From Fimbriosthenelais zetlandica (Eukaryota): DNA of 64,000 nt. Positions 1-64,000 of this stretch are shown one piece after another. Where the stretch lies: assembly GCA_977030845.1 (NCBI GenBank), contig OZ365114.1, forward strand, positions 20,646,001 through 20,710,000, written 5' to 3'. Both the position numbers and the translations under genes were made by a program. How positions within the stretch are numbered: position 1 is the first letter of the stretch; each line of letters opens with the position of its first letter. The notes under the pieces are model-generated. The model had not been told where the DNA came from. It worked only from the letters and a program-made list of their open reading frames with translations, and searched no databases.

Positions 1-3000
1 GGCGTCCAGTGGCTAATGGCAGACGCTAGCATTTTTCATGGCTGCAAGTTGGGAGGGGGTTCAAGGTAAAAAGTCCCTTTATAGTGGATGATATGCGAAC
101 GTTTTTGATAAAGAAAGTGTGAATTGAAGTAAAGAATATAAGTAAATAATTAGGCCTGTCTGCTTCCAATTAAAATTGGCCAGGGAAGTCCGTGTGACTG
201 ATCTCTCATTGGGCCTTGAGAGGTCATCCCCGGGTTTGGGCTCTAAATTACAGGCTAGGTTTTGAAGGAAATATTTCTATTTATGACTTCATAACTACAA
301 ATCTATCTACGTTGTCAGTACTATTGATAATTTTATAAAACAACTCATTTCAAACCATTTCTTCAATGACTGAGCGAGTCGACTTGTCATTGGGCGATAA
401 TAGGTGAATTCTGCCATTGCGGTCCATAATAATGAAGTTGGGCTGAGTTTGGGGTCGGGTTATCACTCTTCTTAGAATCAAATAAGGCATTCTTCAACCT
501 TAACGTGGTAGTAATCATGAAGACAGACATTATATTGTTAATTAATTGATAACGGAATTTGACATAAAAACTCTCAGATTAGCTAGATCTTTTGAATAAA
601 TTGAGTCCCGGCCATTGTCCATATTGGGTGATAGTGACTGGACCGGAAGTAGAAATATTACCTCTCATTTCCACATTTTGTCAAACAGTTTTGCTGAATT
701 TCTGCTTGTACAAGGCATTTCCAGCATATTTTCATCAGTTTCCTCCAATTCTCTTCAACTGAGTAGGTCTATAACAGTGTTAACAGTGGCATTAAATCTT
801 CTGATATAAGGCACTGGTCCTTCTCTGCCCTAAACCTTGTGACCCTGGTCTGGCTGGTCAGTATTCATGCTGCCAGTCATTGATTCCTGTCTTTCTCTGT
901 CTGACCACCAGATCTGCCTTAGGCATTGTCCAGCCGGTCAGGGTTCCATTAGGTCGATTATGACATTCATCACTGTCTGATGTTGTGCTAAAGCTTACCA
1001 AGTCACGAAATGGAAGTATAGGAGGGTGCAGCATTTTCTCTCTGTCAGGATCAAGGAGTAAAGCCTGATACTCAGACTCGCCTACAGAATATATAGTCCG
1101 AAACATAATGATCTCCTGTTTTTTAAATGCAAAGCATGGCCAAACTCTTTGCTAAATGTTTATAATTTTTCATATGGAAGAAAGCATAAGAGGATACAAG
1201 TCTGCAACAGATGCTATAGCTCTTGTCCTATATATTATAGTTTAATCTTCTGTATAATGTTATATAAATATTAGCTGTATGATATTTAAGCATTTCAGCT
1301 CGATTAAGTGGTTGGTTGGTGCATGTATTGTAGGGGCCAAGCAATATGATGGTCATACTCTTGGTCTGGTAATCTGGGAGTGGGGCAGTAAATAACATAT
1401 AGACATACTCATTGCGATTACCCGTGGTTGGGTAGGCCTATACTAGCGGTAGGCCTAATGTATCATTGTGATTAATTCTGAAAGGTCTCATATATCAGCT
1501 CTAAATAATTGAGGCAAAATAAACAAAATGATACATGCACATGACATTGTGTCTATAATGTCCCTGAGAATGGGGCCCGGACTATATTCACAAATATGCT
1601 ATCCCAAAGAATCATTTTCACAGCTCGAGGAGATTTATATTTTATGCTGCATGATAGTATTATTATTGATTTCTATATTCCCCATATTACTAATGATAGC
1701 CAAGATTAATAATACATAGAATAATGATTATAACATTACCGAGGTCTTTATACTAATGGGGGTCTATAACTCACATGCCTTTATGCCCTACTCATTATAT
1801 ATTCATCATTGCTTCACTCAGCCAGCCCACTAACCCTGGTGTAGGTCTGATATAGTCCTGCATCGATGGTGGAAATAAAAATAGATATAATACTTATTTT
1901 GTACATATTTATTATGTCAATGACGCTAGACCTATAGCAAATCAAATCTGCACCATGCACCACACCCTTGTCAATCACAGTAGACATGACATCGGTCAGT
2001 CCACGGACAGGTCCATGTATATCAGTTATTTACATAGACTGATTCTATATATGCATGACAAGTCCCTTTTTGTGCTAGCACACTAAGGTGTCCACCCTAG
2101 CAGAGACAATCAACATTGAGAGATCTACAAATTGCGAGTCAACTCCTGCCTCTCGCCTCGCATTCCATCAGACACGACCAGGGGTCACTTGGCCAAGAGG
2201 TCATTGGCTGACTGCTCGCCAGGGACCGCTCTGGTGTTGGCGCTGGCTACCGACATGCAAATGAGACCGGATCGGAACATGTTTGTGTCCATGTCGAGGC
2301 ATTGAGGTCCATGCATCATCCACTGACCTCTGGCTCAGAGGGCACTGGACAATGGACACATGGAACATGACGATGTGATAAAAAAAAAAATGTCATTTCA
2401 CTTGCACCGCGAAAATCTCGCCACAATCAGAGCTGCTCATCTAAATTTGGCAAATTGTAGAGATGATACCGCTCAAGAGATCTTTTTTTGCAAGAAACCT
2501 TTATTTTGTTTGGAGTGTAATTAGGCCTATAGCTTTCATACTACAGGTTTACATAACATGTATATATAGGCCCCCTATGCATCATTTTCAATGCATTATT
2601 TTTGAGGATTTGTGTGAGGATTTGTGTGGTAACATCATTCCCAACAATTTCTGAAGGCCATTTTAAATCCTTAGACAAAATAAGACCCTACATATTCATC
2701 GTACATGTAGCCAGGTATTTGCAAATAAACATGTGATGTAGGCCTATGTTTAGTGTTGTAAACAGGTTGGCAAGCTGTGGTGCGGCAAGAATAGACCAAA
2801 ATAGGTTCATGACATTCTTAAAATATATCATCTTTGTTGAATGACATTATTATGGGTCACAATAATGGAAGGCGGAGTTGTTAAAGTGAATAACATTACA
2901 CTTCACACCACCAGACCACCTCCACGCAACTCATATTTCACACAGATTGGTAACTTTAGAATATGAGCAACTTGTCATCAATTGAAAAAGGTATATGATT

Positions 3001-3001
3001 A

Positions 3002-3960
3002 CCGCCATCTTATACTGCTCATGTTACCTTTCTTATCAAGTCTTTGTCTTCAAAGTGACAAATATTTCAGAGAGACACAGAAGTGGCTATGCTCAGCTCC
3101 CAGCCTGTGTACGTTAGCCGACAACTCGCTCAGGGGTATAGCTTGAGAGTGTCGACGACAAGGCGTTGGCGCCAAGTGAGGTACTTAGAATGATAAATGA
3201 TCGGACACGACCAAACGGGGCTAGGACGACAAGCAGGGATAAAATTCCAGCTTCCACGCAACATTTCCTACACAAGCAAACCACACCAGCGCCACCCCCG
3301 GCCATGTATCCGTTATAACACCTATAGCCACCGCGCCATGCTTTACCAACGGAAATGACTCCAGCGCATGCGCGCGGCGATCGATCAAGGCTTCAGAGTC
3401 TTGACATCCATATCGCCTAGAAACAATAGGTAGGAACTCGATCAGATGATTGGCTAATTTACAGCTTGCATGTAGAGCCCAATGCTTTCTGGTCATTAAA
3501 GCGCCGCAACCGGAAGTTCTGCCTATGCGCGTCTGCGCACTGGAGTTTGTCCATGTCACTGAGCAGATTGAGTTGGCTGCGTCTGTAGGGTTAGGGCCAG
3601 AACCAAGTTGATATTTTCTCTTGACGCCAGAGGCAGTTTGGACGAGAGAAAATGGGCTTTTTGGTCAAAAACTCTGTAATGATCGGCGGCGCAATGGGAA
3701 GACAAATAGGTTAAGATAAATGATGGCTTGGGGAAGGAGGAAGGGTGGGAGAGAGACGGCAGGGGGGCTTTTTAGCTCCGGAGTTTGCGAACATAAAAGT
3801 CTTTGTGTTCGACAGTGGGGCGCGCCTAAAACAAATACGGGTTAGAAATACACACACGCTAAAACAAATGGTCCCCGCCCGGGTCCTTCCCCAGCGCGAA
3901 CTTTGACTCCAGGGGTTCAATGTTGATTACTTTTCTGCCGAATGCTGGCGGGGAATTGCA
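3002..3960. promoter_or_regulatory. CpG-rich promoter-like region
   Basis: YY1-like CCGCCATCTT 3002-3011, NRF1 palindrome GCGCATGCGC 3364-3373, CCAAT box (GATTGGCT) 3448-3455, ETS ACCGGAAGT 3509-3517, and CG-rich E2F-like stretches at 3820-3960. Confidence 0.5.
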
Positions 3961-4942
3961 AATGAATTTGATGGCTAGAGATAATGCAAGGCCTCTTGTG
4001 GGTTGAGAGTTTCTATATACACAGTGATTTGTGTGCATTTTTGGCATAACTTTCCAGTAGTAGACAGTATACATGCTTCGCGACCCTACCAGGCCAGTCC
4101 AAATTAGCCGCGTCGTTCTACCATATAAGAAATATACATTATTATGTGGCTTGAATATTATTACTATTGTATACGGATAGGCCACAGTGAATAATTGACG
4201 CATTTGCTCTTAAAGTGTACTGATAGTCATCGAATGAATATTAAATAATTGACTTTTATCATCCGTTATTTAGGGAGAGGGGACTACTTTTCTTAACAAA
4301 TATAGAGACACCGTTCGCTTTCTCAGTTAGACCTTCAAACAAAATACCTATCTATATTTGATTACCATATTTTCGTTAAAAATAATCACCAAATATAAAC
4401 CTTTGGTGACCTAGGTTGCGTTCATTTGCCATTCTCCACAGAACAGGCCCTGGAAATGATTATTTGATTTCAGGAGATTGATAAATTGGAGATTAGTGAG
4501 TGGGGAGAGGATTTTGGTGTGTATCCATTAAGAACTAATGACTTGGCACTGGTCCAGATCTTTCTTCCTGAGCCTGTATGTGTGTACATACATATAGGAG
4601 AGAGGAATGCCTGGGGGAGGGAGGGCGCCGTCCTCTTCATCTGAGGTGCACGGTGCCACCATGTTAGTAACTCTGGTCAGACACACGGCGCCAGGAGCAT
4701 GTCATTGTCTCTCCATCCTCCTCCACCTTATTCATTCTAACACCCTCCCTCCCCACCTCTCTCCACATTCATACTTACCTATACACGCATATATATCAGT
4801 AAATATTATTCATCTGGTTTGTTGAATTTGTTCGACATTGGGTCGATTTAACAATGATTATTTGATGAAAATGTAATCCATAAAATAGGCTATACAAAAT
4901 CGCACTCAGAAATATGTTGTTGGTGGGAACTTTGGAATCAGG

Positions 4943-5040
4943 GAGAGAGAGAGAGAGAGACAGTGAGAAGGAGAGAGAGGGATAGAGAGAGAGAGAGAGA
5001 GAGTGAGGATCGAGGGAGGGAGATAAAGAAGTGGGGGAGA
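4943..5040. repeat. Imperfect (GA)n microsatellite
   Basis: GAGAGA runs visible directly. Confidence 0.9.
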
Positions 5041-5659
5041 ATGAGGGAAAACCTGCACATTTTTATTCGAAAAGTGAAGCGTGTATTAAGAATATTAATA
5101 AAGGAGGGCAATGTTGAGACATGATGAATGATGGGTATTATATTAATAGGCGCGATTCCACTCAAGAACCTTCACATCAAACACTCGCTCCTTTCCCCTG
5201 CTTTAGATGACATTTCTTTTCATCTTTGAAGCATGCAGAGGACGGCGTGGAGGGTCGGTCGGCAGTAGTTCTACCTCCTCTTCTTGGATCGGATCAGTCC
5301 TTGCAAGCTCTGAGATGATAGAGCTTTTAACTCTGTGCATGGGCTGTTTTAGCGCCCCATTCCTTCCATCCCCGTCCAATCTATCACTTCTGTATATCGG
5401 GCCTACCTCGCCCAACTTCTAATTCCCATAAATTTCTGATATTGACAGAAAAATCGAATCTTGCTTTTGCCTTTAATATTCCTCAATATATTAACACTTT
5501 CGCCCTGTCCATTGTTTGTTAATGATTGTGCGACATTATTTCTATAGACAAATAATTTTGAAAAAATCGATGACGAATATTAACTTTTGTCCGTTGGATG
5601 TTCTCCAAATTTTACTATTTAGACAGGGGTTTTCACTTCCCTTTGCTGATCCTAGATTT

Positions 5660-5830
5660 GTTCCTTAATTTCCCACGTGAATTCTATGGTCTCGCGCGAA
5701 AATTTCCCCCGCGACTTAAGATTGGTGAGCTAAATGGTTTATGGACGCGAAATTGGAAGGCGCTGGGACAGACCGGGCGCGACGCGGGAGGCTCGGCGGG
5801 AGGAGGCGGGGTGCGCGCCGTCATGGTCTA
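5660..5830. promoter_or_regulatory. GC/CpG island with E2F-like sites
   Basis: GCGCGAAAA (TTTTCGCGC) around 5694-5702, CGCGAAATT around 5746, ATTGG 5721, GC boxes (GGCGGG) 5795-5811, and TTCCCACGTG (overlapping CSL site and E-box) around 5670. Confidence 0.45.
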
Positions 5831-6992
5831 CAACAAGTAGTTATGATGGGCGCCATCAGGTTAAACCATTGAGACACTGACCAGTGGTCAGCTTCCTCGT
5901 GGGAGACATTAGATCAGCTCTGTATTGACCACATGCTTGATCCCTGGACCTCGGCAATGACCCCACCCCATGTTTAAAATAATTATTCAGTTAAAAAATA
6001 GGCATCTAGGGCTCAGTCTTCTTCTTACCTAATTAATTTCAAAGCATTTTACCTTATTGTGTATGCGATATAATATCATTCAATTTTTATACGGACTTTG
6101 TTGAAAAAGTAAGATTTATTCTCAAATATTCCTACGTTGGTTCAGGCGAGGTGTAGTGAGAATGTGACGCGATATAGGCCTATTATCGAGATTTCTTATT
6201 CTATGTTTTTCATTCTGAGAGGTTTCCCTCAGTATCGAAGCACCAAAAACGTTGTATTATGATTCATATAATTAAATTTGGGAAGTTTGAAAAGTAGAAT
6301 TGAATAGGAAATTTTAAATGTTAGGCACCGAATACCCATACTTGTCGATAAGCTTCCCATATCGGACGCGTTCTCTGTTGGAACCCCTAGTAGTATATGG
6401 CAAGTGTTCACTGCTCCATGTATTGTCGTGGCAAGAAGTATGTCTAGCTACAGTTTAAAAAACGTCTTTTGCGTCTTTTATTATTTAAAAGAATTCAAAT
6501 AATCTTCTGAATGTCACAAGGATCTAATTTGGAAAGTTGACGCCACTTCCCACCCCTTGAACATTACATTATTTTAGGAGCACCGATTTGTGATATTTTG
6601 TTTTCATTTTTATTTACATATCCTTTTAATCTTAGACCTTGGACGAACTGTAGTTGTTGGCATCAATACAGAAATAAGTCAAAAACCACAAAATGGAACT
6701 CTTTTCTTAAAAAATCTCAAACCAAGCTACTTCTGGCCTGGAAGTTCAAGGTGGCGCGGTGTGGGGGCGCCACTGAGGCGGTAAACCGGTCATGAGGCCT
6801 CGCCAAGTCCTCCTCTAACTCCTTGTCTGTCTCCTCAGGATGTGACGACATTATAACAATCAATGTCTAATTAAATCACTGTTGTCATGGAAACCGCATG
6901 GATGTCCATCTTTTAATGATGACAGTAATATGGTGATGAGGATCAATGACTAGCTCACTGTGTATGTTAAGAGTATAGAGAGACCAGACAGA

Positions 6993-7375
6993 CAAGACAG
7001 TTTACTTTGTTTACCTTTACAATTAATAGCCGTCTTTATACAATGAAGAGGTTCACATAGGTGTATCCTATAGACTATATTATCATTCTGTGTTGTTCAA
7101 AGATTCTAATAACGTGAAAATTATGGTAAATTATTTCTAGATATTTAGGTTTGTTTGACTTTCTTTAATCCAGACATGCAGGCAAGACAGTTTACTTTGT
7201 TTACCTATACTATTAATAGCTGTCTTTATACAAAAATGTCCACATGGACCTACTGTATAGACTATATTATCACTGTGTTGTTATCTAATTATACACAGAT
7301 TCTCATAACGTGAAAATGATAAATTTAGTGGGAAATTATTTCTAGACATTTGTGTCTGTTTGACTTCCCTTAAAT
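6993..7375. repeat. Diverged tandem duplication, two ~190-bp units
   Basis: caagacagtttactttgtttacct...attaatagc.gtctttataca...tagactatattatca...ataacgtgaaaat...aaattatttctaga...tgtttgactt recurs starting at 6993 and 7183. Confidence 0.88.
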
Positions 7376-9685
7376 ATAATAGCAGTCCTCTTGGACCCGC
7401 AGAGTTAGGGGAAATATTTATCCATTGTTAAGATTAGATAAAAGCAGAAAGTCATAATTCATAGAGAAGCCCATCAGTGGGCGCCTTATAATGAGGTAAG
7501 TAGGTCCTCTTTCTGCCCCCCGTCTCTAGATGAGAAGGCGCGGTGGCCGGGGGCCAGTGACGGACTCCCCGCTGTGTTGGGGCCGTCTCTAGGCCAGCTG
7601 CCGGCCGGTCTCACCCTCCCATGGCCGCTCCACGGCTCATACATCACTCCTTATGTGACATATCGCTTGTCTACAGGGCTTTTGTGCAATGCAGGACGCT
7701 GTGTATGTACACTATAGCAGTGTTGAGGCTTCACTAAGTGAGGTGGCTTCACACCCCAATAGACAACAGCCACTAACACCCCTCTACATACCCTACCCCT
7801 AGAGACTGAGATCCTCACTACAGTTACCATTCTCTAACACGCATACCCTTATAACAGCACCCTTTTAAATTGACATTTATCAATTATGTTCCATACAGAC
7901 TAACTATTGAAACAGCTGTTTTTTTATGATCCACGGTTAATTCGAGATACTCTCATTTTGAGTAGGAATCGTAGGACAATTCTATTCAAAATATGTTGGG
8001 GTCAAATTCATTGGTTGAAAAGGACATTCAAGTGTGGAATGACTGTGCTCAATACTCCATATTGAATGAATTCATGTAAGTGCATGGAGGGGAGTTGATT
8101 AAGTGGGTAATAATATCTGATTTATACCGCTTTTACCACATCTTGTTTATAATGAGCCCTAATTGAGATCTTCTTTAAGAGATTGCTGTCATGTTTCCCC
8201 TTGTCGCCACTCTTTAATATCAGCCTTTCTCATGGGCAAAGATGGCTCAGTCAATTAAAGGTAGCAAATCATCAGTATACACATTACAATGATTTAAGGT
8301 CATCGCCAAGTCTGAGACTGACCGTTACTTCTTTATTGGAAGATAAAAAACCTAACCTGGATGGGCCTACATATTTATAAAATATAAACCAAGATCCGTT
8401 ATATACCTTACAATATTTTATTTCTGTCATGCAAACTCGACTATAGAGGACATGGGCCTGCATAATAAGGATTTTATTTTTCGAGCTGGTCCAGGTCGAC
8501 ACGCGAGTTGGAGAGAGCAGGATTTCCTATATTAGCAAATTCAGACGAGGAACTGTCGGGTGTTAATGGTTTTTTGACATGTCCATGATCTCTGTGTGTA
8601 GCATGTTTCTGTGAACGTGAGCATGTCACCAGACCAGCATGGTGACAGCAAGCACTCGCCTAATGCTTAATATTACCTATACCCACAGTCGTTATCAGTC
8701 GATATCCCAATCTGTCTCCACATTCTGACAGGTTCCGCATTCATCGTCATGTTATTTATATTTCTCTGTTTGTTTTGGGTCTTTATTACACTTACTTTAA
8801 TTATTATATTCTTGTTATTTATCTCATGAAGTCGTGCGCTGAATGGCGCTGTTTTGTGTTAACTACTGTGCCAATAACACACGGAAGGAAGTGGATGGTG
8901 ATATAGTGTATACGATCATTTATTAATTTCGTATTAATTTCACAATTGATTTAATTTAATACCAAGATATTGTGTTAAAATCCCCATATGGAATGGTCCT
9001 TTCAAAATCAATGAACAATGACGTACACTAGAGGAATGAATCTTTAAATTTGGATTCATCATAATTTCATGAACTATATATATAGGCCCTATATCTGATC
9101 TTTGCAGTTGTAATTACTGAAGCAGCTGCTTAATATGTTTGCCATAATGCCAATATTCTGGGAGAGGAAGCAAGGGAAGACACAAAAGGCAATCAGTGTC
9201 ATGTCTGCTTGTGACGGGGGAAGGTCAGCAATTAAGTGCTTGATGCACTGATTGGTCTTCAAGTTAAATCTGATCTGTGTGCATGTTGGCTTCCCCCACC
9301 CTCCACCCCCATTCCGGTCATCACGCTGTAGTTATAGGCCAAGGCAATTGGATTGGAGGCGTGATTTTGGAGTGCAAAATAGAAATATAATTATCTCAGT
9401 AAAAAGGGTTTTCTTAAGAATGATATTTTCCTTGTGCATTTCAACGTTCGGCATGTCCACCATTTATCAGTAGCATTAATACTGCTGGCATCATGGCATG
9501 AGCTAACGAAACATGTATATGGTGTTTAGCCTTAATTGCCGATAGCAACAACAATCAGCCATACCACAGCCGCCTGTGTATGGACTAACCAATGTTACCA
9601 ATGTAACCCGAGAGGTGATGGCTGTAAAATTCAATTATTCCTTACCACCAGGTCCATTGACTTCCAACTGAATATTTGATGATGG

Positions 9686-9822
9686 ATGATGGGTGTGTGG
9701 GTGATATGGGTGTGTGTGGGTTGGGGTGTGTGAGTTGGTGTGGGTAGCTGCATGGTGTATTGTGGTTATCAGTATGTGTGAATGTTGTGTGGTGGGGTTG
9801 TTGGGCAGGGTGGGAGGAGGCA
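9686..9822. repeat. TG/GGT-rich low-complexity tract
   Basis: gggtgtgtgg-type repeats. Confidence 0.7.
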
Positions 9823-12800
9823 CACCTGTCGGTAACCTGCTAATCGATTATTATCTAGCGTCAGGATCAGGATAATTGATGGATGAACAGCTCTGACCCC
9901 TGTCAATGATCATCAGTCTACTGTACATCATATGTAATCGTCTCTCATCTCCCTCCTGACAAGTCTTGTAACTTGAGATGGTGCTCCAGCTTTGTATGAA
10001 TATCAAGTTGATATTCATATGAAATACAACGATTAAAATACAGAGCCTTGATCACTGACTGACTAGCTAAATGATTTATTAACCTATTGACCGACGCAGG
10101 CCTGACTGTCATGGTGACATCAAGGCCAATGAATTTTATTCTAATGTTCCAATGAGGGAATAATATTGAAATAACTAGGTCATTCTGAAAATCATAATGA
10201 AAGAATGCATGCGTTAAATTTATGAAATATTACACACGAGAATATGCCACCCTCACTTATTGCAAGTATCGTCCCATTATATATATATGCTCGCCCTTGG
10301 TCCCAGGATTTACCCCAAAATTTATCGACAAACTCGAATTTTGTTGAACATGAAGTGGACGAACTTTATTAAACTCAGTACATTCGAAGTATTGGAAAAC
10401 TTTAGACAACAGTAAGACAAAAATCTTTCCTATTATATAAAATTTCAAGATTAACCTAAAGCTAAAAATAAGCTTAAGTATTAAACCATTATTATTGCGG
10501 AAGACTGTAATAAATTATAAAGCTATGTTTACATTTTCGCACATTGATCTGTGTACACTATATACAGCGTGAATAAGGTCATTGCCCCATTGATCTATTC
10601 ACATATTTTAATAATATTAATATAATACATGTATAATATAAAAAGTCAACAATTCCCTTAGTTTTATGTAGTTTGTCATGATGTGGCAGTTATTGCACCT
10701 TTAAGCCCCATATCCTCTTAGCCGTTCCTATAGGTACGTCAATTGACAATTTGCAACTGAGATACGGAAAGACGAAGAGCATGATATAGTTCCTCAAACA
10801 TATTTGATAGTATAATATTATATTAAGTCCTGACAAAAAACATACATTTATGTCATAAACCTGATAGCTATATATACATGCGTGTATTAACATAATACTT
10901 GATCTGTCTTTGGTCTTGGTCCCCTTCTTATCTGAAGGGTTTTCGATGAAAATTTCTTATCGTTTTACAGGTTTGAGAATATTTTATACATGTACACGTG
11001 TATGACTATAATTATTTCTTTTGGCCAAGAAACAAATGAACAAAACTAAAGTCCCATGTCCACTGGGCCATTTCCTTTACATATACGTCAGTCGGCATTT
11101 CTATAGCTTTTACCTGGCAGTTATACTCGTGGTCTTTTTCTTGACACAGTGACTCACATTAGTCCTAACTGCATGAACATAACATTCTGATGAGATCCCA
11201 AGTTTGTCCCTGATATAAACATGCTCACATAGTGGGTGGGTAGCAAGGAATATGTGCAATGGTGTATAGTTAAAGCTGCATGAGTGTGTACAAGCAGGCA
11301 CCGTGAATGCAATGTCCATAGTTATGTACATTTTTGGCAAATGATTCCAATGGGTTTTTCTAAATGCATTTAATATACCAAATTCACAGGCATTCTACCA
11401 GTTCCGGTTCTGACATAAATTGTATCTGTGGAATAGAGAAACGTGCAGGGAGGGTATATATATTATGGTCGACTCTTCCCATGGGTTTGACCCGTTTGAC
11501 CTCAGCACAATAGGAAAGTGGACAAGGGTCAGCCCTGTACTCACCCCATGTGTGTATAATTTGATGAGAGTGGTCAGGTAGATTGTGTGTTTACATGTCT
11601 GCAGGTAAATGCTCTATACCCCTAGTGTTTAACATATGACAGATCCCACGATTTTCAGTCCGCGATTGGACTCTGTTCAATCCATGTATAAAAGACAGGT
11701 ATGTACATGAAATTTGTGCACACCTGAATAATAAACATCAAACGTATTGAAGAATCAAGGCATTAGTCAAGTTTGTTCAGTGCCATTTTCCATCCCAAGT
11801 CATTTGGGAAGGAATAATTTCTTGTTAAATAGTGTGTCTAGTGAGAACAATATAGAATCTATATATACATGATGATGTGCCTGTGAAGTTGGCAGCACAA
11901 TAAAAGGGGACATATCACCTAAATGTAACCACCTACCAAACGTCCCCTCTGGCTCCATAACACTGCTTTACTGCCTTTTGTATAATTAAGCTGTGCCCAA
12001 AGAAGGCTTAGCTTGTTTGGACTTAAGGTGCATTTCCCCCTTTAAATCTTTGACCTTGTCTTATAATTATGCTGCACTGCATTAGGAGTACCAACTACTA
12101 GAGGACATTTGGCTTATACATGAGACCTTTTAAACACATTTATTTTTTTATATCTTGTTGTACATGTATGGCATTATGTAAGTTAGATGTAGAGAGTCGC
12201 TGTACTAGTGCAAAGATTATAGCCTATATGGTTTGCTATAGTTGAGTGCCAAGAGAAGAGGAGGCCACCCCTTCAGCTGGAGGAAGGTGGGTGAGTAGTA
12301 AAGGTCACAGCTGGCTGACCTCACGCAAATGTCGATCCCCTCTCTACTATAGCTTTGGCACCGGATCAGGGGCCTCTTGACCCGGACTGACAGTCTTTCA
12401 ATGCACAAAGACACCAATAGTGCTTCTAACGTGTGACCCTGGGTCACACCTTACTCATTAGACCGCTCAGAAGGGGCAATGAAATGCATGAAGTCGCCAG
12501 CAAGAACCAAAATGCTCTGTCTGAAGACGAAGTGCTTTTATAAGATAATGCCCCGAACTATAATGCTCTTGTATCTTGCCAATTCATACGTAGAATCCAT
12601 ATCATTTCACTTTCAACAGTTGTCCCAACAAATATACTGTTGTTCTACCCATACTAAACCTGCAGTATAGCTTCTGTATATCATGGGTTACATACAACCT
12701 ACGTTAACACGTTAGCATTAACACTCTCACTCTAGCAGTTCCTTTTTGACCCTTTAGGAAGCTAGCAAACCAAGCAGCAATCTTCCACCTGCACTAAGCT

Positions 12801-15100
12801 TGACCTCAGACAGTAAAGGACAAGCCGAGCTTCCGCCTGTCACACTTGTGAAGCCACAGCTATTGTGGACTGAGTGGAATAATTGGCCTTCAAATTATCC
12901 TCACCCGCCCACCTATTTCATATAGGATTTAATGCCATAGACTTTATAAACCTAACCCCTTTTAGATTGGCTTGAAAATGCATGTAATGGGCTTGTGGCA
13001 ATTGAAAAAAGGAAAATACTTGAGCTTGCCATTCAAATGGTCTGATTCTATATGGAAAAAGTCCAAACTCTATAACTCTATGAATATGTGAAGAAGAATG
13101 GATATAGCAAGAAAGGGCATGGTGCATTATTTTTATACCACATATACCTTAACCATAAATGCCACTGGGGTGGGGACGTACATTGTATGGGTATATAACT
13201 GTTGCCTATTATATATAGCATGAGGTACCTCGGGCTTCCAACAGCACAGGGAAGTCAAGTTCTCACGAGATCAATTGGCACGTAGGAAACCTCTATGGGG
13301 TGTTCCTCTCCAAGACATATTGTATAGAGGAGGTCTGCATAATGGCCCTTGCTCACACACACTCTCCCATCGTCGCCAGAATTCTTTGTCTCATGTCCAC
13401 TAGGCCTGAAAAGCACCGATTGTGTCTTGAGGATGCTAGCAAGATTTTCCCACACTCTCGTCTCATATTATGTCCATAGGATGAAAATAAGCTTCTCCTG
13501 AGATTCGTCTTCTATACATAGACACCACAATGTGTCTGTGTGCGTGTATGTATGTTTTATCTGTGTATTAGGTGTGTGTATTCCAGGTGTTAAATGAGTC
13601 TGAGTCATAGGGTGTGGGCCCCTTGCCCAGAGCAGTTCCAGTGTCTATGTATGTGGCACCAATGTGGTGCCTCTTTATAATTTATAGGATAAAGACTCTG
13701 TTATTAAAGGAACCCTCTATATACAGCCTCTTACATTCCAATAAGTCTAATGTAGAGTGAAATCCCAATGGACAGTACTACTCATTTGGTATAAGGGATA
13801 TTTATTCTGGAAGTGATTTTTGGCGAATTGTACCCGAAATTAGAGTGCGGATTTTGCGTGTCTGATGTTCCCATGCATTGCTTTAGAATGTGCAGTCCTG
13901 TCTATACTCACACAATGGGAGCACACTTGGCATCGTGTGTCGCCTCTTGCACAATACATTTCCTAAGTCAGGGGTGGTCTCACGGCTGGTAAGGTCTCAT
14001 TACTCACGACCACACTTACTTTACATTGTAAAAACTCTTATATTACGGTATCTCACAGTAAAGGCGATTACACCCAGTGAACATGGAACCGTTAGATTGA
14101 AGTTTGTTAATCGTTTTGATGGGCCAGCCTGACGAACCCTGAATTAAAACGTTTATCAAACCATCTGTGCGACGGATTCTTAAAAACTGTTGAAGAATAT
14201 ATGATTTTCACACTTATCTTTATATGTATGGACAAGTTTATGTAGTTCAATAATTCCATTAAATCCACGATTACATTAAATAAAACAATAAATATAATTT
14301 GATGTCTATATGTATGTGATGCCCTGGTAACAAGTCTAAAGGGGTAGAGTGCTGGTAAATAGATAATACTTGGGAAGTGGCATTGATTGCTTTCAAAAAA
14401 TTGAACCATAACCATTCAAGGAATATAGCATGGAAATATAGTATAGCGATAGAACATGCATTATAACTGGTGTCATGTCTACATATAGGAACCAATTCTG
14501 ACATTTTGGCAGTGACGCGTTTCTGTTCAATATATATAATCATGCATTGAATAATATGACATTCTGAAGGAGAAAATAGCTGACTTTGTCAAGCATTATG
14601 ACAATTAATAACTAATATAATACATGTATGTTACAGTTTAACAAATAATCTTACAATAATTATAAATAAAATATCTATATATTCACATCAATTTAACATC
14701 CACTTATGTTAATATAACCTTGACATATTCAACCATTTATAATATAGATTTTGAATTATTATACATTTCATATTGCACGTTCAATTCCTTTTGATATATT
14801 ATAACAATTATTTACACTTTGTGTTCAGTGTATGTTCTAGCACTTAACTGTCTATAAAGGCTTGGGTTCCAACCCAATTTTTGTGGTACCAGAAAACTTT
14901 TCTGTTTTGATTATTCTCCAAACAGTTTGCATACAAAGGAGTCAGAGGTTACATAATTGGTGGCCATTTTGACTGTCATGCCTACTTTCAAGTATTCATC
15001 CTGAATCGAGGTGTAGTATTTCAAATAACCCCCTGCGTTTTGATGACTTCGGATAATTGGACAGATCTGTAATTGTTCTCAATAGAAGCCAGAGGTTTCT

Positions 15101-15106
15101 TTTATT
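15101..15106 (-). terminator. Candidate polyadenylation signal (AATAAA) of ZF-A
   Basis: First minus-strand AATAAA I found after the stop, about 520 nt downstream. Confidence 0.3.
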
Positions 15107-15624
15107 GAAACGTGCCAAGAAAGCATTATTGGCATCACCTTTTCTGAACGTTCTGCACTAATGCTTTCACCTGGAATATTTGATAACCTGGCCCATGCAG
15201 TCAACCACCCCATTTTTTCATTGCACCTCCACGGTTTTTGTGTATGTACAAATCTGTCGTTGGTTTTCAGAAGCAGGACCTTTATAACCGTGTGTAGTAA
15301 TTCGGTTGTAAACACAGGCGCCATGTCAAATGTTGTATGACAGAACGTGTGTTTCCATGGTGAACAACCACTCCGGGAAAGATTCCAACACAAACTTTCC
15401 CATCTCTAGCTCTCTCCTATACAATAACTCTTCACCTAACATGCACATATACAATTCTCCACTTTTTCTACCACATCCTAAAAAGTTGTCGCTTCAGTTC
15501 ATGATAAAACGCTACCGTTAAATTCGCACCTAATATTTTGATAGAATTGAATAGTAAAAAAACATACCTTAGACGGTTGCTGTCTATATATTGAGATTAA
15601 AGGGGTATGGGTCATTTACTAAGG

Positions 15625-17119
15625 TTAATTGGCCAAATCGACCACATCAATTAGGGCGTTGGAATCATCTTCCACATCCACCGGGGATAAAGGCATGTCA
15701 TCGACCGTGTGGAGATGTTCGTCTTTGTGGTGGTGGTGGTTGGTGGTGGTCGGAGTGGTGGTGCTAGGGTGGTGGTGGTGGTGGGGAGATGAAGATAGCC
15801 TCCTTGATATAACTGAGGGTTCTGTAGTTGTACTATGGGCTTGTGTAGGTGAGGGGGAAGAGGAGGAGAGGGGAGGAGGGGGTCGTCTATCAGAGGATAG
15901 TGAGATATGGGAGGGGAAGACAGGGGAGAAGGACGGGGTAGAGGAAGAAGCTTCTTCTTTATGAGGGGAACAATCCATATCATTGTCTTCTGAATCAGTC
16001 GACTGTCTTTCATGCACCTTTTTGTGTCGCTCCAAATTGGACTTGTGACTAGTAGCGTAGTCACACTGACTACACATATAGTCTTTCTGTCCACTGTGGA
16101 CGGTCAGATGCCTTTTGAGGAGAGCTTTCCTACAGAAATTTCTCCCACAGAAGCGACACATGTAGCCGTTACTATGGAAAATGAGAACATGGTCGCGGAG
16201 GGAAGCTTTATTTTTGAACACCACCCCGCAGCATTCCAGGGCTTTGTCACACTCCTGATGCATGGTCGCTATGTGTCTTTTCAGATTATTTTTCCGGTCT
16301 GTAATGTAGCGACACTGCGGGCAGCCAAAGAGTTTCTTTCCCAGGGGATAGTGTCCCATGCGGGCCAAGTCAAGGAATGGGTTGGCAGCTTTGGCAAACG
16401 GGTCGGCGGCGGCTAGGTACTGGGAGGCAGCCAGGGCCTTGTCGGCGCCCAGGAATTGCTGGAGGTGTGAGAGGGTGTATGGAGATTGGGAAGTTTGAAA
16501 CCACATGGGCATTGACATGGGAAAAGCGGGGTGGTGGTGGTGGTGGTGTGGGTGGTGGGGGACGGCGGCCGCGGCAGCAGAGACCGACTGGCCGACTCCA
16601 CAGTGGCCGCCTCCACCGCCCCCTCCTCCGCCACCACCTCCACCTGGCGCGGCGTCCTTGAGTCCCATCATCACGGCCGCCGTCCGTTCGTCTACTCCAG
16701 GGTAGGCGGGCGGGCAGAGACCGTGGAGGTGCGCCGCGGCAGCCGCTTGTTGCTGATGAACTCCTGTACCTGACCCCCCTCCTCCTCCGGGCATGCCTGG
16801 ATGGTGGTGATGGTGGTGGTGGAGACCTAAATGTGGGTGGTGCCCTGTAGGTACTTCCTTTGTAGAACATGGACTGCTGGCACTGGAGAGACTGTTGTTA
16901 TTGGTACAGGAGGAAGGGACTGATTTAAAGGCGCTGGTGGAGGATGTAGAGGAGGAGGGTGGGGAATGGGAGGGTAGACCCGGGAGGGAGGGACCACTGG
17001 CGGCCGGGGATCCTCCCGTACTGGGCCCTCCACCTCCTCCTGGACCTCCTCCTCCAGCAGGTCCTCCTCCTGCTCCTCCACATTGCTGGCCCATGGTGGG
17101 GCCCATCATCAGGGGCCAT
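15625..17119 (-). CDS. ZF-A: main coding exon of a 4x C2H2 zinc-finger transcription factor (~505 aa with the upstream micro-exon); fingers at 16006-16329; poly-Gly/His/Ala/Ser low-complexity regions
   Basis: Long ORF ending at TAA 15625-15627. Fingers: CPQC..HIATMH, atypical ECCG..HVLIFH, CRFC..HLTVH, CSQC..HKKVH with an SGQKDY linker. The ORF-track start (17136) is a TTG inside a pyrimidine-rich acceptor (tttttctcttgtctattatcag/cag), so the exon starts at 17122 or 17119 in phase 2. About 95% aa identity to ZF-B over the 108-aa finger array. Confidence 0.92.
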
Positions 17120-19351
17120 CTGCTGATAATAGACAAGAGAAAAACTCATAAATAACTAGCAATCATTATAAGCCCTAAAACCCTATAAATCTAAAACCTC
17201 GCTAAAAATAATAAGGTTACATTTGTACCAAAAAACTGTTCTATACTCAATACAAAAATCTACAATACAAAAAGAAATTGATTAAAAGTCTCTCCTTTGA
17301 GACTACGTGGAAACCTTAATTTGGAATTTTGAGGAAACAATTAAGAATTAGAAAGAGAGAAGTGCATTTAGGAGCTGGTGATTGGGAATTGGTAATGACA
17401 GTTTACAAAGTCAATATGTTTCTTTACATTAATGTCCCGCCCTCCTATTATACTCCCGTTCCGGGTACACATATAAACCATTGTCCACCTTCCTCCTTCT
17501 CACTATACAACTCAAAGGCCCATATAATAAAATTTCACAATGATTTCAAAATCGCGTGAGAGTTAATGTTGCGAGGGGAGCCTTTGGACGCGGGATGACG
17601 CGGCTCTCCCTCCGCTTCCGGACTCCCCATGGTCCGGCGTGAACAGACCCAAAACAAGGCCGTCCTACCACGCTTATTTCACGTGTATACGTTAAATGAT
17701 TTATATAATTGCTTAGTATTACGGCCACAATTCCCGTTATAATAAAACAGGACTCTTTTCCTAATTTCCAGGACCACAATGACGCATATCCCGTCGCTTG
17801 TCGAAATTCAAATATTTGTTCAAATTGATATTCTCTGACGCATTCCCATTTCTATTTTGAAAGAATGTTTATTAAAGAGTCCAGTATTTTGAGAATTATA
17901 AAATATTAGTTTGTTTATGCCCTTTCGTGCGACTAATGCCATGATATTAAACACCATGATATACCCATTAATTTTACATTAGTCGCGTTAAACATTTGAA
18001 ATATGATAAGAGCAGTAGACAGTTAACATTGCCATAATATTTCTATACATAGTTTATGGTCAAGCATCTCACAGTTTTATTTGGTATAAGACGCATGTAG
18101 TTGTCTCTTATAATGATAGGAAATGAATTTATCATCTTTAAAATACAATAAAATGCATTTCATAACAGGCAAAAATTGGCCCTTCGATTTGGGTGCCGAC
18201 CAAATGAAATTCGAACGGCGTCCAAATTTCATATGGACGCCATCCAAATTTGACCCCTCGTAAAACGCGTGGTCGGAAAGTGCATTACAAGAAATAAAGC
18301 ATTTTTCTCTCATCAAATATATTGAAAGCAACATAAAGTCCACTTGGATTATGATAAGTGGTTGTTGCTGCTGAGATTTGCTGGTATTTGTTGAATGAAA
18401 CATAACTGTAGCATGACATGTCAAGTGGGATCACGAATAATGAAGCAGTGAGCTGGCCAGTCCTCACCCACCTCCTCTCCCACATGTGCCAGTATCATGT
18501 GGGTCACTATTAATAAACATGATGCACTATTAGTCCTGTAAATGGTCTCCTATAGCCAGACACAAAAATCCATCTACATCAACATTACTGCTGCCTTCAC
18601 AATAATAGATTCACCTGTTATTCTTTGTGTACATAAATGTCATCATCCACGTAACCGGCTTCCAAACACATTTATCTGTTTCAAGTACATAATTTGTCGG
18701 AGAGGAATGTATTTTTTTAATCAGATGTCATCGCTGATGAGATATTTTGTCCTCTCAGATAGTTCATGAACATGTCTCAACTTGAGAGTAACATCGGTAT
18801 TTCTATTTTAAGAATTGTTATTGCTAAAAAAATAACTACGTGTACAATGTATACCAATTTTCTGTTTGAAGGATGACGCGATTGAATGCAGTAGCTGGAC
18901 GCGCGGACCGAACTGCTCTTCATGGCAAATAATCGTGTAACGCCCGGAAAACTCGACTCAGGTATGTATCGACATGTATATAGCATAAAAATATCCTCCA
19001 CATACACTGAGGTGACTATATATACCATCTTTTTATAAGGAAGGTGATTTTTTTTCTAATCGCTAAATGTGTCACAAATATGTGAAGTTTGCGTCAGGTG
19101 AAAATATTTCTTTGTGTTAACAGACAAAACAACATACCGTTCACCATGAAAATATTGTCCCAATTACCTTCAGATTTACTTGATTATTTCGTATACCCCA
19201 AAATGATGACAGTATAAGATATTTATAATGATAATGCCACCTTCATAATAATTCGCGTCACTCTCGGATATTATGATGGATATTATCTTTCACATAGATA
19301 TAGTAAATTAATTGTAATATATTGGAGAGAGATAGGAAGAGTCGGTCTTAC

Positions 19352-19374
19352 CTGAGATTAACAGAGAGATACAT
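19352..19374 (-). CDS. ZF-A start-codon micro-exon (M-Y-L-S-V-N-L-R/S)
   Basis: Minus strand reads ATG TAT CTC TCT GTT AAT CTC AG|GTAAGA. The strong donor is phase 2, matching the 17119/17122 acceptor. Same length from MYL and same phase as the ZF-B micro-exon. Confidence 0.78.
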
Positions 19375-20016
19375 GATGTTGATCTGTAATTTAACCCCTC
19401 CTGGGTGAACCGTGGAGGAAGCGAGGGCCTGGAGGGGACAAGCTCCCGTATACTGGTATTGAACCCCCTCTTCCTCCTACCCCTCCTGTCGCTCAACCCA
19501 CTCTCCTGCACTTCCTTCACAAATGTTTGCACCTAATCATATAAAGTATATAGATGCAGGAGGAACAAGTCCAATCCCCTCCAGGGGGAAGTTGAAAAGT
19601 GATCCTTATCAAATCTTATCACTCCATTTTTGTCTGTGTCCGTCTCTTCCTGTAATGGCATTAACACTGATATTTCCCCGCGTGAAGTTACAGAGTTATG
19701 TCAGGGATTTTGACTGCCTGTTCCGTTTTTGGTGTTTGTATTGACTGACTGAGTTTGTGGTAAGAAGAAGTGGTCTAATAATAATGACAACAAGAGAAAA
19801 TAGGTGTGGTTAAGGTGGAATGGTGGTTTTGGGAGTTCCTTGAGACACCTTCCTTTCACACCACTGGCACCGCTCAAGTGTCAAAGTAGTCCGCTACTGA
19901 GTACATGAAATAGGAGCGCAGCTAATTTATGCCCCAGGTATAGGGGGAGCGAGTGAGGTGGTGCTGGTGGTGGGAGAGAAGGGATGAATGAATGGACGCT
20001 CCGTTGGTCATGCCCT

Positions 20017-20070
20017 ACTCTCTTTCTCTCACTCTCACTCTCACTCTCTCATTCTCACTCACTCTCTCCC
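20017..20070. repeat. (CTCTCA)n tract adjacent to the ZF-A promoter
   Basis: ctctcactctcactctcactctctcattctcactcactctc. Confidence 0.8.
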
Positions 20071-20125
20071 AACCCGCGCGCTGCTTCTTTCTCCTCCTGT
20101 CTTCACAACTGCTGTTATCCATGAG
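20063..20125 (-). other. Possible non-coding first exon of ZF-A (5' boundary approximate)
   Basis: A|GTGAGT donor at 20062-20057, about 80 nt downstream of the E-box/CCAAT module. Candidate acceptors lie just upstream of the ATG (exon start 19400 or 19383). This mirrors the arrangement in ZF-B. Inference, no transcript data. Confidence 0.35.
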
Positions 20126-20142
20126 AGAAATGAGAAATAGAC

Positions 20143-20169
20143 CACGTGACTGAAAGCGACCAATGAGCG
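20143..20169. promoter_or_regulatory. ZF-A promoter module: E-box CACGTG - 11 nt - CCAATGAGCG (USF/bHLH-ZIP + NF-Y type)
   Basis: CACGTG 20143-20148 and CCAAT 20160-20164. Identical spacing and an identical CCAATGAGCG occur upstream of ZF-B. Confidence 0.62.
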
Positions 20170-22419
20170 TCCATGAATCTGACCCATTCACTGGTCAATG
20201 CTGAGTGATCGGTATAGTACAGCGCTACAGCCTCCAAATTCGTGACAATTCTAGACCAAAAAATGATAAAATATTCGTTCTCGCAAATTTGTGTATACTT
20301 CATACACAGAAAACATGCAAAAACTATTAAAGAAGTGAGCCACTTTTGAGAAACATTTTTGAGAAACAATTTTACTTTCTTTCCTTTTCGCCCCTCCACC
20401 CTTTTGAAAACAAGTACTCGTCTATCCCTTCATTCCCGTTTTGTGTGTCAGTTTTAAAAGCACATATTTGTTCTCGTATGAGGCCGAGCGATATAGGGCG
20501 ACGCGACCGCGTCACATGCAGAGATAACTACATGGCTGAGACAGAAGAAAGAAAACCCCATCGCCATAGCAACCACGGGGGGTCCTCTAGTAACCTACCC
20601 CTCAGAGGTTCCCCTCACAAGTTTCTCTGTAATTTCTGTCATTGCCGTGAGGTGGCTTTGGGGATCGAGGGGAAAAGTGCAGGTACGACCTGGTTCTGTC
20701 CATTGACATGGTTAAAAGCTCTAGTCAGAATGGCCTATACTCCCGATTTCAGGGACAAAAATGTGAAGACTTGTCCCTTACCTTTCAAAATCCACTGCAT
20801 TATGAAAAGGCCTTTCATATTGGTGCTTTATTTCAATGATCAATTTTTGAAGTGAACCAAAATTGCAATATTTCTTACTCGAACTCGAACATCAGCTGCT
20901 CCCGTAGCCTTCCGCGGGTTCAATGTATTGGGTGGGGTGTATCCTATAGGATGTATACTATGCACATAAGGTTCAATGTATACAATATACACCTTGATGA
21001 ATGGTTATTGTGTCGCACTGTATCAAGTTCCCCTACGGTCAATTTAACAGCACCATTGTTGTGGTATATAGAGGGCAATAGGACCCAAATAAGTGTGTAA
21101 TTGTGGGATAGGGCACCAGCAAAAATATACCACTGACCACGATAAGGAGAGAGAGTAGGGGATGGATATGAGGAGACGGCTCAGGAGTGTAATGTACTCC
21201 TTTATGATAATTTTTTGACTGAAATTTATTTTTATAATGGAGAGGGTTATGTGTCATAGGCGGTGATGCAGTGAACACAGTAAATATTAATTATCTATGG
21301 GTCATGAGGCTGAAAGGTTGGGGCTTTAATGATTAATGCTTAACTCACGACTCCTGTGGATTTAAGCCTCACAAATTAGTCACAATTGTAATGAATCAGA
21401 GCAGATTTCATAGGTCCAATTCACACATTTAACCATATAAAGTGCGACTTTATAATCTAAGCATTTTTTTGATTATATTTAAATATCAAATTGTGTTCCC
21501 TATATGAGAAGAATCGTCATTCAGGTGTATTCCTTTTGTTTTTATTTTTAACCTAGACCTTTAACTTCGATCAGGTGAAAACCATTTTTCTACGTGTTTA
21601 TATTTGAGTTTTTACTATGATTTCGTAGCGTATTGATCCCTGGTAGAGTGCACGGCAGGATGACTTTACATGTGTACACAGATTGTGTCAATAATAAATT
21701 GGGCGTCAGGAGGAGGAGAAATGGACGCTTTCCGTGCAGGTGCAGGGGGAGGAGGTGGTGGCGGCGGCCACTTCCCATCCATCCTCCCCACACACCAGCT
21801 TGTTTATACATTTGTATATCAACATGTGCAATACGAGACAATGAAATATGATTCCCATTCAAAGTCCGTATGTCTTCCTGCATTGCTACACTTGTCTTTC
21901 ATGAAGGGACTTTTGGGAAAGAATTATGTGGAATCGGCTCATTTTACGAAACTTAAATTCAAATGGGTATTGTGAGATTCCCTCCAAAAGAAGCACTAAA
22001 TACATGACAGTCAGGACAACCGAAAATTTCACAACATTGTAACACATCTTCTCTTTCATTTGCCTCAACACCATTCCCTGCTAAGACTTTTACTCTATAG
22101 TATAGGAAGTATGAGAATCATCCATGTTTTCCATCTCTCGCCTCTTCCCTTCACTTCCTGTCCCTCCCTAAACACCAACATCTGGGTGTTTGTGGGTTTT
22201 TAAGACGTCGCCAGAAAGTCACAGATTTCTCTCTCACTTCCCCTGCTGCACCATCTGAGTTCCTATAGGCCAAAGCCAACTGTTTTTGACAGAGGTCGAG
22301 ATTTATGGGTTTTTCTCACACGACAGGTTTTCAATTTCCAACTCGCCGTGCAGGAGTTGCATGCATCTGTCGGTCTGGTGCCTCGCCTACCTGCCGCATG
22401 GGGGCACCTTGACTTCATT

Positions 22420-22460
22420 CACCTTTGCGCGCATGCGCCCATAAAAAGCGGACGCGCATC
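22420..22460. promoter_or_regulatory. NRF1-like element
   Basis: GCGCATGCGC 22429-22438 followed by CATAAAA and GACGCGCAT. Confidence 0.35.
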
Positions 22461-25029
22461 TTTCTTAGCTTGTATGCTGATAGATGAATCTCTAGAGGTC
22501 AGGGGCTCATGAAGGGGCCAGTACAAATCAAAACTTTTGAAGAGCAAATGATCACAATCTAACCAAGCATAAGTCTTAGCGATCGATAACAGTGCTTTGA
22601 GCTCCGACATTTTCTGGTCTAAAAATGAGAGGCTCCTTTCCCCAAAAGAACTAATTTAAGGTGTCTCGATGGGACCTTTAAGATTCCCCTTCTGTGCCTC
22701 TTTGGGTTTGCCTCAAGTCCTTGTATTCAGCATGTGAGGTGATAAAACCTGTCATTGGTATGTGATTGTTTACTTTCAAACTCGGCGACAGATTGAAAAT
22801 CATCCAAAATATCCCATCATTAAGTTAGTAAAAGTCCTCCATAAGAAAGGAAAGAAAGTGTCATTGTTGTCAACCTGTTAACAAACCATCCAGCACTCCG
22901 ACTATAAATCATTGTATTTTGCCTTACTTCACAACTGTGCCATTTCAAGGCAAATATTATATCAAAACAAGTGTAGTGTCAAGTTTTTTTTCTAAATCTT
23001 TCACATAGAAATTATTATATGATGGAAATATAACTTTCAACGTCGGATTATTACAGTGAATGAAACCTATAACATTCGGTGAGATATGACTGTCCCGACC
23101 TCAATTTTTAAGCCTCGATTGTTTAGCTGAACTGGGTGTTCAGAGTTGTTACCAAAGGCGTTAATGGGATTGCATATGTTCCTTTTAAATGCTTTTTTGG
23201 CCCGCTCATTAGTGACCGGCGTGTTGCGAGTTAATTGCTTTTGTTACCTGTCTGTGTGAAAGGACCTGAGGCTATGAGGAATATAGAACACAGGTCATGG
23301 AGACTCCCTCTCTTCTCTCGCCACTCACACAAAGGCATCCCTCTCCAGGTGGGATATGTAAATGGTGGAGGAAGGGGGGAGAGAGGAATAGATAATGTAC
23401 TGGCCGTATCCTTCATTCGTTATTGCAACTTTTCTGGCATAACATTTCTATGAAAATTGGATGAATACGACTCATACAACATCTGCCAGAGTAAAATTTT
23501 TAGTTGTGCTGGAGGAAAGGATTTGGTATACAGTGCCATATGCCTTCTCCACTTCCGGATTTTTACGTCACCTACTAGAAATAATTTGATACTTGACTCA
23601 TTCTAGAATTTGCACATGAAACAATACAAATGTTCATATATTTCCTTTCTTAAAACTTCCAGGCTGGTGTATATATGGTAGAACTGGGAAATCTTTATGC
23701 ATAATTCAAGTAGATTATGCATAATGAAGATAGGAAGGCCGAGTCCAGAAATAGTTGAGACTCGCCTGGGTTACTCATTAACATGTAGTGAGCAGGAGGC
23801 ACATTAAGCTATGATTTATACCACCTGATGGAAGATGGCGATTTAATAGAAATTTTATGTAGAGCAGTGGATCGTAATTATCTCTCTCTGCTCCTCTCTC
23901 CTCCTGACATCCACTGGTGATATGGTGGGTCTGATTTGTAGGGCCCTCCTAAAATAGATGGATTTAGACTATCATCAATTTTGGATCCCCTCATAGTGAA
24001 TTAATTTAATAAATTCATGGGGAATTGACTGTTTTCAATACATCTCTATAGTCAAACATACAATTCGTGGTATGGGGAATAATAAAGATCACCTGAGAGG
24101 AGGCATATCGTGCTGATGATCGCTGATAGAATGACGCTGTCCATAATGAGACGGATGCATGTGGTGAAGCCACAATGGGGGCTGATCCCATAATTACTAT
24201 CAGACATATTGTATATAGAGGTGATTATGGTCTTGGCATGTTCTCATGTGGTCTACCAGGTCACGTCTGATTACCGTTATCTACCGGTAAATATACGGCC
24301 AGGTGTGAGGCGTGTGTCCTATCTCATTAAAATTACCTCTACCTTAACGACTTCATGAGTATATAGGCTACATATCTCCTTCATGGAATGTATCTCTTTC
24401 TTTGTATGCCTAGAAGTATCTCATTGCACCTTATTTCTAGTCGGATCCCTTCGTAACTGATCCCGTCTACCCATCCCGCACCATTGAGTTCATTTTGAGT
24501 AGGCATATTGAAACAATATTGATGACGTAGTTGCGTCGTCACCTCCACCCTTACTTGTCTTTTTAACGGAAGTCTTCCCTTTCAGGCACCGGACAAGTAA
24601 CCATCTGGAAACGGAAACTATGAAAACAACGCCACGCCTGAGTGGCGGCAAGACATGTAATTAACCGCTTGGCTGGGTGTTGGTTGGAATGACCAGGCTT
24701 GGGGCAGGGGTAGGGGGTGTGGCAGCGAAAGGGAGGGGGTTTTGCCTACACACAGGCTGTTGTTTTCCGATGATAACTTCCTGGCACTCGGACATGGAAG
24801 CCATGAGTTGGAGGCTTTTACAATACATCACATATTACCACCCGTATATTCAATATTGAATGGATTAATATTCATATTTTAAGGGTTAGAATGTAGGATA
24901 TTTGACTGATTCAGTTCCTGCAACCAGACCACCTTGATGAATCAATAAATCAGCCAAGCCGCGTGTAGAATTAAGCATGACAAGGTTTAATGGTTCTAAC
25001 AAAGTAGCTACATCGCTGACGCTTAGCGG

Positions 25030-25065
25030 ACGTCGCGCGCATGCGTCAAGTGGTCACGTGACGCT
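25030..25065. promoter_or_regulatory. NRF1-like site plus palindromic E-box (GTCACGTGAC)
   Basis: GCGCATGCG 25037-25045 and GTCACGTGAC 25053-25062 in a CpG-dense patch. Confidence 0.4.
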
Positions 25066-28000
25066 GTCGAGTGGTCGCCTCGTTCTCATAATGGTTGCGT
25101 CTTGTCGCTATCAGTCTGCCATGTAGAGGATAACCCCCACCCCCGCCTCCTCTCTTCACTCGCCGGCTGGTGCCCGACAGATAAGTGTTTTTCACACGAA
25201 CCAGTTCCAAAGACCATGCAGTCATTTATAAGGTAGAGATAATCATGTTACCCCGTCCCCGTAGATACAATAGGGAGGAAATAAAACCCCTTTCCCTGAT
25301 CATTGAGCCAAGAAAATGCACTTGAGTGAACTCGAATCTTCTTCCTGGTAGAAGACAATAGATTTTGGTTCCTCCGGATACAAAGGATGGCATCTGGCTT
25401 TTGTATGGACGGAAGCTTTTTTGTTATATCGAAAACTAAAGACTTGTAAATCGGTTTGCGGTTATTGTAATTTAAGAGATTTGTTTGAGGCGGGGTGTTC
25501 AAAGAGATTACTTAAGCAGGCTTTGTGTACATGGGCTTATTCATGCTTCTTGAACTATGTTTGTTTCTTGTACTTGGTTGGTTTGGTGTTTGTGATAGTT
25601 TTGAATGAGGTGATGTACAATAGCTCCCGCCCTCTCTTCAATTTGGCATACTTCCTCGTTTTGAAGTTTCATGTCATTCGGAACAAGCTTCAATGCAGGC
25701 AGAAATAATTATCTTCCTTTTTTTCCCCAGCAAAATTTCCCACAAATACAAGAAGGCCTATAGCCACTTGCAATAATTTTATCATTAATTATTGGGGACA
25801 AAGTCTTGAGATCCAGATGGGATATTACGCACTTTTAGGCCTACTATTTCCATATGCCGAACCGGAATTAGGATCTGTTATCTTACTTCCGGTCGGCCAT
25901 ACCTAGAATTTAATTGAGGAGAAATTCCAAGGACGTTTGATGTGTGTTGCTTTGAACTGGTATGAAACAAAACTCTCCTCGCGCCAAAGGTTTTCTACAC
26001 GCTCCAGAGATTCTTCTGGTGTCTTCCCTTAGAGTCTGAGCTTTCAAAGAGGTCTCTATTGGCCCGTGAGTTGTCTTAAAGCTATAATTATTACAGAGTA
26101 TGTGTAGAGGCGTTCCATTCAGGTGTTAACAAAGGATTAAAAATTGATAGTTTACACGCACAAGACACCTTTATGTAGCTTCCTTTATGACATTCCATGA
26201 AGCATAATGTCTTTTACACGATTTACTGCTGTTTTAGAACCATAACCGGAAGTAGAAGATAAAGCACCCCTTTCCCTTTAATTATGGTCATTGTGAATTG
26301 CGAATAGAGTGCCCAGAGTGCCACAATCTGCCTGTCCATACCTAACCTTTCTATATACTACTCACGTTTAAGGGGTGTGGTATGGGGTGTCATGTATGTA
26401 CCCATTTATGTAAGGTTATACTGTATAATACATGCATATTTACTTCTCATACTATAGAGTATGTGTTACAGGGGCGTTGACATCATATGGAACCACCCTC
26501 TCCATATTTCCTTTTTTGGACTGTCTGGCTCATATCATTATGATTATTATAGGCATAATGCGAAATGGCCGCGCAAAATGAGCATTAGCAGTACAATTGA
26601 AAAGTGCTTTTAATCATTCCAGATGGGCATTGAGCCCGCGGGGTGAGAGATGAAACCGTGACAAACGGTCCCTCCTCGGTTTATATCCAGTTTCATTTCA
26701 CAAATGACTGTTGGCGGAAAGGGGGGGGACTAAATAATGAATCGGCAGGGCTTTGATTTGCCCGCCATCGCTTCGTTACAGCAAGTTGCGCCTAGTGTTT
26801 CATCTATCAACACTTCCATTCTCCACCCAGAACCAACGCTCCACCCTCACCGTGCACCCCTGCCCTCAGCCACCCAACCTTACACTGAGGCTCCAATAAC
26901 TTTATTAGAGGGATCAATCAAATAAGGATCAACCTCCCACTCATTATGTCACACTTAAAGGGGGCATCAATCGACCAGAAACAATCAGAATAATAACCGA
27001 TGCTTGCCCATAGGAGGCGTTGTTGTCGCTCGCGATGGCCGCCAGGGGAATAGAACGCTGGGTGGAGCAGTGACTGGACGGGAATTAACTAAGTGAGCTG
27101 GCATGTCGCTCCAGGCATTCCGACAGGTTTTTAGAACGCTTAGATTTAGCAAGGGTCTCATCAAATACACTAAACACGACGGCCATGGACTGTCTGTGGA
27201 TGTCCAGGCCTATTGTTACTTCATCAATTGATGGGTGATTGAATGGGGTATGTGGAGGTGCATGTGTGTTGTGGGTAGCTTGTGTGTGTCAGGATCGTTT
27301 TAGTTGAGTTGGTTAATGATATCATCTGACAATATTCATGATTAGGTTGTTCAGTTCCCATATGGTTCATTCATTTGTTCAAATAAAGAAGATGGGTAAA
27401 ACAAGTGCACAAAAAGTCTTTCATCCTTCTCTGCAATCTGTCACTTCAATGGATAATGGATATGATTAAGTGTATGAGTCAAATGAAAGATATAATAATA
27501 TTTCATCCCAAAGCATTTCGTATGACATGAACATGCCTTTAAGTAAATTTTCTTGCATATTTTTTTTAATTTGCACTGATTCCCAACGAGTGTAGAGTGA
27601 CTATACTCGTTGGTTGCACTGACTTTGCCAGCAAGCTATAGGATTATAATCATTAAAAGTTGATGCTTGTGTTGAAGAAAATCTCTTGATATCCTGTCAT
27701 TCAACTGCTCTATAATTTACCACCTGTTTTAACCCATAGAGATATAAAATACCACTTGTACCTCCATGCAGCAGAGAATTCAGATTTCTATGTTGACTCA
27801 GAACTGCATAGGTATCCTCTATGTGCCCGCTCTTAAGGTGACTAAATATATGTTATAACCATCTATTTTAGAAACCATACATTACAATGATGGCCTCTCC
27901 TTGGTGGTTGCTTATTTCAATAGCATGCTAACAAAAACTTCATGTCAAATGCTCCTGTGTGGAGTGTATAATTTGGAAGCACCTGCATGTATGTTTCTGG

Positions 28001-30592
28001 AGTGGCTGCAGTTTAACCTCAGCGTTTAGCCCTGGCATTCGCCTGTAATTTGTTCACCTGTAATCACCCCTCGTGAGTACACCTCCCCACCAATCACCCC
28101 CTCCAAAACCCCCTTCACTCTCCAACCACCATAATATATCATACCTATAACCCGGGCCCAATAAATGTCCCTTTCTGAAAGACCAGAAGTTCTTACAGAA
28201 ACTGTGTAGGATGCCCTAGCTGCCTGTGCCTTGGGTGTACCAATACACAATGTATGAGATGGCAACAATCTGAATTGACTTTTTTCAACCTTGTCCATAC
28301 CATCATTGGAGATGTGCTGGAAGGCTATACTAAAGGGACTATACGAGGACTAACCTGAGAATTTCTTCTGGTCCGGGACCTTTAGGAGGACCCTGTGCCC
28401 TGGTTTGCCCAGGACCATTACTCATTGATGTTTACTCGCCGTGGAGCACCTTCACCATACAATTACTTCAGTATGTTTCTTCCGGGCAGGCCTTTCATGT
28501 GAGCGCTCCATCTGAGTTGATTCCTCTGCTAAGACATGCTGCTCTCTCCCCTCCCACTCCCCTACTTATTTATTACAAGCTCTCCCTTTAGCCTTTTCAT
28601 TAAATCCCAGGTGGGCGAATGATCGGGTCTGGTCAAATATAAAGGATGGGTACAACTGGTAGTTTGCTGAGATATTTGATATCCAGGGATGCTCCTAATT
28701 GTTATCTTCCATTTCGGAGGGTGTTTTATGTTTGACAGCACCAACACAGCAGAGTTACAGCCAGTCATAAACACCTGTATACATGTAAGTGAACAGAGAA
28801 ATGAGTGACAGGTCCAAAACTCTGACAGATAACTCTAAATATAATACCAGAAAATATGTCATGCTATTCATGACAATTCATGTCCTAAAGCAGAATAATA
28901 TTATGGAAAATAGATTAAAAACGTAAGTCCCGATAGAAGAAGACTCCACATCCAACCAAAAGCAGGTCCCCATCTGCGTCCCCATGGTGTCGAGGCGGTA
29001 CCATCTTGAGATCAAAGAATTTGGTGGGCGTGTGGAAGAAGGAGGAGGAGATTACCCTCCAGCCTCAAAGGAAAACTACCCTTGAAACAAATAAAGCATA
29101 TATAAACCAAATCTCATAACGTTAATAGATAAGATTGTCATATAGCTAATGCTGTAGTTAGCTTCGTGTCAATAGTCATTATGGTTATACAAGTGTCTAT
29201 TATTTCAGTAATTTCCTTTTTAAGAGAAGAGTACTTGACTGGATTTATGACAAGTATTATTACACGTACGTTCATGTTTACCACTGTTGCTATTTACAAA
29301 AATCTCTGTATTTTGGCATGTTTCTCAACCTGACAATCCTTTCTAGATATATTTATTGTCTGGCAATGTAAATGGCACTCCGCCATTTTAAAATTGCATG
29401 TATCTACCCAGTTGCCATAGCCTTCCTTTGCCTCCAGGAGCCGATCTTTTTTTAATGAATTTCCTCATGACAGTCATGAAAATTGTCTGAGGTCTTATCC
29501 AAAGGCTGTGGCGGTGGCGGAGAATCCCCCAATGGAAACATCCCATGCAGACTTTGCATGGAATAAGAGACTTCTCACTGGTGGTGCCTGACACCCTTAA
29601 TAATAGCCTATGTGACATGCTAGCAGCACTGGACATATCCTTTTGTTCAGTATACACTATAGAGATCTAAAACAAGTATAAATCCTGCTGGCACAGAGCT
29701 GAGTACAATAGAAGGTCAGCAGGTACATCTGGAGGGAGAGAAAGGTGTAACAATGCTATGCAGTAGTTAAGATCGTCATGCCAAGTTAAAGCTTATTTTA
29801 TAGGTGCTCAGCGAGTCCATGTGATCCCACAGACATGAAATTCCAATGCTTAGTTCCGTATCCTCCCTCTTTCCTGTTCAGAAGGGTATTTATGCCAAAT
29901 ATCAAGCATAGTTTCTTTTCTCTAACCAAAAGTTAACATTATTCATTACAATTTTCATTTCTTTCAATGCATGCATTGGATGCTGTATAAATTATACAGG
30001 TCTATATTTGTAGGCTAGTTGTCTTGATCATTGCTTGTAGCCTATTCTGTAGGTCTAAATTGAGATTAGGCCCTACTTTTTCACTTCTTCCCCTTCTCTC
30101 CATCCCTATACCCTGCTTTAATTTCAGTTATAGACGTAAATAAATTAATTCTTCACCTTTTTCCTACCCGGGTTCTCCCATTCCTCTCAATAACTAGTAC
30201 ATGGTACTAGTATAACTCGAACTCGGGCCCCCTCTTTGGAGTGGGCGATAATAGGGGACTTTACTTTTACGCATTATTATACGGGAGTTTGAAGATCATT
30301 TGGCTCATGTTGGTGGAAAACATGTATAACATTATAGGGTCATTCATCAGTTATAGTTACACATATTATGCATGTCGTATTTCTTCTAAATTAGCCTTTG
30401 ATTCTATTAGGAAGGGCCCCCATCTTTAGATTTATCATTTGACCTAATTTAGATTCGCTCTTCGGCAGGCTTCTTTAAGAACAATGAGAAGGGAAAAGAG
30501 TCTTATAACTTTGTAAGCGTTGAGAAGATAATATTATGGTCGCTTTATGTGTAATGTAATCAGTAATAAAATAAAATTGTTTTCTTTCTCAG

Positions 30593-30633
30593 AAACCAGC
30601 CTCACCTCTAGGCCTCCGTGAAATGGTTTGAAG
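30593..30633 (+). other. Candidate 41-nt non-coding exon
   Basis: Near-consensus acceptor ttgttttctttctcag| and donor AAG|GTGAGT. Stop codons in all three frames. Confidence 0.4.
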
Positions 30634-31699
30634 GTGAGTACTTGTCCCTTTGGATGTATCTATTTAATATTAAGATATACTCTAAGTGACGGAGATCAAC
30701 AATAATTTCCTTATCGAGAAATTCAACTGTTGTCCCTCTATTTAAGGAAATCGTGCTTTAACAATTTAGTTTAAGAATAATGCTGCACCCCCCTTCCCCT
30801 TATAGCTACCTCCCTCCCTCCAGGGACGTGCAGTCTTTCCACCAGTTAACTTTTAACTGTTTTACATAAAGGTAGGTCTCTATCTGACCCCGAGTCCGGC
30901 TTTGTTCCTCGGCCTCTCACTAATGGGCCTGTTGTTAGGCTTGTTTGCTCTTGATAAGCCAGCACTGGAGGCATTTTGGACTGGCCTGGTCCTCTACTCG
31001 CTTCATGTGTCATATATATAGCTCCTCCAAACTTTCAAAGCTCTCTATGTTGACTTTGCCTGAGCCAAAACAAGTAGAAAATGATTGATAGATGGGTAAT
31101 TACAACTGCGTGATGTGGTGATGCACTTCGTGTGGGGAATATTGAGGTCATATAGAACTGTTTGAACAAGAGATACACTCTTTCTTTTTATATGTCTGTC
31201 ATTCTGTCATTTGGGGTAGAAATTCCTCTCAGGGAAAATCGTTGGCTTTGCAGAAGTCCCCTACATTTTGCTGTTCTAACTTTTGGAAAAGTTTCCCTTA
31301 AGTTTCCATAATACTGTCCCTTTTCGAACATCAAGTATATGTCAAAGCTATTTAATTGAACACTGGGATAGGGGGAGACGGGATGTCAAACTATTTGTGA
31401 TCCTGGCATGTACTCATTTGGTCCTGAACAACCAATTAATGTCCCTTGGACAAGGCTGTCCTAGAGCAGATGTTGGGTGGAGAAGCGAAACTCTTGAATT
31501 AACAACTAAACGACACAGCCATTTGTGAGCCCTTTGTATGCTTTGTGTAGATGATCTAGCAATGATTTGGCGTAAAAGTAAATGTTTATCTAAATAACAC
31601 AGTGTGGCTTATGAGAAGAATACAGGACCAAGGGGGTTCCTTCTGCTCACAATTATCTACTCAGTGCATGTAGAATCAGATTTCACGCGGTAAGGAGGC

Positions 31700-31830
31700 C
31701 AACTATCCACCGCGACACCGCCACAGGAAGTTGTCGGTCGGCCATTGTGGTGTCATGGCGGCCCCCTGTGGAGCACTTGATGTATGACGTGGCTTCCTGC
31801 GGCCTCTGTTTGGTGAGGTGTGCTCCGGGT
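31700..31830. promoter_or_regulatory. CpG-rich ETS/YY1-like element
   Basis: CAGGAAGT 31724-31731, ATGGCGGCCCCCTG 31755-31768, TGACGT 31785-31790. Confidence 0.35.
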
Positions 31831-34800
31831 GGCCGGATAACATGCCCCAAGGCGCCAAGAGAACACCGCCACCCCATTCAACTTTTCCTGCCTTCTTTAT
31901 GCGTTGTATACAAGGTATACTTATGCCTGAAAAGCCTCAGCAGAAGGGCTGGTAATGTGAACACTGTACCAAGCACCGTTCAGCCCTGCTCATCCACACA
32001 AAACTGTATTATGCTATCATCCACACCCGTTATTCAAACTGCCCTTTTTCTGCATAATCACCGCATATATGACTCTGATTGCAGTCTTCCCAGGACAATT
32101 ATTTACCAGTCGCTGCCATATTTTGGTGAAAAATTGAAGGCCTACAATTGCGCCTTGAGGAACCCCGCTGAGCATTCAGAGGTGCCCTGTAGTCATTCTA
32201 CCGTCCATATCACGTACCTGATGGGCACAACTGAGTATCAATTCTTGCAATACGAAGGGAGAGTATATGAAATGTCCTCTAAAACCATCTGGTAGTGTGA
32301 AAATTGATATGTTTCTACAAGAATGATTTACATAGCTGCCTTCATTGGCGCTGACCCGTTTCATTTTGGGGCGAGAAAATTTCATTGATTAATGATGGTA
32401 GATCTTCTCAGTTTCAGCCATGAATATAAATCTACAGGCTGTGTTTTCTGTTCCTTTCACCATCCCAAATATTTGCTATATTTGTATCGATGATTATCTA
32501 GGCAGAGATTATACTTTCCTAATGGCTTCCTCTGACCCAAATTACACCATTTAGTGGACCTACTTTTACTTCCAAATGTTGTAAGCAACTAAACCTTATA
32601 CAAGATGCCGATGACAGTGAATAGTTCTGTTTGAATGCAATTATAGAAAGGACTTGAGACCTGTGTATAGTATGAAATCCACTGACTTCATATATTACCA
32701 AGAAGTTTAAGTGACAGTCAGATTAGTCCCAGTTGATGAGAACCCTTGCTTTAACACCCCCTTGTGTTCCCCCTGGTAAATATGTAACCACCAATCATGT
32801 CCCCCAGCCACTCATTGAGCCCAACAAATTGGTGAAATCACCCCACAACACCTTTCCCCGATGCAGATGTAATTTCAAGGCCGTTAAAGAAATGGCATTT
32901 AAGCTATGGCCCTGTTGGTCTACGTCTGTCTCCCAAGTGTCAGCAGCGACACCTAGAAACAAAAGTGGGAAGGTGAGAACGAATTGTTTTTCTGGCCTGG
33001 GGCTGGCTTTTGTTTGGGTCTGTCTATTAGGCTGGGAGCTCTTACACTGCCTCAGGTGTGGTAGTCAGTGTTGGTCGGTAGATAAGATCGCTCCCACTCA
33101 CGGGCCGCTGCCTTCCTCTCCCCGATAAGTCAAAAGATATCCGGCCTGTGCCTCTGTTTGGCATCCTCAGGAGGTAGAGACCCTTGTTGGCTCACAAAGA
33201 TGACATTTCTGACGCTCAGGCTCACTCTGGGACAACAAAGATAGCATCCCCGCCTGAAGTGACTAATGAGGGGGGAGCATATATACTGTCACAGCGGTTC
33301 CTGTTTTGGACATGGCTTAGTGGAACCTGAAAATTAGCAGGAAGCCATTATCTGATCGCCAGAAGCCACAACTGTGACTCTATCTTATAAAAGCCTTTGT
33401 TTCTTAACAGATGGGCTTCTTTGGGGGCCTTCAAAGCAGCATGGTGACAATCAAGATTTCCCGCTGTCTGTGATAAGAAAAATATCTCAGCAGGAATTTG
33501 AAGCTCATAAAACACATTGATTACTTCATTAGTGGATTCTTTCAAAATTTAGTGTTCTTGCTTTCTATCTTGATTCTCTTCTCATGTTTCCACTAAGTTC
33601 AATTTATCTAGCAAAATTATGTCTCAGATATATGAATTAAACTTAAGTTAGATCTGGTACTAGAAAATGCCTGGCATACCGAAGTATGAAAACAAGGAAA
33701 GTTGATTAGCCTACATGCACACATGAGCGCCTTGGTACAGTGGCGCCCCTCCGATTTGGTGCGGCCATCCAGAAAACTGAGCTCTTGTCCCAAGATCTTC
33801 CTTCTCTCGCCTCGGTTGACCTGTGAAAGATACCTCGAGATAGTTTTGCTGGAAGGCACGAAGTTATTGAGATGCGATGGGCGTCTGAACGGGCAAGATT
33901 GATGTGTCCAAACAGACCAAGTGTTAGCAACTTGCACCAAGACATCCTTGCCTTCTGGAGACATTCAGTCAGCATGGGGTCCCCGTCACCAAGTCTGAGC
34001 CCTGACAGCAAAGGATGGGCTCAGGCAGCGCTTGGCTGACTTGGTGGCAAAAATAGGTGGAGGGGTTGAAATGTAGAGGCTCTTCTAATCTGTGTACATT
34101 CTACATTATGCCATTTCCAACCTCAATTATTGGGTAATAGTACTCATTGTATGAGGAAATTATATTGGCTTAACACGGTATCTATTATTGTTGTGGGATG
34201 AGGTATTATATTTATCTGGTTCTTCACAGTTTCACAAGTATCGTATTGTGGGTGTATCAGAGGAAAAGTTTGGAGATGAAGTGTGCCTATAGGTCTCCAC
34301 TGTAGCATGTGCCCATGGTGGATAAAGTTATTGAATACACCTACCAATATGGTGTGGGCAAAGTCCCAGCCATCAACACTGGACAGGCATCTGTTCCAGA
34401 GTGCTTCTTCACAGCCTGGACTGCACACATTATCACATTATAGTGACAACTAGGTATCACTTTACCTCATTAAATCCATCGCTTAAGTAATGCACGCTCC
34501 CCTCCAGCCCGCCCATACCCAGCAACAATGTCCAGAATCAAATCTTTTAGTAACCATAACAACCGCTTATCATCAATGGCAATGACAAGGTCCTCATTAT
34601 AACTTCTCGTGAAAAGGCCTTGGCCGTACTCTCAATATCCAAAAGAGCAAAGAGGTCTTTGATGGCGAGGCATGGTTCTGATACCTAATATGCTTTATAT
34701 TGTTTAATGAGAGCACATTGAGGACCGGCTTTTTTCTATGGGGATGAATGGGTCACCATCTTGCCCCAGGCCCGTTGGTATAGAGTTGCTATGATAATAG

Positions 34801-37800
34801 AAGGTTTGGTAGACATTCTGAAGCAGGTGTGGAAGCTGTAGCTTATCTTCCTTTTTCTCTACCAGTTACCAAGTTTACTACATGATGTTAATTATTGACT
34901 CCTAGTGCCTCGAGGTCCAACGAATATCTTATAGAAGTCATATCTACCCTCATACTGCCATCAATAAAACGCTACCTTCAAAATTATTCCTTTCATGCAC
35001 TGATGGCTTCGAATTCATATAATTTAAAACATATTGAAAGAAAAAAGCCAAAGTAATATTCTATGACGGTAGCAATAATAAAATTTAAAAATATGACTTT
35101 AGGTCCTTTGTAAGAGAAGTCGACAGTTGGTTAAAAAACTGAGCTAATATTTTTCCTATTCGTGGCATTTGCAACTTGCAACTTCGAATTTCTATCGATC
35201 TGTACTATGCCCAGTATGCATTCGTGCTTCAGGAAAGGAGAGCGTGAGCTGTGCAAATCATTACATACTGTAAAAGCCAGAGTTAATTTGTATGAAATGT
35301 TCTCCCCTCACGTTATAGTTGGTACAAAGCGGGGAACGGGCGAGGTAAATGATAGGGCGGTGTATGGGGTAAGCATTGTGAGTCCCAGAAGTGACAGAAG
35401 AGCAAAACCCACACTCTCTGTTGGAGAGAGAAGGGTGGAGGGTGACTGGCCTCCTAGAGTGGACCCTTACAGACACAGGGGACACAATGTCTCCAAGACG
35501 ACAGAGAAAGGGTCAATTCCCTCATTATCGCCCAGGGAGACTGGTCTTGTAAGGTCTCTCCGCCATAACCCTTCACTTATTGAAGAAAAAAAAGTTCGCA
35601 AGCTTATTAAAAAATTATTTTCAAAAATCCTCCATTTGTTTCAATGTTTTGTAATTCAAAACATTTGAAAATACATTCATTTCGGTACTTAATATGAACT
35701 GAGGTAAGGCCTCCAGTAAAAGCCATACCGACCAATCGAAATATACAGTATGTACTTTAAGGCTTTCTTAAGAAAGGAATGCCATCAAATAATAAATTCT
35801 TCTAGGACTGATGGGTGTTGATTTCTCTGGTTAAGCCAAGCCCAACGAATCACACCACTCGATATTCTGTCCTTGTATGTACAGATAAGAGTTAATACAT
35901 TATGGATTTGAATGCACAATACTTGTATAGTTGGTAGAAAGAGGGGACATTTACAGATGTTTCCACTGGGTGAAAGGTGTGACAGAGAGAGCACGGTGAT
36001 GATCACCCCACCTGGCTATTCTACACATCAAAGGCTTACACTAGGACCGCTCACTAAATCACCTGGGCAGACTGGACATTGGTCAGGGCTGTCCATGCAA
36101 AGTCTCCTCCTGTGGTGAGGAGAATTGAGGGTGAATTACTAATGGGAGAGGTCACACACGGAGCTGGGGTCCTCCTGTCATCTGTGTACTTTTTGTGTGT
36201 GATTTTTTTCTCTGTACGATAAAGGTTACATTTCTTTAGATGTAGCCTAAAGGTTCTCCTCTTTTTCCGGCATTCATTCGGCTTTAATGCTTTACTGAAA
36301 GCAATTTATTAGTTCAAGTATCAGCATGATACGTGATTCTCAAAAGATAGAAATGTCCATTCATTGACACTTAAAGGCTCGATCATAGAATTGGGTCCAT
36401 TTTCAGGCTCCTCTGATGTCTATACATTATAGCCACTTCATGTAAATGAACGTAAACCAACAAGGTTCGGTTATTTGACCAACGCCTCTGTCACCTAACT
36501 CTCGTGAACTCTCGCGAGGGATCACGTTGGCTAATGACACCACATCTAGGCCCTCTAGCGGTAGACGGTGGAAAATCCCTATTGGCAAAGAGCGTGAGAG
36601 ATGTACAGGCTATACATCTATCTCCTCCGTCCAGTTTGACTTTGGATTGGCTGCATTGCCAAGGGCAGGCAATGTATAGGGCCTATGGCTGCCCACCCTT
36701 AACTCATAAAGAATGGGTCCTATATAGGACACCGCATTCACAACCAGTGGACGTGACATAGAATATAGAGACCTCATGGTTATGTAGCACCAATAAAGAA
36801 CAAAACACATTCAAGTCATAGACAGGGCACTGACAGATTCATTGGCACATTAGCCATGCGGCATTACAAATACCGATAATTCAGTGTGCACTGTGCGCCA
36901 CCTCAGGGTCTTCTTGGGAACTAATGAGAGGTTCATTAATTGACAGGCCTCCACTACACAGACAGTTGGGAGTTTTTTTTAGATAAGTTAGATGCAGAAA
37001 CAGATGCTGGCAGAGTAAAAACCAAATCACTAGAAATCAATAGAGAAACAATACTAAAAACATTAAATGTTATGAAATGATTGAAAACAGAAGTAAATGC
37101 AGTTTAGTGAGTTTGTCCGAATAGTATCTGTATTTATTACATTGTATTGGCAAGGCTGTATGAATGGTATAGGAGCCAACGACCAAGCAGCACGTAGCCA
37201 GTATTTGGCATGCTCGAGTTTAATCTAGCCCAGCCTATTAGCAAGGTTTCCATGTCGGTAAAACCGACAAGTCAGGCTCGCGGTGGACATGTTTACCTAG
37301 GCAGCGCCATTGTTTTTAAGGCTGGCTCACATAGAAGTGAGGTCGCTAGGGCCCTCAGGATATGTATGTGAAAGTCTACGTGTGTTGTATTGCTGCAGAG
37401 AGGCACCACACCAGGCCGAAGTTTAGCTAGGAGAACTCTAAAACTGTCTCCCCATACCTGACCTGTCTCTCATCTGTCAATTCTGACGGACATTCTGAAG
37501 GCTGGAGAAGCAAACAACAAGATTACATGAGATGGAATATGATTTTGGGAGGAGGGACGGGGGGAATGCACGCATGCTTTGTACACATACAACATGTCAT
37601 CTCTGCCCATCTCTACATGTGTATATTACAGCTTGCTTCAGGTTATTTATGTCATTGACACACATAACGTCATGATTCCTTGCATGGTATAATGGGCAAT
37701 TGACCAAATTATTGGATTTATATGTGAAAATCATGGTCGATAAATTGGTGTGTAACATTTGGTTCTGACCAACGAGATGGAATCTCGAGTCATTCGTGAG

Positions 37801-39139
37801 GAATGCTTCAGAATATATGGTCAGCCATGGCAATCATAATTGTCATTTGCCTCAGGGCTAAACTGTCTTGTGGAGAGCGATTGAGAGGAGAGGAGTCTCC
37901 TCATATATCCATAAATACGATACTCCAGACACCATTCTCATAAATGATAATCAACGGAATAATTTCGTTAATTAATTTCGTAGGGATGGCTCTTCTCTCT
38001 CTGTCCCTGTCTCTTTATGCCTTTGCCTCTCTGTCTCACAGTAGCACTATCGGTCTATGATTTGGAAATCAATTCAAGACAAAACCAAAACTTGAAATGA
38101 GATTCTAATATATTTATTATTATTTTAAATGTGGCCAACGATTACGCATTAAATTCTTAAGTTCAAACGATAAATACAGGCCTATAGATAGAAAGAATTT
38201 ATGTAACATAATATACATAATATATTATATTGGACATCCCTTCTTTCGATGCCAGTTTTTTCATTGTATCAGTGAATTAGCACTCATTAACTCAAATCGT
38301 AATTCTAGCGAATCCCCGCCTTGTCACCAGGTGCCATGTGTGCAGTGTAAATAGGCGGAACACAGTGACCACGTGACCCATGCCGACCTCCGGGCTAAAG
38401 CAGATGAAGGCCTGTGATTGGCTGCTTCTCGTGTTATCGCGACATTAATCACCCAGCACTGGGCAAGCAGTTGATGATTAATGTGACTTTATACAAGAAC
38501 GGCTTCCTTTGTCTCCTCTTCTATACATCTGCGACGAATCGCAACATATATACAACTAGCTTGGTCATTTAATTCCCTCCTTTTTGATTCTTAAATATGT
38601 GGCGAGCTATCATTGTCAGCATTTTCTCATCCATCACACACCAAGGATAATATGATATTAACCGTCAATACTGCCAGAAGATCGAAGTAAAAATATACAT
38701 AATTTTGACAGTTTATTTCAACTGCATGCACCTGGGCTAGAGTGAAAGACATTTAAGATGGTGAATACACTTGAAAACAAGAAGTTTTCATTATTAATGT
38801 CCGATTTCTAAACGTGGAACTTTTCACCTTGCTTAAGGTTCTGTCTGGTTGCCTTTTTTCTGTTAATGAACCATTCCATGGACCCGCAGGTGTTTTGAAA
38901 TCAACACTCCCTTCTTAGGATTCAAATTTCAAAATGACTCCTCCAAAGGTGCGAAAATCATCGCTTACGTTATCTATGGCATGTGTCAACAGTCACCCAG
39001 GCCACTTTCTCATGAGATGTCATGGGTTGCAAAAGAATCCCAAATGAAAAATTACTGTTTCAGAAATGTGAGATGTTGAGAAAATCTCTGACTTTTCGAC
39101 TCTTGACGCGTATCGATGTCCCCTTCACTGCAACTCGCA

Positions 39140-39240
39140 CCAGCCATTGGCTGGTGTCTCCCCACCGGAAACTACGTCATAGATCACGTGCTCTGCAGGG
39201 GGCCGCCATCTTGTAACAATGGCGGCGCTCGCTTCCCGCA
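39140..39240. promoter_or_regulatory. Promoter-like element (YY1, E-box, CRE half site, ETS)
   Basis: ACCGGAAA around 39164, TACGTCA 39173-39179, CACGTG 39185-39190, GCCGCCATCTTG (YY1 consensus) around 39202-39213, AATGGCGGC around 39218. Confidence 0.45.
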
Positions 39241-42200
39241 GTCCGATGCAATTCTCCTATTGAAAACCGATCTGAAAGTTAACTCGGAGTGTCATTGGTC
39301 ATGGAGAAAGCACGAAGCAGATACCTAGTGGCGCCCACCGGAGTGCCCTTTGTCATTTTTACGTCGGGGGATTAAGATAAATATTGGTTTAATGCCCGAT
39401 GAATTTGCCACTTAACATTAATTGACCCCCGCATAGGACCAGATTCATTGGCACAAGCATTCTCAGCATGCTTTAAATCTCGCCATCTGTTGCTGTCAGA
39501 AAGCTATAGAAGACCTAGAACCTGTCTTCTCCCTTCTTATATCAGGGAGGAAGATTTGTCTAACGATACTCATAAGTATAGCCACAATCGATAACAATAT
39601 TCGTCCAAAATTCAATCCAAGTACTCATAATATTTAGGACTGTAAAACGAATTGAAGTAGGCATGTCAAAAACGACCAGCTGATTTACCAGAAGAAATTT
39701 CTAACCTTGACAGTCGTTATATATGACAGCATCACTGACTATATGATCTGTCCTCCCAGGAGAGGATGTTTTCACCTTTAATTGAAAAGCCCTCTGGAGG
39801 TGGTTTACCTGAAAGTATTTTCTGCCAAAATGTTATAATGAGCTAATCCATATTGCCTGAAAGGATTCTTCTCGAGTTCCTTTATGGTAAGAGGATATAG
39901 GAGTAGTGAAGTAGAAATTACGTTCTAACCACATAGTGATAATACTGACAATGGTAACTTGGGTGCTGAATTCAGCATCTATATAGCAAATATATTGGTC
40001 CGAATAAAATGTTAATGAATATTCTCTCTATGGACAATAGTTGCGTGAGAGGGCACTATTAAGTGACCATAGCTAAACTTGTACACACCCTATTCTCAAC
40101 CACAATACCCGTGCCACCCATACCACCCCTGGACCTTATAACAACCCATTTGATAACCGGAAATGCCCTGACGACGCTTCACTGCCATTGCAAAAGGACA
40201 AGACCAATTAAAGATGGCCATTTTCTGGTGGTCTCATTAATTATGTCCGGCTACCAGGTGAAGTGGACGCTTGACCACATAAATCCGGCCCGATCTGCTG
40301 GTAGCTGGTATGAAGGGACTGGAGGACCCTTTCCCACCTGTTGAGGAAGGGCAATAATTACCCGGGGTGGAAGGGTGGGTAACGGACGGGCATAGTGTGG
40401 CCAGGCTCCTACATGATCCTCTCCTGTTAATCTTTAATGTGTTCGTGTCACCAGAATGTCAGAGCTTGGCAGTGGTCAAGGCGTACACAACATTGTTTCC
40501 TTTATGTTTGTCGCCATGGAGACCAGGTGTGGACCAGAAGGGGTAATATGTCACGATCCTCCCAACACGTGTACGGCTCACTGCTCCCCCGCCTGTACAT
40601 GTCCTAAACTCATTTTATATTGTGAAGATATCTCAATTATACTTACAAAGGCTGGGGACATTATAGTGAGGCTTGCAAATGCACATTGTGTCCTCTCTCC
40701 ATCATTTCCTTTGTTATATCTGATACATTAAATGAATAGTTAAATCTCAAGATAACACAAACAGAATTTGGTCATAAAATAGTTTTATGAAGTCTCAAAT
40801 GGGGATTGTTGTTGAAACAATTTAATACAATTATTATACCAGTTGCAACAGAATGTACTTCCGGTTCCTCTTGATACCAGTTGCCCGTCATGATTGCCCA
40901 TAGAACCCCATAAACATCTATTGAACAATATGGTAATTACCTTCTTTGGTGTTCCATCCGAAAATGAACATCCATGTTTCTCATGAATTCAAAAGTAGCC
41001 AATAATCAAAGACACCCCCATAAAATAATAAGGATGACCAAGTATTATGTAACTACCCTATACCCTGCATGAATACAAATATAGGTTTTACATGAATTTT
41101 ACAACATTATTCCTCGGCCATAGCGATTGATCATTGACCAGTCAGTTAATTACGCCGGTAACTTCAAATCACTGATGGTTACTCTTACAAACCACACAAT
41201 AGGAGAGGAGCACCTGATGGGATCGGCGGTTAGAAGGTTACATACTCCCAACTCTTCCATACTCACTCCCTAAACGACTGCGGGCCAATGATCATCAATT
41301 ACTGAGGTGTCTTTCCCCCAGTAAATATCCCACCTCAATGGCTTTCTGATGGCGTGGAATCTAGATTAACCTCCCCTCACAGCAAAGTAATCGCTTTTAA
41401 TCAAAATGTTTACCCTCGCCCATTGTCGTGCTATAATACCGCCTGCTCTCTCTTCTCTCCTCCGCCGCTGGCCCGTGACGTTGCCGATGACATAGCTCAT
41501 GGTGGGCCCTCACCTAGGCCCTTGTCCACTCCATGTCACTATTGCGCCTGACTATAGGACACCCCTCAACAGTTGCTACCCCCAGGGCATGGTTGAGTAC
41601 CTACTTAAAGGCCCTATATCCTTCCCGACTCCTCCCCAACTTAATCAAAGCAGAATCGAAGGGAAAGTCAATTTTAACTCTTAAATGCTTCTAAATAATT
41701 ATATATACCGAGAATGACCTAAGAATTACATCTACAGATTTTGGCAAGAAACGAGCATACATCTTTTGTGCTTATTATAAACCTTTGGGAAGGTCCTCAA
41801 CTACTGGCGTAGGGTATCATTACCGGAAAGGTCCCTTTGAAAACTGGAGGTTTCAAAGGGCGTTATTAGTATCAAGATGATGTCTTCAAGGCAGAAATGT
41901 GATACAGGTGAGATAGGGCCCGGGTCCTTTGTAATGATACAGGTGTTTAATAGGGGTAAATAGCATAAGGGCCTTATCAGGTAGATACCATCTACAACTT
42001 CACACCGATAAGGACCCTAGAGCATCTTGATGCCATCCATACCTGTAATTTGAGGACAATTATTTCCTGTAAATGAAAAAAGAAAACCCTCTCACATATG
42101 CATTAAGACCTCTGGAATGTGGAAGGTGAATGTATACAGTTGTACTTTAACACCTTTGGGAATAGGTAAATGGTCAACTTAATTCGATGCATTTTACTTA

Positions 42201-45200
42201 ATACTGCATTGGCCTTTAGTGTTGTTTTGACTCACTTCAGGATCACTGACTGAAAGACCTTCCGTTGGAAAAAGAGAGATTTTTCTATGGATGTATCAGT
42301 TTCCCTTTCAGGGAATCTTTCCTATAATTATACGAGTTCATCGATACATCAAAATTTCTCTAGTGTTTTGGAGAGGTCTTGCCTGACCTGTCATTTTTTG
42401 CTCTTCCTCTCTGTTGTGTGAAACGGAAGCAATGAGCATTTGAATGACGACAACCGGATGTTAGCAACGGTAGGACCCCTGGTGGCTAGTGTATACAACG
42501 GTCGGCAGGAGGGTAAAGAGGTTGAGATAGGTGTCTAGCAAAGTGCCCTCTTTAACAAGTAGACGAGCCCTCATCCCCCGAAATAACGTGCACTGAACAA
42601 CTAAAATATTCCCACAATATACCCATTTACAGCATGATTTGAAACTGAGTCTGATATCCCGAACACATAGATCTTTCTAAACAGTTTTTGTGTTACTGTT
42701 TTAATATTTTTTAAACATACATAATTGAAGACCTGGGCAGGTCTATGTACCTGGTGATACCAATAGTATGATGGCGAGTTGAAGGCAATGATCACCTGTT
42801 GCCGAGGTGGGGAAGAGTTTATTCTAATGAGGACCTTGCCTCTGTACCCTTAATTGGATAGGTGATTTATACATCTGCGGTACTCAAAGGGTGCAGGTAT
42901 CCCATGATTATTCAAATCAGGTAGAATCACTGTTACCAGGCCCATTTTAAATGAAGTTTCCCACATACATATTATACTTGTTCCTGTGGGGCCTGCGGGG
43001 TATGGGATTGCTATTTGGAAGTTTCCATACGTAATTAGGAATTACATCGAGAGTCCATATTCTACCACATAAACAAATATGCCAAGGTACACAAAAAATG
43101 TAAATATATAAGGGGAAAGAAACGGATATATACAGGAAACTTTTTTTTCTGAAGAACACCAAGAGACAAAGCATATATCTGATGGTCACACCCTAATCCT
43201 GGGTGACACATTGCCCCCTCACGTGCAGGTGTCACTGGTATTATTTTCGCCTCTAGTTTTCTCCCCATTCACCCCCCGATGTATCATGATGAGTGCCTGT
43301 TGTTGGCGGCTTAAAACATGTCACAATATAACCTGAGAGTAAGAGTGAAGATGCTCTGAGAAGGATCGCCCTATACCACGTCCATAATACACAATCCTCT
43401 CTCCCGACATCAGCCTCAATGAAGTTTTGACGTGAGGGAGGGGTATCACTTACATGTCCCCAGGCATAGCTCAGTCAGAACAAATTCTGTTAAATTAACA
43501 ATTCACCACCGGAGATTCCAATCTTCGTCTTGTAAACCTGATCTAACGCTTTCATTCTGATAAGATCTTTCCCAGCCCCCTCTTTGGTTCATCAACTTTA
43601 TTGGCCGTCGGAACTGCCTTTCTCTCAATGACCGATGATTGGATTTTCCCACACTATACAATTACCACCAGCTCCGGATTGGTCTCAGGTGCCAATGTAT
43701 TATTTTTTCATTGCCCTTGAATTGTGTTTAAATAGTGCACAATACAAATTTGTGTCCTCTGTACTTTATACCTTTTTAACACAAAAATAACATTATTTCT
43801 CTGTTTCTATGTACAATTGTCCCTGTCCTTTGTCAATAAGTTCCCATGAGGTTATAACATATGAAAGGTCTTCCTTTTGAATCCCCTCTTCCCCCTTTTT
43901 CCAACTAAAATGTTACTTATCAATTTGAAAGATGAGTCCCGAAGGAGTTTTATAAAGCACAAAGAGATTTGCATTCCTTCAGGTTTGCGGAGAACTTGAT
44001 CTTATAGCAGTTGTCATGAGAAGAATGAGAGGTGAGTCGCCTTGTGGTTCAACACCTGGAGTGGATTGTTTTAACCAGGTAGATAGCTTTACCCGGTGGT
44101 TGAGAGGACTATCACTGAGTCTATGTGGATGATCGAAGGGACCATACATTGTCTCATCCCCTCCTCTCCCCACAAACCAACCCCTCCCCCACAACCACCA
44201 CCTGAAATTCAGCCTCAGGGCAGCAAACACCTGCGATCATGGCGGATTAGGTAGTCGTCAAAGACACAAAAGTTGTCGCGGCCTCCGTGCAATAAGATAC
44301 AAGCTGATTTGTAACCCTCAATTTCTTTACAATGATGCTTGGGGCATCTGAGAGTGGCTGCGGGCTGATCGGGGGCTCGAGTGTGAGGGGCTGAATGACA
44401 GGAGAAAGACAAGGCTGTATCAAACCGAACGAAACACGTGTTAATTGGAGAGGAGGCGAGTTTGACCCTGTCGACCCTGGAGAAGAGAGATATATGTAGT
44501 ATATACGGGGGGAGAGGATCAGATAGGTCTGGTGTATGTGTATAGAGTCAAGGTGTGCAGAGGGGGCGGATAAGGTACTGCTTTAATGGGAGAATAAATA
44601 TGTGTTTAAACGTGTCTATTTCAAAGGGAGAAGGTTCAATACAGGATCTAGACAAAAAACCACTGAACTGATTCGGCAGGTGTGACTAGCGAATGCCCTG
44701 TGATTTCAAACTGGTGTTCTTTTCCTTTTTTGGGTAGGAATATTTGACTTAAAGAAAGTAAGATGAACACACTTGTGGCTAGAATTTGGGCCAATCATAT
44801 TCCATGCTAGAAACTGTGATTATTGCGCTTATAAGCCATGTGGTAAACGTTAATTGCCTGATATATTTTACATAAAAACTTATGCCATAAGCCACAACCC
44901 AACAGACGGCAAATTCAAGCGATATCCCAAACAAAATGACTCAGAACCCCAACTATATAGTGGCTTCCCTTTATCATGCAAAGACACAAGCAGCTATATA
45001 TACATGACTTCTGAAGTAGATCCTACCTTCACTTAGGTTTACAATTTATTACTCATGTGCAGTTCGTGGGTAGTCCAAACGTGTTCGATACATTCACAAA
45101 TAGTATCTTAGAGTTACAGCAACAGGTTTTACCAGGCGACTGATATTCCATCCATATACCAGGCATCATGTCTTGGTGGTGTAGGCAGAGACCAGAACGA

Positions 45201-48200
45201 AGCCAATCTAGCATGTAGGAGATGAAATATACTACTGGAGGGCAAGTTCTGACTACCGCCTTTAACTTATGACACCTTCCTATGAGTTATTATACATAAA
45301 GGTAGTCGACCAAACGCATCTATACAATGCTTTTGCCCAACTTGCCGAGTATCGTGTAACATAACTACATGCCTTTCGTGCATCCAGACCCTCTGTTTGC
45401 CTGCCAGAGGTTATCATGGTCACCAGACCAGTGATGAATTAAAAGGACCGAGTTCCCGCCAAAATATGGGTTGTGTCGTATGGGCAGACGACATTTTGAA
45501 TGATCTGTGACCGTCAAAAGTACAGTCAAATACAAAAGGTGCAGCTAGGTAACAGGGGGCAACACAGGGGGCGTGCGGACAAATCATAGGCTTGAAATGG
45601 GAAGGTTCATAATGGTTATCATTTGAATTGCCTCCTCTTTGGCTTCTACAGGGTTAATACAAATACAGTATACATGATGCATCATGTTTCTTGCATTATG
45701 CTTATAGTTGTTTGTCTAGAAGGCTTTGCTGACGTTATACATGTATGACTTGGGTATATGCCCTGCAGCTTTAATTACAGTTGCACATGCAAATGTTTAT
45801 AAAAGTCCATGTTGAGAATCAATTATCATTTACTAATGACTGGCAACATGCATCTAATGCTGAGCGCCCACAGTCTCCCCGTGGCACAACAATTGAAACA
45901 ATAAACCATTTAATCTTATAATGGCATATAGAGATTTGATTATTTCCCCATAATTTGCTCCTAGAACCTTTTACTGTCCTTTGTTGTATGACGCGTGTCA
46001 GTGGTGTGATTGTACTTTTTTCGGGACAGTTGATCTACCTGCGAATAATAAAGTTATTTCTTGGAAGACCATATAGAAAAAGAAATATTTTAATAGTTCT
46101 TTTTTTACATGCATGGCTCGCGTCTATAGTGACAACCTGCCTGTGTCGTGGATATAGAGACAGGCCAAACCCGTCGCTTTTATCTCGTGAAGTTACTGAC
46201 CTAAACCCTCTCTGGAAATATAGGTTTTGATAAAGCATTCCTGACATGTAACACCATTAGTATAACAAAAATAAGGCATGCCTACGTCCTGTCAAAGTAA
46301 AGATTCACTAGATTATTTTAAACTAAGGAAAATATTTTTAAATGAATTAAACACAAAAATTAGAATTCAGTTAGCTGCAGTATAGCATGTCTGCATACTT
46401 AGGCCTGTATGTCTTGATTTCTCATGAAATTTTCATTACCGCTTGGCAATCTTCATTATTAAAATTAAGTACTTATTTTTAGCCTCCCCTGTGTTCCATT
46501 GACTATAGTCTATACATCATATTATACAAGTAGGCTTGCCATTCTGGTCTCATTTATAACTAATATACATAGACCAAAAGGCAGGAAGCAATTGACGGTT
46601 GGAAGTGGGAGGGTGTGTGGGGTTGTTGATTGTGGCTATGAGACAGTGTATAGTTGGTATAGGTACGATGTACCTTCTCGGAGACAACTGATACTGTATG
46701 AAGAGTGGTCTTCACCTCCAGGAGGCCGCCGACATAGCCGGCTTGTTGGCGGCACAAAAATCAACACACCTGGGGGCTTAAGGTCCCGGGAGCGGGAACA
46801 GGTGATCAGGAGGGCCGGGGCCCTAGTAGTTATCTCGGCGGGCGGTGGCGGCATGAGGTGCCGGGGAGAGCAGGCGCGACCAGGCCCCGGACGCGCCGGA
46901 GAGGGGAGCAGTGTGTACAATGAATCATCACCACTAGCAGGGTAGAACCAGCAGAACGCCTGCCACCCCACAGAGAAGGGGTCTATTGTACCTGGGCAAT
47001 CATGAGAATTACCGTATTTCAGGTAGTAAAGGCTACAAGACCTTTATAAGTAATGGTCGTGTAAATATCGCGATGTAGATGGATGAATACATGAAAGCTT
47101 TTGACAGAGTAAAAGGTGGAATAACAAAAGTTGATCGGGAAGATCAAGATAGACGGAAGATATATCAAAATCATAAAACAAAACTTTACTGGAAACACAA
47201 AGATGCTTGTTATACGCCATGAAAATGAAGTCTAAGAATACCAATCAATAAAGAGCGGTGTAAGACAAGGGTGTGTCCTGTCTCCAACACTTTTTTCTCT
47301 CAACAGTGATGCTTGAGAAACACCCAAAGTTTGAAAGGCCTGTCAGGCATTGCAGTAGGGGAACACAACAATAACGTTGCATATGTGGACGACATCATTT
47401 TGATTGGGAATTTGATTTCTTTGTAAATTTACGGTATCAGTATTAAATATGGAGATTGAGGAGGCGGAGACATGTAGTGATGAGGTGGAAAGTTGGGGCG
47501 AGGAGAGAGAAAGAGGGGGAGGAGAAAACCCTGTATAGATACACGGCTATAGAGAAGTCCACCTTGTATTCTGGACATTAGACCCGCGAGGGGACAATGG
47601 CGATATGGGAGGGATTGAATAATGAAGATGATGATGTGGTCAATCAAAGGTAGATGACCATCCATATTGTGATAATAGCTGGGGTATAAATATCTCCCCA
47701 TTCACTTTACCTGTGTAGTCAAAGAGGTAGAAACGATAAGGCAGTTAGGGGAGGGCAAGGCATATTAGATAGATGAGTTTAAAATTTGTTATAATTCTTG
47801 ATGGCTTCAATTCTCTCACCTTCTTGTTAAATATTCCTTTTGAACCGCGTCACTTATTGCGACTTCGTAGCGATCCTATACCAGGTGATGTAACGTGGTT
47901 CGAAGGCAATAATAAGAATAACATCCAGAAACGAAAAATGTAAATATCTGTGTATATAGCGCGGAAAAGAGCAACTTTAAGTGTATTTTTCTGTCGCATC
48001 AGCCCTCAAATGGCTGCAATACTAGCATCTATATTGGTTTATATAAATTTCTAATTGAGAATGAGAATTTAATGTGTCTTGTATTAAATATGAAAGTGCG
48101 ATGTAACCGAACAGACCAGCCTCAAACATGAGTTTGATATGAATGCGTTCATCATAATCTTCTGAAATTTTGTATTGAACGTGGTCCAAATAATTTCTGC

Positions 48201-49099
48201 GTTAAAATGTTTTAAATTATAGCTTGAGCGATGTAAAGATATATTAGAGATTAAGTACACCGTAATGATTAATGTGTAATTGTTTCCTTACTATGTCCAC
48301 GAGAGAGTCTATTAATCTGAGATAAATTTTAAGCATGTAATCACAATTTTGATGGATCGTTAGTCCTCTCTATGAGTATACCTTAAGCATTGACACTATG
48401 CGGGCGCCATTTCTGCACGGTGAAGCCAGTGGATGTGTGCATGTGGGTGTGTAGGTGGATGTGTGTGTTTAGCTATCATGTGTGTGCATACAACACATGG
48501 TGTGTAAAGGTGGCGGACCTGCCGCTAAACACCTGGATCTCTACTGTGGTGGACAACGTGGAGGAGGTCAAGAAAACTGTAAAATTACTGACCCATTAAA
48601 ATAGAAAATCAACCTTTCAGAAAAGTACGGAGATACTGGATTTTTAACAATCCTTTACTTATTCATCAGTTTGTATAATCCAACATTCCTCAATCATAAA
48701 ATAGCGTAATGTGTCTATAAGAATCAGAGGTATAGGCCTATAATATTATGAAACGTGTATATTAGTATATTGAGAATATCTATATTGTATGTACGATCTA
48801 TAGCTCTATCGTAGTGTCCTAATCCTGACCCCCTGTACATAGCAAGTAACAGCTTTTCCCTCCCACTTGTCTGTCTATATATTTGTGTATCTGATATTTT
48901 TGTGCACGATCTTGTAACACTTTTATATAAATTTCCTTTAGCTTGTTGACAAGTAGGTATACACTTGTCGCGTATTTCTCAATGAATTACCATATGATGT
49001 AACTATAAAGTTTTCTAATCCATGTTTATACGGGTAAATGGAGAATGGACGCGCGGATTCAAAGCAAAAATCTAAAAATACGGAATTCTTTTGATTGAT

Positions 49100-49105
49100 T
49101 TTATT
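49100..49105 (-). terminator. Candidate polyadenylation signal (AATAAA) of ZF-B
   Basis: Minus-strand AATAAA about 525 nt after the stop. Confidence 0.3.
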
Positions 49106-49628
49106 CACTTGATAAAACATTTTGATTTGGATGGATTATACCAGCTATCATTTCACGTCATAAAAGAACAAATCGATTATCATTTATAGGCAAAATATAA
49201 TAAAATGTATACATATTATGCGTATTTACAACATGGAAACTTAATATATGCGATTCTTCGCAAATTGATAATTTGAATAACTTAATTTCTTTGAGCGGAA
49301 CCAAAAAGACCCCTTTCACAAAAATGAAAAAGCGGAGAGATGGCTTCTATAGCACATGCCCTCAACATTTTGAAGGAAAAATGTAACAACTTACAGTTAC
49401 CATAAATGGAAATAATTGCGCATTTAATCCATATTTTCATTTTGATAACGTTATCATTTAGCACAATAAAAGTCAATGAAAAATATACATGCTTGATGAG
49501 AGTATATTAGTTATATTCAAATCTAATACCTTCAACAGTTTGATATATGAGTCAATGTGCAAATCTGAGCATTATAGTTCTTAGATATCGGATTTCAAAG
49601 TCAGTCTCGAGGTTGTCCTCTAGAATGT

Positions 49629-51033
49629 TCACAATTCTGGAGTCCACCTTTTCGGTGGTAGAGTTTGAAGTGAAGGTGGATTTCTGATAATGTCTAAATG
49701 GGAGGGTTTGTTTAATGCTTGATGCAGACGATGCTGCTGCTGTTGATGCCTTGAGAGTTCGGATGCTCTGTTAGGCAGAGTAGCTTTGTCTGCAGTTGGA
49801 TGATGGATATGTGGTAGAAGGGTTGGGGTAGGAGTTGGTGGATGTACTGGACCCACTACCGTACCTCCTGGAGCTCCAGTCACAGGAGCATGAACTGGAG
49901 GAGAAAGAGGAGGAGCTGAGAGAGGAGGTTGATGAGGTAAGGTGATATTGTCTTGTAAGCCTGATACCATGTCTATATCTACCACGTCAATGAGTGAATC
50001 ATCCTCATTATCATCCACCTCTATATCAGACAGGTTCAGATCCTCATCCTCCTCATCCAGATCATCTCTCTCCTTGGAACTCCTCCTGCGCAGTTCAGAA
50101 TCTTCGTTGCCATGTCCACGTTCCTGATCAGATGAATGGCATGTGGATCTTTCAGTGTACACACTCTCACTGTCTGATCCGTCACTTCCGTTCCTCTCAT
50201 GCACCTTTTTGTGCCTCTCCAGATTAGATTTGTGACTTGTAGCATAGTCACACTGACTGCAGAGATAGTCTTTCTGTCCACTGTGGACGGTCAGATGCCT
50301 TTTGAGGAGAGCTTTCCTGCAGAAGTTTCTTCCACAGAAGCGACACATGTAGCCGTTACTATGGAAAATGAGAACATGGTCGCGGAGGGATGCCTTGTTC
50401 TTGAACAGAACCCCGCAGCACTCCAGGGCCTTGTCACAGTCTTGGTGCATGGTTGAGATATGACGTTTGAGATTGTTCTTTCTGTCGGTCATGTACCGAC
50501 ACTGAGGACAACCAAATAGTTTCTTCCCGATGGGGTAGTGTCCCATCCTGGCCAGGTCAAAAAAGGGATTGCCAGGGTTTCCGAATGGATCCAGAAATTG
50601 GGAGGCTGCCAATGCTTTCTCATTGGCCAGGAATTGCTGGAGCTGGGATTGGAGATTGAAAGCAACAGCAGCCTGCTGGGCTTCATGTTGCTGGTGATGT
50701 TGCTGTTGGATCCAATGAGCCGCGGCCGCAGCGGCGGAAGGTGAGGAGGGGACGGGGACGGGTCGCGGAAGGCCACACACTGCGGGCGGCGCCGTCCGGT
50801 TTTCAATGGCCATCCTAGCAGCGCTAAATCCAGGCAGAGTTGTGATAGAGGGTAGTGAGGAAGCGTTAGCTGCAGAGACCGGTGAAGGTGGAATACCTCC
50901 ACGGGCACACGGCCCACCTAGGCCCGGTACTAACTGGCGCGAGTAGGGAGATGGACGGATAACTCCCCCAAAAGTTGGAGATAGCTGCTTTTGGTAGGCT
51001 TCATTGGTTGGTTGTCCCAGTGACGTGGGAAGT
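49629..51033 (-). CDS. ZF-B: main coding exon of the paralogous 4x C2H2 zinc-finger transcription factor (~477 aa with the micro-exon); fingers at 50193-50516
   Basis: The frame stays open 73 codons upstream of the ORF-track Met (50813) to the acceptor ttttgtcatcttttcag|A at 51033 (phase 2; LPTSLGQPTNEAYQKQ...). Same four fingers as ZF-A. Confidence 0.93.
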
Positions 51034-52031
51034 CTGAAAAGATGACAAAATTCATAATGTATTTCCTATTGATTTGACTGCAAGTTTGGTTGGTTTGGTA
51101 GGTAACTATTTTCTGCTGCGTAATGAAATGCTTTAAAGAATGAAATCTTAAGATTCCATATATAACGCATCTCCTATTACTTTATCTAAAAGAAAATATT
51201 ATCAAAAAAAGATAAAAATTCACTGAGTAATTTCCATAACGATGATGAGGATCATCATGGATTGAATTATTACCACAATGTGAGATTAATGACATAAGTA
51301 TTGTACTTCTATAACAATCTCCATATCCAGGTGTTCATCTTCAACCCATCTTATGTATTTAATCGGTCAATCACCAAGAATATGTGAGCTATATGATTAC
51401 TTGAAATTCACAGCTGGGAGGTGGGTTGAATAGTAATGAGTTTTGAATCAATTCAATGTATATACATGTACAGGTTGTGATTAATATGATGTATGCTTAG
51501 AACCTGTGCCTCAATGGACCAACATGGTCCAGGGGCCCTCCTATATAGTCACTCATTATTCTGATCCTTAATTATTGTGATCATAAAAGTTGGCCACACT
51601 CGCGCTGAAGGTGTCATATTAGTAATTAGATATGCATATAAAATGCTCTCTAGGTATACACATATTTTCAGCTACAATAAAATTATTCATAGGTCCAGGT
51701 CATTAGAAAATGTTTGAAGAGAGGTCAAATGAGAATTTGATTTGGAGAATCTCTATATTCAGTGCTAAATAGGTAGATCAGTGCACTGCTTGCAGCATAC
51801 ACATATTGAAGCCATATTAGTATTGATCAGTGACTATTAAAGCTGCGATGTGCCCAACTGCAAGCTCTAGGCTTCCAATAGCAACCAATACTATACACAT
51901 ACTAAGTTAAAAGGCAGTGTATCTGTAGCAGATGAAGATGCTCATGTTCAGGTACTCACATACCAAGTTATTTGTTTTATATTCTGTCAGGTTATGATAT
52001 ACGACAATGAGTGTATGGAGTGATTACTCAC

Positions 52032-52060
52032 CTGAAGCTGTTGGGGAGATACATGGTCAT
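52032..52060 (-). CDS. ZF-B start-codon micro-exon (M-T-M-Y-L-P-N-S-F-R)
   Basis: ATG ACC ATG TAT CTC CCC AAC AGC TTC AG|GTGAGT. The phase-2 donor joins the 51033 acceptor in frame (AG+A = Arg), giving a 998-bp intron. Confidence 0.82.
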
Positions 52061-52221
52061 AGGTAATTCCTAAACAGAAACGTCCGATGATGATCCTTCA
52101 GTGATCCGCACCCAACTATAGAGCTGGATCTAGTGAGTGTGGAGGGAGGAAGAGTGTGCTGACGGTTGGCTTGAGACAGTCCTTGCCTCTGTTGTTACAC
52201 TGCCCGTACACGTAGACTCAC

Positions 52222-52295
52222 TGAAGCACTCTCTCCCTTGACGAATCACTTTATTTGTCTGTCAACCTCCTCACACACTCTCCCGCAGGTATAAT
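52222..52295 (-). other. Possible non-coding first exon of ZF-B (5' boundary approximate)
   Basis: A|GTGAGT donor at 52221 and acceptor tttctgtttag| at 52070 would define a ~152-nt 5'UTR intron ending 9 nt before the ATG. Inference. Confidence 0.38.
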
Positions 52296-52316
52296 TGTGG
52301 CGGCCACCCGTTCCTG

Positions 52317-52359
52317 ATTGGTCCTCCCGCGTCACGTGCCGGTCGTCAACCAATGAGCG
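52317..52359. promoter_or_regulatory. ZF-B promoter module: ATTGG - 11 nt - CACGTG - 11 nt - CCAAT (dyad-symmetric NF-Y / E-box / NF-Y)
   Basis: ATTGG 52317-52321 (minus strand GACCAATCAG), CACGTG 52333-52338, CCAATGAGCG 52350-52359. Confidence 0.68.
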
Positions 52360-55300
52360 CTGCTCATCCTACATTCACAGACGACATTTTCGGCTCTCTA
52401 TCATTGTGATGATTCATATGCAAAGTTGACCGTGTCCCCCCACCGCCCCGTGAAACTTTATTGATATGATTATGATTGTGTTATTTGGATCGGGTAAAGG
52501 GGGTTGCTTCAATTAATCATTTACCGCCGAAGATCACTATTAAAACGAAAGAAAAAAACGTGTGTGGAGGGGGTGACTTGATCTGAACAAAGTTGTTATA
52601 TGGCCAAACAGACAACCTCATTACCACATATTACCGTGTGTGTACATGACCGATGGGCGAGCAACAAAGACAACAGAGTGTGGTGCGGTAAACACTACAC
52701 TCATCTTTGTGTGCAGTTACTTTTTTACTTTCAATAATTCAGCCAATATATAGCTTTCGGTCCGTATATCCCTTTTTTTAATTCTTTTATCATTCTTTTT
52801 ATGTTCTTTGTCTTATTCAATATTTATTATTAGTAAAAATATTTAAATTGTTTTTTAATTTCATACATTTTGAGGTTTTCTGTTCCCCAGCTGTTCGCAT
52901 ATACATCGCCATGTTTATTGTATTCTCTATATTAAAATGAAAAGAATGGTTTCCTCTTCTCTCTGTTTCGCATTCCTTCCATCCTGTTCTCTTACACCCT
53001 CGACGGCTGCTATCATTTTCTTACCATTTCTCAAGGGTTCTCTCACACTTTATCTTTTTCTTGTAACAAAACCAACCTTTAGATGAGAGACACCTCACTC
53101 TTGACCCCTCGACATAACCTATCCTTCACTCTGACAGTGCTGAACACCCGCATCAGCCATAGAGCAGGAGAGGAGTGTCGGCGGCAGTATACAGAGATAG
53201 GCGATGTTACCTTTTGATGTAGAAAACCTATATTTGTTCAGGTATTGTGTGGAATTGCTGCAATCCACACAGCCGGACTCCCTACTGGGATAATAAGCAC
53301 GTCTCGCTTCCCAGCTCCCCTCTTCACACCCAGCATCCCAACCTTCTTCAAGACAACATTCTTTAAGTGATGGATTCTCAGTAAAGTTTTTTTCTCAGTG
53401 AACACCATCCAGGTTTTTTCCATATCCTCATATTTTATCTACATCTTAAGCCATAAGAATGTGCATTATCGTGTTAATTGGAAAGGTCCATTAATATAAA
53501 ATGTTAACATTTATGGACTTATATCCTATCCTTTATAATATATAGTCTATATTGATTATGTGTGAGATATTGATCTCTACTCTATATAAGAGATTCTGGA
53601 TAGTGTATGACAGAGTGGCAGGTCCCTAAAGGATCCATTTAAGAATACATTCTGAGAGGAAATATATCAGAGAAAGTTGAGCATACCAAAATGTGTGTCA
53701 TTGTTATAAAAGTAAGCCTCGGGCTATCAGTGAAGTCAACCAAGCGTCACTGACTTTGGTGATGTTTAGAATGCACAATGCAGAGCAAATGAAAGGCAAC
53801 CATCATATTCAGTAGAAATTTTGCTGGTTTTGCTAAAATACAAACAACCCCTTTCTCAGACTTATTTGAATGTTAAATATTGAATAAGTGGAACTATGAA
53901 AGAGTTGCTCATAGCATGGTCCCATTAGTTCACGCACTATCTGCTTTTATACAATTATATCTATACGTGCCACCTCATAAACATTCTCACCTGAGCACCA
54001 AAAAGGCAAAACCGATAAATTCCACTTTTTCCAGACTTATAGCGCGCTGAAATTATGATGACATGCAGCCTTTCTAATTCAACTTAGTAGAATGATACCA
54101 TGGGGCATATTGAATGTACTGATGATGCGATATCAGAGGGTAGTGAAGGAGATAAAGCATTGGAACTCAGGACAGAACCCGTCCCCCTCTCTCCATTCCA
54201 CTCGTTCTATAGCCTCTTCTATGAGCTAGCTCATTGCCTCAGGCATCTTTGCATATTTCATTATCATTTGAGATCCAAACGCGAGGCCTTTTGCAGTGGA
54301 GTCCATACTTTCTCTTTTTTAATAATGAATATGCATCCTCTGAAAGCTGTTGCCTATCGAGGGCGAGGAGTGGCAGTTGGCAGTGAAATGCACCTCCAGT
54401 ATTATTTATTTATTTTGATTGTGAGCGAATAAACAAAAGGGGGTAACATTGTTGTAATTTTGAAATGTATAGCCAGTGTTGGGTAGATATTATCTCCGCC
54501 TGCTCCATCCGTCTATAATCCATGCAGGTAGACCTTTAAAAAAATCTTAACAAAAACATGGTTATGTTCTATATACAGTGGTTCATAACATCTGCTTGGG
54601 TTCTTTTGAATTATTGTAAATATTAGATTCATGAATATCAATGCGAGCAAAGGAGTAGAATTGACATAGAATATTATTTTAATAAATGCCGGTAGAAATG
54701 GGCATATAATAATTTGAATTAACTAGTTTTGTCACATATATAAAATATCTGGGTCATTTCATTGTTTCAGATAGAATCATTTTTAAAATTGAATAATTTA
54801 ATAAAGGAATAGGGCGATACCTTAATTTCTACTATCAGTTGTAAGTTCGGTTTCAAGTTTTCCCTTTCTCCAGTAATGTACCCCTACCCGGGAAGATTTG
54901 ATATATATGGTTCTGCTGTCATTCACGCTTGGAAGGCTCATCCTATTGTCCATATGGTAATTGCCAAACATATTGAACATCCTCTAGTATATAGCTTTAT
55001 GCCCTATACTAGTGGTATAAACATGCCACAACTTTCCCATTCCCACACTTTATACCTCCCAGAACCCCCCTGGGGCTGGCAGAATGGGGGTGGTAGTCAG
55101 CAGGGGTGTGGAGCCTACCCCCCGCCAGCCCACAACCACAGTTCTTTCACACCTCAGGTGTGACTGTCCACCTGAAGGTAGGAATTCACTCGCTGAAGAA
55201 GGTTCATTTCTGCTGTAGCTATCGGCTTACCATCGCTTACAATTGATGGCTTCTCGCAGGCGCACTGTTATTAACACTAGTCAAACGAGTGATTATAGTC

Positions 55301-58300
55301 AGAGAACTTGTGAGTCAACTTTAACTGATGCTTCTCTTGTTGATGGACAACAACCTGGGTTTGTGGTCCAAATCTTATCTTAGTCTATGGTCCCCCCAAC
55401 ATTGCACCCGGAGCATAAGTCTGGCAATCACTAATCACAATAATAAATCCATGTTGATAGTTATTATTTTATTATTTATTCGCACTGTCAGTAGAATACA
55501 GATACGGTATAATTGTTTAATGTTAGATTTACCCAATGAACTTTAAAGAAACAGAAAGTTCACATTGGATAGATAACTTGTTGAGAGTGAGATTTGAAAA
55601 GGTGGCCAGGTATAATAAGATGCTTTTCGGTGTCGGGTGAAAGTTCTGTTCAAACTTTTATCAGTATACTTATACATTGTATTACACCACATGAATCATA
55701 TTTGATCAAATTGAATATTTTAGGAAGGAATATACAATAATGTGTCAGCTGAGGATGGACTTCAATCCTTACGTTCATTATTGGTTGCACTCTGAAACTT
55801 CCTATGGAAAACTATTATTTAGTTTCACATTCATCAAGTTTATACTATAGTGAAGAATACCCTGAGGAACAAACCTAATATCTACTTATTTCTCCTCCAC
55901 AACATCCCTCTTTTTCCCCAAGGCAAATTTTGCTTCCTTATCATATTCTACACTTTCTGAAAGGACTATGTAACTGAGTGAGTTCTGACTAAACGATCAG
56001 TGCGTACAAGTCTCATTTGATCACCCGTTACAGTAAAAAGACAAGGTCAAGGTCAGACAGAGATTGATGTCTCCCATACGAGTCTGTCTTTGATCTCGGC
56101 TCGCTCCCGTATCTCAATCCGGGAACCTGCCTGCTCGGTGTATGAGTGGATATGATCCCCTCGTCTAAATTGCCTTGCAAATTACTGTGGCGTTTCTTGC
56201 GTGTGACGAGGTGGTTTGTGACTCCTTTGTTAGCCCCATATATGCTCTGATGAACCAATAGATGGCGGTTTGACATTAGAGGTCGTTGGATGGGCGGCCT
56301 AACATTTAATTTAAGAAGACCATTTGATATGGTGGCCAACACCTGCATTGCCTAGGGAGGTGTAATATACGTCGAGTGGTTATGTATGCGCCATCTACTA
56401 TCTCTAGCGTTGAATAGGCGAACTAAACACCTAACCTACACCTCCACTCCCCCATCTGACATGTAGTATAATAAGCTCTCATTGTGCCTTTTCTAATATT
56501 CCATCACTAACTCGTCTTCAGTAAAGTCAGGGGCCAAGCTATAATGTGATTTATAATGCGAGGTATTCTTGATCTGTGAGGAATGTTTGGACTGAATGTA
56601 TGCTGCGCTCTTCGTCCCCTTGAGTAGTATATGGAAATGGTAAATTTAATCCGGTTAAATATAAAATTGGTCACTGCTATAATAGTCATCTCTATTTTAG
56701 TTGAAGACAAAACAAAGTTCAAAAATCCAAACAATTCGTGAGTATGGCCTTTATTAAAAAGAACCAATAATGGATAATTAGTATGTGCCTTCTCTGGCGT
56801 CGAAATCATTTGAAATATGTTTATTTTATTATGGGGTATTGTCCAGGGGATTGTATGCCGCTTTTTAATCGAGGAATCTAACCTTCAGAGTATCCTATCA
56901 GTATTATTAACCACCACCTCCGTACCATACCCACATTGAGTATGAAAATCCCACGGGACACGACTGGACAGCCGCTCGTTCCCCATCAAATCACGGACCA
57001 CTAATTACGATTCACTGGCCTTGATGGTGGTCAGTTGGTAAAGTGACCACCAGCACCACACCCCCGTCCCTAGGGGGATGTCCGAGCAAGATGCCCAGCT
57101 CCTACAGTTCCGCCTGAGCCAGGGGTTCTATAAGAATCTTTTATCCCCCAATAATGACTGTGTATAAGTGTGAGAGACTGAGAAATGGTGTCCCGCAGTT
57201 CTCTCACTGGGAAACCCCTGAGGGTTGCTTACAGGGGGAGAAAAGCGTGTACCATATACGAGAACAGCGGGAGGTCCACAGATAGACACACACTTCCTTT
57301 GGTGGATATAGTTAAGAGGTGTTGCGGGAGTCCTCTCTTGTGGTGACTTTGGTGTGATAATTTCTTCAAATGCAGTATATGAGAGACCAATAATACTAGT
57401 GTGGAATAAAAGCCATCTTTCTAAAAGTATTTCCGAAGTGGTAATTTCTTTGTAAAAGACAGTTTAAACTTTGGGCGATAATTTTGTCTGGGATTTTGCA
57501 GATCTGCAAAATGATACTGCAATTTAGAGCCAGATAACAGACACATGCACCTGACTGTTGTAGTTCTTTAACTGCTAGTTTCTGCAATTGGCAGACGAGC
57601 AGGTGGCATGTAGGCCTACTGAATATAATGATATATCTTTAATGAATCGATTAAAGTCATAGACTCTAATCTAATCAATAGCTCCTGCAAACAATGGGCA
57701 TTCGTTGCCTCAGGTCAGCCATTAAGACAATGGCATGTTAGTTTCATTACTTTATTATCTCAATAAGTAAAGTCTGATTGTTATTCGATGGAGAGAGACG
57801 CTGTGTTAAGAGTTGATTTACTTTATTGACGGGCAATATGGTGCTTTTGTCCCTATTGCCCTGTGGTGGATGGTAAGAATAGGGACAGGTCGTCAAACAA
57901 AGCGGAAGACGCCGCTAAATCCACATCCCCTGCCGGTGTCTCAAGAATGTGTGCCCCGAGATTACAGGTAGTGGTGTCTCACCCTCGATGTGGCCCTGTA
58001 AAGTTGTCTGTTTGTGGCCGAGTGGCCCAGCAGGGTATCTTTGTTGTAGGGGGCTAGGTGTGGCAAAAAGCACATCATCTCCTGCTGGGTGTTGGCGACA
58101 CTGGTCCACGGGAGGTCCTTCTATAGATGCCCTCAGACACAGAAGGGCCTTCATGATCGTCAGCCTTACTATATCCCACGAGGAAAAAATCAACGTTCTT
58201 CAGTTAAAAATACATGAAGAATTGCTTTTCTTGAAATTGGAGAATGAAGTTCATTTTAAAGACAGACAAGTACATCCCGATTGGACCATATTTCACCTTG

Positions 58301-58492
58301 AGTGTTTCATTTTGCTCTCTTCTTGATTTATTTGTTACTACAGATTGATTCATCAGTCAAAAGGCCTTGCCAACTGATTTATTGTTCTTGCTTTTAATAT
58401 CCATCAACTTGTCTTTTAAGTGACCCACTGATTTCATTTGACATGTGTTTTATACATTCGGTATTAATAGCACTGTATGGAGTTGAAGTTCC

Positions 58493-58681
58493 TTTCCACA
58501 GCTATCTCCCTCCCTCATTTCTCCCACAATTGCTTATCTAATTCGCCCCTTTCTACAGCCATCTCACTCCTTCTCTTCCTTTCTCCCACAACCTCGTTTT
58601 AATTCACCCATTTCTACAGCTATCTCCCTCTCCCCTCTCTCCCATCCCTACTCTGCTATCTCCCTCCTTCTTTACCTCACT
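58493..58681. repeat. Degenerate ~57-61-bp pyrimidine-rich minisatellite running into the gap
   Basis: tttc(c/t)acagc(t/c)atctc..tttctcccacaa..taattc.ccc units start at 58493, 58550 and 58611. Confidence 0.75.
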
Positions 58682-58821
58682 NNNNNNNNNNNNNNNNNNN
58701 NNNNNNNNNNNNNNNNNNNNNNNNNNNNNNNNNNNNNNNNNNNNNNNNNNNNNNNNNNNNNNNNNNNNNNNNNNNNNNNNNNNNNNNNNNNNNNNNNNNN
58801 NNNNNNNNNNNNNNNNNNNNN
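58682..58821. other. Assembly gap (140 N)
   Basis: Run of N. Confidence 1.
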
Positions 58822-58893
58822 CTTTTGCAATTTCCATACCTCACGTCCACGCATTCAGACAAATAACTATTTTCTATATTATAGCAAGAGGTT

Positions 58894-58996
58894 GAGAGAG
58901 AAAGAGAGAGAGAGACAGACACAGAAAGAGCAGAGAGACAGAGAGAGCAGATAGAGACAGACAGACAGACAGAGAAAGAGACATAAAGAGACAGAG
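58894..58996. repeat. (GA)n/(GACA)n compound microsatellite
   Basis: gagagagagacagac...agacagacagac visible directly. Confidence 0.9.
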
Positions 58997-60830
58997 AACT
59001 CATTTGACCTTCTGCTCTCCCATCCCATTTAATAATTACTTTCCTAACAAATTTGATAACTGCATCAACTCTACTCACCATTTACAAATAATCCTTAAAA
59101 TTATGGTTATAAATATTATTATATGGCTATATATCAAATCACTTTGATTGAGGACCCCCCACCCTCACCTCCAGCCTTTCTAACAGTGTTATTCCTGAAT
59201 CCCTGCTGTCCAACCTCTGGGGGACACCTCTCCCTCGCCTCCGTGATTGATGAGTGATTTTCCATGCCTGGAAAACACATCCCATCATGCTAAAAACTCA
59301 TCTTCCATCATGAAACCTGCGCCCGTACGCGGGAGGGATATGGCACATTGAACAGTATTTCCTGCAGTGAAAATTGTGTTTGAAGCATATTAACACGATA
59401 TGTTGTACAGAATTAGCTAACACTTCCCTATTGTAGGACATTGACCTCCCACTCACTTTTATTAGAATATTTGTTCTAATTAGCATATATATTTACTTCC
59501 GTTGGAACTAATGCGGCTAACCTTTCCTGCATGCGAAGTGTGGTCTCACCTTTTATCAGTGGAACACAATTCAATTTCCTTTTTTGAATTGCTTCCCTGT
59601 CTGAATTCTGCAAGCCATTGAAGATATGTTTGTATTAATTATCTCACGTTTAATCCATTAGTGACGAATATACATTAGTCAATATACTTTGTCTTTCTCC
59701 AATCTTAAGTCCGCTATCCGAGTTCTGACTACTCTGAGACTATGGTATGGAAGGAATGCTTATGGCTAGTGAATCGTGAATTCTAGTGGAAAAATTAATT
59801 CCAAATCCCAATGACTCAAATGAACCAGGGAGGTAAGGAAAACCTGAGAAATTATTAAGTGATAACTACATTGTTATTACCTATAATTACCTGGGGCCAA
59901 TATGCCTAATAGAAGAACATTGGTATACTTGATGGCGCCAAGGCATTGAAACGTTTGTTCCAAGATTTTCCACCCAATGCCACCGACTTCATTGAAAGTT
60001 ATTCAGAATTTCGACAAAAGATGGTGCCAGCTGTCTTAAGATTGTGTCTGGGATGCTATAACAAGTATTTTTATGTGGCCTGATTCCTCTTCCTTTAACC
60101 CGTGATGTCTTTCTGTCATTCTATATTTCTATATTATTGGTTTATTTACTATACACAATATCGTACTTTAGCCTATCATAATTTCGTACCTATCATTCTC
60201 GGACCACACCACCACCATCAAGTCATTTACAAGTCTTTGCATACTAGTCCTGCATGATTCCTTGCACCAGTATTAGTACTTAATGTTAATTGTGATATGA
60301 TGCTGGCTTTATGTACAAGGATAAAACGTGCAATGGTCCAGCATGAATCAGTATGTTACACCATCATAGTAGACTAATATACCTTAAGCTTCCCTGTATC
60401 AGGCCATAGACATTGTTTCTATGTCTATGATCAGGCGCTGTCCTCCTAACATGTTCCCGTCGCTGACGTGCTGCCGCACAGCGGATATTATTGAAGTCAC
60501 AGAGTACGTTATAGATGACAATACTTTTCCTGTTAACCCACAGACGGCTCGATCGTTCTCTGAGCGTCTACCTCAGACCTGTAGTTTGGATGAAACAGTC
60601 CTATCTCATGGGTTTTTATTCACAAATTGAGTCAAATAGGTTGGTCCATGAAGCTTTCTATAATTATGTTAACACATCTCTGTGTTAAAGAAACCTTTTT
60701 CAGGGCTAGTATCCAGTATATTAATGTGACTTATGAACTGAAGGTGAAGTAAGATCAACCAGAGGGTGACCTGCATAATGGGGGGAAACATACAAGTTCG
60801 AATTATAGTATAATCTAAAACACAAATATT

Positions 60831-60836
60831 TTTATT
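60831..60836 (-). terminator. Candidate polyadenylation signal of the TRPV-like gene
   Basis: Minus-strand AATAAA about 240 nt after the TGA. Confidence 0.3.
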
Positions 60837-61072
60837 AGACTGCAATATTAATTAATTAAAATGTACATCATCCCTATAGTGAGCCTATAGATATGGTGTG
60901 ACTATAATATGATATCTCAGTTAGAGGCATGACAGCTTCTTACTATCGTCATCAGAGTAGCATTTGCAGGCAGCAGAAGCAACATATTATAAGCAGGTTT
61001 TCAGTGTTGGGTGCAATCTGCTGTATCACTGCGCCTTGCTCTAGTGACAACTGAGTTGACATCTTAAAAACA

Positions 61073-62896
61073 TCATGTCATGATTCTGTGTCTTGCTTGA
61101 TTCAATACCACAAGACATATCCTGCTGTCAATGTAGGCAAAATGTTGTGTCTTCTTTGGTGGTATTTCACAAGGTACTTTACCAATAGCTGGTGCTGCCA
61201 GAAAGTCATAAACACACAGATTCCTCTGGAACATCAATATATTCAACTTGTAGGAGGAAATGTCTGCAACTGATTGGGAGAAAACTGCGATGATGAGGTT
61301 CAAAAACAAAATGGAAACAAAGATCATGTAACAGAGATGCAAAATCATAACAGATGTTTTCACTTGGCTGCTGAATGATGCCATGTTCATCAATAATTTG
61401 CTAATGCCATACACACTTATTAGGAAAGTGCTGAAGTCAGGAGTTCCCTCTATAGTACCATAAACTGTCTCATTTCTGTAGAAAGCATCAGCAAATGACA
61501 TTTGGATGACAACAAGTAGGATCAGGAATCCATTCATGTCAGATATGATCTGTCCAAGTGTGATCACGTGGTAGCCATATGGTGTCAACTGAATGAAGTA
61601 GAAGACTAAAGAGATAACATACATGTTGGCCGCTGCATCCATTAATTGCATTATGATAATAGGTACATATACTGAAGAGAAGGTCTCGAGAAAAAGGAGA
61701 ACGATTCGCGACAAAAGGATACCTTCAAATACAACACTGAGAAGATAAAAAATATATTGATTCACAACAGGTGGATTGTTTCCAAAGGGATCATTCTTCA
61801 AACGTTGAATAAACTCTTTCTTCTGTGGGCACACAATCAACATTACAGATACAAATGTGAAACAACTATGCAGCATAGACAAAACACAAAGAACCATATT
61901 AAGATAGAAAGGAACTTCAATGCATCCTTTAATTTGGTTGATATTTTCATTAGTTGTTCTGTTCGAGGAGAGAACATTAGGCGATTCATGATATTCTGGA
62001 AACAGAGCGTGTGAGGTGAAACAAGAGTGGGAAATGAGCATAAAGATGAAACACCTTACAAACATTATAATTGGACCAGAAAATAAACGTCGCTGGAAAA
62101 ACCTGAACCTCTGCCTAAACCATTTCTGAATGACAGGAGAATTAAGAAAGTCACGTGTCTTCTCTAGTACCAAATCCTCAACACCATAGAGCATTACAAT
62201 GTTAAGTGGTGAGAGATGTTGTCGTTTGCTTCGAAGACCTTCATAGTCAGTAACATCATAGAAATTGTATGACGCTCCTGGAAATTGCACTTGCTTAACC
62301 AAATAGACATTTTCAGTATTTAAAATGGCATGAAAGATGTGAAATAAACGAAGTTTTGCAGCCAATTCTAGACAATTCAGCCCCTCTGAGTTTTCCTCGT
62401 GTAAAAGTGATTTAAATATGTCGGGTTGGATATTCTCTTTCAACCACTGGTATAAATCAATATAGCTGTCCATTTTCAACGGCTCAAAGAAAGCACAATA
62501 CAAAAGATAAATAATGACATTTCCACTCTTCTCCGGAGTATGCAATCCTATGTTTTCTTCAAGAAAGAAATCAAATATACCAATTGATGCTGACGTAACT
62601 ATTAAGGCCAACGTGCTTCGCGGTTGTAATGCTAGCCTCCATGGTTCATCAAAGCACTCACATTTGTTATGGCCGCAGTCTGGTAAATCAATTGATGGGA
62701 AAATGCCTTCCAGGAGAAAAATCCGTGTTTCAGCACTAGCCTCCACATACATCTTCTTTACCTCTTCCAAATTTGTCCTGTTTAGATTCCAAACCCATTT
62801 GGAAATGAAGTCAGGTCCGATATTAAGTGAACTCTGAGCTCTGCTCTCAGAATCGACGACAGGATTTGGAAAGACAACAGAATAATTCATCTTCAT
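61073..62896 (-). CDS. Divergent TRPV-like (TRPV5/6-type topology) cation channel, 607 aa in one uninterrupted reading frame
   Basis: Last-ankyrin-like LLHEENSEGLNCLELAAKL, linker YNFYDVTDYE, pre-S1 LNSPVIQKWF, six hydrophobic segments. S4-S5/S5 FYFIQLTPYGYHVITLGQIISDM..SFADAFY resembles TRPV6 [32 protein letters not shown]. S6 ILFLNLIIAVFS resembles LMLNLLIAMM. An acceptor (tcatttctag|) just upstream of the ATG suggests a further 5' exon. Confidence 0.88.
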   Translation of the reverse strand: MKMNYSVVFPNPVVDSESRAQSSLNIGPDFISKWVWNLNRTNLEEVKKMYVEASAETRIFLLEGIFPSIDLPDCGHNKCECFDEPWRLALQPRSTLALIVTSASIGIFDFFLEENIGLHTPEKSGNVIIYLLYCAFFEPLKMDSYIDLYQWLKENIQPDIFKSLLHEENSEGLNCLELAAKLRLFHIFHAILNTENVYLVKQVQFPGASYNFYDVTDYEGLRSKRQHLSPLNIVMLYGVEDLVLEKTRDFLNSPVIQKWFRQRFRFFQRRLFSGPIIMFVRCFIFMLISHSCFTSHALFPEYHESPNVLSSNRTTNENINQIKGCIEVPFYLNMVLCVLSMLHSCFTFVSVMLIVCPQKKEFIQRLKNDPFGNNPPVVNQYIFYLLSVVFEGILLSRIVLLFLETFSSVYVPIIIMQLMDAAANMYVISLVFYFIQLTPYGYHVITLGQIISDMNGFLILLVVIQMSFADAFYRNETVYGTIEGTPDFSTFLISVYGISKLLMNMASFSSQVKTSVMILHLCYMIFVSILFLNLIIAVFSQSVADISSYKLNILMFQRNLCVYDFLAAPAIGKVPCEIPPKKTQHFAYIDSRICLVVLNQARHRIMT

Positions 62897-64000
62897 TGCG
62901 GTTTCTTCTAGAAATGAGGGTAAATTGATAACTACAAGAATTGTTTAGGCCTAAAATAATCTTCTTGTGGATCACCTCGTGGATTGTCCTATCCGAGAAG
63001 ATGCAGGGAGATGAGTGATGGAGACACATCGACCATACCACTAAAATAAACAGGTAGTTTACATAACTGAGTCCACCAAAGATGACAAGCTTTTAGTAAG
63101 CAGCACTCGCTTTTAGCATATTAAACAACAACGACCTTGTTGGGCTGTACCTGCATGTGCATTGGCTATACGCGATATGAACCTGCATAAAAGGAACACA
63201 CAGGCAGTACATCCTATAGTGGACAGTCACTAAAAGCTTAAATATTGAATAAATTGCACTGTTCAGACGTCACGCATACATTAAGCTTCCCGCATGCACA
63301 TGGTATTTGTGTTCATACATTATTACCTTTAAAATATAGAGAATGCCTTCCCACACATATTTCTCCATTCAGTCGTTTCCTTTTGGTCTTTTACCATAAG
63401 GCCAAAATATTACTTTTTTTCCGGGTCCCCCGACCGACCGTCATACAGTTGCACGTAAAATGACCGAGGTCAGTCATTTTGAAGCAGGAACAATGAAATC
63501 TAGAAGTAAAATCTTAAATCCCGACTGATACCCATGCACAGGAGCAGGATAAATTATGCGGACCGATTATCCCAAAATCATGTTATCCATGTGACCCGAA
63601 ACAAATATATTTCTGTTTGCTTAGCATAATTATCATAAAACCATCATCTACATACATGTATTATATTTTATATGTATTATAGTCATATCATATTACTGTA
63701 TTCTCATATCATGGGCCAGATAATACCCCTTCAGCTTGGGATTGTTTACAGAATATTCTGGCAAGTCTACGGTATTCCCCGGGTATATTAATTAGGAGGG
63801 GGTTAAAACTGTTACACCAGTATGCTCCGCCAACGTCATCCCCAAGTTTGGTGACAATTAGCCCAGCCGTGATTGGACTATAGTAGTGACGTGATCATCT
63901 CCCCTTATTTCCTACTTCCCTGAATTATGACATGGTTCAGCGTAGTCCAAGAGACAATAATTTGTGAAGGACTGATATAATATTGCATGGGAAGCACCAT

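What the first reader, a model, noticed from the sequence alone, without database searches (positions are those of the whole stretch)
16078..16203. 126-nt patch nearly identical between paralogs: gene conversion or a dual-coding element
Seen: 16078-16203 versus 50265-50390 differ at only 3 of 126 nt, all synonymous, covering the end of finger 2 and finger 3. The flanking finger 1 and finger 4 codons, though almost invariant in protein, differ at roughly every second or third codon. The patch contains GTTACTATGGAAAA (16168-16181 / 50355-50368), one mismatch from an RFX X-box. Inference: recent ectopic gene conversion homogenising the central DNA-recognition finger, or selection on the nucleotide sequence (exonic enhancer or RNA element).
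Basis: partly seen in the sequence, partly recalled or inferred. Interest (0 to 1): 0.7.

Follow-up and report, generated by a model that had tools for sequence, protein, structure and literature searches.

The report
Gene conversion between zinc-finger paralogs
Two neighbouring copies of an old zinc-finger regulator gene have copied about 126 bases of their DNA-binding region from one copy to the other (gene conversion), which is an ordinary process; the same stretch also changes unusually slowly at silent sites in related animals, and that is not yet explained.

Summary
Window 16078-16203 and 50265-50390 differ at 3 of 126 nt, all synonymous (pS 0.12). The flanking finger codons are saturated (pS 0.83; Fisher p 4.5e-9; permutation p 2.5e-5).

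The two genes, A (15625-17136, minus strand) and B (49629-50813, minus strand), are old same-strand paralogs 34 kb apart. They align as DNA only over 367 bp of the finger domain.

A related species has both orthologs (Ax, Bx), and colinear conserved non-coding blocks confirm the orthology. In that species the same patch differs at 20 of 126 nt. A and B each differ from their own orthologs at 15-19 of 126. The patch therefore groups A with B, while the flanks group orthologs. This points to ectopic gene conversion after the species split, with a weak lean to B as donor. It is either two tracts of 59 and 54 bp or one patchily repaired tract.

Nucleotide-level selection alone fails an additivity and relative-rate test. 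The RFX X-box, dual-coding and RNA-structure readings are not supported.

Unexpectedly, orthologs from another clade show a 5-9-fold drop in synonymous change centred on this same stretch. B-Bx shows a milder drop. A synonymous-constraint element may therefore coexist with the conversion.

No sequencing runs were listed, so the assembly could not be checked. The scan has noted similar conversions elsewhere in this genome.

The parts
15625..17136 (-). Gene A: open frame of 503 codons for a four-finger C2H2 protein (finger 2 atypical). It is the ortholog of P0008 in a related species.
49629..50813 (-). Gene B: paralog of A, with an ATG-to-stop frame of 394 codons. Coding-type conservation with its ortholog P0001 continues about 85 codons upstream of this ATG.
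16078..16203 (-). Patch in gene A (codons k55-96): end of finger 2, finger 3, and the linker to finger 4. This is the converted segment.
50265..50390 (-). Patch in gene B, the partner of the conversion. B is weakly favoured as the donor.
16145..16203 (-). Identity run 1: 59 nt identical to 50332-50390.
16132..16144 (-). 13-nt island holding all three A/B differences (16132, 16138, 16144). At 16132, A matches Ax and B matches Bx, as expected for an unconverted site.
16078..16131 (-). Identity run 2: 54 nt identical to 50265-50318.
16007..16373 (-). The only stretch of the A locus that aligns as DNA with the B locus (50194-50560; 86.4% over 367 nt). It is the four-finger domain.
16060..16251 (-). 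Codons k39-102 (finger 2 start to finger 4 first Cys pair). This is the position of the synonymous-divergence trough seen among orthologs of another clade.

Best explanation
A and B are old tandem paralogs on the same strand, 34 kb apart, in a spiralian four-finger C2H2 transcription-factor family. After this lineage split from the related species that carries Ax and Bx, a short non-allelic (interlocus) gene conversion copied the finger 2/finger 3 coding segment from one paralog to the other. B to A is weakly favoured.

The product is either two abutting tracts of 59 and 54 bp, or one heteroduplex of at least 126 bp repaired patchily, leaving a 13-bp island. The encoded residues were already identical, so the event is silent at the protein level and visible only at synonymous sites.

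Shown: the identity, its statistical excess, the switch from orthologous to within-genome grouping, and the lack of homogenisation in the other species. Inferred: the recombination mechanism itself, the direction, and the idea that a slower synonymous rate in this stretch helped the tract form or persist.
For: 1. Patch pS is 0.12 against 0.83 in the flanks.

2. Orthology of A with Ax and of B with Bx rests on colinear conserved non-coding blocks on both sides of each gene, on diagnostic residues, and on the flank tree (A,Ax),(B,Bx).

3. Patch distances per 126 nt: A-B 3, A-Ax 19, A-Bx 16, B-Ax 20, B-Bx 15, Ax-Bx 20. Flank distances are 36-53 per 240 nt.

4. Parsimony-informative sites (AB|AxBx: AAx|BBx: ABx|BAx): patch 6:1:0; flanks 6:16:5. 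Fisher p 0.004.

5. The three-point distances B-Bx 15, B-Ax 20 and Bx-Ax 20 fit a clock-like tree ((A=B,Bx),Ax), with about 7.5 changes on each of the B and Bx branches. The 6 AB|AxBx sites and the 7 Bx-only sites match those branch lengths.

6. Without conversion, A-B should be at least as diverged as B-Bx (14 of 41 codons). Seeing 3 or fewer has P = 6e-5.

7. The loci share no other alignable DNA, so this is not a recent segmental duplication.

8. The tract length, the same-chromosome position and the same orientation are typical of interlocus conversion (abstracts of PMC3966223 and 10.1101/135152).
Against: No reads could be laid on the loci, because no run was listed, so the assembly is unverified.

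Only one comparator species has both genes, and it is near saturation at synonymous sites. The patch ML tree is therefore poorly resolved: holding A+B together costs 0.42 lnL, and holding A+Ax or B+Bx together is not rejected either (p-AU 0.32 and 0.31).

There is no GC3 rise in the patch, so there is no GC-biased-conversion signature.

Before conversion, the paralogs probably shared identity runs of only about 23 nt, judging from Ax-Bx. That is short for initiating recombination.

A genuine synonymous constraint over the same stretch means part of the similarity could be maintained by selection.
Confidence: 0.85

Rival explanations
1. Purifying selection on the nucleotide sequence alone (an exonic enhancer, RNA element or similar) has kept both paralogs at the ancestral sequence since the duplication, with no copying between them.
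For: Among five orthologs of another clade, the same stretch is the most conserved DNA of the whole 3-kb locus. Synonymous codon differences are 0.08-0.16 there against 0.33-0.58 elsewhere (p 1e-5 to 1e-9). B-Bx shows a milder drop: 22/62 against 159/282 (p 0.003).
Against: Ax and Bx differ at 20/126 nt in the patch, and A-Ax shows no drop (28/62 against 160/314).

If A and B were frozen at the ancestral state, Ax-Bx should be about A-Ax plus B-Bx, roughly 34. It is 20.

A relative-rate check shows that B has changed as much as Bx relative to Ax (20 against 20).

The A/B patch sequence is not shared with any other lineage: 22-33 of 41 codons differ from other clades.

No candidate overlapping function was found.
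Confidence: 0.05
2. Assembly or polishing artefact: sequence from one copy was written over the other during consensus building.
For: No reads could be examined. Earlier notes of this scan report several domain-restricted identities between tandem paralogs in this same genome. That could reflect a systematic artefact as well as real biology.
Against: The loci are unique apart from 367 bp at 86% identity, so long reads are anchored by their flanks. Short reads carrying about 16% mismatches would not cross-map.

Three differences survive inside the patch, one of them in the orthologous state.

The genome is 447 Mb in 79 contigs, which suggests a long-read assembly.
Confidence: 0.05
3. Chance, or shared strong codon preference at highly conserved residues.
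For: The residues are invariant across the family.
Against: Permutation p is 2.5e-5. The equally invariant finger 1 and finger 4 codons differ at half of their positions. Orthologs use other codons at 14-19 of 41 positions. GC3 is no different in the patch.
Confidence: 0.01

Closest known systems
Interlocus (non-allelic, ectopic) gene conversion between tandem duplicate genes, as reviewed for Caenorhabditis paralogs (PMC3966223), for duplicated genes in general (PMC3924818) and for human duplicates (10.1101/135152)
   Same: It is a short non-reciprocal tract (tens to a few hundred bp) between same-chromosome, same-orientation paralogs. It is detected as a run of identity with a phylogeny that conflicts with the flanks. 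It is confined to the most similar part of the genes.
   Different: The paralogs here are very old: their flanks are saturated at synonymous sites and no other DNA is alignable. The human study describes this stage as having largely 'escaped' conversion. No GC bias is seen. The tract is silent at the protein level.
Synonymous constraint elements in coding exons (PMC4014394) and exonic enhancers, eExons (PMC4745165)
   Same: There is a sharply bounded stretch of about 190 nt in a developmental-type transcription-factor exon. Its synonymous rate is 5-9 times lower than in the rest of the gene among orthologs of one clade, and moderately lower in B-Bx.
   Different: The nucleotide sequence itself is not shared between clades. 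No overlapping function could be identified. The evidence comes from relatives rather than from this genome, and it does not explain the A/B identity.
Other domain-restricted conversions noted by this scan in the same genome (tandem Snail genes, SoxB2 genes, ABCE1 copies)
   Same: Tandem paralogs of regulators are homogenised only over the conserved domain. One note describes patchy tracts around a short divergent island, as seen here.
   Different: Those are unchecked notes on other loci. I did not test them.

Membership tests
Interlocus gene conversion tract | A run of identity between paralogs that significantly exceeds the identity of the flanks | tested here: met
   3/41 against 38/75 codons (p 1.5e-6); permutation p 2.5e-5; pS 0.12 against 0.83
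Interlocus gene conversion tract | Phylogenetic conflict: the tract groups paralogs within the genome, while the flanks group orthologs | tested here: met
   Informative sites are 6:1:0 in the patch and 6:16:5 in the flanks (p 0.004). The flank tree is (A,Ax),(B,Bx), and A and B have near-zero branches in the patch tree. The ML support on 126 nt is weak.
Interlocus gene conversion tract | Homogenisation is lineage-specific (absent in the related species) | tested here: met
   Ax-Bx is 20/126 in the patch and 49/240 in the flanks
Interlocus gene conversion tract | Donor and acceptor are physically close and the tract length is in the known range | tested here: met
   The genes are 34,187 bp apart on the same strand. 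Runs are 59 + 54 nt, or 126 nt in all. The mean human tract is 250 bp (10.1101/135152).
Interlocus gene conversion tract | GC-biased outcome | tested here: not met
   GC3 in the stretch is 0.56/0.66 against 0.59 in the flanks. This is a frequent but not a defining feature.
Interlocus gene conversion tract | The sequence is confirmed by reads that span each locus | not testable with these tools
   No sequencing run was listed for either gene
Synonymous constraint element | Synonymous rate among orthologs is well below that of the rest of the gene | tested here: inconclusive
   Met in another clade (0.08-0.16 against 0.33-0.58, p down to 1e-9; conservation peak of 0.94) and in B-Bx (p 0.003). 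Not met in A-Ax (p 0.49), which is expected if A was overwritten.
Synonymous constraint element | An identifiable overlapping function (second reading frame, RNA structure, known RNA family) | tested here: not met
   Every alternative frame carries stops in most species. Fold z-scores are -0.96 and -0.12, with no compensatory pairs. No Rfam match.
RFX X-box | A match to the consensus beyond chance, conserved in orthologs | tested here: not met
   There is one mismatch, at the final C of GTHNYYATRRNAAC. The window has 34 hits of that quality or better. In Ax and Bx the central AT and neighbouring bases are changed.
Dual-coding exon | A second open frame maintained across species | tested here: not met
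   The codon-aligned antisense frame is open in A, B and Bx only. It has 2 stops in Ax and 3-6 in the other clade.

The most novel reading that the evidence does not exclude
The finger 2/finger 3 coding segment of this transcription-factor family carries a second, nucleotide-level function: a synonymous-constraint element whose sequence is lineage-specific. Gene conversion is the means by which one lineage's version was installed in both paralogs. Under this reading the tract is retained, or even favoured, because both mRNAs or exons need the same element.
Probability: 0.2. Interest if true: 0.5.

Novelty: new member of a known kind. Interest (0 to 1): 0.27.

Why it matters
It is a clean, well-controlled example of conversion still acting on very old paralogs, but only where protein constraint keeps the DNA similar. 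There are three practical consequences:
- Trees or dating built from the finger domain of this family will mislead.
- dS between A and B cannot be used to date the duplication.
- Together with other notes from this genome, it suggests that domain-restricted conversion between tandem regulator genes is common in this species.

The secondary result is a sharp synonymous-rate trough at the same place in another clade. It would be the more interesting lead if it holds up, because it points to an unrecognised function embedded in a zinc-finger exon.

Tried and rejected
- RFX X-box: an ordinary one-mismatch hit, not kept in the orthologs.
- Dual coding: no alternative frame is open across species. 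The antisense ORFs at 16012-16416 and 50199-50456 simply reflect the absence of TTA, CTA and TCA codons.
- RNA structure: z -0.96 for the A patch and -0.12 for the other clade's stretch. RNAalifold gave no compensatory pairs.
- Rfam: no match anywhere in the window.
- GC-biased conversion: no GC3 shift.
- Recent segmental duplication: rejected, because only 367 bp align.
- Reads: two run searches listed nothing and one attempt failed as busy.
- Naming the family or the organism: the Atlas gave only generic zinc-finger names. Cluster look-ups and an accession search in papers gave no names.
- A third clade (L021 against L026) was too similar to be informative, with 2 synonymous differences in the whole gene.
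- DNA for the proteins P0003 and P0010 could not be fetched.
- Direction of conversion: 11 sites against 7 favour B as donor (binomial p 0.24), so it is unresolved.

Full report
**What is there.** The two stretches lie in two open frames on the minus strand. Gene A is 15625-17136 (503 codons) and gene B is 49629-50813 (394 codons from the first ATG).
- Both encode four C2H2-type fingers (Pfam zf-H2C2_5 and zf-C2H2). Finger 2 has an atypical Cys arrangement.
- The whole-genome search places the window at G000:C21:20646001-20710000. It finds four family members: A, B, a third copy about 20 kb before the window start on the same strand (L006), and a fourth 11 Mb away (L007).
- Homologs are abundant in molluscs, annelids and a brachiopod, and carry no informative names. 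The organism could not be named. It is evidently a spiralian invertebrate.

**The observation.** At a constant offset of 34,187 bp, the two patches differ only at 16132, 16138 and 16144, all third codon positions. This leaves identity runs of 54 and 59 nt.
- Among codons that encode the same degenerate residue, 3 of 41 differ in the patch and 38 of 75 differ in the rest of the finger domain (p 1.5e-6).
- pS is 0.12 in the patch against 0.83 in the flanks, which are saturated (p 4.5e-9).
- Only 2.5e-5 of shuffles give so clean a window.
- Outside the 367-bp finger domain (86.4% identity), the two loci share no alignable DNA. These are old paralogs, not a recent duplication.

**The decisive comparison.** Logan contigs from one related species carry both orthologs: P0008 (Ax, locus L016) and P0001 (Bx, locus L001).
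- L016 aligns colinearly with the A locus, and L001 with the B locus, through many conserved non-coding blocks. Orthology therefore does not rest on the fingers.
- Patch distances per 126 nt are: A-B 3, A-Ax 19, A-Bx 16, B-Ax 20, B-Bx 15, Ax-Bx 20. Flank distances are 36-53 per 240 nt for every pair.
- Informative sites (AB|AxBx: AAx|BBx: ABx|BAx) are 6:1:0 in the patch and 6:16:5 in the flanks (p 0.004).
- The flank tree is (A,Ax),(B,Bx). In the patch tree A and B have near-zero branches, but 126 nt give weak support.

**Why selection alone does not work.** If A and B had simply been frozen since the duplication, Ax-Bx should be about the sum of A-Ax and B-Bx, roughly 34. It is 20.
- B is as far from Ax as Bx is (20 against 20), so the B lineage has not been frozen.
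- The distances fit a clock-like tree ((A=B,Bx),Ax), with about 7.5 changes on each of the B and Bx branches. This agrees with the 6 AB|AxBx sites and the 7 Bx-only sites.
- The same fit gives a weak lean to B as donor: 11 sites against 7 (p 0.24), and 7 against 2 in the 54-nt run.
- Without conversion, A-B should be at least as diverged as B-Bx. The probability of 3 or fewer of 41 is then 6e-5.
- Taking 0-3 differences against about 7.5 changes since the split, the event falls in roughly the last fifth of that time.

**Anatomy of the tract.** The three differences sit within 13 nt. Three random synonymous hits among 41 codons would cluster this tightly with P = 0.02.
- At 16132, A matches Ax and B matches Bx.
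- The likelier picture is therefore two abutting tracts, or patchy mismatch repair of one heteroduplex, rather than three later mutations.
- In the unconverted pair Ax-Bx, the longest identity runs are only 23 nt. The substrate for the exchange was therefore short.

**An unexpected second layer.** Five orthologs from another clade come from five different samples, and their non-coding flanks are colinear at 78-92% identity.
- They show dense synonymous change over the whole gene, except from the start of finger 2 to the start of finger 4. There, 0.08-0.16 of codons differ, against 0.33-0.58 elsewhere (p 1e-5 to 1e-9).
- In a four-species alignment of the 3-kb locus, the conservation peak (0.94 of columns invariant) falls exactly on the homolog of the patch. 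It is higher than any non-coding block.
- Distances in this trough scale with those elsewhere in the gene. This fits a rate 5-9 times lower, not copying between genes.
- In the window's own clade, B-Bx shows a milder drop (22/62 against 159/282, p 0.003). A-Ax shows none (p 0.49), which is what overwriting of A by B would produce.
- The nucleotide sequence of the stretch differs between clades at most third positions.
- I found no second frame, RNA structure, Rfam family or GC3 shift that would explain it.
- I record it as a probable synonymous-constraint element of unknown function (a kind described in PMC4014394 and PMC4745165). It may have helped the tract to form, and it slows the tract's decay.

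The X-box-like 14-mer has one mismatch, at the final C of the degenerate consensus. It is one of 34 hits of that quality or better in the window. It is altered in Ax and Bx.

**Limits.**
- No sequencing run was listed for either gene, so an assembly artefact cannot be excluded directly. It is unlikely, because only 367 bp at 86% identity are shared.
- Only one comparator species carries both paralogs, and it is near saturation.

**Context.** Earlier notes of this scan report similar domain-restricted conversions between tandem Snail, SoxB2 and ABCE1 copies in this genome. I did not test them.

**Verdict.** This is a real and well-supported new example of a known process. It comes with an unexplained synonymous-constraint signal that deserves a proper multi-species test.

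Noticed in passing
L018:1577-1768, L019:1529-1720, L020:1565-1756, L023:10766-10957, L024:1190-1381 (homologous to window 16060-16251): Among orthologs of another clade, synonymous change drops 5-9-fold from finger 2 to the start of finger 4. The conservation peak of the whole 3-kb locus lies exactly on the homolog of the patch. No overlapping frame or RNA structure was found.
   Followed up: partly
G000:C21:20626287-20626634 (L006, about 20 kb before the window start) and G000:C21:31806438-31806767 (L007): There are a third and a fourth paralog of the same four-finger family. The third forms a same-strand tandem trio with A and B. Neither shows a conversion-like patch with A or B (27-50 of 126 nt differ).
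   Followed up: partly
window 50814-51066: The frame of gene B stays open for about 85 codons upstream of its first ATG. Against the ortholog it shows a coding-type pattern of synonymous change. The true start or a splice acceptor therefore lies upstream of the listed ORF.
   Followed up: no
window 8499-23274 and 52189-56395: Many short conserved non-coding blocks are colinear with the related species around both genes, for example 13576-13631 (96% over 56 nt) and 22274-22370 (90%). This is typical of developmental regulator loci.
   Followed up: no
whole window; exact hits at 6881-6894, 10724-10737 and 34550-34563: Matches to the degenerate X-box pattern with up to one mismatch number 34, against 13.8 expected. 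No shuffle reached 34. Some non-coding hits might be real RFX sites.
   Followed up: no
window 61073-62896 (-) and 58682-58821: An open frame of 607 codons has no Pfam match. A 140-nt run of N lies nearby and was left untouched.
   Followed up: no
L001 against L003, position 302 of the finger-domain alignment: Contigs of the related species from different runs differ by one synonymous T/C in finger 4 of Bx. This is probably a polymorphism.
   Followed up: no
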